Virus record (IMG/VR): IMGVR_UViG_3300050014_001197
Location: 64,001 to 128,000 of that record
Length of the DNA: 64,000 nt
Direction: 5' to 3' (one strand)
Origin: a virus
The position numbers were made by a program, and so were the translations under genes. Below the pieces are notes generated by a model. It did not search any database. It had not been told where the DNA came from and worked only from the letters and a program-made list of their open reading frames with translations. Shown here piece by piece: positions 1 through 64,000 of the stretch; within the stretch, counting starts at the first letter, position 1; every line of letters begins with the position of its first letter.

Positions 1-1145
1 TCGGAAAATCCAGAATTGATGGTTTCCCAATGTTTAAAACAGGTACATTTAGTGGTGGAGCAGGTAACTTAGCCGATGTATTTGATGGAACAGCTTCAAT
101 GACTGTTTATACAGATTCATCTGTATTTGCAATTGCAAGTTATCCTACACTTATATCTACATTGGAGGATCAGGTTCAAGGATTTGCTGGTGCTGGTCAA
201 ACAGACGCTGGTAAATGGGATGGAACTTTCGTAAGTGGAACTACTCTTTATGAACCAATGGAAAGAGGAGTTGGTGAAATGGAATATCCAAGAGCACTTG
301 GCCTCCAGCTATTCACTAAATTTGTTCAGGTTGGAACATATCAGGTATCAGTTTCTGTAACCCAGGAACAGATTCAAGACCTTAACAAACAATGGGGTAT
401 TGATGTTATAGCAATGGTAGAAAACGCTGGTATCAACGAAATCAGCCAGAGCATTAACAAACACATCCTTTCAAGACTATTTGGTCTAGGATGGAAAAAC
501 CACATTGCAGCTAATAATGTTGAAGGTATTAACCTTAACATGAACTGCGTATCAACGGGTTCTCTTACATCAGCTGCTTATGCTTATCCTAATGGAGATA
601 CAGCTTTCTCAACAGAATCAATGACAATTCCAGGTTTCGCAACTTACGCTTCAGTCGTTGGAGCTACATTCGAAAACCAAGATACTCTTATCAAGAGAGT
701 TATGGCTCAGATTCTTGCTGCTGGTAATGTTGTTATGCAAAGAGGTAGAAGAGGTCCTGCTAACTTTATAGTTACAAACCTTAAACTTGCTACCGCTCTT
801 CAGAGCAATGCACAGTACACATTTAGCCCAATAGCTAATACTTTCAACCAGAACAATGGTTCACTTTATCCACTAGGTACTATCGCTGGTATGACCCTTT
901 ATGTAGATCCTAACATGATCTATTCTGACACAAGAGTACTTGTAGGAAGAAAAGGTTCATCTGACGAACCAGGTGTTATATTCTGCCCATATTTAATGGC
1001 TGAATCAGTTAAGCTTATCACAGAAGGAACTGGTGCTCCTAAGGTTATCATCAAAACAAGATATGCTCTTGTAGATGCTGGATGGCATCCTGAAACGCAA
1101 TATCTCACACTTTTCATCAACACAAATTCTGGTGGACTTATTTAA
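1..1145 (+). CDS. Major capsid protein, T4 gp23-like (C-terminal ~380 aa; the ORF is open to the window edge and its 5' end lies upstream)
   Basis: No in-frame stop between nt 3 and the ATG at 30. Segments align to T4 gp23: RGRRGPANFIVTNLKLATALQS vs TGRGEGNFIIASRNVVNVLASVD; GVIFCPYLMAE...PKVIIKTRYALVD vs AGIYYAPYVALT...PVMGFKTRYGIGIN. G/A/T/S-rich composition and GC-richer codons fit a highly expressed structural gene. A strong terminator follows. Confidence 0.85.
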   Translation, partial: GKSRIDGFPMFKTGTFSGGAGNLADVFDGTASMTVYTDSSVFAIASYPTLISTLEDQVQGFAGAGQTDAGKWDGTFVSGTTLYEPMERGVGEMEYPRALGLQLFTKFVQVGTYQVSVSVTQEQIQDLNKQWGIDVIAMVENAGINEISQSINKHILSRLFGLGWKNHIAANNVEGINLNMNCVSTGSLTSAAYAYPNGDTAFSTESMTIPGFATYASVVGATFENQDTLIKRVMAQILAAGNVVMQRGRRGPANFIVTNLKLATALQSNAQYTFSPIANTFNQNNGSLYPLGTIAGMTLYVDPNMIYSDTRVLVGRKGSSDEPGVIFCPYLMAESVKLITEGTGAPKVIIKTRYALVDAGWHPETQYLTLFINTNSGGLI

Positions 1146-1165
1146 TAAGTAATCAGATATAAAAT

Positions 1166-1196
1166 AAAAAGAGGATCGAAATGATCCTCTTTTTTG
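1166..1196 (+). terminator. Rho-independent terminator after the capsid gene
   Basis: Stem AAGAGGATC / GATCCTCTT, loop GAAAT, then TTTTTTG. Confidence 0.8.
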
Positions 1197-1236
1197 TGTT
1201 GAATAACCAGATATTTTTAATTTCTTTGTATGAATA

Positions 1237-1244
1237 TATAAATA
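1237..1244 (+). promoter_or_regulatory. T4-type late promoter-like TATAAATA, 28 nt upstream of the ATG at 1273
   Basis: Exact TATAAATA octamer. The element has a T4 gp23 homologue, so a gp55-type late sigma is plausible. The octamer is expected several times by chance in AT-rich DNA, so this is weak on its own. Confidence 0.3.
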
Positions 1245-1272
1245 AAGAATAAAAGTAAAATAATTTTTAGAT

Positions 1273-1896
1273 ATGGAACTTATAGATCCTAATTTTTCGA
1301 TGGTTTCAGGAAATATGACCTCCAATAATTATGGTGGAAATATTGATAATTTTAAGAATATTGTTACTGCTGTAAATGCTCAACTTATTAAAATTGACAC
1401 TAGTGGTAATATTGGATTAAGCATTGCTTATATAGATGCTTCATTAGCACCTTTTGCAACTAATGCTTCAATAGGGATTGCTAATTTTCTACACGAAGCT
1501 TCTTTAGGCAATGACTTTGTATGGAACGGAACATTTCTTGAAGTAAGCATAGCTAGTATTTCGGATGCTGTAACTAAAGAATATGTAGATGCTTCAATTG
1601 CTGTATTTACCACTAATGTTTCAGTAGGATTAAAATTTGTAAATACGGATGCTTCTATTGTTGCTCTTCAGACAGCAGATAAAACATTTGCAACTAATGC
1701 TTCAGTTGGATTAAAATTCATAAATTCGGATGCTTCAATAGGGGTAAGAATAAGATTTATCCCTGGTGCTGGGGCAGGTCTGAGAGATGCAAGTTTAGCA
1801 GTTTATGATATGACGGCAGTTGATACATCATTATATCTTAAAGTTGCAGCAGGAACTTTTTATCAATGGAAACTTACAGCAGGTTCATTAGGATAA
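1273..1896 (+). CDS. Repeat-containing fibre/decoration-like structural protein
   Basis: Directly downstream of the capsid gene. Tandem ~25-aa repeats DASIAxFTTNASVGLKFVNxDASI, also visible as tandem DNA repeats at 1436-1760. Flanked by terminators. Confidence 0.45.
   Translation: MELIDPNFSMVSGNMTSNNYGGNIDNFKNIVTAVNAQLIKIDTSGNIGLSIAYIDASLAPFATNASIGIANFLHEASLGNDFVWNGTFLEVSIASISDAVTKEYVDASIAVFTTNVSVGLKFVNTDASIVALQTADKTFATNASVGLKFINSDASIGVRIRFIPGAGAGLRDASLAVYDMTAVDTSLYLKVAAGTFYQWKLTAGSLG
1436..1760. repeat. Tandem in-frame ~75-nt coding repeats (at least 4 units) inside the fibre-like gene
   Basis: Repeated gatgcttca...actaatgcttca(g/a)t(a/t)gg(a/g)tt(a/g) blocks. Confidence 0.6.
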
Positions 1897-1902
1897 ATAA
1901 TC

Positions 1903-1930
1903 TAAAAGGGCTTAAATAAAGCCCTTTTTC
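1903..1930. terminator. Bidirectional rho-independent terminator between convergent genes
   Basis: Stem AAAGGGCTT / AAGCCCTTT, with an A-run upstream and TTTTTC downstream. Confidence 0.75.
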
Positions 1931-1934
1931 TTTG

Positions 1935-2570
1935 TTATAGATTTTGAAATTCTGTTAGAATTCTTTTTTTCCAATAGGTCATATAGAGTTGTTCGGTATT
2001 TTCTGAAACCAGTTGATCCAATAGTTCCTGTGTAATTTCTTCCCAACTATTTACTTGAATAATAGATAAATTATAATCTCTATAAATTCTGTGTTTTAGA
2101 ACAATTGGAATACAGCCTAAATAAAGAGCTTCCCATAATCGATGAGTATCAACTCCATTTCCCGGAGGACAAATAACATATTTATGATGAGACATATTTT
2201 CGCAATATTGTTCAAAAGAAAGTTTTTCTTCCCAGTAATAAGGAACTTTTATTTTTTCTAGTATTTTCTTTCTATAATCATTTGTTAACCCCCAATTACA
2301 ATAAATTCCAGATTTAAGATTTGATTTTAATTTTTCAATATTTTGAAAAAACCATTGATGATTTGTAAATTTTCCTTTAGAACCTCCAGTATGATTTTCT
2401 AATCCAATGGGAATAGAAATAAGATTAGGATCGTCATAAGTTGCATTTTGAGCATACCATTTTTTTATACATGACGGTTTTAATGAAAATCTTGCAATAT
2501 TTAATGGAAGATCCGACATATGAGAGATGAGAATATATTTTCGTCCGGATACTCTGATGTAATTAAACAA
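1935..2570 (-). CDS. Putative glycosyltransferase
   Basis: First gene of the minus-strand glycosylation cluster. C-terminal RLWEALYLGCIPIV resembles the exostosin/GT-B C-terminal acceptor motif. No stronger match by eye. Confidence 0.3.
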   Translation of the reverse strand: MFNYIRVSGRKYILISHMSDLPLNIARFSLKPSCIKKWYAQNATYDDPNLISIPIGLENHTGGSKGKFTNHQWFFQNIEKLKSNLKSGIYCNWGLTNDYRKKILEKIKVPYYWEEKLSFEQYCENMSHHKYVICPPGNGVDTHRLWEALYLGCIPIVLKHRIYRDYNLSIIQVNSWEEITQELLDQLVSENTEQLYMTYWKKRILTEFQNL

Positions 2571-2693
2571 AATATCTAAAAAATCAGTTTTACAATAAAT
2601 TATTGAATTTTTTCGAAATAATTCAGCAGATAATTCGTTTCGATCTCTATCTATTTATTTTAAAATTAGCTATTTCGGAAAAGGAATTTCCAT

Positions 2694-3299
2694 TTATAAA
2701 ATTGTACATACTTCGCAAATTAAAAAGCCATTTCGATCTTTTAGATTATCATCTAATATTTTAAATTTATCGGGATTTTCTAAAATAAATTTTCTAGTTT
2801 GAGTATGTTTATTAGAAATTGTATCATCTAAAACTATAAATTTGCATTTTTTCCATAATTTATTAAATTCAATATAACCTGAGAATTCTCCTCCATCAAT
2901 AATATATAAATCTATTTTTTCTGGTAATTGATCCAAAACATATGGAGAGGTTTTAATCCATCCAAGATCTTCTTTTAACCAATTTTTAAGAGTATCATTT
3001 TCAAGAATATTCATCTTCGGGGCTAATTCTTGATATGTTACAATTGTTCCGTGAATAATTTTAAAGGATGAAGGTAAAAATACTAAATTTACTTTTGCTT
3101 CTCCAATTCGGATTAAATTACATTCTAAAGACCAAACTTCTTTTTTAGTACCAATAACTGCATCGTAAATACATTTTGTAGAACCCATTCCATTCCAGGT
3201 TCCTATTTCAACAATGGTCTTTACTTCTAGAAGTCTAGATAATTCATAAATTTTTTCTCCAAGTATGGATCCCCTATTAATTTGTCCTATCCTATCCAT
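2694..3299 (-). CDS. Class I SAM-dependent methyltransferase (Methyltransf_24/TylF-CmcI-like)
   Basis: Motif I-like IVEIGTWNGMGST and an acidic post-motif (IIDGGEFSG), paralogous to the methyltransferases at 6152 and 7501. Confidence 0.5.
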   Translation of the reverse strand: MDRIGQINRGSILGEKIYELSRLLEVKTIVEIGTWNGMGSTKCIYDAVIGTKKEVWSLECNLIRIGEAKVNLVFLPSSFKIIHGTIVTYQELAPKMNILENDTLKNWLKEDLGWIKTSPYVLDQLPEKIDLYIIDGGEFSGYIEFNKLWKKCKFIVLDDTISNKHTQTRKFILENPDKFKILDDNLKDRNGFLICEVCTIL

Positions 3300-3302
3300 A
3301 TC

Positions 3303-4004
3303 TTAGTTTTTAATTTCAATTGTTTGTCCTACGAAAGTTCCATCGGGATTACGAACCCTAAATAATTTTTCATTTCCAGTTATTCTCAGTTCTTTGAGAT
3401 TCGCAATGTGAGCTATATGGGTATTAACAATTCTTGGCCAAATATACTTCCATAAGAATGGTTGATCAGTGTTAAAGAATTTCCCTCGGGGCTTGTAAAT
3501 ATCCTGAAAAGTTAAACTCCCAATATATTCATTTAACATATTATCGTATTGAAATTTTATCTTATCAATAAATTTTGAAGTAGCCCCCCACATTCCTCCG
3601 CATATTTGAAAATTATGAACTGCATTATCTCTCATAATATGAAATTCTTTGCCACTTTCTTCCCATTCTTTTACAGCATCAGCTTCTCTTGGATTTAATC
3701 TTGAATCGGTATCGCGTACGATGAATCTTTCAATGGAATCATCTTTAAGAGGCTCAAATCTCCAGAAGAGACCATAGCATCCATCGGATTTATTCATCAT
3801 TATTATTTCAGCACCGTCACGTTTCATATATTCAACGATATTTTTGGGAACCGTTTCATCTAAGTAAAACCTACACGTCCAACCTGAGTAATATTTAGAT
3901 GCTAATAGGAGATTCTCGTAAGCTGCCTCAACATACTTGGGGGTTTTACCCCAAATAGAAAAAGATATTATTTTATTCATAATTAAACAGCTAATACTTT
4001 CCAA
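3303..4004 (-). CDS. Putative DxD glycosyltransferase
   Basis: N-terminal IISFSIWG and VRDTDSRL (DxD-like). Sits inside the glycosylation cluster. Confidence 0.35.
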   Translation of the reverse strand: MESISCLIMNKIISFSIWGKTPKYVEAAYENLLLASKYYSGWTCRFYLDETVPKNIVEYMKRDGAEIIMMNKSDGCYGLFWRFEPLKDDSIERFIVRDTDSRLNPREADAVKEWEESGKEFHIMRDNAVHNFQICGGMWGATSKFIDKIKFQYDNMLNEYIGSLTFQDIYKPRGKFFNTDQPFLWKYIWPRIVNTHIAHIANLKELRITGNEKLFRVRNPDGTFVGQTIEIKN

Positions 4005-4693
4005 TTTAATTTAGTTGTAGGAGTTCCTCCTTCTCCCACTAAATGAATTTTTACATATTTATGAAAAAATAAATTCTCGTCATTTCTTAATTTTATGCAA
4101 TCGATTAAATTAAAAAAAGAAGAATCTATACAATGAATTTCTTTTGCTCTTTCAATCGCATAAAGAAAATTAAAAATGCTTATATCAGATCTAGTGGGTC
4201 TTATTATTTTAATATTTTTGGGAAGTTTATCTTTCAGGATTGGGCGATCTTTATCATCATGAACAAAGATATATTCTTCATTTTTCTTTAAATCTAATTC
4301 ATTAAAATATACATTTTTTTCTGCTTCGCAATTTCTTTCAACATAAAAACGATTCCATTTATCCTCAAAGTTGACATTAGCCATTTTATAAAATATTTGA
4401 TCGAATCTACCTAGCGGATCTCTTTGTAACTCCTCGTGTAATTTAGTATGGCCAATAATTAGATAGTTATTAGTTGGATTAATTTGCATGAATTGATGAA
4501 TATCCGAATCATCCATTAATATAATGGCAATTTTTGCATTATCCCTAAACATATGCATAACATTTTTAGCATTTTTGGGTTTAACAAATAAATATACTCG
4601 ATCATACATATCAGCATAAACTCTAGTCAATCCATTGCAAATAATTTGATCCCCCATACCTAAATGTTCATATATGTATATTGAGTTTTTCAC
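3983..4693 (-). CDS. Hypothetical protein in glycosylation cluster (possible glycosyltransferase)
   Basis: ORF only. No recognisable motif beyond its context. Confidence 0.25.
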   Translation of the reverse strand: MKNSIYIYEHLGMGDQIICNGLTRVYADMYDRVYLFVKPKNAKNVMHMFRDNAKIAIILMDDSDIHQFMQINPTNNYLIIGHTKLHEELQRDPLGRFDQIFYKMANVNFEDKWNRFYVERNCEAEKNVYFNELDLKKNEEYIFVHDDKDRPILKDKLPKNIKIIRPTRSDISIFNFLYAIERAKEIHCIDSSFFNLIDCIKLRNDENLFFHKYVKIHLVGEGGTPTTKLNWKVLAV

Positions 4694-5520
4694 TTTATAT
4701 ATGGTTTTGAATAAATATTCATGGATTCTTCTTCTCTTGGATCATTGTTAAAAATCTTATTTGTATTATAACATTCTAGATTAATATTCACTATCATACT
4801 AGTTTGAGATAAATTGGAAGTTCCTTTTACCAAAAATTTACAGCGAGCAAGAGCCTCCATATCTAGTATAGCTTCCAATCCTTTTATATAGCCAGATTGT
4901 TCTTTCATGTGATGATGTATGGAAATATTTCCGGATCCCCTTATTCTTGTTGTTGGAATAATTAGATTTCCATATCTTTTGATATAAAGACTATACATAT
5001 CAGCATCATCGGTAGCTAAATATATTTTATTATAAGAATTTTCAGATAATGCTTTGTCTATAACGGTAAATACTTTTTTATCATCTACCGGCCATAATCG
5101 TTTATCACTTTCGGTATATCGATCTGTTTTTCGAATATGCAAACCTAAAATAGAATTATAGTCATTGAAATATGATAATGTTTTATTAAGTATTTTTTTT
5201 GTTATCTCATTATAATGAATATATTTTGTGTATATTTCATGTAAGGTTTGGCGAATATTCATGCCAGGATATAAATCCAAAACTTGCGGCATATCTTTTG
5301 CATAAAGATACTCGATGTTTCCCTCGATGAGATCTATTTGCTGATAATAATATTCCCATACATTTGGACCTTTTATTTGATCCCAGTATAAATTAAATCT
5401 TTGCGGTAAAAAAACTCCTACCTTTTCTCCTTTAAGCTCTTTCCATTTACGCAAATCTCTAAGTACATGCCATGTTAAAACAGCGTAAAATCCGCTAAGG
5501 TCTCCAGTGATTACTTTCAT
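4690..5520 (-). CDS. Fucosyltransferase-like protein (GT11/GT23/GT65 superfamily)
   Basis: LGLHIRKTDRYTE matches the HxRRxD motif of alpha-1,2/alpha-1,6/O-fucosyltransferases. Confidence 0.45.
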   Translation of the reverse strand: MKVITGDLSGFYAVLTWHVLRDLRKWKELKGEKVGVFLPQRFNLYWDQIKGPNVWEYYYQQIDLIEGNIEYLYAKDMPQVLDLYPGMNIRQTLHEIYTKYIHYNEITKKILNKTLSYFNDYNSILGLHIRKTDRYTESDKRLWPVDDKKVFTVIDKALSENSYNKIYLATDDADMYSLYIKRYGNLIIPTTRIRGSGNISIHHHMKEQSGYIKGLEAILDMEALARCKFLVKGTSNLSQTSMIVNINLECYNTNKIFNNDPREEESMNIYSKPYIK

Positions 5521-6155
5521 TTTGTCCAGTATTTATAAGCATTAGAATAAGGGGCTCCGTGAATACCAAACGGAACAATATTTTCATCAATTATTTCTTC
5601 TTGACTAAAAGATAAAGCCATCTTTACAGAAGGGTATTTTAAGTTGGATTCCGTGTTTAATTTATTTGAATAGTATCCATCCTCATTAAAAACTAATGGA
5701 AGAGGAATCAACAGATATTTTTTACTAACAAATTCAGCTAAACTTTTGCTTCTTAAACAAAAACCCCCATTTCCTATGCCGGGGTTATTATTTTTATCTC
5801 TCATGACTAAGTCCTGCCATGGAGCTCCTATATAATCATAATTTAACCATTTATCATTCCATAATTCCGGATGAATAATATATCCATCAGGTTGAACAAT
5901 AATAAAATGAGGGGTATTTATATAACGATGAAGTTCTTTTATACAAAAAAGATTTAGATCTGCTAAACTATTTAAAGATCGGGATTTTCGTATTTCATGA
6001 ATAGAATGGGTAATGGGTTTATCCGTTATAAGCATAGATTTTTTAAATTGAAAATGACCATCTATGGTTTGTAATGTATCATCTAAAATTTTAATCATAG
6101 ACTCAACTTTAGGACCCATATTTATTGCAAGTAAAGTTACATCAAGAATTTTCAT
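5517..6155 (-). CDS. Hypothetical protein (glycosylation cluster)
   Basis: ORF only. Overlaps the start and stop of its neighbours by 4 nt, the usual operon-style coupling. Confidence 0.3.
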   Translation of the reverse strand: MKILDVTLLAINMGPKVESMIKILDDTLQTIDGHFQFKKSMLITDKPITHSIHEIRKSRSLNSLADLNLFCIKELHRYINTPHFIIVQPDGYIIHPELWNDKWLNYDYIGAPWQDLVMRDKNNNPGIGNGGFCLRSKSLAEFVSKKYLLIPLPLVFNEDGYYSNKLNTESNLKYPSVKMALSFSQEEIIDENIVPFGIHGAPYSNAYKYWTK

Positions 6156-6817
6156 GGTTTATAAATTCCGATACCACAGCTAATAGAATATACAAATTCA
6201 TGTATTTTTTTAGAAGGATCTAATTCATTCCAGAATTTCTTGACTCCCAAATCTTTATTTACAATATCGTGAAATATTAAAAATCCATTAGAATTTAAAA
6301 TTTTTAATGAATTTTCATAATCTTTTTTAACACCCTCATATCTATGATCAGCATCTATAAAAATAATATCATAAGTGTTAGTTCTGCCAAGATTAAAAAA
6401 ATCATCTGTAAAATAATTAAAATATTGGACTTCAATATTTTTAACTTTTTTAAGATATTCTACTTTATTTTGTATTGAAAAAGGCTGATCTGAAAATCCC
6501 TGAGCATTTCTCTGATAATCACAATTATCTACAGCATGACAAATTTTTATATCAGGTTGAAATAAAGAACATAATAAAAAAGATCCTCCTTGTCCTACCC
6601 CCAATTCTAAATATGATTTAGCTTTAGTCTCTTTGAGAAATAATAATAGCCTTGCATATTCTTCGGGATTCTGTTGAAGCTGTAAATTATCTTTTCCCCC
6701 TACTATTCCCGTCAATCCTCCGCCAGTAGTAGGATTAGATAAGCCAGCTGAAAATCTTATATAAAAGATTAATTCTGCTAAAGAATAAGATAACAATTCT
6801 TCGATACTTGTAGTCAT
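6152..6817 (-). CDS. Class I SAM-dependent O-methyltransferase
   Basis: LELGVGQGGSFL (motif I), DIIFIDADH...GFLIFHDI (post-I and motif IV-like). Confidence 0.6.
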   Translation of the reverse strand: MTTSIEELLSYSLAELIFYIRFSAGLSNPTTGGGLTGIVGGKDNLQLQQNPEEYARLLLFLKETKAKSYLELGVGQGGSFLLCSLFQPDIKICHAVDNCDYQRNAQGFSDQPFSIQNKVEYLKKVKNIEVQYFNYFTDDFFNLGRTNTYDIIFIDADHRYEGVKKDYENSLKILNSNGFLIFHDIVNKDLGVKKFWNELDPSKKIHEFVYSISCGIGIYKP

Positions 6818-6827
6818 TTTTATAAAT

Positions 6828-7496
6828 TTATAAGGTTTCTTGATAATATTGCATAGTATCTATTCTTGCTCTAAATTGTCCATCAATATCAGAAAGATCT
6901 GCTATTTGAAATGCAGTTAATGGCAAAAATGTATAGGATCTTAGAGTTTTATTAAGTATAATATCATTAACAGCATCATCTACTGTAGTATTAAACTTGA
7001 GCATTTCATCTGCTACTTTTTTTATTCCTGTTTCTTTAACTATATAAGCATGAGTGCAATCTGTAAAAGAAGAAGTCCAAACATGATCTGAAATCTTCTT
7101 CATTTCTGTAGGTCTTCTAATTGCTCCCCCAATAAAAAGATGTTCCCAATCTAAATTTTCTACTTCTTTTTCATAAATTTCCATTCGCTGATTAAAATCC
7201 TTTGAAAGAACAACATCATCCTCAAGCATTAAAACTTTTTTATATCCTAGAGATTTAGCCATCTTTAATCCGGCAATATGAGAAAATGCGCATGCTGCAA
7301 CATTCATATTCATTGTAGTCCAAGAAAAATAATTCCTTTTGGACGGGGTTATTTTTATATTAGCTATTAACTTTCCATCAAAAGCAGGATAAATTAAAAG
7401 ATTTTGAACTCCTCTTTTTTTGAGATGATCAATAACTCTTTTTGCTCTATCCTCTCTTCTTTCAAGATTGATTAAAATTGCAACATCGTAAAGCAT
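6828..7496 (-). CDS. GT25 family glycosyltransferase
   Basis: MLYDVAILINLERREDRAKR is the typical GT25 N-terminus (I-x-V-I-N-L-x-x-R-x-D-R). The ORF can be read up to 7625 but would then overlap the upstream gene by 125 nt, so the internal Met at 7496 is preferred. Confidence 0.55.
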   Translation of the reverse strand: MLYDVAILINLERREDRAKRVIDHLKKRGVQNLLIYPAFDGKLIANIKITPSKRNYFSWTTMNMNVAACAFSHIAGLKMAKSLGYKKVLMLEDDVVLSKDFNQRMEIYEKEVENLDWEHLFIGGAIRRPTEMKKISDHVWTSSFTDCTHAYIVKETGIKKVADEMLKFNTTVDDAVNDIILNKTLRSYTFLPLTAFQIADLSDIDGQFRARIDTMQYYQETL

Positions 7497-7500
7497 ATTT

Positions 7501-8043
7501 TTATTTATAAAATATCCAACATCCCCCAAGATATGATTGAGCTCCAAAAGAAAAATATTCATCAACAGCTTGATGAACTCCGCAGGAGGGTTCGTTATAA
7601 TCATGGCCTGCAATAATACCTCCATTTTTAATTTTAGGGAACCAGAGTTTTAAATCTGCTTTAATTCCGGAATATTCATGATCTCCATCTATAAAAAGAA
7701 AATCAATAGATTCATCTTTAAAATCCTTATGAAGTATTTTGCTATCTCCTCTAAGGGGTTGAATATAGGATTTAACTGGTTCGATATTTTTTGTAAACAC
7801 TTCATAAAGTGTTCCTGCTTTTGTATCTGGTTCATTTTCGTATCCGCATTCTCCATTGAAAAGATCAACTGTATAAAAGAGTATTTTCTTACCGGATTCT
7901 TTTATTTTTTCAGCCATATAAATGGCAGATCTTCCTTTCCAAGTTCCTATTTCAATAAAAGTCGAACCATTGCTAAATTTCTGAACCATGTTACTATAAA
8001 GAATCTGAAAGGTAAAAGACCCTTCTACATTTTCCCAATACAT
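7501..8043 (-). CDS. Class I SAM-dependent methyltransferase (Methyltransf_24-like)
   Basis: FIEIGTWKGRSAIYMA, FLFIDGDHEYSGIKADL, GGIIAGHDY. Confidence 0.55.
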   Translation of the reverse strand: MYWENVEGSFTFQILYSNMVQKFSNGSTFIEIGTWKGRSAIYMAEKIKESGKKILFYTVDLFNGECGYENEPDTKAGTLYEVFTKNIEPVKSYIQPLRGDSKILHKDFKDESIDFLFIDGDHEYSGIKADLKLWFPKIKNGGIIAGHDYNEPSCGVHQAVDEYFSFGAQSYLGGCWIFYK

Positions 8044-8047
8044 ATTT

Positions 8048-8902
8048 TTATTTTTTAACTATTTCAACTAACCATTCTTCAAAGTTGGATAAATTCCACT
8101 CCAAGCTATGTTTTTGTTCATCTGTAAATACAGGTTCTTCGTAAAAAGCTTTAAATCTCTCTGGGTTTTGATCCATTTTTTGTACAACATCAGGAAATCT
8201 CCCTCTTGTAACATCGATAAAAGCTCCTTTGTTCCAATCTTCTCCAACTCTTGGATCCCCGCAATATATTGGCATTGCACCTGCAAGAAAAGCATCCATA
8301 AGTTTTTCTGTACAATAATATCTATATGGCGTATTTTCATAAGCCATCATGAATTTATGAGGACGTTTCAAAAAGAATTCATCCTTAGCATCCCTCCAAT
8401 ATCTTCCTTCAGAGGCTTTTTGTAAAGCAAAATCATTTGTCAAGCATCGTCCATAAGATTTTATAGATTTATATTGGCTCAATTGCTGAAAAGCCGAATT
8501 TCTCATAAAATTAGAAGGATTCGAAACCGTAAATGCACACCATTGTTCAAACTGTTCTTCTTTCCGGTTCAATCGATTATAAAGTCTTTCTCTTAGCTCG
8601 GGTTTTAGTAAAATATAAACTTGCCATAGAGGTAATCTATAATTAGTTGTAGAATGAGGATCAAAACTAATACTATAATTAGTTTGAAATTGAGAAGGTC
8701 TCCAATTTTCTGCAAGTATTAAAACTTTCTTGCATTTATATTTCGGTGCTTCAACCATCTTATTAAAAATAGAATGAAATAAAACATCGGGATGCTCCTT
8801 ATCCAAAACTACTTCGAAATGGTTTTTAAGAATAGGACTTATAAAATCTTCATCTTTCCACTCAGGCCAAAAATCGGCAAACCATATTTTTAACTTATCC
8901 AT
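8048..8902 (-). CDS. GT10 alpha-1,3-fucosyltransferase-like protein
   Basis: FMMAYENTPYRYYCTEKLMDAF matches the GT10 signature F-x-L-x-F-E-N-S-x-x-x-x-Y-x-T-E-K. Confidence 0.6.
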   Translation of the reverse strand: MDKLKIWFADFWPEWKDEDFISPILKNHFEVVLDKEHPDVLFHSIFNKMVEAPKYKCKKVLILAENWRPSQFQTNYSISFDPHSTTNYRLPLWQVYILLKPELRERLYNRLNRKEEQFEQWCAFTVSNPSNFMRNSAFQQLSQYKSIKSYGRCLTNDFALQKASEGRYWRDAKDEFFLKRPHKFMMAYENTPYRYYCTEKLMDAFLAGAMPIYCGDPRVGEDWNKGAFIDVTRGRFPDVVQKMDQNPERFKAFYEEPVFTDEQKHSLEWNLSNFEEWLVEIVKK

Positions 8903-9339
8903 GGAAGAGGTTTTATTTGTTGCTGTAATGTTTCATTTTTTCCTTTTAAATATGCTGCATATTCTCTTGGAGTTTCAAATCCTGTTTTTTCTAGATGTTC
9001 TTTAGTCTTTTGCTTTTGCTCTTCTTTTTCTTTACGCCATTTTAAACCATCTTCAGTAACAACTTCTTTGACGTTTTTTCCATCGTGGATGACATACCAA
9101 TCATCGAAACATTGTTCTTTCTTATCATCAATCCACACAAATTGTCGAGTATACCAGTAAGTTTTTCCCCAACAATCACACCCTTGATCCTCATGCTCTT
9201 CAAACACAAGTTTGCAATCTTGAACTTTTTCAATTATTTCCTCTTTCATTCTTCGGGTACTACAATCCAGCATATAATATAAAATAATATAAACGGAAAT
9301 CCTGTAAATAGTGTTCCCAATACAAAAATAATTCTCCAT
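8890..9339 (-). CDS. Hypothetical protein
   Basis: ORF in the operon. Cys/His-rich (DCKLVFEEHEDQGCDCWGK). Confidence 0.3.
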   Translation of the reverse strand: MENYFCIGNTIYRISVYIILYYMLDCSTRRMKEEIIEKVQDCKLVFEEHEDQGCDCWGKTYWYTRQFVWIDDKKEQCFDDWYVIHDGKNVKEVVTEDGLKWRKEKEEQKQKTKEHLEKTGFETPREYAAYLKGKNETLQQQIKPLPWIS

Positions 9340-9437
9340 AATACTGGATCCATATTTGTATAACTACCAATACCTGCGCAAACACCAGCAATAGGGCCAT
9401 TTCCTAATCTAAATAATTTATTCATAGTTTTTTTCAT
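9246..9437 (-). CDS. PspC-domain small membrane protein
   Basis: GVCAGIGSYTNMDPVLWRIIFVL matches the PspC domain (G-x-C-A-G-L-A...D-P-T-L-V-R-L-L-F-V-L) and is followed by a TM helix. Overlaps the neighbouring ORFs; coding is supported by the motif. Confidence 0.5.
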   Translation of the reverse strand: MKKTMNKLFRLGNGPIAGVCAGIGSYTNMDPVLWRIIFVLGTLFTGFPFILFYIICWIVVPEE

Positions 9438-10152
9438 CGATTCCTAGCATGAATATATTTCCACCTCCAACCATTGGGGTTTGTCCATAATTCTTATTTT
9501 CCCCTCTTATATTCGATGTAAGCTCTTTTGTTGGAATTACAAGAGGAGGTGTTGCAATATAGAAATTAAATCCTAAATTTGTCATCATAAACAATGTAAT
9601 ACTATCTGCAATCATTGGCTGAGCATCTGCAATTGCAATATATCTTTCCATTGATCCGCGATTCATCCCATACGCAAGAATTGACCAAGAAGCAAATCCT
9701 TTTACCCATCTTGGCTTAACTCGAGTATTTTCGGGTTGAAACGCAGACATATAGGAATATAAAAGAATTCCATCTGCATCTTCTGGAATAGTATCCATAT
9801 ATTTCGGAAGCAGGGTTTCCCAATTCTTGGAAAATGCGCAATCATCTTCAAATATAAAAAGACTTTTAACTCCTTCAAGCAAAGCTGTTTTAATTACATG
9901 ATAATGAGATTGTAATGCTCCGAGTTCATTTGGAAAAGCAGGATTAAACCGAACTTTCCTACCATCTGGAGAATTATATTTTACGTTATAAGGTTCTATA
10001 AGAGCTTTTGCATATCCTGGAATAACAGGACGAAAGAATTCTGCTTCAATATCATGAGTTTCAAATTGAAAATGCATATAATCAAATTTGTCTTCTCGTT
10101 CTTTTAAAGATATACAAACTACTTTTTCGTATTTTTCATTAATTAAGCTCAT
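9418..10152 (-). CDS. GT25-like glycosyltransferase
   Basis: VVCISLKEREDKFDYM at the N-terminus (GT25-like) and FIFEDDCAF (DxD). Confidence 0.5.
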   Translation of the reverse strand: MSLINEKYEKVVCISLKEREDKFDYMHFQFETHDIEAEFFRPVIPGYAKALIEPYNVKYNSPDGRKVRFNPAFPNELGALQSHYHVIKTALLEGVKSLFIFEDDCAFSKNWETLLPKYMDTIPEDADGILLYSYMSAFQPENTRVKPRWVKGFASWSILAYGMNRGSMERYIAIADAQPMIADSITLFMMTNLGFNFYIATPPLVIPTKELTSNIRGENKNYGQTPMVGGGNIFMLGIDEKNYE

Positions 10153-10502
10153 ATATGTAATATGTTTTTGATAACTTCCGGATATTTATCCAGGATTCTT
10201 TGTTCAAGCCAATAACAATAAGAAGCTTCATAGATATTTTGAATCCCCCATTGATAATATTTTCTACGTCCACTTTTATAATAGGATTTCTTTTTTGCTT
10301 GATAAATCGGAGCATGATGATTTTGAAATTGATATGCTCGCTGAATCCACCGGGGATTTCCAGCATGTTCTTCTAACCATTGACCATATTCTGAAGTTGG
10401 ATGTCCATGGTTTAAAACTTTTTGCATCCAATAATCATAAGACCACATTGGCAAACTACCAGTGTCCATATGAAAAGCAAATCTTAAATCTGTTTCTGTC
10501 AT
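10149..10502 (-). CDS. Hypothetical protein (first gene of the minus-strand glycosylation operon)
   Basis: ORF only. Confidence 0.3.
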   Translation of the reverse strand: MTETDLRFAFHMDTGSLPMWSYDYWMQKVLNHGHPTSEYGQWLEEHAGNPRWIQRAYQFQNHHAPIYQAKKKSYYKSGRRKYYQWGIQNIYEASYCYWLEQRILDKYPEVIKNILHI

Positions 10503-10583
10503 ATTTTAAATATTATAATTTCTAATAAAATCATCTATGTTATTGTGTTTGGATATTATATCAGCAAATTTAAAATAGTTTCA

Positions 10584-10610
10584 CAAAAAAAGGAGAAATT
10601 TCTCCTTTTA
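10584..10610 (-). terminator. Rho-independent terminator (minus strand) downstream of 10608..11057
   Basis: Palindrome GGAGAAATTTCTCC followed on the minus strand by TTTTTTTG. Confidence 0.65.
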
Positions 10611-11057
10611 ATACATTTGAACATCATATAGTAATCCATCTAGCATTTCTTTAAACCAATTTGGATCGGGTTCAAATTTTTCCATGAATATAATATAATT
10701 TCCAATCACATCATCTATATCAATATAATTATTATCTTCTCTTACTTTGAAAATAAGATTTTTTACAAATATTCTAGCTTCCGGATTAGAATAGAAACTC
10801 CTATCTGTTCGTTTATCTGCTTCATCAAAATGTTTATTAAATGCACTACTTAATTCTTTTCCGGCTTTTGGATCTTCTTTTCTTCCAGTTGTCCAACGAG
10901 AAAGTTCTTCCAAATCAGATTTTGTTTTTTCCAATTCCTCCTGGCCTATACCAGCTTCAAGTAATCTTTTTTGGACAACATCGGACATCCCTATCCTCAT
11001 ATTTTTAAGAGGGTCTTCACCCCCTCTTTGAAATTCTATAGATTCTTTTACGATCAT
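10608..11057 (-). CDS. Leader-motif family protein (N-terminal MIVKESIEFQRGGEDPLKNMRIGM)
   Basis: Member of the ESLNFERG leader family at the far left of the window. Confidence 0.6.
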   Translation of the reverse strand: MIVKESIEFQRGGEDPLKNMRIGMSDVVQKRLLEAGIGQEELEKTKSDLEELSRWTTGRKEDPKAGKELSSAFNKHFDEADKRTDRSFYSNPEARIFVKNLIFKVREDNNYIDIDDVIGNYIIFMEKFEPDPNWFKEMLDGLLYDVQMY

Positions 11058-12025
11058 TATGCTTTTTTGAGGAAAATATCGAGTTTACCTTTTCGTTCTT
11101 CTCTTTGTTTTTCCTTAGCTTTATTTTCAGCTTCAGCATGTTTATCTTCCTGAACTTGTTTAAATTTAGCTATTTGTTCTTTCATAGAGGATTTAAAGGA
11201 ATTTTCAAAGAAATCAGTAAATTGTTTTATAACTGATGGATTATCAGTTCTGTAAACTTCTTCTCTTTCGCTTCCACTCATATCAAATACTGCAAAAAAT
11301 TCTTTTGTTTCAGGTTTGGATTCAAAATCTTCGTCCTCTGGGGTTTCTTTTTCACCCTCTGGAGTTTCTTCTCCAGCAAGTTCTTCACCTTCTGGGGTTA
11401 CTTCATCACCAAGTTCTTCTGGAGCTACTTCACCTTCTGGTTCAGCAAATTCAGGAGTTTCTTCTTCCCCACCTAATTCAGGTTGATCAAAGGTATCTTT
11501 TTCTTCCTCGGGTTTTTCATCCAATTCTAGATCTAAACCTTCTTCTTCATTAAGGCTTTCTTTAATTTCTTTTTCTTCAGGTTCTTCTGGTTCCTTTTTT
11601 TCTTCTTCTGAAGTTTCAGATTCTTCGTGTTCTTCACCCTCTTCTTTTTCTTCACCCTCTTTTTCTTTGTCCACTGCTTCAATTTGAGCATTAATTTCTT
11701 CTTCACTCAAAGCTTCATCAGGAAGATTAAGAACTCCAACTACATAGTCGCTATCGAAAAGTTTATAAAGAGAACCTCCTTCATCAAATTTATCTTTAGC
11801 CTCTTGATTTTCTTGCCAAAATTCTTTATATTTAATAATTTTATCCCCTGCAGCAGATTTAAATCTTTCAAGATTATCCTGAAGTTTCTTAATTACATCA
11901 AGTCCCTCTGTTTCTTCTTCAGATTTCATCTTTTTCTCATCGACAGGTTCTTCTTTCTTAGCTTCTAGAACTGAGAAAAATTGCCAATCGAGATATTGGC
12001 CTAAGGATTCTTTTACATGTTTCAT
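11057..12025 (-). CDS. Extremely acidic Glu-rich protein
   Basis: Long runs such as EEKEEGEEHEESETSEEEKKEPEEPEEKE. Candidate DNA-mimic or internal head protein. Confidence 0.5.
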   Translation of the reverse strand: MKHVKESLGQYLDWQFFSVLEAKKEEPVDEKKMKSEEETEGLDVIKKLQDNLERFKSAAGDKIIKYKEFWQENQEAKDKFDEGGSLYKLFDSDYVVGVLNLPDEALSEEEINAQIEAVDKEKEGEEKEEGEEHEESETSEEEKKEPEEPEEKEIKESLNEEEGLDLELDEKPEEEKDTFDQPELGGEEETPEFAEPEGEVAPEELGDEVTPEGEELAGEETPEGEKETPEDEDFESKPETKEFFAVFDMSGSEREEVYRTDNPSVIKQFTDFFENSFKSSMKEQIAKFKQVQEDKHAEAENKAKEKQREERKGKLDIFLKKA

Positions 12026-12110
12026 ATTGGATTATTATAATTTAACTTCAATTTATTTTATATATCTGTTCTTCTTCAAAGAGGATATATATAAAAAACT
12101 CTTTACAAAT

Positions 12111-12905
12111 ATGAAATATTCTCAATTTTTGGAATTTGGCAAATTACTTGAAGCTAATAAAGCTGATATAAATTCCTGGAAAACTTCTGATATTGAATTA
12201 ATCAAAGAAGCTGATGAACCTGCTAAAGATCTTGATACCCTAGATACTAAGAAACCTGCTAAAGGAACTGGCTGGATAACTAAAAAAGGAAGAATGAGAA
12301 AATCACTTAATAAGCAAGCTAAAAAATTGATGGATGGTATTAATCAAAATGTAGCTAATAAATTTTTAAAACCAATTAAAGATTTAAAGATACAAGTTTA
12401 TAAAAAGATGGCTGAAGTTGGAAAAGGAAAACAGCCAAAAGAAATTGTAGCTGCTCTTAAAGTAGATCTTCAAAATATTCAAAAGACCCAAACTAGACAA
12501 ATGGATCAAATTTTAAAATATGCTCAAAATGCTATCGATATTAATACTAAAAAAATTACTGCTGCTATTGAGAAAAAAGGGTTAAAAGAAACTAATACTG
12601 CTGAACTTCAAACATATTGGGGGCTTTTAACTACTCAAATAACAATGAACCTTTTGCAAAAGATAAATGTGCAGGATGATAATACTATTGGCGAAGTTAT
12701 AAAAGATGCAGATATTCTTAAAGCCGCTAAACAGATCAATGCTGCTTTAAACAAACCTCAAAAGAAAAAAGAAACTGAATTAAAAGCTCAGATTGAAAAA
12801 CTCAAAGGGGAAATTAAAGCAAAGGATGACGAAGAAGCCAAAACAGAAAAACCTGCTGAAGAAACAAAACCCGCTGAGGAAGTAAAAACAGAAGAAGTTA
12901 AATAA
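12111..12905 (+). CDS. Lys/Ala/Glu-rich basic protein with KPAEE C-terminal repeats
   Basis: The ORF opens at 12027, but its first 28 codons are AT-rich low-complexity and would leave no room for a promoter between divergent genes. The Met at 12111 (MKYSQFLEF...) is preferred. Confidence 0.45.
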   Translation: MKYSQFLEFGKLLEANKADINSWKTSDIELIKEADEPAKDLDTLDTKKPAKGTGWITKKGRMRKSLNKQAKKLMDGINQNVANKFLKPIKDLKIQVYKKMAEVGKGKQPKEIVAALKVDLQNIQKTQTRQMDQILKYAQNAIDINTKKITAAIEKKGLKETNTAELQTYWGLLTTQITMNLLQKINVQDDNTIGEVIKDADILKAAKQINAALNKPQKKKETELKAQIEKLKGEIKAKDDEEAKTEKPAEETKPAEEVKTEEVK

Positions 12906-12907
12906 TT

Positions 12908-14602
12908 ATGGATTTATTAAACTTAATTGCCGAAAAAGAATTAGATGAGATCATTTCTAAAGAATATGGGGATGGAAATCTTCTATTAGAAAAAGATGAT
13001 GATTCTGCATTGACTACTCCTTTTAATAGAATGCTTTCATTTCCTGCTCGTGCTATTCGCTATAGAAAAGCAAAAAATATTATGATTCGCTATTCTAAGA
13101 AAATTATTACTAGAGTTGAAAGAATCATTAGAAAGTTTGAAGGGGAATTAGATAAATCTATTACTCAAATTACTGAAAAAGGAAAAGATCTAGAATTACA
13201 ACTTCAAAAAGCTAAATCGTCTAATGACGAAACAGAAGTAAGAGCCGTCGTAAATCAGCAAAAGAAATTTAAATCTGAAGTTGAAAAAAATCAGGAAGCT
13301 CGAATTCAGCATCTTCAGCAATCTATTGATAATCTCATTCAAGCTTATACTGCTGGAATTCACAAAAGAATTGAGCAACCTGGATATGTTCTTAAAGTAG
13401 AGCTTTCTGATAAGGGGCAAGCTGATCTTAAATTCCTATGGGAAGAATATGTTTCCAAGATTAAACAGCAAACTTATGAAAAACTCATCAAAATCATTAA
13501 CAATAAACATGTTAAGGGTTTAGAAAAAATGATTGCTCGTCTTGAAGTTGAAATTGAGGATGCTGAAGATAGAAGATATAAAAACAAAAGATCCCGGGAT
13601 GTATTAGCTAGAGAAGAAAAACAAACAGTAAAACAAAAGCTTGAACAACCAAAAACAGATTTTGAAAAACTTGTTGCTTATTTGGATGATGAACTTAAAA
13701 ATTTCGGGGATGGTCTGGAAGATGAGTATACAATATCTGTTGATGAAGGTGGGGAATCCAAAGTCTATAATATTACTTTTGCTTTTGATATGGATTCTGA
13801 AACCATAGAGGTTACTTATTACGAAGAAGATTCAGAAATTCCTATTCGAAAAGAAGAAATTAAAAATACTTCAGATGCTGATCATATTATAGAAGATATT
13901 GAAGCTGCAAATGAAATAGGATCTAATGATAAAAAAGAAAAATTTGGAGAAAAACTTTTAAAAGAGCTTGCTTCTAAATTAGAGATTCTTCTTAAAAATC
14001 CTTCAAGAGATACTCGTAAAAAAATAGGGGATGAATTAATTGATGCTTATAGAAATAATCCTAAAGCTTTTTCAGAAAAAGCAATTGAAATTCTTTTAGA
14101 GGATCCCGATATTTATAGAGAAAAAATTAAAGCAATAGAAAGAGGGATATCCAATCCTTCTTTAATCGATCTTCTTGTTCAATTAGGAAAGGAACTTAAA
14201 GGAGGACCTTCTATAGATCCAGTAAAGGAACTTGAAAAAGCTGAGAAAGTTTTTACAGAATTTGATGAAATTCTTCTTAGCCAAGCAAAAGATAGAAGTC
14301 TTTCTGAAAATGATTGGGAATTAATGCTTTCCGATATAATTTTTGCTACAAGCAATAATATGGTATCTTCTATCGAAAGATTTGTTAAACTACCGGGTAT
14401 TTCTAAGGAAAAGAAAATTAAAGCACTTTCTAATGCAAAGAGAGTAATCAAGCTTCTTAAATATGCTGCTGCTAAAGATCCCAAGAGTAAATCTGCAGAA
14501 GTTATTAATAAAATTAAAAAATATCTCGGCTCAGATTCTGTTGAAAATATATTACTTGAGTCTTTTGTTTCTTTTAAACTATACAATAAACTTTATTCAT
14601 AA
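12908..14602 (+). CDS. Large coiled-coil K/E-rich protein
   Basis: 564 aa, heptad-rich, no catalytic motif. Confidence 0.45.
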   Translation: MDLLNLIAEKELDEIISKEYGDGNLLLEKDDDSALTTPFNRMLSFPARAIRYRKAKNIMIRYSKKIITRVERIIRKFEGELDKSITQITEKGKDLELQLQKAKSSNDETEVRAVVNQQKKFKSEVEKNQEARIQHLQQSIDNLIQAYTAGIHKRIEQPGYVLKVELSDKGQADLKFLWEEYVSKIKQQTYEKLIKIINNKHVKGLEKMIARLEVEIEDAEDRRYKNKRSRDVLAREEKQTVKQKLEQPKTDFEKLVAYLDDELKNFGDGLEDEYTISVDEGGESKVYNITFAFDMDSETIEVTYYEEDSEIPIRKEEIKNTSDADHIIEDIEAANEIGSNDKKEKFGEKLLKELASKLEILLKNPSRDTRKKIGDELIDAYRNNPKAFSEKAIEILLEDPDIYREKIKAIERGISNPSLIDLLVQLGKELKGGPSIDPVKELEKAEKVFTEFDEILLSQAKDRSLSENDWELMLSDIIFATSNNMVSSIERFVKLPGISKEKKIKALSNAKRVIKLLKYAAAKDPKSKSAEVINKIKKYLGSDSVENILLESFVSFKLYNKLYS

Positions 14603-14604
14603 AT

Positions 14605-15309
14605 ATGTCCGGAACAAAAATTATATCATTAGAGGAGTTTGAAAAAAAACTTAATGAGGATTTTTACAATCCATTTGATGAAGAAGATAAATTTAAGAAA
14701 AAAGAACCCCAACAGGTAAAAGATTTTGGGGGATTTTTTAAACTTAAAAAGGAATCTTTTAATCTGGGAAGAGTAGAATATTCTAAACGTCCCGGTGGGG
14801 ATTATACTATTATGGGAAAAACTCAATTTGCCAAAGGGGAAGTTGTAGAAATTTGCCCGGTAGTTCTTGTTGGGGAAATTGCTAAAACCATTGAAAAAGT
14901 TAAGGATCTTATTTTTGAACTTGATAAAAATAAGGGTCAATGGGGTCTTGTTTTAGGATATGGCTCTCTTTATAGGCATTCGGATAAACCTAATTTAGAT
15001 TATGCTTATAATCCAAAAAGTCGACAAATGTATTTTATAACAAATCGTCCTATTAGTATGCACCAAGAACTTACTATTAACTACGGATCTGATTATTGGG
15101 CAGAAAGAACAAACTTTAATACAGTTGCTGAAATACCAGGTGCTAATCAAGGACTTGAACCAGCTCCAAAACCTGAGAATGAAAGTGCAGTACAACCAAA
15201 TTCTACTGATATAGATGCAAATGCAACTAAAATGGCTTTTGGACAACCAAATGCAACTCAGAATCCAGCGGTATCGGGGATACCCATTCAAGGTATAGGA
15301 CAACAATAA
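14605..15309 (+). CDS. SET-domain protein lysine methyltransferase
   Basis: LYRHSDKPNLDYAY (N-H-S-C-x-P-N-type motif) and ELTINYG (E-L-x-x-x-Y), with an upstream GEVVEICPVVLV beta-strand region. Confidence 0.7.
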   Translation: MSGTKIISLEEFEKKLNEDFYNPFDEEDKFKKKEPQQVKDFGGFFKLKKESFNLGRVEYSKRPGGDYTIMGKTQFAKGEVVEICPVVLVGEIAKTIEKVKDLIFELDKNKGQWGLVLGYGSLYRHSDKPNLDYAYNPKSRQMYFITNRPISMHQELTINYGSDYWAERTNFNTVAEIPGANQGLEPAPKPENESAVQPNSTDIDANATKMAFGQPNATQNPAVSGIPIQGIGQQ

Positions 15310-15318
15310 ATTCTTAAT

Positions 15319-15690
15319 ATGACAGACATTAAACAAATAAAAATTTCTCTTATGGAAACTCGAGGGGAAGTAGATCCTTCTACTGGAAAGAATGATTATA
15401 TTATAAAAACGTCGGGATCTTTTCAATTTAACGCATATGTAGAAAAAACTGAAGCAAACGAAAAAGATAGATTACAAATTCTTAAAGAAGCTTCTCAATT
15501 AATCTATCAGGATCTTATAGAAAAAACGAAAGATGAATTTGATAGTGTTGGAGTTTGGCTTACAGTAGGAGAAAAAGATTATGAAAATTCTATGACTATA
15601 TCAGCCTTAGAAGGAATTCAACAATATGGGGAAAAAGGAATTATTCCAATTTTCGAGCTAATTAAAATGTCTATTCCAATCAATGAGTGA
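15319..15690 (+). CDS. Hypothetical protein
   Basis: ORF only. Confidence 0.35.
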   Translation: MTDIKQIKISLMETRGEVDPSTGKNDYIIKTSGSFQFNAYVEKTEANEKDRLQILKEASQLIYQDLIEKTKDEFDSVGVWLTVGEKDYENSMTISALEGIQQYGEKGIIPIFELIKMSIPINE

Positions 15691-16420
15691 TATTGGTCTT
15701 AGAGATGAATTATATATGGTTGATCCTGAGGGTAAACTTGAGAAGATGGATCCGAATACCCATCATCTTGAATATCTTATGAACTTTTTTCCTGATGAAG
15801 AAGATTATAATGAAGATTTTTGGGATACAATCTTTGATGGCGGATGGATTAGAATTGAGTTAAAAGAAAATTCTCGAAATGGATGGGATCTTGCTGTAAA
15901 TGGCAAAAGTCTTTATAAGATGAAAGCTATCGTTAGAGATAAATTTCTTGAAAGATTAAAAAGAGGAGAAAATAAAGTTCATATTGAAGAGTGGACGGGT
16001 ATTGGAATGAATCCTACTAAGAATTTTTATCTTCCGATGCAAAAGGAAGAATTTTATGATTTCATTTTAGAAAAACTCCAAGCAAAATTTGTTTATGAAT
16101 CTCTTGATTTTGAAAGAGGATTAGAGTCTAAAGCATCAATGGGCATTGGTAAAAAAGCTCAACTTAAAAAATTGGACCAAGAAACAGATTGGGGATTTGA
16201 AATCCCTGCTGTTTTTGATAGAGTTATGTGGGATATTATTAATTATAATAATCATTTGATTAAAATTACTAAAGTATCTGGTTCAGATGGAATTGGTTAC
16301 TATATGGCTCTTAATAATTCAGGAGAACCTTATAATAGTACCCCTCCGGTGTATCCTACTCCAGAAGAAGCTCTAGATTGGGAACAAAAATATTTAGATC
16401 AATATGATATGGGACTTTAA
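15683..16420 (+). CDS. Hypothetical protein with an internal leader motif (ESLDFERGLESKASMGIGKK)
   Basis: Motif at residues ~130-150. Confidence 0.45.
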   Translation: MSDIGLRDELYMVDPEGKLEKMDPNTHHLEYLMNFFPDEEDYNEDFWDTIFDGGWIRIELKENSRNGWDLAVNGKSLYKMKAIVRDKFLERLKRGENKVHIEEWTGIGMNPTKNFYLPMQKEEFYDFILEKLQAKFVYESLDFERGLESKASMGIGKKAQLKKLDQETDWGFEIPAVFDRVMWDIINYNNHLIKITKVSGSDGIGYYMALNNSGEPYNSTPPVYPTPEEALDWEQKYLDQYDMGL

Positions 16421-16437
16421 AACTAGTCCCTTTTTTA
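16411..16437 (+). terminator. Rho-independent terminator
   Basis: GGGACTTTAAAACTAGTCCC followed by TTTTTTAG. Overlaps the stop codon. Confidence 0.7.
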
Positions 16438-16472
16438 GTCATATAAAGATCTATAATATATTAAAATAAATT

Positions 16473-16685
16473 ATGAATCAATTAACAGATAAAGAAAAAG
16501 CTGAACTTAAGTTCCATCTTATTGGGGTTATGGATAAATTTCTTGAAGATGAAACTAAAGAAGATAATAATATTGGATGGATTCCAAATAATCTTGAAAA
16601 ATATATGGCAGATGCAGCATTTGCTGTACTTGAAAGCATAAATCAGTTAAATTATTTTTTAGATAAAGAAGAAATAATAAAATAA
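16473..16685 (+). CDS. Hypothetical small protein
   Basis: ORF. Confidence 0.3.
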   Translation: MNQLTDKEKAELKFHLIGVMDKFLEDETKEDNNIGWIPNNLEKYMADAAFAVLESINQLNYFLDKEEIIK

Positions 16686-16691
16686 ATTAAT

Positions 16692-16973
16692 ATGGAAGGA
16701 ATAGTATTACCAGCAGTTATTACTTACATCCAAAGTAAAAAAATTGGGGATCTTATCTATAGACAAGATCTCATAAAATTAAATGGAAGATGGACGGGAG
16801 CTTCTACCGCAGATAATTATAGAAATTATCTTACACATGCAGGATACTTAAGAACAAAATACTCTGGGGCATATGAATACATGAAAAAAATTCCAAAAAA
16901 TATGTCATATGCTCAATTAGTAAAAGAAGCATATCCTGAATCAGAATGGACCCAAAAATATAAAATAATATGA
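16692..16973 (+). CDS. Hypothetical small protein
   Basis: ORF. Confidence 0.3.
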   Translation: MEGIVLPAVITYIQSKKIGDLIYRQDLIKLNGRWTGASTADNYRNYLTHAGYLRTKYSGAYEYMKKIPKNMSYAQLVKEAYPESEWTQKYKII

Positions 16974-17656
16974 CAACAAAATTGCCAAAATCAAGAAAAG
17001 AGCTTATAGAGCTTATGGAAGGATATGCAACAGCTATTCAATGTGATCCTGAATATTCCGGCAGAAATGCAGAAAATTTTCTTAAATATAAAGAAGATCC
17101 TAAGATTGAATATAAAGAACCGATTAAACCTAAACTTATCCCAGTTAAATCAAATCATTTAACAACTGATCATAATGACCCTAAATTAAAAGAAGGTCAA
17201 AAAAATGAAACCGGACAACATGAAATTTATTTAGTTCTTTCAGAAGAAGAAAGAGCAAAAGGATTTGTTCGCCCTGTAAGAAATTCTTATATCCATGTTG
17301 GTAGGATACACAATTATGCGGGCATAGATAAAATGCTTACAGAAGAAGAAAAACAAGAATTTCATGAAAAATATCCGGAAGATAAAAATAAGAAATATGT
17401 AGCAATTCTAGGTATAAATGGAACTGATGGGAAACATCTTGGAGGAGCTTATGTAACTCAAAAAGAATTTGATGCTTGGAGATTGGGCAATAAACTTGGC
17501 GGTTGTGGAACTACAACGACTATGGGAAATGCGCTTTCTGAAACATATGCAAGAAATCCAAAATTTTATGGAGCAACATTTTGCTGTGGCTGCAATAAAC
17601 ATTTACCAGTTGAGGAATTTGTGTGGGAAGGAACAGATAAATTAGTAGGATCCTAA
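16970..17656 (+). CDS. Hypothetical protein (Cys-rich C-terminus GGCGTTTT...FCCGCNKH)
   Basis: ORF. Confidence 0.35.
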   Translation: MTTKLPKSRKELIELMEGYATAIQCDPEYSGRNAENFLKYKEDPKIEYKEPIKPKLIPVKSNHLTTDHNDPKLKEGQKNETGQHEIYLVLSEEERAKGFVRPVRNSYIHVGRIHNYAGIDKMLTEEEKQEFHEKYPEDKNKKYVAILGINGTDGKHLGGAYVTQKEFDAWRLGNKLGGCGTTTTMGNALSETYARNPKFYGATFCCGCNKHLPVEEFVWEGTDKLVGS

Positions 17657-17729
17657 ATATTTTTCTTATTGAATCAAAACTTTTTAAGATTTAATACGTA
17701 AAACATATAAACATTTAATACATAATCTA

Positions 17730-18662
17730 ATGATTTGCATTGACGGACCAGATGGAGGAGGTAAAAGTTTCTTGGTAGAATATATTAAGTCCCATTCTCA
17801 AATTCCGGTGGTTAAACCATTTTATCCTAAACAAAATCAGCTTAGTTATTATCTTCATTCCCCAGCTCATTATGCTCCTTTTTATCTTGAAAGATATTAC
17901 ACGAGCGAGCTCGTATACCCTCAATTTAAAGAAGGAAGGGATCAAATGCAACCTTGGCATCAATATCTTATTGAAGCAGGTTTAATGCCATTTGCTCCAG
18001 TTATTCTCTACCTTCGCCCTACCAAAGAAACCATATTAAAAAATATCCATGTTCGTGGGGATGATTATGTGAAAATTGAAGAAATTGATCAAATGATCCA
18101 TTTCTATGATGCTGTCATGGAAGATACTTATGTTCCGGTTTTTACTTATGACTATAAGCAAAATAATATTGATACTATACTTAAAGTCATAGAAGATATT
18201 CATCGAATGAGACAGGAAAAAGCTGTCAGACTTCAAAAATTTCTTTCTACAGGAAATTATTACGAAGAAGGATGCATTATGTTTATTGGGGATATGCCAA
18301 GTAATTATTCAATTGGTAAAGGATTTGTTCGTGCATTCTCAAGTAATACTGGATCTTCAGAATTTTTTCATCATTGCTTATTTGATGCCGGGGTTTATCC
18401 TACTAAGCAAATGCCATATTTTACAAATTGGAATAAATGTGAAGGCAACAGAGAATTAAATGCCAAAGCACTAAAAGAAGAATATGAAATAATTAAACCT
18501 CGAAAAGTTATTTGTTTGGGGAAAGAGGTTCGAGAACAAGTTGGCTTTGGAGAAACTATTTATCATCCTGCTTATATAAAACGCTTTAAGAAAGTTCAAT
18601 ATAATGAATATATTCAGCAATTAAAAGAAATTATGGATTATCCAATAAAAGAAATAAAATAA
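17730..18662 (+). CDS. Fusion of a P-loop dNMP/thymidylate-kinase-like domain and a UDG-superfamily domain
   Basis: N-terminal ICIDGPDGGGKSF matches the thymidylate kinase E-G-x-D-G-x-G-K-S/T-T P-loop. The C-terminal domain has MFIGDMPS (the G-E-A-P-G-like motif A of family 4/5 UDGs) and YHPAYIKR (the H-P-S/A motif B). Confidence 0.45.
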   Translation: MICIDGPDGGGKSFLVEYIKSHSQIPVVKPFYPKQNQLSYYLHSPAHYAPFYLERYYTSELVYPQFKEGRDQMQPWHQYLIEAGLMPFAPVILYLRPTKETILKNIHVRGDDYVKIEEIDQMIHFYDAVMEDTYVPVFTYDYKQNNIDTILKVIEDIHRMRQEKAVRLQKFLSTGNYYEEGCIMFIGDMPSNYSIGKGFVRAFSSNTGSSEFFHHCLFDAGVYPTKQMPYFTNWNKCEGNRELNAKALKEEYEIIKPRKVICLGKEVREQVGFGETIYHPAYIKRFKKVQYNEYIQQLKEIMDYPIKEIK

Positions 18663-18664
18663 GA

Positions 18665-19423
18665 ATGAATACACGTGATGAATTAAGAAAAGCTTTCGAG
18701 ACCTTAAAAAGCAAAGGAGAAATTGTAACTTCAGAAAAATGGCAAGCTACCACTCCTCCTGACGCTCTTTTTGAAATCATTAATTATAATTTCAAAATTA
18801 CTAAAATGCCAGAAAGCCAGGATGAACTCAAAAGAGAAACAAAATGCGATTATCCTTGGTCTGAAGATCATTTTCAAGAAAGGATTGCTGGGGAACCAAC
18901 AAATCCTGGAGTTGAATATCTAAATTGGCCTTATTATACTCCAGAAAAACATGATGGGGTTTTCCGAGCTGAAGGGGAACACTTTTTCTCTCATACTTAT
19001 CAAGAAAGATTTTGGCCAGATAAAACTCTCAAAGGAACTGGCAAAATGGGATATAACTTTGGGGATTTTAATGATTTAATTACAAGATTAAAAAATGATC
19101 CAGGGGGGAGACAGGCTTTTTATGCTATTTGGCATCCTCAAGATTCTGCAGAAAATGGGGTTCGCCTACCCTGTACAATTGGTTATCATTTTTTAATACG
19201 ACGAGGAAAATTGAATATGACTTATCTTATTCGAAGTTGCGATATTCGTCGTCATTTTAAAAATGATATGTATATGAGTATTAGACTTGGCCAATATGTT
19301 AGGGATCAGGTTGATAAAGAGCTTAAAATGGGGGAATTCTTTTGCTGGCTTGGAAGTCTCCATTGCTGGGATGGTGAAAAACTAATGTTAGACTCAGATA
19401 TACAAAAATTCGATACTTTTTAA
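18665..19423 (+). CDS. Thymidylate synthase (ThyA)-family pyrimidine methylase/hydroxymethylase homologue
   Basis: GRQAFYAIWHPQD matches R-R-x-I-x-S-A-W-N-P-x-D, and LPCTIGYHFLIRRGKLNMTYLIRSCDIRR matches L-P-P-C-H...K-L-S-C-Q-L-Y-Q-R-S. The active-site His and Asn neighbourhood diverges (PCT instead of PCH). Confidence 0.6.
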   Translation: MNTRDELRKAFETLKSKGEIVTSEKWQATTPPDALFEIINYNFKITKMPESQDELKRETKCDYPWSEDHFQERIAGEPTNPGVEYLNWPYYTPEKHDGVFRAEGEHFFSHTYQERFWPDKTLKGTGKMGYNFGDFNDLITRLKNDPGGRQAFYAIWHPQDSAENGVRLPCTIGYHFLIRRGKLNMTYLIRSCDIRRHFKNDMYMSIRLGQYVRDQVDKELKMGEFFCWLGSLHCWDGEKLMLDSDIQKFDTF

Positions 19424-19424
19424 T

Positions 19425-19682
19425 ATGAGTAGAGTTAAATATGAAAATTTTGAAAAAGGGGAAACTCGAGAGCAAAAGGCCTTTGAGGTAAAACTTGGGA
19501 AAATTATTTTGGTAGAAGATATAACTCTCGGTGGATATACTGCTTTTTTTAAACCAGATTATGGAATTATTAGCCAGGGAGAAACAAAAGAAACAGCAAT
19601 AATTAATCTTTTGGATACTTTTAATACAACCCTAATAACAGATAACATAAAATTAAATATAAAGAAAATTTTGCCAAAATGA
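19425..19682 (+). CDS. Hypothetical protein
   Basis: ORF. Confidence 0.3.
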   Translation: MSRVKYENFEKGETREQKAFEVKLGKIILVEDITLGGYTAFFKPDYGIISQGETKETAIINLLDTFNTTLITDNIKLNIKKILPK

Positions 19683-20362
19683 CAGCACAATACGGAACAA
19701 AGGATTTAATGAGAATCCTGGATATTCAGAAAAAATCCGATGGGGATCTTTATGAAGCTTTTAAATTAGCTGTTCGAATGGCCGGCGAAATAGAAGAACC
19801 AGGTAAAGCTTTAGCTCGAGGATATGCATCCATAGAAGTTTATAAGAGTCTTTATTCTCCTATTGCAGGAGTATTTTTTACAAGAGCTTGCGATTTAAGT
19901 GGGGAAAATGATATTCGAAATATTCGAATAATGGCATCAATGAATTCTGTAGGAGATGATGAAGAAGCTATTGAAGTCGCATTTAGCAGAATTCCTATTG
20001 AAAAACAACCTGCAAGTCGAAGACCAGTAGAAGCTCGTGATACAGCATATAATTCTAATAAAATAGGGTATTCTAGTATTACTTCTTTAGCTAAAATCAA
20101 TGTTGTAAAAGGAACAGGTCCAGGATTTGACTTAAAAATTATGAAAAACGGAACTGTAGAAGTTTGGAAAAATCCCGAGCAAAAAATTCGTCTTATTTAT
20201 ACTGGTAGTTCAGTTCCTCTTTCGGGAATACATGATCAGAAAGATTTCAAATTTGATGGAAAAAGAGAAACCTGGACAATGGTTGATTATATAGAGGTTT
20301 ATAATATGATGAATTTACAACCTTTATATGGTACGTCTATAACAGGATTTATGTACAATTAA
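19679..20362 (+). CDS. Hypothetical protein, paralogue of 42914..43732
   Basis: Shared N-terminal G-x-K-D-L-x-R, EPGKALARGYASIEVY vs DPGKAQARAEAAIEVF, and a shared C-terminal beta-rich segment. Confidence 0.4.
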   Translation: MTAQYGTKDLMRILDIQKKSDGDLYEAFKLAVRMAGEIEEPGKALARGYASIEVYKSLYSPIAGVFFTRACDLSGENDIRNIRIMASMNSVGDDEEAIEVAFSRIPIEKQPASRRPVEARDTAYNSNKIGYSSITSLAKINVVKGTGPGFDLKIMKNGTVEVWKNPEQKIRLIYTGSSVPLSGIHDQKDFKFDGKRETWTMVDYIEVYNMMNLQPLYGTSITGFMYN

Positions 20363-20372
20363 TAACTAAATA

Positions 20373-21500
20373 ATGGCTGAACCAAAACATTTAAATTTAA
20401 TTCCGATTGATCATATAGTTCAATCAAGACCTAATATTCCAAGCGATTATCATTGTACTTGTCCATATTGCCAAAATTTTATGGGAGAGATTTATAATGT
20501 TGAAAATGACAAATATTATAGCAACCGTATTCGTAGAGGATATTATATTGATCAAGCTGGGGATCATTTAGATGCTGGTCATATTATTGGATATAAATGG
20601 GCTGTTCAGAATCTTTGCCCAAAAGGGGGATTTGTTTTTGATCCAACCGTAGGGACTGGAACAGCTATTATTGAAGCTATTCTTAATGGAAGAAATGGAA
20701 TTGGAATAGAACTTGAATATCCTGAGGTTGCTCAAAAGAATATTGATAATCAATGGAATTTAAATCGTGTTCCACCTGGGGTAACCTCTTATTTTCGTCA
20801 AGGAGATGCTACGAAACTTGATGAATATTTCAAGGAATGGGGATTCAAAGAACCTTTCTTAGATCTTATCATTAATGGAACTCCTTATCCGAAAATTTCA
20901 GGTAAAAGCTCTGATGCACCAGAAAGAAAAAATCTTGCCACAAAAGTAGATAAGAGTTTTGATTACATGCATGAAGATAATATAGGCTTGACCAAGGGAA
21001 ATGCCTATCATGATCTTGTGAAAACTATGTATACAAAAGCCATTAGATTTCTTAAACCTGGTGGATATTTTGTTATCATTATAAAAGATCTTGTTCAGAA
21101 TAAAGAACCCTATCTTTTACATAAAGAAATTATAGATATTGTTATAGAAAATAATCCGGATATGGTTCCATATGGATTCTTTCTTCATAAGCATATTCCC
21201 ACAACTATGTTCATTAATACTTATCTTAAGAGATTTCCCGGGATTCAGATTCCTCTTTATCAAGCAGGAATCGTTTTAAGAAAGAGAGGAAATTTTTTAG
21301 ATCCTGGATATCCTGTTGAATATCCCAAGGTTATAAGAGAAATTAATCCTTTAGATAAAAAAATTAATCCTATAAAAAAATCAGTTCCGATTGCCGAATT
21401 ACATGATCTTGGATATCAAGCAGGATTAAGGGAGGGTTATAATGAAGCCATAAAGGATTTTATGGAATTTTTAAAAAAAACCAAAAAGTGGAATTATTAA
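20373..21500 (+). CDS. ParB-N-domain / DNA (N6-adenine or N4-cytosine) methyltransferase fusion
   Basis: LNLIPIDHIVQSRPN (ParB/Srx-like), FVFDPTVGTGTA (motif I) and a downstream NGTPYP (DPPY-like motif IV). Confidence 0.55.
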   Translation: MAEPKHLNLIPIDHIVQSRPNIPSDYHCTCPYCQNFMGEIYNVENDKYYSNRIRRGYYIDQAGDHLDAGHIIGYKWAVQNLCPKGGFVFDPTVGTGTAIIEAILNGRNGIGIELEYPEVAQKNIDNQWNLNRVPPGVTSYFRQGDATKLDEYFKEWGFKEPFLDLIINGTPYPKISGKSSDAPERKNLATKVDKSFDYMHEDNIGLTKGNAYHDLVKTMYTKAIRFLKPGGYFVIIIKDLVQNKEPYLLHKEIIDIVIENNPDMVPYGFFLHKHIPTTMFINTYLKRFPGIQIPLYQAGIVLRKRGNFLDPGYPVEYPKVIREINPLDKKINPIKKSVPIAELHDLGYQAGLREGYNEAIKDFMEFLKKTKKWNY

Positions 21501-21511
21501 AATAAATCAAA

Positions 21512-21844
21512 ATGGAAAAAGAAAGGATTGAACAATCTCTTCTGAAAATGGGATACAGGGAACTCAAACAAGGAATTTGGGCTAAACCTGTTGCATTCCA
21601 TTTATTTTTATTTGAGATGGATAAAATGTTATGGACTAATTTCTTCAGAGGAACAGAAAATACAATGTGTATTTGGAATACCGAAACTTATAAAGAAGAT
21701 GATTATAAGATAAAAGATAGTAATATTTCTGCTTTCTTATCGTTTTTAAAATATACAGAACAATATACGAGAATTGACACAAGAAATGTAGATTCGGAAT
21801 TTGAGTTTTTTACGGAAAAAGAAATATATAAACAACTTTTATAA
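21512..21844 (+). CDS. Hypothetical protein
   Basis: ORF. Confidence 0.3.
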   Translation: MEKERIEQSLLKMGYRELKQGIWAKPVAFHLFLFEMDKMLWTNFFRGTENTMCIWNTETYKEDDYKIKDSNISAFLSFLKYTEQYTRIDTRNVDSEFEFFTEKEIYKQLL

Positions 21845-21845
21845 T

Positions 21846-23204
21846 ATGTGTGGGATTATTATAAGTCCGGACAGAAACAAAATTGATTCGATAAAGCATC
21901 GAGGAATACAATTTACATCTATAGAAAAAGATGGATGGGTTTATGGTCATCATAGACTTCCTATTCAAACTCTCAAAGAAGATAAATGGTTTCAACCAAT
22001 TAATTTGCATGATGGATTTCTTCTTTTTAATGGGGAGATTTTTAACTGTAATGAAATCACTGGAGAGGAATGGGAAAATGATTCCCAATATCTTCAAGAT
22101 TTTTTCGATAATGACGAACCAATAGAAAAGAAGCTCAAAGAAATAAACAAATGGGATGGATTCTGGAGTATCGTTATCGTTAGAAAAAATAAAGTTATTA
22201 TCTTTACAGATCCTCTTGGTAAAAAACAGCTTTATATTAATAAGATAACTGGAGAAGTATCCAGCGAAGTTAAGGGATTAAGCAATTCCAAAATCATTGA
22301 TCCCATTTTCATAAGCATCGTCAATAAATGGGGATACAATACAGATAATAGAACTCTTTATGAAGATGTTCAGAGAATAATGCCTAACAGCATTTATATT
22401 TGGGAAAAAGGAAGAAATATAGCACCTCGAATTATCGAAAATTATTTTGATTGGAATAGCAATGTACCTCTTGATTCCATTCATGATCTTATTGAAAAAT
22501 CTGTTCAAAGAAGATTACTTACTAAAAAATATAAAGTATCTACATTATTTTCAGCAGGATTAGATAGTATGATTATTCTTTATTTCTTAAAGAAATTTGG
22601 AGCAGATGTCAATATCTATTCTATCAATAATGCTGAAGACGGAGTGTTTGTTCAATCAATCCAGAATAAATGGGGGTTAGATATAAATTATCTTGATGTT
22701 AAACCCGAAGAACTTTCATTAGTTGAAAAAATGAGAATTTATGATATAAATGATTCGATGATCGACCTTGGATCAGTAATTCCTCAATATTATCTTTTCA
22801 AAGACATTAAAGATAAAATTGTTTTAACTGGCGATGGAGCAGATGAGCTCTTTGGGGGATATAGAAGAATAAGTGAATATGATTCTCAAAAGAGTGATGT
22901 ATTCCAAGAACTTCCTTTCTATCATATGATTAGAATCGATCGTATGAGTATGAATTTTACAATTGAATGCAGGAATCCATTTTTAGGACACGATGTTGTA
23001 AGAGCAGCTTTACAATTGCCCTATTCGGAAAGAACTCATAAAAAGATTCTTAAAGATGAATTCAAAGGATTAATTCCGGATGAAATAATTGAAAGAAAGA
23101 AAAATCCTTTAAAAATCAGTCAGATACGAGAAAATGAAACAAAATATAGAAGAGAATTAATCGAAAATTATATTAATTGGAAAAAAATAAATGGAAGCAA
23201 ATAA
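21846..23204 (+). CDS. Asparagine synthetase (AsnB)-like glutamine amidotransferase
   Basis: The N-terminal MCGI (Cys2 Ntn nucleophile) sets the start at 21846, although the ORF opens at 21801. The PP-loop SAGLDSMII matches S-G-G-L-D-S. Confidence 0.6.
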   Translation: MCGIIISPDRNKIDSIKHRGIQFTSIEKDGWVYGHHRLPIQTLKEDKWFQPINLHDGFLLFNGEIFNCNEITGEEWENDSQYLQDFFDNDEPIEKKLKEINKWDGFWSIVIVRKNKVIIFTDPLGKKQLYINKITGEVSSEVKGLSNSKIIDPIFISIVNKWGYNTDNRTLYEDVQRIMPNSIYIWEKGRNIAPRIIENYFDWNSNVPLDSIHDLIEKSVQRRLLTKKYKVSTLFSAGLDSMIILYFLKKFGADVNIYSINNAEDGVFVQSIQNKWGLDINYLDVKPEELSLVEKMRIYDINDSMIDLGSVIPQYYLFKDIKDKIVLTGDGADELFGGYRRISEYDSQKSDVFQELPFYHMIRIDRMSMNFTIECRNPFLGHDVVRAALQLPYSERTHKKILKDEFKGLIPDEIIERKKNPLKISQIRENETKYRRELIENYINWKKINGSK

Positions 23205-23634
23205 AAATTCTATTATGTCTTTTGAAGATCGGTTGCAAAGAGGAATGGAAGCTACTGATCATACAAAAAAGTATTTTGAAGAAAAAGGATATAAATGTGA
23301 AAATGTTATCTCTCCTGTTCTTTGGATAGTTGCTAAATGGCATGGCAACATTCTAGCAACTGTAGATTTAATTTTAGGAGATCTTATTCTTGATGATCGG
23401 ATTTTAATTGATGTGAAAAAAAATTACATATCTTTAAAATCTATTCAAAAATTTCAAGGAGATTATTTTTTTATTTGGAATTCTTCATTACAGGAATGTC
23501 TTATTTTTGAACCTATATACTTGAGATTACTAGAAATAAATTTCCCTGTTACTTTACCTTCTGGAGATCCTGGTCTTTCCTTTGAACAATTAACTAAATT
23601 AGAATATAAAAGAATTGAGGATTTTAAACTTTAA
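23191..23634 (+). CDS. Hypothetical protein (possible PD-(D/E)xK-like nuclease fold: VDLILGD...IDVKK)
   Basis: Weak motif only. Confidence 0.25.
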   Translation: MEANKNSIMSFEDRLQRGMEATDHTKKYFEEKGYKCENVISPVLWIVAKWHGNILATVDLILGDLILDDRILIDVKKNYISLKSIQKFQGDYFFIWNSSLQECLIFEPIYLRLLEINFPVTLPSGDPGLSFEQLTKLEYKRIEDFKL

Positions 23635-23637
23635 AAA

Positions 23638-24192
23638 ATGAAAGAATTAACTCAAGCTGAAATAACCACAAAATGGGGTCCTATGCTAGAACAACTAGGA
23701 ATTCGCCGGATGTATATTGATAAGGTAAGCCAATATGCTCACCATCATGCTACATTAGATACCCTAGCTCTTCCAATAAAAGGGGATCCTTTAAGAATTA
23801 ATAGCGTTCAAGAAATTGATTTGGGTAAAGTTGAAACATCTACTTTGCCTATAGCTATCAATATTTTAAAAAATATCAGTGATTTATCAAAAGTAAGATT
23901 TATCAAGAAAGATGATCCGGATTATTTCAAAATCGTAGCTCATGAATTCATTTTGCCAGTAACACAAGACGATATATTTAAGTTGAAATATAATTCTTCA
24001 CCTATAATTTATCTTGAAGATTCTCTAGTTAAAAAAGCTGCAGATGATTTTAATGCAATGATTTCTTCTGATTGGTATATTACTTTTTATTTAGTAGTTC
24101 AATCAATTGGAGTAATATCTTTGGGAATACAGCCCCCTCAAATATTTTTAAAATCCGAATACTTTTTCGAAAAAGAACCATCTCAGATTTAA
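23638..24192 (+). CDS. Hypothetical protein
   Basis: ORF. Confidence 0.3.
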   Translation: MKELTQAEITTKWGPMLEQLGIRRMYIDKVSQYAHHHATLDTLALPIKGDPLRINSVQEIDLGKVETSTLPIAINILKNISDLSKVRFIKKDDPDYFKIVAHEFILPVTQDDIFKLKYNSSPIIYLEDSLVKKAADDFNAMISSDWYITFYLVVQSIGVISLGIQPPQIFLKSEYFFEKEPSQI

Positions 24193-24234
24193 AACTTCGT
24201 TAAAAATTTTACATATAATATAAAAATTAGGATC

Positions 24235-24612
24235 ATGGACATAATAAAGGATTGGACAAATAAGGAAGTTAAGATAACAGATATTCGCAAACTTTCTGAA
24301 TTTTACATATTTACAATAGATACTGGAGAAGTTGGTCCTCTTCTTGTCAAGAGTAATATTTTTGAAGAAAGATTAAAAACATATTTTCTTAAAGAAGCTC
24401 ATAGGGTTACAAGAGAAGAAATCTTAGGGGTAAGATGGAATATGTATATTACAAGAGGACGTTATATTAAAATTCAATCTCCCGAAGCTTTTCAAATTTT
24501 TGAAATGGATCCAAATAAGTATTACGTTTCTTATTTGGAAATTTCCGGTCCTCTAGGAACAATTGTTTCAGTATATAAAGATAAAGATAGAGATAAAAAA
24601 ATTGTAAATTAA
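24235..24612 (+). CDS. Hypothetical protein
   Basis: ORF. Confidence 0.3.
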   Translation: MDIIKDWTNKEVKITDIRKLSEFYIFTIDTGEVGPLLVKSNIFEERLKTYFLKEAHRVTREEILGVRWNMYITRGRYIKIQSPEAFQIFEMDPNKYYVSYLEISGPLGTIVSVYKDKDRDKKIVN

Positions 24613-24622
24613 ACTAAATAAT

Positions 24623-24916
24623 ATGAACATAAGAGATCAAAGAGCTGCACAACTTGATGGAGCAGCACAAGACAGAATTCAGATGAAGGTAACTTCTGAT
24701 ATGATTAGAAACTCTAAATCAATAACATGTGAATGCGGAGGAATGCTTTTTCAAGAAAAGATTTTCTTTAAAATTCTTTCTGCCCTAATTTCTCCAAGTG
24801 GAAAAGAAGAAACAATTCCTATGCCGGTTTTTGTTTGTACAAACTGTGGAAAAGTTCCTAGTATTTTCGATGCACAGAATATTTTACCCGAAGAAATACG
24901 GGCAAAATCACTTTAA
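24623..24916 (+). CDS. Small zinc-ribbon protein
   Basis: CxC...CxxC (TCECGG...CTNCGK). Confidence 0.35.
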   Translation: MNIRDQRAAQLDGAAQDRIQMKVTSDMIRNSKSITCECGGMLFQEKIFFKILSALISPSGKEETIPMPVFVCTNCGKVPSIFDAQNILPEEIRAKSL

Positions 24917-25107
24917 TAATCTAGTCTGTAAGTTTCAGAATCGAAGGCTTAATTTTCATTAGTAGGTATGCGGACTAAGGATGAGAAGGATACCGCCGGA
25001 TAAGCAAAGAGTAAAGAGTAAACCGTAATATAAATCTCCGATGGTATGCTTATGGTAAAGACGCTTAAAAATCCTAAAGCGCTAACGTGTCAACAGTTGC
25101 TGAAACA
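24917..25107 (+). ncRNA. Possible small structured RNA (GC-richer intergenic element ending in a terminator)
   Basis: ~190 nt with no ORF and locally elevated GC (e.g. ggtatgcggactaaggatgagaaggataccgccggataagc), ending in an intrinsic terminator. No tRNA T-arm or anticodon-arm pattern found. Confidence 0.2.
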
Positions 25108-25130
25108 GGGTAGGGCTTCGGCCCTTTTTG
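25108..25130 (+). terminator. Rho-independent terminator
   Basis: GGGC-TTCG-GCCC hairpin followed by TTTTTG. Confidence 0.7.
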
Positions 25131-25162
25131 TTAAAATTTATTAACTTTAAATATTTAAAAAC

Positions 25163-25372
25163 ATGGATGAAAAAAATTATTACAAAGCCCAAATCAAAGA
25201 GGATTTTGAAGATGCAAAAGGAAGACTTAAAAAAAGATCCGAATCCTATATTGTTGAAGCAATAAGCCCAACTGATGTTGAAGCAAAAATTGCTAAGCAT
25301 ATGGAAGGAAGTGTTACAGACTATACCATTTCTTCAATTGTTGTCACAAATATTGTTGACATTTTAAGATAA
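25163..25372 (+). CDS. Hypothetical small protein
   Basis: ORF. Confidence 0.3.
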   Translation: MDEKNYYKAQIKEDFEDAKGRLKKRSESYIVEAISPTDVEAKIAKHMEGSVTDYTISSIVVTNIVDILR

Positions 25373-25435
25373 TTTTCAGGGCCCTATTAATTTTAGTTGG
25401 ATAAATAATATAATCCAACTAAAATTAATATAATT

Positions 25436-25801
25436 ATGAGTGTAATAAAATATGACAGATCGAAATTTGTTTTTTCAGAAACATTTAATAACGCAACTGG
25501 AAAAACTTCTGGATCTGGATTTATAGGGGTAATACTTGGAATAATTGCTGGTGCTGGAATGATAGCAGGAACAGTAGGATATTTTTGCGAAGTTCCGAAT
25601 ACTCTAGAATATCTTGGAGTAATTTTAAAATTGGTTTTAGCTTCAACAATATTACTTGGGGTAAGAAGATTATCTGGAGATATTAATAGCAAAAGTATAG
25701 CAGATGCTGATGCAACTGTAACAGAGACAGTTATAAAAGCTGAAATTACAGAAGTAAAAGCAGTAGATATTGCAGAAGAAAAAGATGAAAATAAAGAGTA
25801 A
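25436..25801 (+). CDS. Small membrane protein with two TM helices (holin-like topology)
   Basis: GFIGVILGIIAGAGMIAGTVGYF and LGVILKLVLASTILLGV. Preferred over the antisense ORF 25393..25809 because neighbouring genes are all on the + strand. Confidence 0.35.
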   Translation: MSVIKYDRSKFVFSETFNNATGKTSGSGFIGVILGIIAGAGMIAGTVGYFCEVPNTLEYLGVILKLVLASTILLGVRRLSGDINSKSIADADATVTETVIKAEITEVKAVDIAEEKDENKE

Positions 25802-26130
25802 TGCCTCACATATATGATTTTTCTAAATTAATTATTGTCCAAGAAATGGGGGTACATCCCAAGGGATGGGTTGAACCTCTTTTTGTAGAATATGGAATGG
25901 GGATTCACGGAACAATCCCTTCGTATTTTTGGAGGGTTAAAGGAACAAAGCATACATTTGTTATTCCGGTAATGAGGATGAATTTTTTAAGCTCGGGCAA
26001 TTATGAAATGCATTTTAATGAAGCTCTTGAATCTTTTCGGGAGGATTATGTCGACTGGTCAAAACAAGGATGGAACACCGAATGGAGTGAAGAGTACAGA
26101 AATGACTTCTCAAAGTATATCTCCTTATAA
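25801..26130 (+). CDS. Hypothetical protein
   Basis: ORF. Confidence 0.3.
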   Translation: MPHIYDFSKLIIVQEMGVHPKGWVEPLFVEYGMGIHGTIPSYFWRVKGTKHTFVIPVMRMNFLSSGNYEMHFNEALESFREDYVDWSKQGWNTEWSEEYRNDFSKYISL

Positions 26131-26364
26131 GATAAAGGTGAAAGAAGTTAAAATAAAAAAAATAGAAATCAAAAATTAAGATGAATATAATTTGCAAAAT
26201 TTTTGGTCATAAATGGGATGAAACAGATAAATACGAGCAAGATTGTAAGAGAAAACATTGTATTGCTTTTAGAACATTGTTTGAAAAACCCTATCCAAAA
26301 ATCGGAGAGTCTAAATATGATTGGGAAATAATTGATTTCAATAAAAAGTTAAAACTAAAATAAA

Positions 26365-27138
26365 ATGGCAGAGAATATAAGATACTTCCAATATTTAGCT
26401 GGACCCCGTAATGGTGATGTAGTAATATTTGATAAAATTGAAGAAGAAGATGGAATAATTTTTATATGTTTTAGAGATGGTTCTAGATGTAACGAACAAT
26501 TGATTATTCCGCTAAATAGTACTAATTATACCAGCGAATTAATGGCTGAAGTTGATAGTCCTTCTAATCTTTGGTCTATAAAGGAAGAATGGGTTGGAAG
26601 GCAAGAAGAAAAATGGGTATGGCAAGATGAAAGTAATCATGGTGAGAATAAAGTTTGTGTTCAACCCTTTGAACCGGGAAAACGAAAACTTACTCCTGTT
26701 CCTCCAAGACCGACAAAATCAAAATTTGGTCAAATAAATATGTTTAACACGATTCCCCCTCAATCTAATGCTTCATCTGTCTCCGATACAAAAACTCAGC
26801 AGCAAGCATCTGGCAAGGTAGAGACAAGTAATTCTGGGGACCCTGTCTGGATAATGTGCGAAAAAGCGAAAAAGTTTGATCAATATATTGAGATGACTCT
26901 AGAAATCTCTCTCCCTAAGCAATCATTATATAATGTTGCAAAGGAAAGCTTCGAAGATGGAGGGACAAAAGTTATTGAATATATAATTCACAGCTTAGAT
27001 GATAAACTATTAAAGGAAAGTTTAAAACGAGCTCTTTTAGAAGCTTATGATCCTAGTTGGAAGGATCCAAATTCAGATCTTCCTTATGAAGTTGAAGCAC
27101 CGGTAATAGGGGAATCTCAAATAGTGAAAGAAAAATAA
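26365..27138 (+). CDS. Hypothetical protein
   Basis: ORF. Confidence 0.3.
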   Translation: MAENIRYFQYLAGPRNGDVVIFDKIEEEDGIIFICFRDGSRCNEQLIIPLNSTNYTSELMAEVDSPSNLWSIKEEWVGRQEEKWVWQDESNHGENKVCVQPFEPGKRKLTPVPPRPTKSKFGQINMFNTIPPQSNASSVSDTKTQQQASGKVETSNSGDPVWIMCEKAKKFDQYIEMTLEISLPKQSLYNVAKESFEDGGTKVIEYIIHSLDDKLLKESLKRALLEAYDPSWKDPNSDLPYEVEAPVIGESQIVKEK

Positions 27139-27147
27139 ATTTTTATA

Positions 27148-27681
27148 ATGGAAGAAGAACCTAAAAAGAAACTTATTGTTCAAGGAGAATATGAAGATGT
27201 CTTTGAAATAGATGGCCATTATTATCTCCAAGATAAAAAAGATAAAGTTGCAGTAATTCCTTTTACAATATCTTCTGAAGGATTAATTGATAAGATCGGA
27301 GTTGTACAAGACTGGAATTATATAGAGGAAGAAGAAGTTTTAACTCTTCTTAATGATTATGTTTCTTCTGATGATTCAACGGATCTAGTTGCTGCTAATA
27401 GAGTTCTTTTTGAAACTACAAAAATCAATGTTAAAGCTGCAAAAGATTGGATGTATCTTGGTGCTGTTTATAGTAATCTAACCTCGGATTCCCCTATTAA
27501 ACTTTATGCAGTTGATATAAGTAATTTAAGAATTCAGGAAGAAGCTGAAGTAACCCCCCAGAAGAAAAAATTTAAATTAATGGATGCTTCTTCAGTTATT
27601 AGAACTGATGAAATCCTTTTCTTGGCAGCGTATTTTAGGTTGTTCAACGTTTTCTACGTAAAAAGTCTTAGCAAAAAATGA
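27148..27681 (+). CDS. Hypothetical protein
   Basis: ORF. Confidence 0.3.
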   Translation: MEEEPKKKLIVQGEYEDVFEIDGHYYLQDKKDKVAVIPFTISSEGLIDKIGVVQDWNYIEEEEVLTLLNDYVSSDDSTDLVAANRVLFETTKINVKAAKDWMYLGAVYSNLTSDSPIKLYAVDISNLRIQEEAEVTPQKKKFKLMDASSVIRTDEILFLAAYFRLFNVFYVKSLSKK

Positions 27682-27913
27682 AAAAGGAAAATCTAAATGA
27701 ACCACCAGTTGCAGGCTATATTGCGTATTATCTAAAATCTGGAGTTCCAATTAAAGAAGGGGAAATAACAAAATTACCTTTAACTATAAGTTCAAAAATA
27801 ATTCCATCTAAATTAAAAAAGAAATTTTTAGAAACATTTAATCAAGATGGAAAAGGTAATATTCCATCTGAAGAAGAATTAAAATATTTTTTAAATCTTA
27901 ATACATAAATTCT

Positions 27914-28195
27914 ATGAACAGACGCGAAAGAAAAGCCATGGAAAAAAAACTTGGTCTTGTTAAATACAGAAAATCATTACCCTTGAATCAGCGATTCGAA
28001 ATGATACGACAAAATATCATTGAAGGTAAAAAAATGCAAAACAAACTCAAAGAAGATATAAGAGTTAAAGATAATGCTAAAGTTGATGCTGAAATAAATC
28101 AAAAAGTAGCAGACAGAGCATTGGATTTAATGATGAAGGAGGATATGGATTATTACTCAGCTACGGAACTTGCGAAAAAGGAGTTTTCTAAATAA
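27914..28195 (+). CDS. Hypothetical protein
   Basis: ORF. Confidence 0.3.
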   Translation: MNRRERKAMEKKLGLVKYRKSLPLNQRFEMIRQNIIEGKKMQNKLKEDIRVKDNAKVDAEINQKVADRALDLMMKEDMDYYSATELAKKEFSK

Positions 28196-28197
28196 TC

Positions 28198-28632
28198 ATG
28201 AAGTTTTATATAACAGTTGAGGGTTTACCAAAATTAAAGCGGGCTTTTTTAAATCTGAAATTATATTCAATTGTCAGTGTTCCTGAAATTTTATCGGACT
28301 TAGGATATACTTATTCTACAATAGATGAATATGGGGCTTTCATAATCAATCAAAAGATTATGAATATGATTGACAATTATGCCAAATCCAAAAGAATTAG
28401 AGGGATTTTTTATTCTAATCCAAATCTTAATAGAGACATTATAGAAAATCTTTTTACAGAATTAGAACCCTGTGAGAAAATATCAGATTTAGTTCTTCTA
28501 GATGATAAATATGTCTCAAAACTTGAAGAATATTATGATTTATTTGAGGAAATAATTTTCTTTCCCTCAGTCAAGAAGGTTCGTCTTATCGAATGTAAAC
28601 CCATACAGGAGAAATTAAATTGGAAAGTCTAA
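28198..28632 (+). CDS. Hypothetical protein
   Basis: ORF. Confidence 0.3.
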   Translation: MKFYITVEGLPKLKRAFLNLKLYSIVSVPEILSDLGYTYSTIDEYGAFIINQKIMNMIDNYAKSKRIRGIFYSNPNLNRDIIENLFTELEPCEKISDLVLLDDKYVSKLEEYYDLFEEIIFFPSVKKVRLIECKPIQEKLNWKV

Positions 28633-28656
28633 CCCACAAGGTTAGACTTTTTTATT
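28626..28656 (+). terminator. Rho-independent terminator
   Basis: AGTCTAACC-CACAA-GGTTAGACT followed by TTTTTTATTT. Overlaps the stop codon. Confidence 0.75.
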
Positions 28657-28681
28657 TCTCGAATATATAAAATAAAATTAT

Positions 28682-31036
28682 ATGGCAGAAGTGGTCACAA
28701 ATAATAGCAAAATTGATCAATTAGTTGACAGAGCTTTAAAATCTATTGAAAATGCTCTTGAGTTTACAGATTATTATGCTACCAATGAATGTTTTCGTAT
28801 ACAGGTTAATACTCTTTTTAATGAATTAATCACAGGAGATGGTTTTTTCAGCAAAGATATTCAACCTGACGGATTGCATCATATTCATCCAATTGCTGCT
28901 GCAAGAATTTATAAAGAAGCTCTTGATAGAGCAAAACAATTTCTTGGGAATTGTTTAAGAGAGCAATATACTAAAACTGTAAATGATACAGTGTCTTCTA
29001 AAGTTCCTTTAACCGATTTTGATGGTAAACCCTTAGAAGGATCTGCTGTAGGTCCATTTGATAAAAGACTTCAAAGATTATTTGAAGTTGAAAATGGAAA
29101 TTCTTTAATCACTCCTTATGATACTAGATTTCGACAAGTATCAACTACTGGATATCTTATTTCTGATTCTAAAGTGCAAGAAGCTCAGATAGCTGAACAA
29201 GGAGATATTATTTCTGCTTTAGCACAAAGAAGAGAACAGCTTAAAAAGGATGATTTTTATATAGGACCTCCTTCTCTTATAAATCTTTATGCTATTACTC
29301 GTCTTTATGGAAGTAAAGGGGGAAATTATCTTATCAATCAAAAAGGCCAAAGAAAATGGTATGAATTAGACGAAACATCTGAAGACGATTTGGGATTCAG
29401 TCTTAACCCAACTACATCTTCAATTATATCTTGGGGAAAAGGGGATCCTTATGGAAGAACCCCTTATCAATTTAGTGATTTTGTTTTTTGTAAATATTGG
29501 AATATTGTACCAAATAACCGAATGATAACTCTTCGAAGATATGCAGCTCCTATTGTAGATAACTTAAAATTCCCAGGTATGGATGGTCTTGCTGATATGG
29601 GATCAGCTGCATCTCAATCTGATGCGTCAGCTGGTTTAACTGCTCATTCAAACGATGGAGGTCAGGATCAAGGTTCAGGAAAAAAAGTTGCTTTTCCTCC
29701 AATGGCTTCAGCTATAACTTATTTTGGAGAGGAAACCGGAAACTCCTTAAGCTCTATTCTTAAATTTACTGCTGGATTAAATTGGGGCGAAGTTCAAGCA
29801 AAAGTATTTGAGGTTCAATCCCAAGCAGATCCTGATATGGCAGCTGGTCCTGCTGGTCTTTTTGGCGGATTAACTAAATTTGCTAAAATGCTTAATATTG
29901 CTAGCGGTAATTTTGATCAAAAAGCAATCCTTAATAAAGGAAATTTGCCCCCGGATCCTTATTCAAACGGGCCTTATGAAAATAGAATTATTGGTCCTGT
30001 AAATAGAATTGATACTGTTAAGAAAAGAGAAGCAGGATTAAAATATGATAATAAAATTTCTATTGTTTTTGAGTATGCTGCCAGACCAATTGGGGGAATA
30101 AATACAAAAGCAGTTTTATTAGATATACTTTCTAACTTCCTGATTATAGGAACTGCTTCAGCTATGTTCTGGGGAGGCCAGCATAGATTTATGGCAAATC
30201 CGCAACAATATCCATTTATGGGTGGAGATGAGGGTGCTCAAAAATGGTACCGAGGAGATGCTATTGGATGGGGTCAATCTTCTATAGAGAGTTTTTCCAA
30301 TAAATTTGCAGAGGCTGGATCCGAAATTGCTAAATTAGCTGAAGGAGTTTTTAATGCGATTTTAGGCAAGGGAAATATGGATATTAAAAGTTTATTAACA
30401 GGAAATAATGTTGCTGGTAAAATTATTCGTGCAAAATCTGCAGAAAAATCAGAAGGAACTATTCCATATTTAACGGGTTTAAAAGCTCTTCTTATTGGAG
30501 AACCGGTTGGGGAATGGCATGTTACAATAGGTAATCCTTTAAATCCTATAGCAATGATTGGAAACCTTATTTGCGATAGTATTGAAGTAGAACTTGGAGA
30601 TGAACTTGGCCCTGATGATTTTCCACTTGATATAAAAGTTACAGTTAATCTAGATCATGGAATGATTCGTGATAAAGATGCTATTCAAAGTATTTTCAAC
30701 AGAGGTATGGGTCGTATATATGATCTTCCTGATTCTTTTACCAGTACTGGAGATTATGAAACAAAAGTAGATAAGGTTACCGGAAATCAATCTGCTACAG
30801 GAACTACCCCAAATTTTGCCGGAGGAACTTTTATTGCTGATTCTAGAACAACGGGGGGTAAGGTTGGCAAATCAGCTATTATAGAAAATAAATTAGCTGG
30901 AGCAGTTAGTGTTTGGAATCGAGAAAAATTCACAGCAGTTTCTGCAAATCAAGATTTATCTTTTACAGGAAATACAGTACTAAACAGAAGTGCTTATAGA
31001 TCTGCTAATTGGGTAATGCTAAAATCACTTAAGTAA
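28682..31036 (+). CDS. Large virion structural protein (tail/baseplate module; sheath-sized)
   Basis: 784 aa, the first gene of the + strand structural block that contains the gpV-like hub. No confident family assignment. Confidence 0.4.
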   Translation: MAEVVTNNSKIDQLVDRALKSIENALEFTDYYATNECFRIQVNTLFNELITGDGFFSKDIQPDGLHHIHPIAAARIYKEALDRAKQFLGNCLREQYTKTVNDTVSSKVPLTDFDGKPLEGSAVGPFDKRLQRLFEVENGNSLITPYDTRFRQVSTTGYLISDSKVQEAQIAEQGDIISALAQRREQLKKDDFYIGPPSLINLYAITRLYGSKGGNYLINQKGQRKWYELDETSEDDLGFSLNPTTSSIISWGKGDPYGRTPYQFSDFVFCKYWNIVPNNRMITLRRYAAPIVDNLKFPGMDGLADMGSAASQSDASAGLTAHSNDGGQDQGSGKKVAFPPMASAITYFGEETGNSLSSILKFTAGLNWGEVQAKVFEVQSQADPDMAAGPAGLFGGLTKFAKMLNIASGNFDQKAILNKGNLPPDPYSNGPYENRIIGPVNRIDTVKKREAGLKYDNKISIVFEYAARPIGGINTKAVLLDILSNFLIIGTASAMFWGGQHRFMANPQQYPFMGGDEGAQKWYRGDAIGWGQSSIESFSNKFAEAGSEIAKLAEGVFNAILGKGNMDIKSLLTGNNVAGKIIRAKSAEKSEGTIPYLTGLKALLIGEPVGEWHVTIGNPLNPIAMIGNLICDSIEVELGDELGPDDFPLDIKVTVNLDHGMIRDKDAIQSIFNRGMGRIYDLPDSFTSTGDYETKVDKVTGNQSATGTTPNFAGGTFIADSRTTGGKVGKSAIIENKLAGAVSVWNREKFTAVSANQDLSFTGNTVLNRSAYRSANWVMLKSLK

Positions 31037-31037
31037 T

Positions 31038-31622
31038 ATGTTTTTAAATTCAATAGATAAGAAACCATTATTAGTTAAAGATGATGGATTGGTTATAAGA
31101 GATTTAACCCAATCTATGTTTACTTTTAAGACTAATAATTATATTAGTTATCAAGCTTATAAAGTGCCAACAGAATATGCTATGAGACCAGATTTAATTT
31201 CTCAATCGGTTTATAATAATACTCTTCAAGCAGAATTTATTCTTAAATATAACGGTATTAGTAATGCTTTTTCAATTAGTCCTGGAGATATAATTCTTAT
31301 CCCCGATTTAAATTCAGCGCAGGATAATATTAGAAAAGAAGGAGAGGGTGCAGATTCTCCAGAAAATAAAATCAGGTTATCATATAAGTATCTTGATCCA
31401 ACTAAAGCCCCGTCAAAAGATAAAATTGCTATTAATTTTGAAGATAGAAATCTTAAAGAAGGGGCTTTACCCCCAAATATTGCTGAAGAAGGAGCACAAC
31501 AAATTGTTCATAGAAACGGAAGAGTTTACTTTGGAGAGGGTGTTAGTGAAAGTGCATGTTTAAAAAACGGAATGAGCTCCAGTGAATTTTTAACCACGAT
31601 TATAAAAAGTAAAAAAGTATAA
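31038..31622 (+). CDS. Hypothetical structural-module protein
   Basis: ORF coupled to its neighbours. Confidence 0.3.
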   Translation: MFLNSIDKKPLLVKDDGLVIRDLTQSMFTFKTNNYISYQAYKVPTEYAMRPDLISQSVYNNTLQAEFILKYNGISNAFSISPGDIILIPDLNSAQDNIRKEGEGADSPENKIRLSYKYLDPTKAPSKDKIAINFEDRNLKEGALPPNIAEEGAQQIVHRNGRVYFGEGVSESACLKNGMSSSEFLTTIIKSKKV

Positions 31623-33214
31623 TGGCAGATTACACTTTTAATCCATCTGGAAGTTTGAATGCTCCTAGACAATCAAACAGCAATGATTCAGGTAAAGAAA
31701 AATATAGAATTTATAATGTTTTCAAACCCTCGATTGTCTTGGATGAAATGTCTTTACAAGAAACTAATCCAGGGGGAAAAACACAAAGAATAGAAGACAA
31801 AACTTCTCTAGAATTTCCATTTATTAAAATAAATGATTATATAGTTGCTAAGGGAGAAATAGATTATTTTCAAATAGATTCTACAAGAAGACTTCCGACA
31901 ATAATTTTAACTCTTAGTTTTGCAAATGATAAATTTTTTACTAAAGAAATGCCTAAGGATGGAGATATTATCTCTGTAGCAATTACAAACAAATCGGATC
32001 TTCTTATTCCTATTAGAAATGATTATGTAATAACTGGAGCAAGTCCTCTTAAGAAAAGTACTACTATTAAAGAAGGAAATATGGTTACTTTCTTTGGCGA
32101 ATTATTTATACCCGGATTATCTGGTTTTAGAGGATCTTCAGCATTTAAAATGACTACTATGGATGCTTTAAAATCTATAGCAAAAAGTTTAAATCTCGGA
32201 TTTAATACTAATGAAGAAAATACGGATGATAAACAAATGTGGTTTATTTCTACAGCTTTTGATCTTTCGATTGAAGAAATTGCTTCAAGAGCGTGGAAAG
32301 ATGAAAATAGTTTTTTTGATTGGTGGATAGATGTTTATTATAATTTTAATTTTGTAAATGTTCAAAAACAACTTCTTTCCTCAGAAGATGAAATTGATAT
32401 TGCCGCTTCTTTAGGAAATGTCCCTACAGAATTTTATTGGGGAAAATCGACAGATAAAACAATAGAGACTCCAAAAGTATTTTCTAATTTTCACGGATAT
32501 AGAACAACTAGCTTTTATATTACGGATTGGAAACCGATTAACAGATCAACTGCAATAACTTATGATTATGGAACATCTGTTCAAGCATGTTTTTTTGAAC
32601 ACAATAAAGTTATTTATGAAGATCCTAGTAAAACAAAATATTGGTCTTTTAAAATAGAACCCGCTTATGATCCCGAAAAAGTAAATTCCCATATTCTTTT
32701 GAGAGGAAGAGCTCATTGGGATGCATCTCTTAACTCAAAGACCGAACCAGCAAAAGCAAATTATAATTATCTGGACTTATATAATATTTCGCCATGGTTA
32801 GGAATTCAATATACAATTTCAAATCCAAATGACGATAATAGTAAATGGACAGGTAATCATCACAGAAATTATGCTAGGTCTCAAATACAAAATATTCTCA
32901 ATAGGGTTGAACTTGAAAAACTTACTGTAGAAGTTTCGGTTCAGGGAACAAATTTAAACATTATTAAAGGAGATAAAGTCCCAATAGTTCTTATTCAAAA
33001 AGATAGAGTTGAAAATCTTTTAGTTAGCAAGGATTTTATAGCAGATGCAGCTCTCGAATTTTTCTATACAGGGTGGTATTATGTCAAGGGATTTACTTTA
33101 TCGTGGTTAAGAAATGATACGCAAGTTTATTCTCAATTTTCCCAAACCTTTATGCTATCTCGAAGAGAATGGCCTTCACCAATTCCAGTGCAACCAGTAA
33201 AGAAAAAAGCATAA
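31622..33214 (+). CDS. Virion structural protein (tail/baseplate module)
   Basis: 530 aa ORF, translationally coupled. Confidence 0.35.
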   Translation: MADYTFNPSGSLNAPRQSNSNDSGKEKYRIYNVFKPSIVLDEMSLQETNPGGKTQRIEDKTSLEFPFIKINDYIVAKGEIDYFQIDSTRRLPTIILTLSFANDKFFTKEMPKDGDIISVAITNKSDLLIPIRNDYVITGASPLKKSTTIKEGNMVTFFGELFIPGLSGFRGSSAFKMTTMDALKSIAKSLNLGFNTNEENTDDKQMWFISTAFDLSIEEIASRAWKDENSFFDWWIDVYYNFNFVNVQKQLLSSEDEIDIAASLGNVPTEFYWGKSTDKTIETPKVFSNFHGYRTTSFYITDWKPINRSTAITYDYGTSVQACFFEHNKVIYEDPSKTKYWSFKIEPAYDPEKVNSHILLRGRAHWDASLNSKTEPAKANYNYLDLYNISPWLGIQYTISNPNDDNSKWTGNHHRNYARSQIQNILNRVELEKLTVEVSVQGTNLNIIKGDKVPIVLIQKDRVENLLVSKDFIADAALEFFYTGWYYVKGFTLSWLRNDTQVYSQFSQTFMLSRREWPSPIPVQPVKKKA

Positions 33215-33236
33215 TAAATAAAAAAATAATAGATCG

Positions 33237-35567
33237 ATGCCAACTTTAGCTCAAAATATATTTCAATCATTTAGATCTACTGGATCAATTTTTACAGGGG
33301 ATGCTATTTCTGGTGGTAAATTATCAAAAACTTTTGATGAACCAACCTATCTAACTTTTCGTGTTGGATTTCGTTCAGCTAATACAAGCTTAGAATTAAC
33401 TAATTATGATAAAATGCCTCATCCTCTTTTCGAATTATACAAAGAAGATGATATTAATGCTAGGAATTTTTATTCGACGAGACAATTTCTAAGAGACGCT
33501 AATGAATTTGGTCGTGAACAAATGCTTTTGGATTTCATCGAAAAATGGAATACTCTTCAAAATAATTATCAATATTATTTTCAAAATATTTCGGGCATTG
33601 ACTCCCTATTAAAAATTGACCCAAAAAGAGGTATTCGTGTTTCAAAAGATGGCAAGGTTACTATGAAAATGCTTGAAGGCCTTGATTTGAGGGTAACCCA
33701 TCTCTTAAATTTATATCGTAAGATTGCCTGGGATGATGTTTATCAAAGATGGATTCTTCCAGATATGATGAGATATTTTATGATGGATATTTATATTACT
33801 GAATTTAGAATTTTCCATCAATCAAATCTAAAAATAAATTCTCAAACTCAATCTAGTGATAAAATTTATCCTCCAAAACAAACTGCTGTTCAAAAATATT
33901 TACCAGAACTTTCAAATCCTTCGGGAAAATATCAAAGTTCTGAAGTTCCCGAAATGATTCTTACAGCGATGGATGATTTGATGCCAACTTATGTTCTTCA
34001 TTGTGAAAGATGTGAAATAGATATAACTTCTTTAAACACTCACTTCAATGATTTAAATGTTAGTGAACCATCAATGACAGAAGTAAGCTTTGATATTAAA
34101 GTAGGAACACTTACAGAAGAATATAGAAATCCCCTTTTAGATTATTATTACACGGATCGAATTATAAATGGTTTAGAAAGGACTCGAGAATTTTCTTTGG
34201 CCGCTGGTGAAGCTCTTCCTATCATATCAGGGTTGGGAATAGGATTAATTCCTGCTATGGAAAATATTCCATATACTCCTTCAAAAATTTCGGGAAATAC
34301 TAATGCCCGTCCATTTATAAATCCCGATGTGGATTATGGACAAAAAGGATCTCATATATCGGGAAAACCTTTTATTGAATCCGGGGGATCAGGCCAATCA
34401 AATCTTTTAAATGCCTCACAAGCTATACAACCGCCAACTTGGATTGGAAATACTTTAACTTTTGGAAAAGCATTTGCAGAAAATCTTCTTGAAACAACTA
34501 TTAGTAAAGGAAAAATAACAAAAATTCCGGGATTGGGAGTTTCTTTCGGCGAAGCTCTTGCAGCTATTCAAAGTAAGAATGTTTTTACAGTATTTGGTTT
34601 AGTTCGTCAAGCAATGACTCAAAGACTTTCAGCCACAATGCCTTCTCAAGAATTAGAGGGAGATATAATTGATGGAGCATTTAGAGCTTTTGTTTCAAAA
34701 ATGTCCAAATCAAAAGCTACTGATGCTGAAGGTATGGAATTAACTAGAGCTGCAAATCAGGTTTTAAGTGATAGAGGAATCTGGGAACAAATTAAAGATA
34801 TGTCTAAAGCAACTGATTTAATTTCTCAAGCATTAGGTGAGATTAATATAGGTAAACCTCTAGAAAATAAAAATGCATTAAAATTAAATACAGAGGCACT
34901 TACCAATGGAGATAGATCGCTAGCAACAGATCTTGGCACCCTTAAATTAGTAGGGGGTCCTTTAGTTTATAATGGAATTCTTACAAGTACATCTACTTCT
35001 GGATCCATTGATAATAAAGGCGTAACAAGAACAAAATTAGGATCCACAGAAGGGGAAGTTCAAAATGGGGAATTTGCAGGGACCAGTTCAACTATAGAAG
35101 GACAATTACAACCAGTAGAATTTTTAGGATCAAAACCCAATACAGGAATTGAAGAAGGAGGATTAAATACTATTCCTCCGAGTGCTGCTACTTCTAAAGA
35201 TGGATTGCAGCCAGCAGAATTTTCAGGATCAAAACCTAAAATAGGAATTCAGGATGGAGGATTTACTACGATTGTTCCTAGCTTAGCTACTTCTAAAAAA
35301 GATATTTTAGAAAAAGGAGCATTTATAGGATCTTCTTCAAAGGCAGGAATTACAGAAGGAGGATTAAATACTTCTGATCCAGGACAAGCAACAAAAGGAG
35401 AAATAGAAAATGCAAAATATCTTTTTGGCAATGTATCAAAAAAACAAGGAATAACTCAAAAAGCTATTGAAAGGCGAAAACCCGGAGAAGCAACAGATGA
35501 TACAAAGCTTCAACCAATACCTAGACCGGATAAAGGAAATATAAATAAACCTATAAATGAAAGCTAA
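33237..35567 (+). CDS. Large virion structural protein with C-terminal ~35-aa tandem repeats
   Basis: Repeats EGQLQPVEFLGSKPNTGIEEGGLNTIPPSAATSK / DGLQPAEFSGSKPKIGIQDGGFTTIVPSLATSK / GAFIGSSSKAGITEGGLNTSDPGQATK. Confidence 0.4.
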   Translation: MPTLAQNIFQSFRSTGSIFTGDAISGGKLSKTFDEPTYLTFRVGFRSANTSLELTNYDKMPHPLFELYKEDDINARNFYSTRQFLRDANEFGREQMLLDFIEKWNTLQNNYQYYFQNISGIDSLLKIDPKRGIRVSKDGKVTMKMLEGLDLRVTHLLNLYRKIAWDDVYQRWILPDMMRYFMMDIYITEFRIFHQSNLKINSQTQSSDKIYPPKQTAVQKYLPELSNPSGKYQSSEVPEMILTAMDDLMPTYVLHCERCEIDITSLNTHFNDLNVSEPSMTEVSFDIKVGTLTEEYRNPLLDYYYTDRIINGLERTREFSLAAGEALPIISGLGIGLIPAMENIPYTPSKISGNTNARPFINPDVDYGQKGSHISGKPFIESGGSGQSNLLNASQAIQPPTWIGNTLTFGKAFAENLLETTISKGKITKIPGLGVSFGEALAAIQSKNVFTVFGLVRQAMTQRLSATMPSQELEGDIIDGAFRAFVSKMSKSKATDAEGMELTRAANQVLSDRGIWEQIKDMSKATDLISQALGEINIGKPLENKNALKLNTEALTNGDRSLATDLGTLKLVGGPLVYNGILTSTSTSGSIDNKGVTRTKLGSTEGEVQNGEFAGTSSTIEGQLQPVEFLGSKPNTGIEEGGLNTIPPSAATSKDGLQPAEFSGSKPKIGIQDGGFTTIVPSLATSKKDILEKGAFIGSSSKAGITEGGLNTSDPGQATKGEIENAKYLFGNVSKKQGITQKAIERRKPGEATDDTKLQPIPRPDKGNINKPINES
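35090..35400. repeat. Three tandem ~105-nt coding repeats
   Basis: Seen in the translation of 33237..35567. Confidence 0.5.
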
Positions 35568-35868
35568 GTTTGTATTTGAAAGTATTAATTTTGAACGTGG
35601 ATTAGATCCAATAACTGCTATGGGAATAGGCAAGGAGTGGACTCCTGAAGATTTAATTAATATTTATAAAGAATTATTAATTATAACTATACAAACAGAA
35701 TACAGAAAACCTTTTATTAAAGAAGTTAATGATTTTATCCCTCGTAGATATAAACCAGATGTTGGATGGGGAAATTTAGATACTCCTATGTTTATTTTAG
35801 ATGAAGATGAATTTGAAAACATAAAAAATATACTTCTTAAATATTATAATCGAATAAAGAAGAAATGA
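35557..35868 (+). CDS. Leader-motif family small protein (MKAKFVFESINFERGLDPITAMGIGKE)
   Basis: Family motif at the N-terminus. Confidence 0.55.
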   Translation: MKAKFVFESINFERGLDPITAMGIGKEWTPEDLINIYKELLIITIQTEYRKPFIKEVNDFIPRRYKPDVGWGNLDTPMFILDEDEFENIKNILLKYYNRIKKK

Positions 35869-36641
35869 TACCAGATGGCCTACATTTAACGTTTAAAGAT
35901 CTTCATGACAATGATTGGCTTGGAGTTATCACGAACAATATTGATCCAACTTTTTCAGGTCGATGCCAAATTCGTGTGTATAGGTTAATGGATAATCTTA
36001 ATGCAGCAGATCTTCCCTGGGCTGTACCAATCAACTCTACAATTTTTGCAGGAGACGGAGCAGGATCATTATCAATTCCTAAGATAGGCCAGATAGTCCG
36101 TATCCAGTTTAACAATGGAGATATTTACTCGCCTGAATATACAACTATTCAAAATATAGATACGCAATTAATACAAAGGATCAAGGATGATTACGATGGA
36201 ACACATGTTTTACTTTATGATCCCGATGAAGAATTAACGGCCATTTATCAAAGAGGCAGTGGATTTCAAATATTTTATAGAGGAAGTTTTGTTCAGATTT
36301 CTCCAGATAGTATGATTACAATTCAACATGCTAATCAGGATTCTATGATTCAACTTGATGGGGATAAATTAAATATTGTAACAAAGAATGAAGTTAATGT
36401 TTCTGCTTCAGCTAAAGTTTCTATTAATGCTGATGAAGTTATAGCAAGTGGAAACCAAATAACAAAATTGGGACCAGGCCCCTATTATCATGCAGTTTTA
36501 GCAGAAGTTTTATTTCCTTTATTACAAACTATGGCAACAGCAATAGATTCCAAAGCTCCTTTTACTCCTGGAGTAAATGTGGGGTTGGTTCAGCAAGCAA
36601 AACAAGCAGCTACCTCAACTAATGTTTTAGTTTCAAAATGA
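35865..36641 (+). CDS. Baseplate hub/spike protein, gpV / gp5-N-terminal OB-fold-like
   Basis: LGVITNNIDPTFSGRCQIRVYRLMD...LPWAVPINSTIFAGDGAGSLSIPKIGQIVRIQFNNGDIYSPEYT parallels the gpV/VgrG OB-domain GVVxDNxDPxxLGRVKVRxP...WARVxxPxAG...GxxxxPxVGDEVLVxFxxGDxxxPxVLG. Confidence 0.55.
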   Translation: MIPDGLHLTFKDLHDNDWLGVITNNIDPTFSGRCQIRVYRLMDNLNAADLPWAVPINSTIFAGDGAGSLSIPKIGQIVRIQFNNGDIYSPEYTTIQNIDTQLIQRIKDDYDGTHVLLYDPDEELTAIYQRGSGFQIFYRGSFVQISPDSMITIQHANQDSMIQLDGDKLNIVTKNEVNVSASAKVSINADEVIASGNQITKLGPGPYYHAVLAEVLFPLLQTMATAIDSKAPFTPGVNVGLVQQAKQAATSTNVLVSK

Positions 36642-38047
36642 TAGTTAAAGAAAACATAAATTTCGAAAGAGGATTAGATCCTAAATCCTCCATGAAAATT
36701 GGTCTCCCTACAAAAATTAAAAATGGATTGTGGGGTCTTTATCATGAAAGAGGAACAGGTTCTATTAATTTAATGGAGAGATTTGATCGTGTTTGGCTTA
36801 GAGTAGAAGATTATGGCACTGATTCAGAGATATTTAGAAAGAATGTTTACAAAAATTTTGGAACAGAATTCTTTAGCGATATTGATCAAAGAAATAATTC
36901 TCTTAAAAAAGGAGGATGGACTTTTCATCTTGTCATTAAACCAGAATATCACCAGATATTTAAAAATGCTTTTACGCCAGATGGGCTTATCAAAGAATCG
37001 TTAAATTTTGAGAGAGGACAGAATCCGAGAGAAATCCTAAAATTGGGTCTCCCTACAAAAATTAAAAAAGGAATATGGGGGCTTTCAAGTGAAAGGGGAG
37101 TTTCCACCATTAATATTTCGGGGAATAGAGATTGTGCGTGGTTAGATGTTACAGATTATATTGATAATGAAAAACTTTTCTTAAATTATGTTAAGAAAAA
37201 TTTCGGAAGTGACTTTTTTAGTGATATAGAAATAAAACCTATTCAGAAAAAACTATCAAGAATAAAAGGAAGATCCTGGAGAACTGAACATAAATTAATT
37301 ATTAAATCAGAATATCAGCAATTTTTTAAAAATGCTTTCACACCGGATGGACTTATTAAAGAATCATTAAATTTTGAAAGAGGACAAGATCCAAAAGATG
37401 CTATGTCTATTGGAAGAGTGGAGGAAAGAAAACAAAAATTAATTGCAGAAATTACAGAATATGATCCAGAATCCTGGAGTGGTAGTTCTGTCTTATCAGA
37501 TTATATACGGAATGCATTGAGCCCTCATCATTTTGGCTCTCGGTCATGGGATCTTTCGACTTTAGAAGAAGCCTCTACAGAAGAACTTCGGCATGCTTTA
37601 GAATATCTCAAAAAGTGGGAAAGAATTGAAAAGAAACAAGCAGAGCAAAGATTAAAAAGATATAATAATGAATCCCTGGATTTCGAGAGAGGACAAGAAC
37701 CGAAAAAAGCTATGAATATAGGCTGGGGAGGTTTTCTTATAAAAAATATACAAGGACTTGAACACGAAGGATATACTTACGATATAAACAATAAAGAAAT
37801 AGCTGAAATTATTAGGAAAAATATTCCAGAAATAAATGATAATGAGTTAAGCAGATTTTTTGCTGATACTTTGGATGATATTCTTGATCATATTTCGGCA
37901 ATTGATTTCAGAAAAAAAGATTACAAAAATATTACATGGTATATTAAAGATCAAATTGCATCCCAATCTAGATACTGGATGTCTATACATAGTGATTCAG
38001 CTATGAGACAGATAATGAGAAACTCTGGAATGAATGTCAATTTCTAA
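36638..38047 (+). CDS. Leader-motif family protein with four tandem motif-initiated modules
   Basis: MIVKENINFERGLDPKSSMKIG; IKESLNFERGQNPREILKLG; IKESLNFERGQDPKDAMSIG; ESLDFERGQEPKKAMNIG. Modules 1 and 2 are ~120-aa near-duplicates (LPTKIK.G.WGL..ERG...IN...). Confidence 0.6.
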   Translation: MIVKENINFERGLDPKSSMKIGLPTKIKNGLWGLYHERGTGSINLMERFDRVWLRVEDYGTDSEIFRKNVYKNFGTEFFSDIDQRNNSLKKGGWTFHLVIKPEYHQIFKNAFTPDGLIKESLNFERGQNPREILKLGLPTKIKKGIWGLSSERGVSTINISGNRDCAWLDVTDYIDNEKLFLNYVKKNFGSDFFSDIEIKPIQKKLSRIKGRSWRTEHKLIIKSEYQQFFKNAFTPDGLIKESLNFERGQDPKDAMSIGRVEERKQKLIAEITEYDPESWSGSSVLSDYIRNALSPHHFGSRSWDLSTLEEASTEELRHALEYLKKWERIEKKQAEQRLKRYNNESLDFERGQEPKKAMNIGWGGFLIKNIQGLEHEGYTYDINNKEIAEIIRKNIPEINDNELSRFFADTLDDILDHISAIDFRKKDYKNITWYIKDQIASQSRYWMSIHSDSAMRQIMRNSGMNVNF

Positions 38048-38056
38048 ATCAATCTC

Positions 38057-41000
38057 ATGGGTCTTAAAGAAAAATTAATAAAAGAAGCTTTTGGAAAGCT
38101 TCAATCATCAATCGAGAAATTTAAAGGGTTTTTAAAGAAACCCGCTGTTCTTCTCGCTTTAAAGCTTGCTGCTTTTATTCTACTTAATAAAATTCTTGAT
38201 GAACTTAAAAAACAAATTGGTAAAAACATTACGGATGATGAAGCGTTAAATTATGTTAAAAATCATAGAGATCTCCAAAAGCTTTTAGGAGAGATCGGAA
38301 ATGATATTGATGAATCCGATCTAAATGAAATTGTTCTCGCTTGCGAAAATTCAGATTTTTATGCTCAGGAATTCGATAATTTTCTTAAATCATTAGGAGA
38401 TAAGGATCTTTTCGCTGAAGACTATATTAATCTTTTTAATAATTCGGACGAATTTGATAATAAGGTTTCTAATTCATCTAAGGTATACCAAGCTGCTTAT
38501 AGAATAGCTGGAATAGCTCCGTGGCTTTTTCTAACATATGTTATAGTTTTAAAAATAAAGGATTTTCTAAATCAAAACGAAACACCTTCTCCTCATAGAG
38601 GAAAATATCTACAAAGACTTATTCGAAGTGTTTCTTCAATACTAAGTCAAGAAAGGTTAGAGACTAATAAAAGAAAAGAGATTCAAGCTCTTATAGGATC
38701 TTTTAAAATAATGGATGCTGTTATTTCTGGGGTTTTACTTGCCTCCCTAATTTATGTTACAAATAGAAAAAAGCTACAGAGCACTGCTTTAAATTCCTTT
38801 CAAGAAATTACTTTATCTCAAATATGTGAACCTACCCCAAATCCGAGTGATATAGAAATTATTCCACAACTTTTTGCAGAACAAATAATTTCTTGTCCTG
38901 TGGATATTGATGATAATCTTGTTCCCCATTTTCCAATGGAGGAAAAAAATATTTCCTGCGAAATTGTACAAAATCAAGATACTTCAATTATAGAAGGTTC
39001 CCAACCTGATATTGCTACAAAAGCTCTATTTCAAAATAATTCAAGTACCAATTTAAATATTCTTGTTAAAGCAGGGGATACTCTCAGCGTTAATGTTCCT
39101 ATGGCAACTTATGATGGAAATAAGATTTATTCTAGTGTAAATGGAATTGTTGAATTGGTTGAACCCAATAAAATTTATGTTCAGAATATTTCAGATCCAA
39201 ATCAGACATATTTAGAAGAAACTATAAACAAATTAAATGAAGCTTATAAAGAACAAAATGATACAAAATTTTTTATGAGTGAATTTTATTTGCCTACCAT
39301 TTATCCTGTAATGCTTAAATATTCTCCACTCATAGATGGAAGCCTTTCTATTAAAGAATCATTGTCCTTAATTTATAAAATTGGAGGGGTTAAACAAAGA
39401 TGGGATGGAATTATAACAACTTTCTCCAAACAGAAAAAAAGTTGGGAAAAAAGAAATAAGGATATTGCAGGTAGTGATAAAGTAAAAGCAAAAGCCGAAG
39501 CAGAACAAATGGGAGATATTAAAATTGAATTGGATCAAAGCGAACAAATTCTTTTTAAATATCTTAAATCAGATGGCCAAAATGGAATAAATCAGGCTAA
39601 GATAACAAAGCCGGATGAAAAGGAATTTGAACTTATTGAATTTTATTTTTCTCTTGCTGCTCAGTTATCTTCTTATTTTGATAAGAACAATATTACCACA
39701 GCTTTTATAAATAAAATAGATGAATTTTTAAGGAATAGATTTTTTACTGACAAATATAGTGTTAAAAAGATTAAAGATAAAATTAATGCTTATTGTAAAG
39801 AACTCTCTGAAGGAACTTTCTTTTCTATTGATCCTAATTTTTATGATGTTCTTCGTCAAAAATGGGATGAAGCTAATGCTAAAGTCGGAACTCGTTTTAC
39901 AGCTGGAGAAAACTATTTATTAGATTTACAAAAAAATAATAAAAAGAAAATAGATAATGAAAAAATAACAATAAGAAATTATATTTTATTTTTATTTAAT
40001 TTTAGTATTGAGATAGACAAACTAGTTGAAACAAAATACTCCCCAAATAAAACAAAATGGGTAGAAACAGAATTAGAAGGAAACCAAATTGAGCAGTTTT
40101 TTACGGGTCTTTGGAAAAGATATAATGCACTTCCAGAAGAAATTGAAGTTCTCTTAAAGAACTTAGATAGTATTTCAAGTACTTTTGCTACATATTCTAT
40201 TGCAGTTATTAATGGCGAACAATATAGATTATATTCCATTGCAGATCAATCTTGTCAACCTCCTGATGAAGATGATCCTTATCTTTCTCCAAATACTAAA
40301 AAGAAATATGGGGATTTATCTTATTGGATGCGTTATTGTGCTTTTGCAACTTTAGCAAGTGTAGCTAATCCTGCAACAAGCTGGTCAACAGGTTTGCCCC
40401 CTCCGATTGGACCTACCCCTTTTCCAATCGTTTATATTCCGATTAGGGCTTTTGAAACTAATTGGGGATTTATTGTTGTAGGCCTTACTATTACAGGAAT
40501 CTATCCCTTCCCCTGGGCTTTATTTGTTAATTGGTCAACAGAACACCATGTTCCTCTAGCCGATCCTGCAACATTACTAAAGAAAGAAATAGAAGCATTA
40601 AAGAAAGCTTTAACCGATCAGTTATCTCAATTTAAAAAAGATCGATTAAAAACTTACTTAGATAAAGCAAAAGCAGATATTAAAGAAATTGAAAATAGAA
40701 TAATTAATTTGCAAAATCAAAAACGAGATTTGCAGACTAAAAAACCAAAAAGAGATCGTTCGGTGGATACTAAAGAAGATATACCAAGATATATGTCTGC
40801 TCTTTATTTATGGACAACTGATATGACAAGTTTGAGCGAACAAATTCTTATTGATAAAAAAGATAAAGTTCAATTCGAAATAAAATATAAAATAATTAAA
40901 GATGCTTATGCTGGATCTTCTATTGCTCAAAATCCGGATCCTAAAATACAAGCATTACAAAAAACACAGGATCAAATCGATAAGCAATTCGCTAAACTCG

Positions 41001-41410
41001 ATACTTTATTAGCTAATATGGATAAATTTTTAGCTCCTCTTCCTATTGCTACAAAACCCGAAACCGCTAATTTTGCCTTTACATTAAAGAACCCAAAACC
41101 TATAATCAAAATGGCTGCGGATATAGACCAAAATGTTAATTATGGTCCTTTGAATGCTATCATAGATAAATTTGAATTAAAGAATGAAGATTTGATGAAA
41201 TCGAATTACGGTCCTGCTTTATCCAAATCGTTTAATAATTTTAAAGCTTATAAGGCTGCTTTAAAAGCAGCAATGCCAACTATTATTCAATCGGATCCAT
41301 TTCCTAAGTGGGAAAATTTAAAGCCAAGTAATTTACCCTGGATGACTTTCTTATTAAAAGAATGGGCTCCAACCGGAAAAACCTGTTATGGATTTCCTGG
41401 TTTTCCGTAA
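38057..41410 (+). CDS. Very large tail protein, tape-measure-like
   Basis: 1117 aa with long coiled-coil stretches plus hydrophobic segments (AGIAPWLFLTYVIVLKI, and near the C-terminus PFPIVYIPIRAFETNWGFIVVGLTITGIYPFPWALFVNW), next to the hub gene. Confidence 0.35.
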   Translation: MGLKEKLIKEAFGKLQSSIEKFKGFLKKPAVLLALKLAAFILLNKILDELKKQIGKNITDDEALNYVKNHRDLQKLLGEIGNDIDESDLNEIVLACENSDFYAQEFDNFLKSLGDKDLFAEDYINLFNNSDEFDNKVSNSSKVYQAAYRIAGIAPWLFLTYVIVLKIKDFLNQNETPSPHRGKYLQRLIRSVSSILSQERLETNKRKEIQALIGSFKIMDAVISGVLLASLIYVTNRKKLQSTALNSFQEITLSQICEPTPNPSDIEIIPQLFAEQIISCPVDIDDNLVPHFPMEEKNISCEIVQNQDTSIIEGSQPDIATKALFQNNSSTNLNILVKAGDTLSVNVPMATYDGNKIYSSVNGIVELVEPNKIYVQNISDPNQTYLEETINKLNEAYKEQNDTKFFMSEFYLPTIYPVMLKYSPLIDGSLSIKESLSLIYKIGGVKQRWDGIITTFSKQKKSWEKRNKDIAGSDKVKAKAEAEQMGDIKIELDQSEQILFKYLKSDGQNGINQAKITKPDEKEFELIEFYFSLAAQLSSYFDKNNITTAFINKIDEFLRNRFFTDKYSVKKIKDKINAYCKELSEGTFFSIDPNFYDVLRQKWDEANAKVGTRFTAGENYLLDLQKNNKKKIDNEKITIRNYILFLFNFSIEIDKLVETKYSPNKTKWVETELEGNQIEQFFTGLWKRYNALPEEIEVLLKNLDSISSTFATYSIAVINGEQYRLYSIADQSCQPPDEDDPYLSPNTKKKYGDLSYWMRYCAFATLASVANPATSWSTGLPPPIGPTPFPIVYIPIRAFETNWGFIVVGLTITGIYPFPWALFVNWSTEHHVPLADPATLLKKEIEALKKALTDQLSQFKKDRLKTYLDKAKADIKEIENRIINLQNQKRDLQTKKPKRDRSVDTKEDIPRYMSALYLWTTDMTSLSEQILIDKKDKVQFEIKYKIIKDAYAGSSIAQNPDPKIQALQKTQDQIDKQFAKLDTLLANMDKFLAPLPIATKPETANFAFTLKNPKPIIKMAADIDQNVNYGPLNAIIDKFELKNEDLMKSNYGPALSKSFNNFKAYKAALKAAMPTIIQSDPFPKWENLKPSNLPWMTFLLKEWAPTGKTCYGFPGFP

Positions 41411-41506
41411 TCTTTTCCTAGCATGCCACCGTTGCCTATATAATTTATTTTTTATTTTGAAGTCTTTTTCGTATATTTGCAGTAGATAAATATAAAAAAC
41501 GAAGAG

Positions 41507-42244
41507 ATGAAAAAACTTGTTTGCGAATCCCTAGAGGAATTATATGGAACCGATCAACCTGAAATAGAATATTCAGGTGGTGAAAAAGCTGCTATATCAA
41601 GAGGTAATGATGTTATAACCAAACCACAACTAGCTGCGATGTATTTAGCTGCTAAAGATGCTATGGGAAGATCAGAAGATACTCGAGGTAGAGGCGATAG
41701 CGGAATGACACGTAATGCACTAAAAATGGGCAAAGAAGAGAATACAGATTTCCAAAAGCTATCTGCTCCAAGACTAGGAGATGTATTGGGTCTCAAACCT
41801 CGTACGGTTAGTTATACAATATCTAAATTTAGACTTTTATTACAAGGAAATCGTGAAGGAATCTTTGGCAATGATTTATATGATAAAATAATAAATGCGT
41901 TTGATGAATTTAAAGGAATGGAGGATCAAGGTCTTTCTGGAGAGTTATACTCATTAGCCAGCGAAGCTGTTAATATGGATGCAGGTACAGAGATATCCGA
42001 CAAATGGGCTGAAGAAACATCGGATCAAGGTAGAAAAACAAGAGAAAAAATTCAGAAAAGAAATGCGAAAATTATTCAAGCCACCTATGATTTATACAAT
42101 CAACTCAGAAGAGTTTTGGGTGAAAAAGCACCAAAGGCAGTTGTTAATAAACTTTCCACAGAATATAAGTTGTCCCCCGAGGATCTTCGCACAATAATTA
42201 AGACCAATCTTAAGAATGATCCAAATTTAGCCAGAAAATTTTAA
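41507..42244 (+). CDS. Hypothetical protein with a variant leader N-terminus (MKKLVCESLEELYG)
   Basis: The N-terminus is shared with 54100..54732 (MKKLVCESIEQLF) and resembles the family leader up to E-S-L. Confidence 0.4.
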   Translation: MKKLVCESLEELYGTDQPEIEYSGGEKAAISRGNDVITKPQLAAMYLAAKDAMGRSEDTRGRGDSGMTRNALKMGKEENTDFQKLSAPRLGDVLGLKPRTVSYTISKFRLLLQGNREGIFGNDLYDKIINAFDEFKGMEDQGLSGELYSLASEAVNMDAGTEISDKWAEETSDQGRKTREKIQKRNAKIIQATYDLYNQLRRVLGEKAPKAVVNKLSTEYKLSPEDLRTIIKTNLKNDPNLARKF

Positions 42245-42252
42245 GTAGAGGA

Positions 42253-42492
42253 ATGGGAATAATCAGGGAATCTTTAAATTTTGAACGTGGGCTTGAGCCA
42301 AAAACTTCCATGAATGTAGGTAAATCTCATCTTGATCAAGAAGTTATGGATGAAACTGATTGGGCAATTGATCTCGAAAAGCATTTATTTCTTTATGATA
42401 TTATTAAACTCATTAGAGATTACAGAGGTTATCCTATTCTTGTTCTGAAAAATAAACAGCAACTACCCCCGAAAAAGCTTTGGATAATCTAA
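42253..42492 (+). CDS. Leader-motif family protein, short (possibly decayed) tandem paralogue
   Basis: MGIIRESLNFERGLEPKTSMNVGK...ETDW...LIRDYRGYPILVL. Same architecture as 42480..42917 but lacks its C-terminal half. Confidence 0.4.
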   Translation: MGIIRESLNFERGLEPKTSMNVGKSHLDQEVMDETDWAIDLEKHLFLYDIIKLIRDYRGYPILVLKNKQQLPPKKLWII

Positions 42493-42917
42493 AAAGAAGT
42501 ATCGATAGCGAAATAGCAAAAGAAGATACTTCTCATAATGCATGGAAAGAGGAACAAAAAAAATTAAAAGAATCTTTGAATTTTGAAAGAGGATTAGAAC
42601 CTAAAAAATCTATGGGAATTGGATTAACAGTTCTTGATAAAAAAATTATTGAAGAAACTAATTGGAGTGAAAATCTTGACAATATTTTACAAGTAGCTGA
42701 CATTGTGAAACTAATTAGAAATTATCAAAATTATCCTATACTTATTATTAAATTTCGTCCTGAAAACTTTGCTGTTGGCCAAGAGCTTTATATAGGAATT
42801 TCTCCAGCAGATAAAACTGATATGGTTGAAACTGAGGAAATAGCTATCCATGATGCTAAAATAGATATAGAGAACTATTACATTCGAGAAAAATATAAAA
42901 AAACATTATACCCATGA
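42480..42917 (+). CDS. Leader-motif family protein
   Basis: ESLNFERGLEPKKSMGIGL...EETNW...LIRNYQNYPILIIK...YIGIS. Confidence 0.5.
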   Translation: MDNLKRSIDSEIAKEDTSHNAWKEEQKKLKESLNFERGLEPKKSMGIGLTVLDKKIIEETNWSENLDNILQVADIVKLIRNYQNYPILIIKFRPENFAVGQELYIGISPADKTDMVETEEIAIHDAKIDIENYYIREKYKKTLYP

Positions 42918-43732
42918 GAGCAAAATTTGTATTATTAAATGAAGGATTCGGACAGAAGGATCTTGTACGTATGACCGATATAAAAACCAAATCTGCAGGA
43001 AATCACGAGAAAGAACTTTCTTTAGCTAGAACTCAAGCAAATATTATTCAGGATCCTGGTAAAGCTCAAGCAAGAGCTGAAGCTGCTATAGAAGTATTTG
43101 GTGCGGGAAGTGATATATCTCAGATATTCCATGATAGAGCTGTTGATCTAGGTGGTTCTGGTGTAAGATCAAAAGCTTCGGCAGATGTTCTTGCTCCTGT
43201 AGTAGGACCTGTTGGAAAAGGAGAAAAGCTAGAAAGAAAATTTAAAACTCAATATCTTCTTCCATCTGAAAGAGTTGCTGGTGCTAATGCAGAAAAGCAA
43301 TCCGGTGGTGGCGGTGGATTTCAAAGAGGAAATTCTGAAATATTTAAAAATCTAGGAATAGGAAGATTTTCTGAAGCCGGTGCAACTGAAATCGGGGGAA
43401 AACGTTTAAGCAAAGGCTATATAGCTTCTATTGGTAGAGTTAATTTTGGAACAGGAGAATGCGAGTATTTTAATGTTCATGATATCTATAAAGGTAGTAC
43501 TGCTGAAATTTGGAAAGATTATAATGGACATTTTAAAGTAATATTTACTTCCGGAGATAAGCCTCTTGGAAAGCTTGAGGATTTTGCAGAATTTGTTAAT
43601 GATCAAACTATGAAATCTCTGAGCGGAGGTCGAGGTACGTCATGGACTCTTAAAGATTATGTCCCTGAATCTGAACTTAAAGAACTTATTAGAGTTTATG
43701 GAGGAAGTCTCCCAGGATATTGCTATAAATAA
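42914..43732 (+). CDS. Hypothetical protein, paralogue of 19679..20362
   Basis: See 19679..20362. Confidence 0.4.
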   Translation: MRAKFVLLNEGFGQKDLVRMTDIKTKSAGNHEKELSLARTQANIIQDPGKAQARAEAAIEVFGAGSDISQIFHDRAVDLGGSGVRSKASADVLAPVVGPVGKGEKLERKFKTQYLLPSERVAGANAEKQSGGGGGFQRGNSEIFKNLGIGRFSEAGATEIGGKRLSKGYIASIGRVNFGTGECEYFNVHDIYKGSTAEIWKDYNGHFKVIFTSGDKPLGKLEDFAEFVNDQTMKSLSGGRGTSWTLKDYVPESELKELIRVYGGSLPGYCYK

Positions 43733-43734
43733 TA

Positions 43735-45144
43735 ATGAAACTAGTTAGGGAAAATATTCATTTTGAACGTGGAATAGACCCCAAAAAATCTATGAGAATT
43801 GGTCTTGTCCAAAAATGGTTGTCTTTAAAAAAAGGGGATATTTTAAAAATAATAAAAGAATTTACAACCGATTCTCAACATGAAATTAGGGATGATTCCC
43901 GCTATCATATTTTTCCGAAAGGGTATTATCTTCAAATTAATACAGACTCTGAATTATATGATGATGGTTGTATCGGATTTACAGCTTATCTCGGAGATAA
44001 AAATACTCGAACTTCTGATGATATTTTTATCTGGGGAACTCCTCTTCAATTAGAAAACCTATTAGAATTAGTTCCGAGAATGCAAGAAGCTCAGTATTTT
44101 ACAAGAGGGGTAGAACCCAAAAAATCTATGACTATTGGTCAAACTTATTTAGACATAAAATTTATTGAAGAAACCGATTGGTGGGTAACTTATAATCCAA
44201 AAGAATATAAAATTATTGATTTAATAAAAGATTATAAAGGATTTCCAATATTACTTATGAGTTCAAAAGTTCCCCAAAAGGTAGAGGATGAGGGGGAAAC
44301 TTATTTTGCCGGGGAAACTTATTATATAGGAACTTCTGCATTTATAACAAAATTGGGGGGAGAGGTATCAAAAATTCCAGAAAAGGCTTTGGAAAAAGTC
44401 AAAAAGGCTATAGATGCTCATATTAATAAAACTAATGAGTCCCAAAATTTTGAAAGAGGACAGGATCCTAAAGATAGTATGAAAATAGGGAGAGTAGGAG
44501 AACGTGCTATTAAAAAGGTCCTAGATCTATTGGTTGAAATAAGAGGAGGGGAATATAAAATATCTAATGTTTTTCCTTATTCACTAGGTATTATCGAAGG
44601 AACATATTTTATGCCCCCGGGATATGATAAAATTTTTAGAGCAGATAATTTTTTTATTCGATATTATCCTGCTAAAGCATCCACAGAAATAGAAACCCAA
44701 GAAGATTATTTTTCTTATGGCTATCGTATTGAGGGAAAAATAATGAAAGAGAAAATTCTCGCAACTGCTGAAGAAGGATTAACAGAAATTCTTAAACAAT
44801 TAACTCCGTTACCACATGATCCAGTTCGGGAAGTTTATCACTTTCAAAGAGGAATGGAACCCAAAAAGTCTATGAGAATTGGAAAATATACTCAACCATA
44901 TAAAAAAGGGGATAGGGTAAAAGTTTGGATACCCAGTGAGAAAAGACTTGTAGAACTTAGAATAAATGAGGATGAGGACACAGATTCGAATGACAACCCA
45001 ATAACGAAAACCATGCTTTCAAATAAAAAACCTGCTTGGAAAGTTAGAAGAATTTGGGTTCGATATTTAGGAGAAATCCGAACAGCTAATTATGCCATTC
45101 AACCAGAAAATCCAGACGAAGATAGATGGATTATGCACCAATAA
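43735..45144 (+). CDS. Leader-motif family protein with four motif-initiated modules
   Basis: MKLVRENIHFERGIDPKKSMRIGL; YFTRGVEPKKSMTIGQ; QNFERGQDPKDSMKIGR; YHFQRGMEPKKSMRIGK. Confidence 0.6.
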   Translation: MKLVRENIHFERGIDPKKSMRIGLVQKWLSLKKGDILKIIKEFTTDSQHEIRDDSRYHIFPKGYYLQINTDSELYDDGCIGFTAYLGDKNTRTSDDIFIWGTPLQLENLLELVPRMQEAQYFTRGVEPKKSMTIGQTYLDIKFIEETDWWVTYNPKEYKIIDLIKDYKGFPILLMSSKVPQKVEDEGETYFAGETYYIGTSAFITKLGGEVSKIPEKALEKVKKAIDAHINKTNESQNFERGQDPKDSMKIGRVGERAIKKVLDLLVEIRGGEYKISNVFPYSLGIIEGTYFMPPGYDKIFRADNFFIRYYPAKASTEIETQEDYFSYGYRIEGKIMKEKILATAEEGLTEILKQLTPLPHDPVREVYHFQRGMEPKKSMRIGKYTQPYKKGDRVKVWIPSEKRLVELRINEDEDTDSNDNPITKTMLSNKKPAWKVRRIWVRYLGEIRTANYAIQPENPDEDRWIMHQ

Positions 45145-45145
45145 A

Positions 45146-45481
45146 TTACCACACGGATAATGGAATTCTTTTCCATCTTTTTGATTGTGGAATCCACACA
45201 TACAAATAATTTTCATCAACTGATATATGAGTTCTAGGATCTACTGGAAGACTCTCTGGCGGTAATTCCACTATTTCATCCTGTTTAGAAAAAGCAACAG
45301 CTGTAACATTTCTTTTAAATATATCTTCATCTAATTGTATTTGAATAATATTTCCGAGTTTTTCAATAGAAAGAATACCTGCTTTTCTCCATTCATTGGA
45401 ATCGACTGGTAAAAAAGTATTATTTGGATTTGCTTCTTCTATCCTATTTCCTTTATAAAATCTATCTTCCATAATTTTCAA
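45146..45481 (-). CDS. Hypothetical protein
   Basis: ORF. Confidence 0.3.
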   Translation of the reverse strand: MKIMEDRFYKGNRIEEANPNNTFLPVDSNEWRKAGILSIEKLGNIIQIQLDEDIFKRNVTAVAFSKQDEIVELPPESLPVDPRTHISVDENYLYVWIPQSKRWKRIPLSVW

Positions 45482-45935
45482 AATTTATTAAGGATTCTTT
45501 TACCAATTTGTTTTTTCCCCATTTATAATGATAGTTATCTTTTTTGTCAATAACATCTTTGTATTTTTCTTCATCCTCTTTTCCTTTGTTATTGGCTTTT
45601 CCCAAAACAGTAGATTTATATTTTCCATCACTGCTTTTTATCAATTCATTTATCTTCTTATTCATATAATATGCTGATGTAGATATAGAATTATAATCTG
45701 GTTTCCCTGTTATTAAGCTAATTCCGTTATCGAGTAATATAAATATAAGTTTTGGCCCATATCCCTTCCCTTTTTCAAATGCTTCAATATGTCTGATAAT
45801 TACATTCTTTTTATCTTTACTATCATTAGAAATCCCGGCTACTGGTTTTTTATTATTATATAAAATCCAAGATGGATATCCTTCTGAATAGCCTTTTCTC
45901 GGCCATTTTCCATATTTTAATTCCATATTTATCAA
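45462..45935 (-). CDS. Putative GNAT-family N-acetyltransferase
   Basis: IEAFEKGKGYGPKLIFILL resembles GNAT motif A (R/Q-x-x-G-x-G/A). Confidence 0.3.
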   Translation of the reverse strand: MINMELKYGKWPRKGYSEGYPSWILYNNKKPVAGISNDSKDKKNVIIRHIEAFEKGKGYGPKLIFILLDNGISLITGKPDYNSISTSAYYMNKKINELIKSSDGKYKSTVLGKANNKGKEDEEKYKDVIDKKDNYHYKWGKNKLVKESLINFENYGR

Positions 45936-46477
45936 TTATATGTGTGAGTTCCTAAAACTTCTGCTTTTAAATCCATTGACATTGCAAGAACTCTAATATC
46001 TTCTAAACATTCTTCTTCTGCACCTCCGCAAAGAATAGTTCGTTTTCCTTCCTTTTTCAATTTTTCGAATAATGCGAATAGTTTTTCTTCAAAAATAAAC
46101 CAGGGATGTATTCCTCCTACATAAAGAAACCACATACGTTTTGGTTCTTTTCCTGCAACAAATAATTCTCCAGATTCAAAATGAAATTTAAAACCTTCTT
46201 TTAAACCAGCTTTATCTTTTTCAGAAAAATCGTAATGCTCAACATCCTCTTCAGCCAATTCTCCTCCATATTCTTTACGAATTCGATCTAATTCATTTGG
46301 AAACTTAAAATCGGGAGTATTTACATCAACAGCATCCCATATTTGATAGACTTCGTCAAATTGTTCGCACAATTCAAATATTCCCTCAACATATTCATCT
46401 GAGACAGATTTGAAATGAACTTGAACATCAACTACAATTAAGACATCCATTATTGAACTTTTATTAATCCTTCCCAA
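45932..46477 (-). CDS. Isochorismatase/nicotinamidase-family hydrolase-like protein
   Basis: VLIVVDVQVHF resembles the A-L-L-V-I-D-M-Q-N-D-F motif of the cysteine-hydrolase family. Confidence 0.3.
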   Translation of the reverse strand: MGRINKSSIMDVLIVVDVQVHFKSVSDEYVEGIFELCEQFDEVYQIWDAVDVNTPDFKFPNELDRIRKEYGGELAEEDVEHYDFSEKDKAGLKEGFKFHFESGELFVAGKEPKRMWFLYVGGIHPWFIFEEKLFALFEKLKKEGKRTILCGGAEEECLEDIRVLAMSMDLKAEVLGTHTYN

Positions 46478-49400
46478 ATCTGGGTTTTTAAGTTGCCGTA
46501 TTTATCAAAGGATTCAACCTGAACGTCATAAGTTCCTATTTGATTAAAAATAAATGGAACGCTATCGTTAAATACTTTGAAGATAATCTGATTTGGATCG
46601 TGGTTTTTTACAGTCCACACATTATGCTGATCCAACATATAATTACTTACATCATATAAGGACTTAAATATAACAAGAGTGCTAGTATCTACTGTAATTG
46701 CTTCATTATATAAAAAGAAAGTTGAATTTACTAAATTATCTGAAGGATCGTACCATTGCTGATTTACATAATCCTGATCAAATAACATATTAATAACTAC
46801 AAATGTATTATCCAAGAAATATTCCTGACAATAACTATTCTTTAAATAGATTTTAAAATTATTTGCGATTTCAACAGCATGATCTGTTTCAATTGTAAAA
46901 TCTGAATAAGTTGAAAAAGCATGTTTAATTTTAATCGTATACTTGCTTGAATCAATAAAGAATTGAGGAATATTCTGATTAAATGTATGGGTCATTCCGG
47001 ATACATCTATAACTCTATAAGAAGATCCCCAGGAATATCCCGTACTTCCATCAGAAACTATAACTCCTACTAATTGGCCAGGTTCAAATTGATAATCAAT
47101 TACATCCAATATTAAATTAGAACCTATATTTTGAGCATTTGAAGTATTTCTATGAGTATTATTAAGAATATAAAGTTCTGAACTAGCATCTATTGTAATT
47201 TCAACAGGTATCTGATCCAAAATAGCTAATGTAGGTTGTGCAGATCCTGGATAAACTGAACTAGATGATGCAATATGAGCACTAGCTTCTAAAGTTAAAT
47301 GATATTTTCCCTTATCAAATTTAACAAGTTGAATATCATCTCCAGTGTAAAATTTCTGATAATCCGGATCAATTTCAATAGTAGAACCTGCTATATTTAC
47401 AACTCTTTCTGTTAAGTTTATAAATCTATTCAAAGAATCTGTTTCCGGAAGATCCTGAAAATAAGTAATCGAAGGAATAGTAATATAAGGATCTCCAGAT
47501 GGATCAAATTCAAGACTTAGTCCTTGTAAGGGAATATATTTATCAAATAGTGGAAAACGATTTGCAGAAATAAGAGCGCTCACATCATTTAAATTCATAA
47601 AAGTACTTACTTCATAAGTTAAATAATTAGAACTATCTACTAAAGAATAAATCCTTGGAAATTTTGTCCAAACTGGATGAGTATATTCCATTTGATTTGT
47701 AAAAATGTTATTAAACCCGTCCCATGCATAAAGTTCAATATGAAAATCCCCAGTATGATTTACTCTAAAAAGATAAACCTGGTTATCAACTACCTTTGCT
47801 ATAGAAGGATCCGAGCCTTGTGACCAATAATAAGCTGAAGGATCATAAATGTATAGAGGCATTCTTGGAGATCTATAAACAACATTTAAGGTAATTTTCT
47901 GCTCGCCTAAAGATGAATCATAATTCCAATTTATAGTAGTTTCTAAATTTTCAATTCCGGCTGTGCTTGGATCTGTTACCCAATCTTTAATTCCTAGGAT
48001 ACTAGAATCCATCATAATCTTGCCATCGATAATATCTAAGAAATATTTTTTATTTAAAGAAATAACATTATCTGAAGCATCTGTAAATTTATAATTTTCA
48101 AAACTTAATAAAGGAACTCTATAATTAGCATCAAATTCATAAATTAATTTTGAATTTGTATCAGGAACTAGATTTACATAATCAAAGGATTGCCAAACAT
48201 GAAATCCTGCAGAATTATCAATCCAATATCCTCCAGTGCAAGGATCCGAATAAATGGAATAAGCAATTGAGTCTTCCCAGATATCATTTGATGGATCCGC
48301 ATCCTTTAAATAAGCTTTCTCTAATAAAATATTTAAATTACTATTATCATAAAATTGAGAAGAAGTATCCAAAACATTGAAAAATCTTATTTCATTATCA
48401 TAAATCCATAATGGTTTTGTTACTAAGTTATTAGTAACAACTCCAGAATCTGTTTTTTCTACAGAAAGTTTCCATTGAATATCAAAAAGATCTACTAAAG
48501 GAAATTGAGCCGATGGACCAATAAAAATAGTTGAAGAATCTGATAAAAGAGCTGAAGTATCCGTAATATCGAAATATCCATAAGAAGGATTCCAAGCAAA
48601 TTTAATAAAATCTATTGCTCTCATAGGAAGATTTTGAACTGTAGATGATCTTAATTCTTCTAAAGTTAAAGCCATGCTAGCATCCCCAGCAACCAATTCT
48701 GTACTTTTAGCTAATACATATGGAGAAACAGATTGTCTATAATTTGATTCTATTCCTATATTTTGAGTAGCATAAATAAAATTCTGATATCTTTCAAAAT
48801 AAATACCTTCTCCTGTAATATCTGTAATACGGGCGTTTACCCCTATAATCCATCTTTCAAGCCATTGTTTAAGAGCATATAATTTAATAAGAATTTCATT
48901 TAGATTATAGCTATAACAATCTTCAGTTAATGGATTTCCCCATTCATCAATTTCTCCTGTTTCTCGGGTAAGACAATAAACCAGGGAAAGCTGATTTAAT
49001 TTTTTAAGATTTCTTCTTTCTTCGGGACTAAAATAAAGAATTGTTTTTGTTCTTTCTGCAGCATCATATGGAACTGTTAAAGACAATTTTGTTCTCTCTT
49101 TAACGTTTCTATACCATTCCTTGACACTTATATCATCATACCCCAGCCATTTAATAGCATTAATAAGAGCTTTATATGTTCCTATATAAGGCATGATTTT
49201 ATCATGCTCCAGAATCATATGCTTTGATTTTTGATTAAGAAGTTTCCAATCAGGAAGAGCTTCATTAATATCCGCTTCCTTAAATAAGATAGGAGTAGCT
49301 TTTGGGCTTGGTAATCCAAAATTAGTTATAAGGGTATCAAATCTTTCATCAGGCCCAATAGATTCAGCATTAATAAGAATTTCTGCAATGAGATAGTCTG

Positions 49401-50130
49401 TAGTTCCTACTCGATGATAAACTCGAAGTCTTCTTTCATAAACTCCTTCATTGTCTGAGCGGAATCCGATATTAATCATTAATCCAGAACTTACAATTCC
49501 TCGAGATACATCAACAACTAATTCATCTGACCAAGAAAGTAATTGCTCATGTTCATCAATTTCAAATAATTTAATTTCAGGATCTCCATCAGTAAAACGG
49601 AAAACCAAAATCGAATTATCCGGATCATTAGGACTAATAAAAAGCCCGGGAGAAGTTTCTTCGATAATAGTTAAGTGTTCAGTTTCCACAAGCCCCTGAG
49701 AAATAGGATTGAGGAAGATAGCTGAGCTGAAAGAAATAGAAGGATAAAGGAAAGAAACATCCGGTACTAACGTTATTAAAACGCTTTCTATAGCTTTAGA
49801 ATTGCCCGGATCGGGATTAAAAATCGACACATCCTTAAATCCAATAGAAACTTCAGAGGGGCTTAATAAGATATGAGTATAATCGGTAAAAGAGGAATTT
49901 AATTGAATCTGAGGATCTGTTTGTAATCCAGTATATCCCCAACCGCTATTTGTAATTTTTACACCGTTAATTCCCTTAATAATATAGTTACTTGGATCCG
50001 TTATAGCATATCCAGAAGCGCCAGTTGCATTCTGATTACTAGGTGTAAAAGTAAGAGGCAAATATGCATCAGCATATAGATTAAGCAGAGAGCCACTTTT
50101 ATCAAAAATCTTCCAATTCTGAATATTCAT
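46450..50130 (-). CDS. Giant baseplate/tail-fibre structural protein
   Basis: 1226 aa, directly downstream of the gp6-like and gp25-like baseplate genes. S/T/N/Y-rich, beta-rich composition. Confidence 0.45.
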   Translation of the reverse strand: MNIQNWKIFDKSGSLLNLYADAYLPLTFTPSNQNATGASGYAITDPSNYIIKGINGVKITNSGWGYTGLQTDPQIQLNSSFTDYTHILLSPSEVSIGFKDVSIFNPDPGNSKAIESVLITLVPDVSFLYPSISFSSAIFLNPISQGLVETEHLTIIEETSPGLFISPNDPDNSILVFRFTDGDPEIKLFEIDEHEQLLSWSDELVVDVSRGIVSSGLMINIGFRSDNEGVYERRLRVYHRVGTTDYLIAEILINAESIGPDERFDTLITNFGLPSPKATPILFKEADINEALPDWKLLNQKSKHMILEHDKIMPYIGTYKALINAIKWLGYDDISVKEWYRNVKERTKLSLTVPYDAAERTKTILYFSPEERRNLKKLNQLSLVYCLTRETGEIDEWGNPLTEDCYSYNLNEILIKLYALKQWLERWIIGVNARITDITGEGIYFERYQNFIYATQNIGIESNYRQSVSPYVLAKSTELVAGDASMALTLEELRSSTVQNLPMRAIDFIKFAWNPSYGYFDITDTSALLSDSSTIFIGPSAQFPLVDLFDIQWKLSVEKTDSGVVTNNLVTKPLWIYDNEIRFFNVLDTSSQFYDNSNLNILLEKAYLKDADPSNDIWEDSIAYSIYSDPCTGGYWIDNSAGFHVWQSFDYVNLVPDTNSKLIYEFDANYRVPLLSFENYKFTDASDNVISLNKKYFLDIIDGKIMMDSSILGIKDWVTDPSTAGIENLETTINWNYDSSLGEQKITLNVVYRSPRMPLYIYDPSAYYWSQGSDPSIAKVVDNQVYLFRVNHTGDFHIELYAWDGFNNIFTNQMEYTHPVWTKFPRIYSLVDSSNYLTYEVSTFMNLNDVSALISANRFPLFDKYIPLQGLSLEFDPSGDPYITIPSITYFQDLPETDSLNRFINLTERVVNIAGSTIEIDPDYQKFYTGDDIQLVKFDKGKYHLTLEASAHIASSSSVYPGSAQPTLAILDQIPVEITIDASSELYILNNTHRNTSNAQNIGSNLILDVIDYQFEPGQLVGVIVSDGSTGYSWGSSYRVIDVSGMTHTFNQNIPQFFIDSSKYTIKIKHAFSTYSDFTIETDHAVEIANNFKIYLKNSYCQEYFLDNTFVVINMLFDQDYVNQQWYDPSDNLVNSTFFLYNEAITVDTSTLVIFKSLYDVSNYMLDQHNVWTVKNHDPNQIIFKVFNDSVPFIFNQIGTYDVQVESFDKYGNLKTQIWEGLIKVQ

Positions 50131-50136
50131 AGATTA

Positions 50137-50433
50137 TTAATTAACGTTTACACTATCTTTATCATGTGCTATAGAAAAAGTCTTTTTAATATACTTAACT
50201 TGTTCCAAAATAAATGTGATCATTCCTTCAAGTTGAGCAAAAAGAGGTTTCTGTCTTGGATTTGCCCAAAGTTCCTGAGAAGTCATCTTTTGAAAAATTT
50301 TTCCTTGATATGGATATCCAAGATTTAAATAATTATCAGAAAGATGTTTTGCTGAATTCAGATAAGAAGATCTGACCCTAAATCTCTGACTTTTGCTACT
50401 TATAGCATTTTGTTTTTGAGTTAGATTTGCCAT
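50137..50433 (-). CDS. Small baseplate-module protein
   Basis: ORF coupled between the gp6-like gene and the giant protein. Confidence 0.3.
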   Translation of the reverse strand: MANLTQKQNAISSKSQRFRVRSSYLNSAKHLSDNYLNLGYPYQGKIFQKMTSQELWANPRQKPLFAQLEGMITFILEQVKYIKKTFSIAHDKDSVNVN

Positions 50434-52328
50434 TATAAACTAGATACAATATTTTTATTTTGATTACTATTGAAATTAACCGGAGTAATACCTCTTAGAT
50501 TAATATTCACAGTTGAAAGACGATCTTTAGCAACTGAGTCATCATAAGTAATTCCATTAGAACTTTCAAATCCACCACGAATAAGAGGATAAAGATCTTT
50601 AACAGTTACTTTATTATTAAAAGCATCTGAAACATATCTTTCAAGAAGAACGTCTCCGTAATCATCAATTCCATATCCATTTCCATAAATTTGGAAATTA
50701 TTTTTATCTGCATCAAACCAAACGGAGACAGAATCTACTCCATCAATCTGTTCAATAATTCTTACAATATCGGATTGAGGAATTCTATCTCTTCTAGTAT
50801 TTTTTAAGAAATAATCAGAAGTTTTTGAAATTATATCCTCCCTAATATTATTTAATTCATATCCTTCATAAATAATTAATACAACATTTAAAACAAACCT
50901 CGGATATTTAAGAGTCATAATAGCATTATCTACAGTGATAATTCTTTGACCACTTTCTTCGATTAAGTCCAGAATTCCTCTTTTTTCCAAATTAGTTAAT
51001 TGAAATGAATCTAATCCACATGAAAAATAATTCTGATTTGCTGGGATTCTTTGATTTACATCAGGAACCAAATAGAGATAAACCGTATTGTCATCTTTTT
51101 TCTGTTCATCAACCTGACCTTGCCAATAGGAAACTTGATTTTGAGCATTATCTAATTCTGTTTTCTTTGTAAGAGATTTAGATGAAGAAGCTCCAACTGT
51201 TGCTAAAAGTGTACGATATTGTTCTTGAATATTTTCAAAAGTAGTTTTAGCCTGATTATATTTATCGAGAGTAAATTTATCTTCGAAAGTTGCAAATCCC
51301 GGAATAGCATCTACAATAGTAAACATATTTAATTTACTTAAAAAGTAGATATAATTGTTTGGATTTGCTAAAACAAAACTTCTTGACATATGAGGAGCTA
51401 AGAGACGAGTTAAATAAACAGGTTCTTCTTGAGTTCCAAATAAAACGTCTTTTTGAATAGCTACTCTAAGTATTTTATTGAGATCGATTTCTTGGCTATT
51501 AAGAGAATATCCTTTTCCTTCAAATTTCCAATTAGTAGTGGTTTTGGCTTCAGCAGTTCTAATATTACCTGCTTCACCATCCGTTAAAAGATATTCGGCA
51601 AGAATAGTAGCTCCAAGAGGAGGAACTGACCCATTATAACCATTGCCAAAGAAAATATCAATGCCTCCAGTTTGACCAGTTTTTACCATTACACTTTCTT
51701 CTCTAAAATTCATATCAAGAATTGAATCTTTGCTTGCCCATTTTTTTCCATTTACGTAAATATTTACAAAGAAATTATCAATCATAGATCCCTTCTTAGC
51801 CTGAAAATTAAAACTTTGCAATGCATCCCCCGTTCCTGTTGCTTGCTGATATTCTAATTTACCCTGGACTATATTTACATCAACATAATTCGTAATTGAA
51901 CCTAAATCTAAACGAGTCTCATTTCCAGGAAGAGTTATTGTATATGTAAGCCCATTAAAAGTAGAAGTAAGTCTAGTATAATTAGGAATAACTGCTGTAT
52001 TTCCATAAATATCGAGTTTTTCTCCATTGTAATATAATCTAAGAGTTCCTCGTGCGGCTACCCCTCTAGAAGAATTATGACCTGTTAAAGATGCAAGACC
52101 TTTTACACTTTGGGATCTAGAAGCAGTTAAAATATTTAACTCTGTAATAGAATCTTCAACATAGTAAAGAATGACTCTTCCTAGATTCAAAAGAACCTGA
52201 AGAAGTTGCCCCATTGGGGATGCCATAGTAAAATACTGACCAGCATCATCATATGTTTGTTTTATGAAATTGATTGAATCTTGATAGAGTTCACTGAGCC
52301 TAATTCTTGCTACACGTATTATATTCAT
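50433..52328 (-). CDS. Baseplate wedge protein, gp6/gpJ-like
   Basis: 631 aa, immediately downstream of the gp25-like gene. This is the canonical W-J order, and the size is close to T4 gp6. Confidence 0.45.
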   Translation of the reverse strand: MNIIRVARIRLSELYQDSINFIKQTYDDAGQYFTMASPMGQLLQVLLNLGRVILYYVEDSITELNILTASRSQSVKGLASLTGHNSSRGVAARGTLRLYYNGEKLDIYGNTAVIPNYTRLTSTFNGLTYTITLPGNETRLDLGSITNYVDVNIVQGKLEYQQATGTGDALQSFNFQAKKGSMIDNFFVNIYVNGKKWASKDSILDMNFREESVMVKTGQTGGIDIFFGNGYNGSVPPLGATILAEYLLTDGEAGNIRTAEAKTTTNWKFEGKGYSLNSQEIDLNKILRVAIQKDVLFGTQEEPVYLTRLLAPHMSRSFVLANPNNYIYFLSKLNMFTIVDAIPGFATFEDKFTLDKYNQAKTTFENIQEQYRTLLATVGASSSKSLTKKTELDNAQNQVSYWQGQVDEQKKDDNTVYLYLVPDVNQRIPANQNYFSCGLDSFQLTNLEKRGILDLIEESGQRIITVDNAIMTLKYPRFVLNVVLIIYEGYELNNIREDIISKTSDYFLKNTRRDRIPQSDIVRIIEQIDGVDSVSVWFDADKNNFQIYGNGYGIDDYGDVLLERYVSDAFNNKVTVKDLYPLIRGGFESSNGITYDDSVAKDRLSTVNINLRGITPVNFNSNQNKNIVSSL

Positions 52329-52344
52329 AATTTATTTTTATATT

Positions 52345-52707
52345 TTACTTAACTAAGACCCCGATGGCTTTCTGATCATTTATATAAATATCAATGATAC
52401 AATAATCAAATCCATCAGCTTTGCCAAAAGAAACCGACGGCTGAATCTTATATTGGCTTGATTCAGAAATATAACTTTGTATTTGTTTTAATATCTTTTC
52501 TTCTAATTCTACCTTATTGACTCGAGTTTCAAAAATAAGATCTTCGATTCCTACACCAAAATTTATATCTCCGAAAACTTGTCCCTGTGTTGTTCCTAGT
52601 ATCATTCTGAGTTTCGCAATAATGCTTTCTATTGGATCCGTATGTTCGAAAACGGAATATTGATAATTAGGGTCTTCAGGGTTTCTGATGTATATTTCTT
52701 TAACCAT
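52345..52707 (-). CDS. Baseplate wedge protein, T4 gp25 / GPW-like
   Basis: RMILGTTQGQVFGDINFGVGIEDLIFE aligns with T4 gp25 LLGIITTRKGSRPFDPEFGCDLSDQLFE. LEEKILKQIQSYISESSQYKI aligns with TVERNIESAVRNYEPRI. 120 aa vs 132 aa in T4. Confidence 0.8.
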   Translation of the reverse strand: MVKEIYIRNPEDPNYQYSVFEHTDPIESIIAKLRMILGTTQGQVFGDINFGVGIEDLIFETRVNKVELEEKILKQIQSYISESSQYKIQPSVSFGKADGFDYCIIDIYINDQKAIGVLVK

Positions 52708-52716
52708 TACAGTTTT

Positions 52717-52724
52717 TATTTATA
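52717..52724 (-). promoter_or_regulatory. TATAAATA late-promoter-like octamer, 9 nt upstream of the gp25-like start
   Basis: Exact octamer on the minus strand. The very short leader is unusual. Confidence 0.25.
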
Positions 52725-52773
52725 TATCTTTATACTAACGAAAGACCAGAATATATAAAGAAAACTAGATCCA

Positions 52774-53583
52774 ATGTTTATTGCTGAATCCGTATATCCA
52801 TTTCTAAATGAGGAATTTCTTGCTCATGAAATTCTCAATGAACGTTTGGATATTAATTCTATTAAAGATAAAGTTAAAAAAGCTGCTATCATAGCATCCT
52901 TATTTCTATTAACAGCCAGTGATAAAGGATTTAAGGAACTTCCTTCAAAACAGGAAGTACAAAATACTCCTCTGGTTCTTCTTATGGCTAAAAATCCAGA
53001 ATTAACTAAATCTGAGGTAGATGAAAAATTTGATGATCTTTTTAATCTTTATTTTTGGAAAGAAAAGGAGCAAGGGACAAAACTCAATTATGATATTCTT
53101 CAAGACCCGCTAATCTTAAAAACTAGTAATAATGGTTTAAATTTTATACGAGGATATGAAAAGCTTTATCTAGAAGCTTATGAAATGGGAGATGGTATGA
53201 TAACCATTGGTTGGGGTCATGCTGAGCCCGTAGGCATCTCTAAATACGTTATAGGACAAAAAATATCTAAATATGAAGCTGAGAGACTTTTTAAAAAGGA
53301 CATTAAAAAGACTGAAGATGGAATAAGAAGACTTTTTAAAAAATGGATGGGTCAGGGATTAGTTGTTCAGATTTCTCAAAGTATGTGGGATTCTATGATT
53401 TCAATGGCATTTAATATGGGAGTAAATGGTCTAAGAGGATCTGATATAGTTCAAGCTTTAAAACAAGAAGATTATCTAACAGCAGCAGATAGTATTTTAA
53501 CTACGAATACTGATGATAAATTTCCTGGATTAGAACCAAGAAGAGAAGCTGAAAAGAAATTATTTTTGAAGGGATTAATTTAA
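52774..53583 (+). CDS. GH24 (T4-lysozyme-type) lysozyme with an N-terminal extension; tail-associated lysozyme or endolysin
   Basis: EKLYLEAYEMGDGMITIGWGH matches E-x(8)-D-x(5)-T-I-G-x-G-H of T4 lysozyme ([21 protein letters not shown]). Confidence 0.7.
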   Translation: MFIAESVYPFLNEEFLAHEILNERLDINSIKDKVKKAAIIASLFLLTASDKGFKELPSKQEVQNTPLVLLMAKNPELTKSEVDEKFDDLFNLYFWKEKEQGTKLNYDILQDPLILKTSNNGLNFIRGYEKLYLEAYEMGDGMITIGWGHAEPVGISKYVIGQKISKYEAERLFKKDIKKTEDGIRRLFKKWMGQGLVVQISQSMWDSMISMAFNMGVNGLRGSDIVQALKQEDYLTAADSILTTNTDDKFPGLEPRREAEKKLFLKGLI

Positions 53584-54095
53584 TGATATTTTTTCAGAAG
53601 CTTTTGAAATTTTTCATCAAAAATCCTTAGTGAAGAAGATTGAGAAGTTTGGAAAAAATCTTCTTTTATAGGTGGCTCATTTACAAAAATTGAGTTTCTA
53701 GTATTTAAAGTTTCTCCTTTAAGACTTATAACTTTTGCCCAATAAGTGCTACCAACTCCATTTTTTCGAAGCTCGTATTGATAATTACCAACTTTTGCGG
53801 AAGCAAATAAATTATCACCGGATCCACTAGTTAGTTCAGAATCTTCTTGAAATTGTATTTCGTATTTTTTTCGTAAGAATTCAATAATAATTAATTCAAT
53901 GACTTTCTTAAGCCCATCTATTTTATGTCTTATTGTCCCAAAAGTAAATTCATCATCAGGTGCTTGAAGATTTTTAATAATAGGGCCTAAATAATTATAA
54001 TCTCGACTTAAATTTCGAATTTTCTCATTGCCTATATTCATAGCATCCTTTGGATCTTGCCCTCTTTCAAAATTCAATCCTTCTCGTACTATCAT
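53580..54095 (-). CDS. Leader-motif family protein (MIVREGLNFERGQDPKDAMNIGN)
   Basis: N-terminal family motif. Confidence 0.55.
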   Translation of the reverse strand: MIVREGLNFERGQDPKDAMNIGNEKIRNLSRDYNYLGPIIKNLQAPDDEFTFGTIRHKIDGLKKVIELIIIEFLRKKYEIQFQEDSELTSGSGDNLFASAKVGNYQYELRKNGVGSTYWAKVISLKGETLNTRNSIFVNEPPIKEDFFQTSQSSSLRIFDEKFQKLLKKYH

Positions 54096-54099
54096 GATT

Positions 54100-54732
54100 C
54101 TAATATTTTAATTTTTTGAATCCTTCACTTGTAATTGAGGCCATTTGCCATGCTCTTTTTACTTGATAAGCTGGATCTTTAGAACCAAATCCCGGAGCAA
54201 CATGTTTTGCTTTGAATAAAGGAGATTTAATATGTTCCTGCCCAAAATCTTCTTCAGTTCTTTGTTCGCTTCTTTGATAATCTTTTACAGAAACTAATTC
54301 CGTTTTAAATCCATCTGGTCTTTTCTGATCTTTTAATTTCTGCCAATCCATATCTAATACTTCAATCTTCCATTTTTTACCTAAAATAGGCTGGCCAAGT
54401 TCTTTTTCAAGATCCGAAATAAGAAGCAAAAAATCTTCAGCATCCGGATATTCCCAAAAACTAATCATTTTTTTATTTAGCCATACTCTTCCTGAGAAAA
54501 ATCTTCCCTGTTTCCTAATCCCCTCTGGATGCGTTTGCCCTGCTGGTCCTAAAATAAAATTACCTTCTTCATCATACCAAAAAGGATGAGCGTCTTCATC
54601 TGTAAAATAAGGAGATTTAGATGGATCACTATTCACGGGTTCCCCAAATCTATTATAAGTAAGATTAGGAAGAGAAATCTCATCTGGGCTCTCAAATAAT
54701 TGTTCTATGGATTCGCAAACTAGCTTTTTCAT
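54100..54732 (-). CDS. Hypothetical protein with a variant leader N-terminus (MKKLVCESIEQLF)
   Basis: Shares its N-terminus with 41507..42244. Confidence 0.4.
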   Translation of the reverse strand: MKKLVCESIEQLFESPDEISLPNLTYNRFGEPVNSDPSKSPYFTDEDAHPFWYDEEGNFILGPAGQTHPEGIRKQGRFFSGRVWLNKKMISFWEYPDAEDFLLLISDLEKELGQPILGKKWKIEVLDMDWQKLKDQKRPDGFKTELVSVKDYQRSEQRTEEDFGQEHIKSPLFKAKHVAPGFGSKDPAYQVKRAWQMASITSEGFKKLKY

Positions 54733-55907
54733 TCCAAATCATCTAATTTATTAATGAGCGAATCATTTATATCTTCCATTGTCATATCTCCGCTATAACT
54801 TTGTGGAGGATTATATTCAATTTTATCTTCTCCGGTTGCTAGTGTAAATGATAAAAGTTTAATACCTTCAAAATCACAAGGAGCTACAAAAAATTCTTTG
54901 CTTTCATCATATTTAGCATCCCCAATATGATAATGCTTTTTAATAGCTCTTTGTAAATCCATATAAGCTTCAGATTCATCAGCAAGAGCTGTAGCTTCAC
55001 TATAAGCAAATCTAACAGCATCACAGAGATCTGATAGATCTTCATTTTCCTGAATTTCTTCTAAAAGATCATCTATTGTTTCCGTTTTATTCGGGTCTGC
55101 TCCCATTTCAATAGCTTTATCTTTTAGATCTTTTATAGCAGGGATTTGTTTTCCTTTTTGCAGAACTCTATTAATAGGCCATGCAAAATCCGTAATGTCT
55201 TTATATTCTCTTACGCCATAATCAAAATATTCATAAGAACCATCTCCAGATAAAACTGCTTCGATAAATTGCGAATTTACATCTCTTGAAGTTGTATCAA
55301 AATAATCTGCAAAATTACCCCAATCCTTAAAATAAAGAACATAACTATTTTCTGTAAATTTATATTTAAAATTATCATCTTTAAACGGAGCATAGGGAAT
55401 CCATTCAATTTCTCTATATGCTAATTCAAGATAATCATTTTCATCTAGATCCTTATTATATTCTGGTTTTGTAATAAGAAATTTGATCCATTTGTCTCTG
55501 GTTTCCCTGTCTAGCTCTTCTTCTCTTCCTTCATTTAATAAATATGAAATCCATAAAGATGGGCTTGAACTTGTTTTATCATCTAAAAAATTTCTAATAG
55601 TTTCTTCAATACCTATTCCAAGAGATTGCTTAGGAGTTAATCCTCTTTCGAAATCAAGGGATTCCCTAACTACCCCAGATTTAAAATGGCCATGATTAAG
55701 AAGAGCTTGAACCCAAAAATCCCGGGTTTCTTCTCCTAGCTGAGGGTCATTAAGTATATTTGGAATCCATTCTTCTGGAGAATCCCAGCCTTTTTCTTTT
55801 GCATACTCCCTAACTTTTTTAAGAAGACCGATTTCAAGAATTTTAATAAGTTCTAATTCTTGCCTATCCTCTCGATCGTAATCGATATATTCTTTTACCA
55901 AAGCCAT
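54729..55907 (-). CDS. Hypothetical protein with an internal leader motif (ESLDFERGLTPKQSLGIGIE)
   Basis: Motif at residues ~82-101. Confidence 0.45.
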   Translation of the reverse strand: MALVKEYIDYDREDRQELELIKILEIGLLKKVREYAKEKGWDSPEEWIPNILNDPQLGEETRDFWVQALLNHGHFKSGVVRESLDFERGLTPKQSLGIGIEETIRNFLDDKTSSSPSLWISYLLNEGREEELDRETRDKWIKFLITKPEYNKDLDENDYLELAYREIEWIPYAPFKDDNFKYKFTENSYVLYFKDWGNFADYFDTTSRDVNSQFIEAVLSGDGSYEYFDYGVREYKDITDFAWPINRVLQKGKQIPAIKDLKDKAIEMGADPNKTETIDDLLEEIQENEDLSDLCDAVRFAYSEATALADESEAYMDLQRAIKKHYHIGDAKYDESKEFFVAPCDFEGIKLLSFTLATGEDKIEYNPPQSYSGDMTMEDINDSLINKLDDLE

Positions 55908-56206
55908 TATTCATCAACTAATTTAAATCCAGTTTCTTCTTCTAATTGTTTTTCATATTTATAAAAAACATTATCTCTTATCTCTCTTGCATCTGATTCC
56001 CTTTGGCCATCATCCCCAGCTTCTTCATAAGCTTGTCGCATATCAACATTAATTTGTCTTATGAAATATTCCGCTTCTTTTTTATTTCTTAAAAACCCCT
56101 CAATTCGATAATCATTACATAATTTAAGAATAATTTTCCTACCTAGTTGTAAAGTATCTCTAGGATCTTTTCCTCTTTGAAAATCTATGGTTTCTTGAAC
56201 TATCAT
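55907..56206 (-). CDS. Leader-motif family small protein (MIVQETIDFQRGKDPRDTLQLGRK)
   Basis: N-terminal motif. Confidence 0.5.
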   Translation of the reverse strand: MIVQETIDFQRGKDPRDTLQLGRKIILKLCNDYRIEGFLRNKKEAEYFIRQINVDMRQAYEEAGDDGQRESDAREIRDNVFYKYEKQLEEETGFKLVDE

Positions 56207-56646
56207 ACAACAATACGACCGCCAACGTTACAGATTTTTTTGATTTCGTCAACAGTAAATTTATTTTCATTTTTCTTAATATAGAAATCCCCACTAACCT
56301 CTTCAGGACATCCATCAAGATTCACTAATTTATTCCCATCTACCATAAAATCACCCTTCACTATTTTTGGACATCCATTCATAGATTTTAAATAATTATC
56401 TCTTATAAAAAAATTTCCACTGCAAATATTAAATTGAATATCTTCTGGAATTTCATAAATAGCTTTATTTTGAGGAATAACCACTTCTTTTGTATCAATG
56501 GTCCACTCTGAATTGATCCTAGCTCGAGAAAAAGGAATATATTGCTTTAACCATATATCAATTTCCTTTTTCTTACCTAATGACAAAACTTCAGAGGGGT
56601 TTCTTCCCCTCTGAAATTCTAGTAAGCTTTCAAGAACAAGCTTCAT
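56203..56646 (-). CDS. Leader-motif family protein with C-terminal LRR-like GCP repeats
   Basis: MKLVLESLLEFQRGRNPSEVLSLGKK, then L-x-x-M-N-G-C-P-K-I-V-K-G-D-F / L-V-N-L-D-G-C-P-E-E-V-S-G-D-F repeats. Confidence 0.5.
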   Translation of the reverse strand: MKLVLESLLEFQRGRNPSEVLSLGKKKEIDIWLKQYIPFSRARINSEWTIDTKEVVIPQNKAIYEIPEDIQFNICSGNFFIRDNYLKSMNGCPKIVKGDFMVDGNKLVNLDGCPEEVSGDFYIKKNENKFTVDEIKKICNVGGRIVV

Positions 56647-56661
56647 ATATTAAGTTTTATT

Positions 56662-58281
56662 TTAGAAAATATCTTTGTATTTAACAATAAATCTATCTAC
56701 GCCTTCTTTGTATTTGTCTCTTCCTTCAACTTCACCAAGTTCTTCGTGAATATAAGGATGAATATCAATCATCATTTTTAATCCTCTTGTTGCAAGTGAA
56801 CCATTATCAAGACGAATAAGATATGTTACAAAGTTATTAAATTCATCTGGAGTAATATCTCTTCCCCTTGTTGATGTACAAACGAGAGAGATAAGAGCAT
56901 TAGCTTCTGACTGATCAAATCCTGAACCAGCTTTTTTAGGCATACGTGCCTTATCTGGGTGGGTAAGAACTTCTTTAATATCTTCTTTTTTGAATGATTC
57001 AAGAAGTCTTAGGAATGTCTGAAATTCTGTTGCAATATCCATACCAACATCAGAACCAACTACCTCAGTAATATCCTTATTGGTTACATTATAGCCTTCA
57101 TCTTTAGCATCTTGCATAAGAGCAGCTATATTATTTGAAGCAGCTTCCCATGAACGAGGAGATGCAAAGATACTCTTTTCCGGATCATCATCAAGAGTAT
57201 AGAAATATTCTTGATTAAATTCCAAGAAGTCAACAATACGAGAATCTATTGGACTTTTAGAAGGATCCGTTTTATTATATTCTTGCTTTTTACCTTTTTC
57301 CTGAGTTTTTTCTGGGGTTTCTCTTCCTTTAGTTGAAGCCCATTCTTTCCATCCTTTGAAATCAGGAATATAATTTATCTGGGAAAATCTATTTCCTAAA
57401 GCTGTTGAAAAGTTCTGAACGCTTTCTGAATCATCTCCTGCTCTATTAGATGCTGAAATAATTGACCATTTAGAACCTAAAATTGCATCACCAATTATTC
57501 TTTCATCGATAAGTTTCAAACAAGTATTTTGAACTGAACTAGGTGCACGAGAAAGTTCATCTAAGAAAAGAACCCCGCCATCGCCAAAATTAGCAATCTC
57601 ATCTCTTCTTTTATTTTCAGCTGCATCATCGCTTTTAATGTAAACAGGAAGCCAGGATTTAGGAATATCCCTTGCTTTAAGTTCATCATCTATTTTATAA
57701 GTTGCAGGAAGTGACCAATCATCAGGAGCCATTTTAGATGTTTGTACATCAATAAGTCTTCCTTGAGGATTTACTAATTCCAAAACAGATTTTACTATTT
57801 GTGTTTTTCCTATCCCAGGTGCTCCCCAAATCATAACAGGTTTAATTCTGGGATATTTAATACACATACGAACCCTTCTTTGAAATCCTTTTTTATCTAC
57901 ATTTGGTACATTTTTATCGGGATGATCAAGAGAGATTTTAGCCTCATTAACAACACTTTCTTGAACATTATTTCCTCCTCTTTTTTGAATAAGCATTTCT
58001 CTAGTAAGAGATCCTAATTGGGGGTTTACCTCAATATCTGATTTTGATGGAACATAAGAAATTCCTTTAAAAAGAGCGCCTTCTTTAACCAGGATACCAA
58101 TATTAACAGGAGCCATAGCTTCTGTAGTTGGTTTGCCTTGGAACATAAAAAAGAAGAGTTTTCCTATTTTTTGGAAAAATTTCTTAATAGCTCCCCCGAT
58201 TTTGCTAAATATAGCTTCATTTAATTCTCCCTGGTTAATTTGAAAATCCTGAAGGGATTCAAATACTAATTGTTTCTTCAT
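56662..58281 (-). CDS. MoxR-family AAA+ ATPase (AAA_5-like)
   Basis: Walker A MIWGAPGIGKTQIV, Walker B GVLFLDELSRAP, sensor-like region. N-terminus MKKQLVFESLQDFQ resembles the family leader. Confidence 0.6.
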   Translation of the reverse strand: MKKQLVFESLQDFQINQGELNEAIFSKIGGAIKKFFQKIGKLFFFMFQGKPTTEAMAPVNIGILVKEGALFKGISYVPSKSDIEVNPQLGSLTREMLIQKRGGNNVQESVVNEAKISLDHPDKNVPNVDKKGFQRRVRMCIKYPRIKPVMIWGAPGIGKTQIVKSVLELVNPQGRLIDVQTSKMAPDDWSLPATYKIDDELKARDIPKSWLPVYIKSDDAAENKRRDEIANFGDGGVLFLDELSRAPSSVQNTCLKLIDERIIGDAILGSKWSIISASNRAGDDSESVQNFSTALGNRFSQINYIPDFKGWKEWASTKGRETPEKTQEKGKKQEYNKTDPSKSPIDSRIVDFLEFNQEYFYTLDDDPEKSIFASPRSWEAASNNIAALMQDAKDEGYNVTNKDITEVVGSDVGMDIATEFQTFLRLLESFKKEDIKEVLTHPDKARMPKKAGSGFDQSEANALISLVCTSTRGRDITPDEFNNFVTYLIRLDNGSLATRGLKMMIDIHPYIHEELGEVEGRDKYKEGVDRFIVKYKDIF

Positions 58282-58300
58282 TGTAGTTCAAGTTTTATTT

Positions 58301-59020
58301 TTATACTTTATTTATCTTTTCTTTAAATCTTATTATTTCTTTGTCTGTTAATTCCTCTTGAGCTTTGTGATGATTAATTAAAAAATCTAAAATTGGTTTC
58401 CAAGCTTCTATTTGAGGACCCATTATTCCTACTTTACTTAATTTAGAAGCAACTAATTGTATGGATCTTTTAATCTTAACTCTTGGATCTTTTATTAATT
58501 CTTTTATAATAGCAATATATTGATTAGAAGCAGCTTCTAAAATAATATAATTGTCATTTAAAACTGTATTAGAATTCCTATCCAAGGATTCTTTACTATC
58601 GGCTGGATTAACTCTCGGATCCTCCATAAGTCTCTTAACAACTTCCAATTGATTATTTTTAACAGCTTGATATAAAGCTTCATTATGATTATCAGCAGGA
58701 TTTACCCTATCATCTTTTAAAAGAGCATCTACAGCTTCAACTGATCCTTTCATAGCAGCAATAGCAACAACAGCATTTTTTCGATATGCTGGATTAGCTG
58801 AAGGATCTGAAAGAAGAAGTTTAATAATATCGGCTCTTCCCATTAAAGCTGCTTTATAAAGAACTTCATTTTTATTTGCAGGATCTAATATCTGATGCCT
58901 TTGTTGAGGAATATTGCTTACTTCTTTTACAAAATCGCCAATAAGTTTTTCTCTGCCAATACCTATTTCGGCTTTGACATCACCCCCTCTTGTAAATCCT
59001 AAGGATTCTCTAACTATCAT
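58301..59020 (-). CDS. Leader-motif family ankyrin-repeat protein
   Basis: MIVRESLGFTRGGDVKAEIGIGRE, then ankyrin repeats (ALYQAVKNNQLEVVKRLMEDPRVNPAD...). Confidence 0.55.
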   Translation of the reverse strand: MIVRESLGFTRGGDVKAEIGIGREKLIGDFVKEVSNIPQQRHQILDPANKNEVLYKAALMGRADIIKLLLSDPSANPAYRKNAVVAIAAMKGSVEAVDALLKDDRVNPADNHNEALYQAVKNNQLEVVKRLMEDPRVNPADSKESLDRNSNTVLNDNYIILEAASNQYIAIIKELIKDPRVKIKRSIQLVASKLSKVGIMGPQIEAWKPILDFLINHHKAQEELTDKEIIRFKEKINKV

Positions 59021-59943
59021 AACTCCCCCGCTCCTTTGTAACTATTGAATTTTTTTATAGAAGATTCCTTCATATTAAAAATATTATCTCTAACCCTTTG
59101 ATTAGTTAAAAGTAATTGACACATTTTTATATTTTCATTAGACAAAGCAGCAGCTAAAGCCCAATTTGCTTTGCTTGCTGGATTTACTCTTTTATCATTT
59201 AATAGTAATTTTACAACCTCTAAATGCCCTTCTTTTGCTGCTCTTCTAATACAGAAATTTGTTTCGTCACTTTTATATCTTTTACCACTTTTTGTATTAT
59301 CGCCTGGGTTAACTATTGGGCTTGCTAATAATAATTTTACCAATTCTGCATCTCCTTGTTGACAAGCATTTTGAATAGGTTCGTTATAAGTATGATTCAA
59401 GTTTGTTGCTCCATTTTCAATCCCCCATATTTCTAATTCTCTTTCCCCTCGAGTGGATCCTAAAAGAAAAGCTTTATTTGCTCCAAGTTTTTTTGTTTCT
59501 TCAAGTGTTCTCTTTGAATCATACTGACGAAATTCATTAAAGGTAAAATCGTTTATCCATTTTGGATTACTCCATATATCTTCTGCTCTTCCTAAAACAA
59601 AAAATAAGTTTACCCAGAATCCAGCGTGATGCTCTAATTTATTTGGATTAAATGTTAAAACTTTATCCATAATTTCTTTTAGAATTTCACGAATAACAGA
59701 ATTTTTATTTTTATGCTCTTCAGCATATAATCTTAGAAATTTCTTTGTATCAATTCCATATAAATTATTTTCAGTTAACTGAGATAGAGATTGTGGGATT
59801 AAATCTTTATCTTTTACCGGATCCCAAGCAAATTCATTCCTTATTTTCTCTATAATTTGAAGAAAGAGTCCTGCTTTTCCTATTCTCATTGTTTCAATAG
59901 GATTTCCGCTTCGAGTGAAATTAATACTTTCCCTAACAATCAT
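59017..59943 (-). CDS. Leader-motif family ankyrin-repeat protein
   Basis: MIVRESINFTRSGNPIETMRIGKA, with C-terminal ankyrin repeats (IRRAAKEGHLEVVKLLLNDKRVNPAS). Confidence 0.55.
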   Translation of the reverse strand: MIVRESINFTRSGNPIETMRIGKAGLFLQIIEKIRNEFAWDPVKDKDLIPQSLSQLTENNLYGIDTKKFLRLYAEEHKNKNSVIREILKEIMDKVLTFNPNKLEHHAGFWVNLFFVLGRAEDIWSNPKWINDFTFNEFRQYDSKRTLEETKKLGANKAFLLGSTRGERELEIWGIENGATNLNHTYNEPIQNACQQGDAELVKLLLASPIVNPGDNTKSGKRYKSDETNFCIRRAAKEGHLEVVKLLLNDKRVNPASKANWALAAALSNENIKMCQLLLTNQRVRDNIFNMKESSIKKFNSYKGAGEL

Positions 59944-61700
59944 TATCCTAAATTAATTTGTTTACCAAATGGCTGTTTCCATCCTGGATTACCATAAATT
60001 ATCCAAATAAATTTATGAGCATAAGGTGGTTTCTTTGGATTAGGAGCACCCCCATCAGTCATAAATACCAATAGGGAAACTCGGTCTTTTAAATGTTCAT
60101 GAACCCAATCAAGAGCTTTCTGGAAGTCTGTTCCCCCTCCCCCGCTAATTCCTTTAGGAATATAAGGTTTTCCCATTCTTTTAATAGTTTGAACACTCTT
60201 ATCGTCAACCCCATCATCAAAGAAAGCAATAGTTATTTTGTTTACTCTTTTTGAAAAGATAATTTGATTTATTTCATTAATAATTTTATTAAGAGCTTCT
60301 TGACCCATAGATCCGGAAACGTCAACTAAGACGACTATATTTTCCATAGCATCTTGCTTATGCTTTTCTCCATAACGAAGATATTCTCCGCCTAGATGTT
60401 TTTTATTTCCAATTTTTTGATAAACCTCAGGGGAAAGTGCTGTCGCAACATATCTTCTAAAAAGATTTTTCCAGTTAACATCCCCTCTATGGAGACGATA
60501 AAGAGCTTTTACAAGGGATTCTCCCTTTCCCCGCCCTCTTCCTTTTTGTCCCTTTTCAGCACGGTCAAGCATCTTAGATCCTTCAACTCTCCATTTATCG
60601 GTTGGATTTTCATCAGGACCCATTTCTCCTTCACCGTATCCGCTAGCTTTAGCAATTTTCTTTCCCATTTCAGGAGAAATAATGCCGCCAGTTCCTGCAG
60701 GATCAAATTCTCCAGTTTGATCTAATGTTTCATCATATCCTTCATCACCAGCTCCCCCTACACCGCCACTATTATCTCCTTCACCTCCGCCTTCTCCTCC
60801 TTCACCTTCTCCTTCACCATCTCCCCCATCACTAATAGAAATTAATTCTTCTTGTTTATATCCTTCATTAATTAATCTAGGATAAATAAAAGCTTCATTA
60901 AGGGGATTTACTTCAAAAGTTCCATCTGCGTTAACAGCTGTAACAATTCCCTTTTGACCTGTAGCTTTAATTTTAACTTTGGAACCAACCGCTAAAGGCT
61001 GTTTTCCTCCCCCTTTTCCTTTTCCCCCTGGTTGTCCTTGACCTCCAGCTCCCCCGCCAGATCCTCCTTCTCCTTGATTTTGTCCTTGATTATTCTTTGA
61101 AGCTGGATTAGGTGGCATTTTGGGAATTGTTTTCTTAAGTTCGTCATAAATAACTTCAACGGGTATATTAAGCCACTTAGCATCATAAAGACCTCCAAGT
61201 TTTTTAACAAATTCTTCATCAAAATCATTTAAAGTATCAACGATAATATCATTTATTTCATAATCCCCTGCAATATTAAAAAGAGAAGCAGGTTTGCCGT
61301 CTGAAGTTTGAACTATAGCATTTCTAGTTTTCATTCTATCCATATGAAGAAGTACGCAATGCATAATCTCATGAACAAGAACAAATATTATTTGATTCCA
61401 GCTTAATTTATTAGCAAAGCTAGGATTAACAAAGAGACGAGTTCCATCAGTTGCCATAGTAGGAACTAACCATGTATAAATTGGAGTAAACTTATGAACA
61501 TAAGGAGCAAATAATTGGCTTTGAGAAACGATAGCAGTTTTAGCACTATCCATTTCGGTCTTTAAATGTCTCATGTCTATTTTAGTTCCATCTTTAGCAA
61601 ACACGTATCCATAATCCTCTATTTTAGCGGATTTCGGAATTTCTAATCCTCCCTTTGCTTCAGATATAAAATTTCTTAATTTAGGATAAAATTCTTTCAT
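59943..61700 (-). CDS. VWA-domain protein with an N-terminal HExxH metallopeptidase-like domain (DUF2201/CoxE-like partner of MoxR ATPases)
   Basis: VHEIMHCVLLH (HExxH), MIDAS motif VLVDVSGSMG, and two Gly-rich linkers. Confidence 0.55.
   Translation of the reverse strand: MKEFYPKLRNFISEAKGGLEIPKSAKIEDYGYVFAKDGTKIDMRHLKTEMDSAKTAIVSQSQLFAPYVHKFTPIYTWLVPTMATDGTRLFVNPSFANKLSWNQIIFVLVHEIMHCVLLHMDRMKTRNAIVQTSDGKPASLFNIAGDYEINDIIVDTLNDFDEEFVKKLGGLYDAKWLNIPVEVIYDELKKTIPKMPPNPASKNNQGQNQGEGGSGGGAGGQGQPGGKGKGGGKQPLAVGSKVKIKATGQKGIVTAVNADGTFEVNPLNEAFIYPRLINEGYKQEELISISDGGDGEGEGEGGEGGGEGDNSGGVGGAGDEGYDETLDQTGEFDPAGTGGIISPEMGKKIAKASGYGEGEMGPDENPTDKWRVEGSKMLDRAEKGQKGRGRGKGESLVKALYRLHRGDVNWKNLFRRYVATALSPEVYQKIGNKKHLGGEYLRYGEKHKQDAMENIVVLVDVSGSMGQEALNKIINEINQIIFSKRVNKITIAFFDDGVDDKSVQTIKRMGKPYIPKGISGGGGTDFQKALDWVHEHLKDRVSLLVFMTDGGAPNPKKPPYAHKFIWIIYGNPGWKQPFGKQINLG
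60745..60835. repeat. Low-complexity Gly/Glu-rich coding segment
   Basis: GGDGEGEGEGGEGGGEGDNSGGVGGAG. Confidence 0.5.
61005..61095. repeat. Low-complexity Gly/Gln-rich coding segment
   Basis: GQNQGEGGSGGGAGGQGQPGGKGKGGGK. Confidence 0.5.
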
Positions 61701-61720
61701 ATTTTTTATATTTTAATATT

Positions 61721-63694
61721 TTAATTCCAAATTGTTCCTTTTACTTTAACCCTTTTCCTAATCTCTGATTCTTTCCATTTTTTAGCTCCTGGTTGAGCTG
61801 AGTAAATACTAAAATCTCCATCTACTTCTTTTGGAAATCCTCTCAGATTTGTGAAAATATTATGAGCTACATAGAAACCTCCATATATTTTATTAAAATG
61901 AATAAAATAAGGGAAATTATTTATATGAGCTCCTACAAGATTTATATCTTCTAATACATCAATAGTTCCATCTTTATTTATTCTATATTCTATATAATGC
62001 TCATTAATTTCATCCTGATATATTCCATAGGACTTAAACCAATTTATTATTTGAGCATGAAATCCTAAATCCATAGCTTCCATAGGATCTTCGTTTCTTT
62101 GAAAATCCATAGATTCCTTTATCATATTATCATCAGACCAAATTATTCCGGATTTTACTTTACAAACTTTTATAACATCTTTTCGAGTAAAATGCCCGGG
62201 ATTCCCTTGACAAAGAAAATTTCCATCTATTCTTTTTGGCGCAAATTCTAAAGAGCTAAGTTGATTACCAAAGCATTTGAAATTCCCTTTAAGATCGGGA
62301 GTTTCAAGAACCTGTGTAGGACAACCTCTTAAAGTTTTTAAATTATTATCTGAAATATCAAAACCTCCACAAACTTTTCCAAATTGAATATACGGAGGAA
62401 GTTCTTCTATATCTTTATTTCTTAAAGAAACTACTAAATTAATTTCCGAAGGAATGTTTATAATAAGATCCTTGTCGATAATTGCATCCTCGTATAAATC
62501 TTGTTCCTTTAACCAAGTTTCGATAAGAGCTTTTTTACCGATGCCCATTGAACTTTTAGGCTCTATTCCTCTTTCAAAATTCAAAGATTCCTTAATCGGA
62601 TGTTTATCTAAATAAGCTTTTACCTCTTCTACAGCTTCTTTTGGAGTTTTATAATAATCAGATCTATAATCTGGAGCCATTGCAATGTATTTTTTTCCAT
62701 CTCCATCCCCGTCGCTTTTAGTTTTCATTATTAGGATGGGTTCTCCTCGAAATTTTTTGATTAATCCTAAAATATTAAAATTTTGATGAATAAGATCCTG
62801 AGGTAATTCCCATATAGTTTCTTCAATAATTTTTCTAGTAAGAACTTTATCTCCTATTTCCATAGCTTCTTTAGGATCTATTCCTCTTTCGAAATTCTGA
62901 ACTTCATTCATGCTTCTTGGGAGTAATTTGAATTTTTCTCTAAATTGTTTAGGAGTTCCTGCAAGATATCCAAATCTATCTTGTTCATTTTTTCCATTAT
63001 AATCTTCCATACTAGAAAAATAAATATATCGAAGAACCCATTCTTTTGTAGAAGCATTATCTAATTCTCGAACTTTTAAAATAGTTCCACCCGGGAAATA
63101 ACCATGAGCGTGCGATTCCGAAATTCTATCGTTTTTTATTCCTACCCCTTTTGGCACGTATATTATATCACCCTCTTGTAAAGTTTCCCATGTGGGTATT
63201 CCAATTTCCATAGCTTTTTTAGGATCCTGACCTCTTTGAAAATTAATACTTTCTTTAATAGATTCATTTTTTATATTTTCATATATTCTCATGACAGCCA
63301 AAATGATAGAACCATTTTCAAGTTCCTCCTCATATTTTTCAAAAACATCAGAATCTACTAGTTTTCTTGATTTTATAGATATTAAAGCACAATCTTTTTT
63401 CCCATGATATTTATCTGAATGAAATGGTTCAAAACTATAATAAGAAATAAATCTAATATAATCGCCATCAGATAAATTTATATAAAGTTCCGCATTGGTT
63501 TCATCAGTACTTCCTTCAATAGATAAAATTTTTACATCTCCATAGTGCCATTTTTTAGCTTTAGTTTTTTCTGACTCTTCCCATCCTTCAAGATCTCCAG
63601 AGAATTCAACATCAAAATGGAACATACCAATATCCATGGCAGTCATAGGATCCATTCCCCTCTCAAAGTTAATATTTTCGCTAACTAATTTCAT
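61721..63694 (-). CDS. Leader-motif family protein with five motif-initiated modules and LRR-like GCP repeats
   Basis: MKLVSENINFERGMDPMTAMDIGM; ESINFQRGQDPKKAMEIGIP; VQNFERGIDPKEAMEIGDK; ESLNFERGIEPKSSMGIGKK; ESMDFQRNEDPMEAMDLGF. Also L-K-T-L-R-G-C-P-T-Q-V and N-L-R-G-F-P-K-E-V-D-G-D-F repeats. Confidence 0.6.
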   Translation of the reverse strand: MKLVSENINFERGMDPMTAMDIGMFHFDVEFSGDLEGWEESEKTKAKKWHYGDVKILSIEGSTDETNAELYINLSDGDYIRFISYYSFEPFHSDKYHGKKDCALISIKSRKLVDSDVFEKYEEELENGSIILAVMRIYENIKNESIKESINFQRGQDPKKAMEIGIPTWETLQEGDIIYVPKGVGIKNDRISESHAHGYFPGGTILKVRELDNASTKEWVLRYIYFSSMEDYNGKNEQDRFGYLAGTPKQFREKFKLLPRSMNEVQNFERGIDPKEAMEIGDKVLTRKIIEETIWELPQDLIHQNFNILGLIKKFRGEPILIMKTKSDGDGDGKKYIAMAPDYRSDYYKTPKEAVEEVKAYLDKHPIKESLNFERGIEPKSSMGIGKKALIETWLKEQDLYEDAIIDKDLIINIPSEINLVVSLRNKDIEELPPYIQFGKVCGGFDISDNNLKTLRGCPTQVLETPDLKGNFKCFGNQLSSLEFAPKRIDGNFLCQGNPGHFTRKDVIKVCKVKSGIIWSDDNMIKESMDFQRNEDPMEAMDLGFHAQIINWFKSYGIYQDEINEHYIEYRINKDGTIDVLEDINLVGAHINNFPYFIHFNKIYGGFYVAHNIFTNLRGFPKEVDGDFSIYSAQPGAKKWKESEIRKRVKVKGTIWN

Positions 63695-63990
63695 ACATCC
63701 GAATCATCTGCTTCTACATCACCAACGACGTTACATTTTTGTCTAATATCGTGTTCCGTAAATCTCTTTTCATTTCCCATCACATAAGCATTCCTAACTA
63801 TTTTTCTAGGAAATCCTTCTAGAGAAGTTATTTTATTCATTTGGCAAGAAAAATATCCTATAACAAAAAGAGGAAATCTTTCTAAAGAAACTATACCACA
63901 ATCATCAACATCAAAATCTTTTGTAGATTTAAATTCGATATATTCTGGTAACTTACCATCTGGAAATAAATCTGGTCTTTGCTGATTCAT
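63691..63990 (-). CDS. Small LRR-like (GFP/GCP repeat) protein
   Basis: ITSLEGFPRKIVRNAYVMGNEKRFTEHDIRQKCNVVG parallels the C-termini of 56203..56646 and 61721..63694. Confidence 0.4.
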   Translation of the reverse strand: MNQQRPDLFPDGKLPEYIEFKSTKDFDVDDCGIVSLERFPLFVIGYFSCQMNKITSLEGFPRKIVRNAYVMGNEKRFTEHDIRQKCNVVGDVEADDSDV

Positions 63991-64000
63991 TGTAAATGGT

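Follow-up and report, generated by a model that had tools for sequence, protein, structure and literature searches.

The locus examined here raises the question of what a MoxR-type ATPase and a VWA protein with a metallopeptidase motif are doing together in a giant phage. The window, a stretch of 64,000 nucleotides, comes from a Lak-related megaphage. An earlier note on it had proposed that the pair matures or loads a family of proteins carrying an ESLNFERG-type leader. The explanation that best fits our results, to which we give a probability of about 0.6, is that the pair is the megaphage's N4-type MoxR-AAA+/VWA-zincin cassette, a chaperone-protease for virion maturation or assembly and not a leader-dedicated machine. 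This reading is supported by family identity, invariant catalytic residues, predicted folds, gene adjacency and morphogenesis context.

Both genes were recovered at exactly the coordinates given before, on the minus strand (Table 1), and the motifs described in them are real, being invariant in alignments of 63 and 66 homologs. The 539-aa protein is an ATPase of the MoxR class and retains every catalytic residue. It matched Pfam AAA_5 (E=4.2e-10; 40.2 bits, cutoff 22) and PHROG 1297 'ATPase' (E=1.3e-48), and N279/R280, R298 and R376 were invariant besides the Walker residues. The closest folds to its AF2 model (pLDDT 82.8) in Foldseek were NorQ and CbbQ2 (target-normalised TM 0.54-0.60), with FtsH also among the top matches; no NCBIfam membership in NorQ/CbbQ/RavA-type systems was found for the pair.

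In the 585-aa protein, a zincin-like domain whose HExxH motif is intact is joined to a VWA domain whose MIDAS is complete. From the N-terminus, the zincin-like DUF2201_N domain (Pfam 'putative metallopeptidase', E=8.7e-22) is followed by Gly-rich linkers enclosing a small beta-barrel insert, then by a helical region and the C-terminal VWA domain (DUF2201 'VWA-like', E=5.4e-17; VWA_2, E=4.1e-7), in which DVSGSMG occupies residues 460-466. The protein also matched PHROG 1314 (E=1.6e-60), and DUF2201_N and DUF2201 were both found in 101 of 101 homologs; the family E-values of the two proteins are far beyond chance. Residues H110, E111, H114, H119, N142, A144, D146 and N150 of the peptidase domain were invariant in the 63 aligned sequences and are also kept in the N4-like, RaK2, Lak and LR756500.1 versions. 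The HEIMH motif, earlier called N-terminal, is present, but at residue 110, within an N-terminal domain of ~170 aa. In the AF2 model (pLDDT 78.9) the strands of the insert (residues 241-266) were predicted at pLDDT ~90 with flanks below 50, and the Gly-rich stretches at ~201-232 and 290-320 were predicted to be disordered; a JGI label on one homolog reads 'YodC (DUF2158)'. The closest folds to the VWA domain were complement VWA, NorD and Midasin MIDAS domains, and because this domain dominated both fold searches the peptidase fold obtained no solved-structure match. The families anticipated in the earlier note, AAA_5 and DUF2201/DUF2201_N, were all obtained, VWA_CoxE weakly, and its pairing of a MoxR AAA+ ATPase with a MIDAS-VWA protein bearing an HExxH zincin domain was borne out by Pfam, PHROG and the folds.

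Table 1 Features of the ATPase/VWA locus, with positions in the window
Feature	Position	Strand	Basis
Operon-like run of 11 co-directional genes including the pair	53580..63990	-	gaps of -4 to +20 nt
539-aa MoxR-class AAA+ ATPase with N-terminal extension and helical C-terminal region	56662..58281	-	ORF; Pfam, PHROG
Walker B VLFLDE, aa 237-242	57556..57573	-	D241, E242 invariant
Walker A GAPGIGKT, aa 153-160	57802..57825	-	G153, G156, K159 invariant
~145-aa ATPase N-terminal extension, megaphage versions only	57847..58281	-	alignments, AF2 model
ATPase N-terminal tag, aa 1-22, MKKQLVFESLQDFQINQGELNE	58216..58281	-	two conserved [LIV]-x-E sites
239-aa ankyrin-repeat protein with leader, second inserted gene	58301..59020	-	Ank_2 E=8.9e-13; leader HMM 33 bits
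308-aa ankyrin-repeat protein with ESLNFERG-type N-terminal leader	59017..59943	-	Ank_2 E=2.8e-14; leader HMM 39.3 bits
585-aa VWA/peptidase protein	59943..61700	-	ORF
VWA domain, ~aa 454-585	59946..60341	-	complete MIDAS: D460-x-S462-x-S464, T524 in GGGT, D549
Small SH3/YodC-like beta-barrel insert, ~aa 238-266	60903..60989	-	Pfam MSSS E=0.0025; AF2 strands
Peptidase domain core (~aa 30-200), HExxHxxxxH...NxAxDxxxN	61101..61613	-	alignment; AF2 pLDDT 85-96
HEIMH, putative zinc-binding/catalytic motif, aa 110-114	61359..61373	-	homolog alignment

The claim that no such pairing is known in phages did not hold. The pair is a diverged copy of a known phage cassette of the N4 gp24/gp25 type (PHROGs 1297 and 1314; the label 'HNH endonuclease' on 1314 is wrong), and in nearly every genome with either gene the two are neighbours. 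They are adjacent in Schitoviridae (gp040/gp041 in the N4-like phage Philippe), in RaK2-like phages (gp24-like/gp25-like in RaK2), in Lak phages (Lak-A1), in LR756500.1 and L012-L014, at ~73 of 80 IMG/VR loci and at all four MAG loci with upstream DNA. Both proteins are homologous to N4 gp24/gp25, with common Walker, HExxH and MIDAS motifs and adjoining genes. However, the N4-type proteins, with ~310-420 and 400-460 aa, are shorter and have neither the ATPase extension nor the tags nor the Gly-rich/SH3 insert, and their ATPase gene precedes the VWA gene, whereas the order here is VWA, two ankyrin genes, ATPase. Jumbo phages, too, have been reported to carry a MoxR–vWA chaperone pair that includes an N-terminal metallopeptidase, for which a role in virion assembly was proposed (Iyer et al. 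2021; PMC7824862). This group 2.2 pair has the same architecture as ours and the same proposed role, with proteolytic processing. The published description, however, is purely computational, makes no mention of N-terminal tags, an extension or paralogous tagged families, and concerns group 2.2 jumbo phages, whereas the window belongs to a Lak-related clade.

The two ankyrin genes standing between the partners are a recent insertion. Only relatives at >=73% identity have them there (in L004-L006 the 239-aa gene is fused to the upstream ankyrin gene), whereas the ATPase and VWA genes are directly adjacent in relatives at 47-58% identity. This distribution bears on the possibility of a dedicated maturase or loader, in which the MIDAS would hold the leader by its invariant Glu/Asp before the ATPase and zincin process or load the cargo. 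The pair is indeed embedded in an operon-like array of closely spaced genes, 9 of 11 bearing either the ESLNFERG leader or the short tag MKKLVxES, and this arrangement is kept in six related genomes. Promoter-like and terminator-like sites were not above shuffles. The leader has an invariant E5, and acidic residues of extended peptides are bound by MIDAS domains (PMC7159879); internal leader copies in multi-module proteins resemble processing sites. We nevertheless consider such a dedicated role unlikely, since the pair has a much wider distribution than the leader family: a leader-HMM search around the pair gave 0 matches in the N4-like phages, RaK2, Lak-A1, LR756500.1, L014 and ~75 of 80 IMG/VR loci, and the family surrounds the pair in a narrow clade only. 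In the window itself, leader genes also lie remote from the pair (at 11, 16 and 35-45 kb), 10-45 kb away and on both strands.

As the earlier note had observed, the ATPase opens with MKKQLVFESLQDFQ, and its first 8 residues (M-K-K-[LIV]-V-x-E-[SN]-[LI]) are common to the leader proteins and to the products of 41507..42244 and 54100..54732; the overlap with the leader would favour the maturase. Only this 8-residue tag is held in common, however; the leader HMM detected neither the ATPase, even at E=100, nor the VWA protein, and the idea that the ATPase begins with the leader did not stand. The short MKK tag is older and more widespread than the leader family; for example, the ATPase of L014 has it where the family is absent. 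In the same genome pairs, identity was 73-80% for the ATPase and VWA protein versus 41-62% for the flanking leader genes. The cassette is the older element, around which the ESLNFERG family expanded later and only in its clade; a leader-dedicated machine is therefore unsupported as the general role of the pair. Of the two mismatches in co-occurrence that would speak against a link, one, the pair without the leader family, was found in most lineages. A lineage-specific functional link between the two may still exist.

The surroundings of the pair point to the virion. In the window and its relatives the local order is S1-domain protein, gp13-like, the pair, HSP20, gp25 and gp6-like, which is a virion-morphogenesis block with a gp13-like neck gene on one side and gp25/gp6-like baseplate genes on the other. 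The pair would thus most likely mature or assemble virion components. By analogy with NorQ-NorD, CbbQ-CbbO, Rea1/Midasin and ATV p618-p892, the ATPase would form a hexameric ring, and the VWA protein would be its adaptor, the MIDAS metal gripping an acidic residue of a client peptide. ATP hydrolysis would then remodel or pull the client, which the attached zincin could cut, and the whole would work as a two-polypeptide, FtsH-like ATP-dependent chaperone-protease.

Among known systems, the virus-encoded MoxR/VWA pair of ATV is a parallel: p618, the MoxR ATPase, is one of the major components of the virion; it binds its VWA partner p892, which stimulates its ATPase, and it is implicated in virion (tail) morphogenesis (PMC4124505). 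However, ATV is an archaeal virus, its VWA protein has no zincin, and there is no detectable close sequence relationship to the pair. NorQ-NorD, CbbQ-CbbO, RavA-ViaA, CoxD-CoxE, BchI-BchD and Rea1/Midasin similarly combine a MoxR/AAA_5 ring with a client-engaging MIDAS-VWA adaptor, and NorQ/CbbQ2 and NorD/Midasin gave the best structural matches to the two proteins; these are, however, cellular metal-insertion, activase or ribosome-assembly systems whose VWA proteins lack a peptidase domain. FtsH-type zinc proteases, also an AAA+ motor with an HExxH zincin, are a functional analogue only. FtsH carries both domains on one membrane-anchored chain and belongs to a different AAA+ clade and peptidase family (M41), and the likeness concerns a possible working mode, not membership.

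A literature search turned up no experimental work on any of the cassette's phage members. Its genomic context differs among phage groups, and virion maturation therefore rests on the context of one clade and on analogy. The pair might instead be a middle-expressed chaperone or protease acting on replication and nucleotide-metabolism complexes, or on host proteins in takeover or counter-defence. The N4 homologs are middle transcripts (PMC4193335), nucleotide-metabolism genes lie nearby in N4-like phages such as Philippe (dCTP deaminase), the RaK2 pair is near DprA and thymidylate synthase and that of L014 near thymidylate synthase and dNK, and the ankyrin and LRR-like neighbours here resemble host-directed effectors. 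Such a non-structural role appears improbable. In the window's clade neck, HSP20 and baseplate genes flank the pair; no match of the pair to known defence or anti-defence families was found, and Iyer et al. favour virion assembly (PMC7824862).

New here are short N-terminal tags, resembling the T4 capsid-targeting signal (CTS), on both proteins of this giant-phage lineage. The ATPase extension, on which the tag sits, consists of the tag, a basic-hydrophobic segment AIKKFFQKIGKLFFF and a small alpha/beta domain at aa 35-100. It had no match in a Pfam search, N4-like matches begin at query residue ~146, and it is kept down to 35% identity. Across the megaphages it opens with the near-invariant MKKLVxES…LNE↓G, with V6 conserved in 63, E8 in 65 and E22 in 64 of 66 sequences. 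The T4 signal is MKTYQEFIAE (PMC8442874), and T4 gp21 cleaves after L/I-x-E (PMC9026906). The window's tag has [LIV]-x-E sites at V6-F-E8↓S and L20-N-E22↓A, the second being L-N-E22↓G/A in homologs.

These tags suggest, but do not prove, that the putative chaperone-protease is packaged into the capsid. In that case the Lak-related ATPase, and probably the VWA/peptidase too, would carry T4-type capsid-targeting propeptides, and be loaded into the prohead core together with tagged cargo proteins, where the prohead protease would trim them at [L/I/V]-x-E sites; the machine would work inside the head during maturation, or enter the next host by ejection and serve there as an ATP-dependent remodeller or protease. 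We consider this reading less likely than not. The motifs are short and were picked out post hoc, the clade is uncultivated and its tags are read from gene sequences, and in the window the tag (ESLQDFQ) has diverged (MKKQLVFESLQDFQ...LNE) and is no close CTS match, both encapsidation and cleavage being predictions. In addition, the extension is missing from the N4-like and RaK2 homologs, those of RaK2 are not annotated as virion proteins whereas their neighbours are, and the conserved N-terminus could be a partner-binding or membrane-binding element.

On the other side, the near-invariant tag persists in an ATPase family otherwise diverged to 35% identity, and its two conserved sites lie in a segment (aa 1-22) predicted by AF2 to be disordered, in agreement with the gp21 rule (PMC9026906). 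As with the T4 signal, short N-terminal tags are common to unrelated proteins, adjacent paralogs bearing the same ones. Packaging would also fit with ATV p618 being a MoxR virion component and with a phage that has T4-like gp23, gp13, gp25 and gp6 homologs. The ATPases of distant clades begin with MRIIKSYSEFITEN or MSKIIKSYPEFLAEN, which match the T4 signal at Y, E, F, I and E with equal spacing (aromatic-x-x-F-I-x-E), and a CTS-like core was found on 13 of 69 ATPases versus 2% of other ORFs. Similarly, the VWA N-termini in the clade have (F/Y)YPx[LF]x[DN]F[LI]xE in common.

The ATPase and its VWA/peptidase partner (together, the pair) are homologous to gp24 (ATPase) and gp25 (VWA-DUF2201) of phage N4, a cassette already known, and a phage MoxR-VWA-HExxH pair is as such not new. 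PHROG 1297, named 'ATPase', matched the window ATPase with E=1.3e-48, and PHROG 1314 matched the VWA/peptidase with E=1.6e-60. By tblastn, 123 GenBank phage records were matched by the VWA/peptidase and 404 by the ATPase, most of them from N4-like Schitoviridae or RaK2-like jumbo phages. For example, gp040 (ATPase) adjoins gp041 in Stenotrophomonas phage Philippe, the annotation likens the RaK2 pair to N4 gp24 and gp25, and the genes are adjacent and in N4 order in the megaphage Lak-A1 and the 462-kb phage LR756500.1. Among 80 IMG/VR loci centred on an ATPase homolog, about 73 had a VWA/DUF2201 partner in the fetched flank, in most cases no more than about 50-450 nt away. Furthermore, a genome-collection scan with a sub-alignment of VWA homologs gave six MAG loci, and the ATPase gene was immediately upstream of the VWA gene in all four that had upstream DNA. 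The cassette ranks among the most broadly conserved uncharacterised gene pairs of phages. It belongs to the core genes of N4-like phages, huge phages such as the RaK2-like and Lak-like ones have it too, and its public label is often "HNH endonuclease". Since the window pair belongs to this known cassette, the claim of a novel machine specific for the leader (the ~25-aa ESLNFERG-type module of a neighbouring gene family) falls away.

The window version differs from the N4 type in several respects. The N4-type order is ATPase then VWA, directly adjacent, whereas the window order is VWA, ankyrin, ankyrin, ATPase, with the VWA gene 1.66 kb upstream of the ATPase gene on the same strand. The VWA gene comes first throughout the clade, down to about 35% identity, and the partners are immediate neighbours in the related loci L012-L014, as they are in Lak-A1, N4-like phages and RaK2. 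The megaphage ATPases (510-600 aa) carry an N-terminal extension of ~145 aa which the N4-type proteins lack, and N4-type matches begin near residue 146 of the window ATPase. The window version is new in that its gene order is inverted, ankyrin genes have recently been inserted and a Gly-rich/SH3-like insert is present. Its most interesting new trait is the conserved set of N-terminal tags, which resemble the T4 capsid-targeting sequence (CTS) and are common to neighbouring paralogs.

The ATPase reading frame and the MoxR-type Walker motifs reported for it were verified, with GAPGIGKT at residues 153-160 and VLFLDE at 237-242. G153, G156, K159, D241 and E242 did not vary in an alignment of 66 ATPases, and N279/R280, R298 and R376 were likewise invariant. 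The expected AAA_5/MoxR assignment was also confirmed: Pfam AAA_5 was matched over profile positions 1-139 of 139 with 40.2 bits, above the curated cutoff of 22 (E=4.2e-10), and the top fold matches of the AF2 model (pLDDT 82.8) were NorQ (9qh4, 9qh7, 9qh8) and CbbQ2 (6l1q), both bona fide MoxR proteins, with target-normalised TM values of 0.54-0.60. A PDB sequence search gave no significant match for either member of the pair.

For the 585-aa VWA/peptidase, the reading frame and the two described motifs were found as proposed (HEIMH at 110-114, DVSGSMG at 460-466), and so was the DUF2201 affiliation, with Pfam DUF2201_N (PF13203, 'putative metallopeptidase') scoring 78.4 bits where the cutoff is 23.2 (E=8.7e-22) and DUF2201 ('VWA-like') at E=5.4e-17. 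Among 63 homologs ranging from N4-like to Lak-like, residues H110, E111, H114, H119, N142, A144, D146 and N150 were invariant, giving HExxHxxxxH...NxAxDxxxN, and the MIDAS pattern DxSxS...T...D was complete, with D460, S462, S464, T524 and D549 invariant or nearly so. Both sets of residues were equally kept in the N4-like, RaK2, Lak and LR756500.1 proteins. The C-terminal domain has the Rossmann-like VWA fold. Because this domain dominated both fold searches with the two-domain AF2 model (pLDDT 78.9), only VWA-domain matches were returned, and the masked peptidase domain is left with no solved-structure neighbour. The isolated peptidase domain matched DUF2201_N with E=1.5e-18, and the HExxH helix gave weak M48, SprT-like and M50 matches (E 0.06-0.2); the Pfam profile, the invariant motif and these weak matches together suggest that the DUF2201_N domain is a zincin. 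A literature search found no biochemical study of a DUF2201_N family member. With their predicted active sites intact, both proteins look active. PHROG 1314 and RefSeq systematically name the VWA/zincin 'HNH endonuclease' (e.g. NC_070847.1 gp041, NC_019526.1 gp481), which is evidently a misreading, because Pfam detected metallopeptidase-like and VWA domains only and no nuclease domain.

Two other assignments were rejected. The bpMoxR profile of the MoxR-vWA ternary conflict systems scored 16.4 bits, short of its cutoff of 27, and no VMAP, iSTAND or FtsH-type neighbour of the pair was present in the window; these ternary systems (VMAP / iSTAND / FtsH / beta-propeller), which Kaur et al. reportedly described in 2020, are said to have a conserved third component, effector domains and a bpMoxR-type ATPase. 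Neither protein had a convincing match among the PADLOC families, and a defence-system reading was dismissed. A CobS/CobT cobaltochelatase-like AMG pair was discarded as well, PHROG 249 'porphyrin biosynthesis' covering residues 102-169 alone at E=2e-5, compared with 1.3e-48 for PHROG 1297. NCBIfam placed neither protein in an equivalog family.

Coordinates of the pair and of neighbouring features in the window
Feature	Position	Strand	Remark
Major capsid (T4 gp23-like) or gp24-like vertex gene, 3' part	3..1145	+	Pfam Gp23 E=6.8e-32
Leader copies, 25 sites	11060, 16085, 35566-37661, 42253-44821, 54098-63694		ESLNFERGxDPKxxMxIG module
UDG/dNK-like (non-structural)	17730..18662	+	upstream of structural block
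DNA methyltransferase-like (non-structural)	20373..21500	+	upstream of structural block
Asparagine synthase-like	21801..23204	+	Asn_synthase E=7e-34; non-structural, upstream of structural block
Multi-module leader proteins	36638..38047, 43735..45144, 61721..63694		leader module 3-5 times in one protein
Tagged non-leader protein	41507..42244	+	without FERG, starts MKKLVCESLEEL
gp6-like baseplate protein	50433..52328		42% identity to Prevotella Lak megaphages
Co-directional gene run	53580..63990		eleven genes, gaps -4 to +20 nt
Tagged non-leader protein	54100..54732	-	without FERG, starts MKKLVCESIEQL
ORFs with Cys-containing repeat	56203..56646, 61721..63694, 63691..63990	-	common C-terminal domain, LRR-like by eye
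ATPase	56662..58281	-	539 aa
ATPase extension	57847..58190		aa about 30-145
Ankyrin-repeat genes	58301..59020, 59017..59943		leader-bearing, inside the pair
VWA/peptidase	59943..61700	-	585 aa

As the leader is too short for tblastn, an HMM was built from 50 leader copies (~25 aa, xxVxESxNFERGxDPKxxMxIG). With E no higher than 1e-3, it located 25 copies in the window, including leader genes at 11, 16 and 35-45 kb on both strands. No match was obtained in the ATPase, the VWA protein or the tagged protein at 54100..54732, even at E=100; the ATPase, which had been said to begin with the leader, has its first eight residues alone in common with it. Around the pair, 12-15 hits were counted in loci with a VWA identity of 73% or more (L004-L007, L011), 2 at 58% (L012) and 8 at 47% (L013), and none in L014, Lak-A1, LR756500.1, N4-like phages and RaK2 (47% or less). 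Among the 80 IMG/VR loci, the three most similar ones (L015-L017, ATPase identity 78-80%) had 11-15 hits and L019 (55%) had 3, and the remaining 76 had none. An ankyrin insertion between the partners was limited to the sub-lineage with at least 73% identity, and at 47-58% the ATPase gene directly follows the VWA gene. Between the same genomes, the pair was 73-80% identical and the flanking leader genes, variably fused or split, 41-62%. From the leader distribution, the ankyrin restriction and this contrast in identity, the pair is seen to be an old, slowly evolving cassette around which a fast-evolving paralog family expanded. The proposed co-occurrence of pair and leader family therefore broke down in one direction, the pair being found without the family. 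A processor dedicated to the leader family, as the earlier note had envisaged, is improbable: two leader-bearing genes do lie inside the window pair, but the family is absent around the pair in most lineages and the insertion is confined to the closest relatives.

The leader module is N-terminal, and in the multi-module proteins also internal. Each copy is preceded by [VIL]-x-E, and the copies inside proteins resemble borders between modules or sites of processing. In a tblastn search of GenBank phages with the 657-aa multi-module leader protein, its LRR-like C-terminal domain alone was matched, in two Vibrio phages. The Cys-containing repeat of the three ORFs listed in the table reads …GCPxxVxGDFxCxxNxLxSLxGxP… and has no Pfam match. 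The last of these ORFs is probably cut by the window end; its homologs in L004-L006 have ~152 aa and carry a full leader first (MIVRENINFERG…).

The window has a G+C content of about 31% and no near-identical DNA among GenBank phages; relatives at 73-87% protein identity were found in IMG/VR and other metagenomic contigs. The gp6-like baseplate protein also matched Tenacibaculum, Sphingomonas PAU, Chryseobacterium and Flavobacterium phages. In the window and L011-L013, an S1-domain protein, a T4 gp13-like neck protein, tagged genes, the pair and small genes are followed by HSP20 or lysozyme, gp25-like and gp6-like baseplate genes, so that the pair lies in a morphogenesis block. The frame of the gp23-like gene is open to the window start; its N-terminal propeptide is therefore missing and gives no readout of protease specificity. 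A scan of 52-64 kb gave no promoter-like or terminator-like motifs above shuffled controls, with Bacteroidota-type promoters outside the scan's models. Genomic context alone cannot fix the function. The pair belongs to the middle genes in N4, a dCTP deaminase gene is near it in the N4-like Philippe, and thymidylate synthase is near it in RaK2 and L014; these neighbours would suit a non-structural middle function, to which we give little credence.

Virion assembly and proteolytic processing have been proposed for the phage MoxR-vWA pair by Iyer et al. (PMC7824862), and a literature search on the function of N4 gp24/gp25 and of phage MoxR-VWA pairs yielded no experiments besides those on the archaeal virus ATV. 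With the domain identities, intact predicted active sites, conserved gene pairing and morphogenesis context in this clade, the pair is best read as a chaperone-protease for virion maturation or assembly that is not leader-specific (probability about 0.6). By analogy with NorQ-NorD, CbbQ-CbbO, Midasin and ATV p618-p892, we infer a hexameric MoxR ring that would cooperate with the VWA protein as adaptor and be stimulated by it. MIDAS domains bind extended client peptides through an acidic residue of the client (PMC7159879), and the MIDAS metal could grip its client in this way. ATP-driven remodelling would then be coupled to cutting by the attached zincin, making the ring and VWA/zincin functionally a split FtsH-like protease.

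Down to 35% identity, the ATPase start hardly varies and reads M-K-K-L-V-x-E-S-[IL]-x-E-F (V6 in 63/66, E8 in 65/66), with an L-N-E-[GA] element downstream (E22 in 64/66), and residues 1-30 are predicted by AF2 to be disordered. The first eight residues open all N-terminal leader proteins of the window and two non-leader proteins, so that tagged genes extend beyond the ESLNFERG family. These make 12 real ORFs, compared with a single one among 379 internal-Met controls. In L014, which has no leader family, the tag is on the ATPase alone; the tag is older than the leader family. After the tag, the extension has a strongly basic-hydrophobic segment (AIKKFFQKIGKLFFFMF, kept as KKxGKFF) and then a small alpha/beta domain (aa 35-100) that is predicted with confidence and matches nothing in Pfam; this part of the protein could serve in membrane or partner binding.

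T4-type capsid-targeting propeptides are short tags at the N-terminus which end in an L/I-x-E cleavage site and which unrelated proteins of the head interior have in common. The T4 CTS is MKTYQEFIAE (PMC8442874); its residues 4 and 7 serve targeting and 8 and 10 processing, and gp21 cuts after L/I-x-E (PMC9026906). ATPases of distant clades start with MRIIKSYSEFITEN or MSKIIKSYPEFLAEN, reproducing exactly the Y-x-E-F-I-x-E of the T4 CTS, and the VWA protein or neighbours sometimes carry the same tag type (e.g. L065). In LR756500.1 the tags are MKYIKSYENFIFEN on the VWA protein and MKYIQTYKDFLIES on paralogs. A CTS-like core was present within the first 22 residues of 13/69 non-redundant ATPases, compared with 34/1659 other ORFs, many of which resemble tagged cargo (e.g. 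MEPLKTYSDFIAEG). Megaphage VWA N-termini showed (F/Y)YPx[LF]x[DN]F[LI]xE in 37/101, against 6% of background windows, and the short forms had none. The tags and [LIV]-x-E sites are conserved; the motifs are short and were noticed post hoc.

Megaphage tags, shared with neighbouring effector-like paralogs, appear to obey the rules of capsid targeting and cleavage known from T4. As happens with the internal proteins of T4, the pair may be directed to the prohead. An encapsidated or ejected machine, compatible with virion maturation or assembly, is possible but on the unlikely side; ATV offers a precedent, its p618 being a MoxR ATPase and major virion component that binds a VWA protein (PMC4124505). 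Rather doubtful is the fuller proposal that the Lak-related pair is capsid cargo with T4-like propeptides, the phage packaging, and perhaps injecting, an entire ATP-dependent remodelling protease with a diversifying effector arsenal, and the ESLNFERG leader being a lineage-specific elaboration of the signal. The putative propeptides would read MKKLVxES...LNE|G in the window; sister clades would have MRIIKSYSEFITE|N, and VWA proteins (F/Y)YP...F[LI]xE, with ankyrin, LRR-like and other neighbouring paralogs carrying the same putative tags. If the tags direct packaging, they would provide a sequence rule to predict the injected proteome of uncultivated megaphages, and would point to a packaged AAA+ protease whose sole known viral precedent is ATV.

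The paralogous tag MKYIQTYKDFL(I/L)E, close to the T4 CTS, was seen in LR756500.1 (12836..16794, 28396..29184), on the VWA protein itself and on genes beside the pair, and in L042. The Lak-A1 ATPase ORF (14281..17067) spans 9 in-frame TAG codons that must be read through, consistent with TAG recoding. In the window TAA, TGA and TAG are all ordinary stops, so the window phage appears to use the standard code here.
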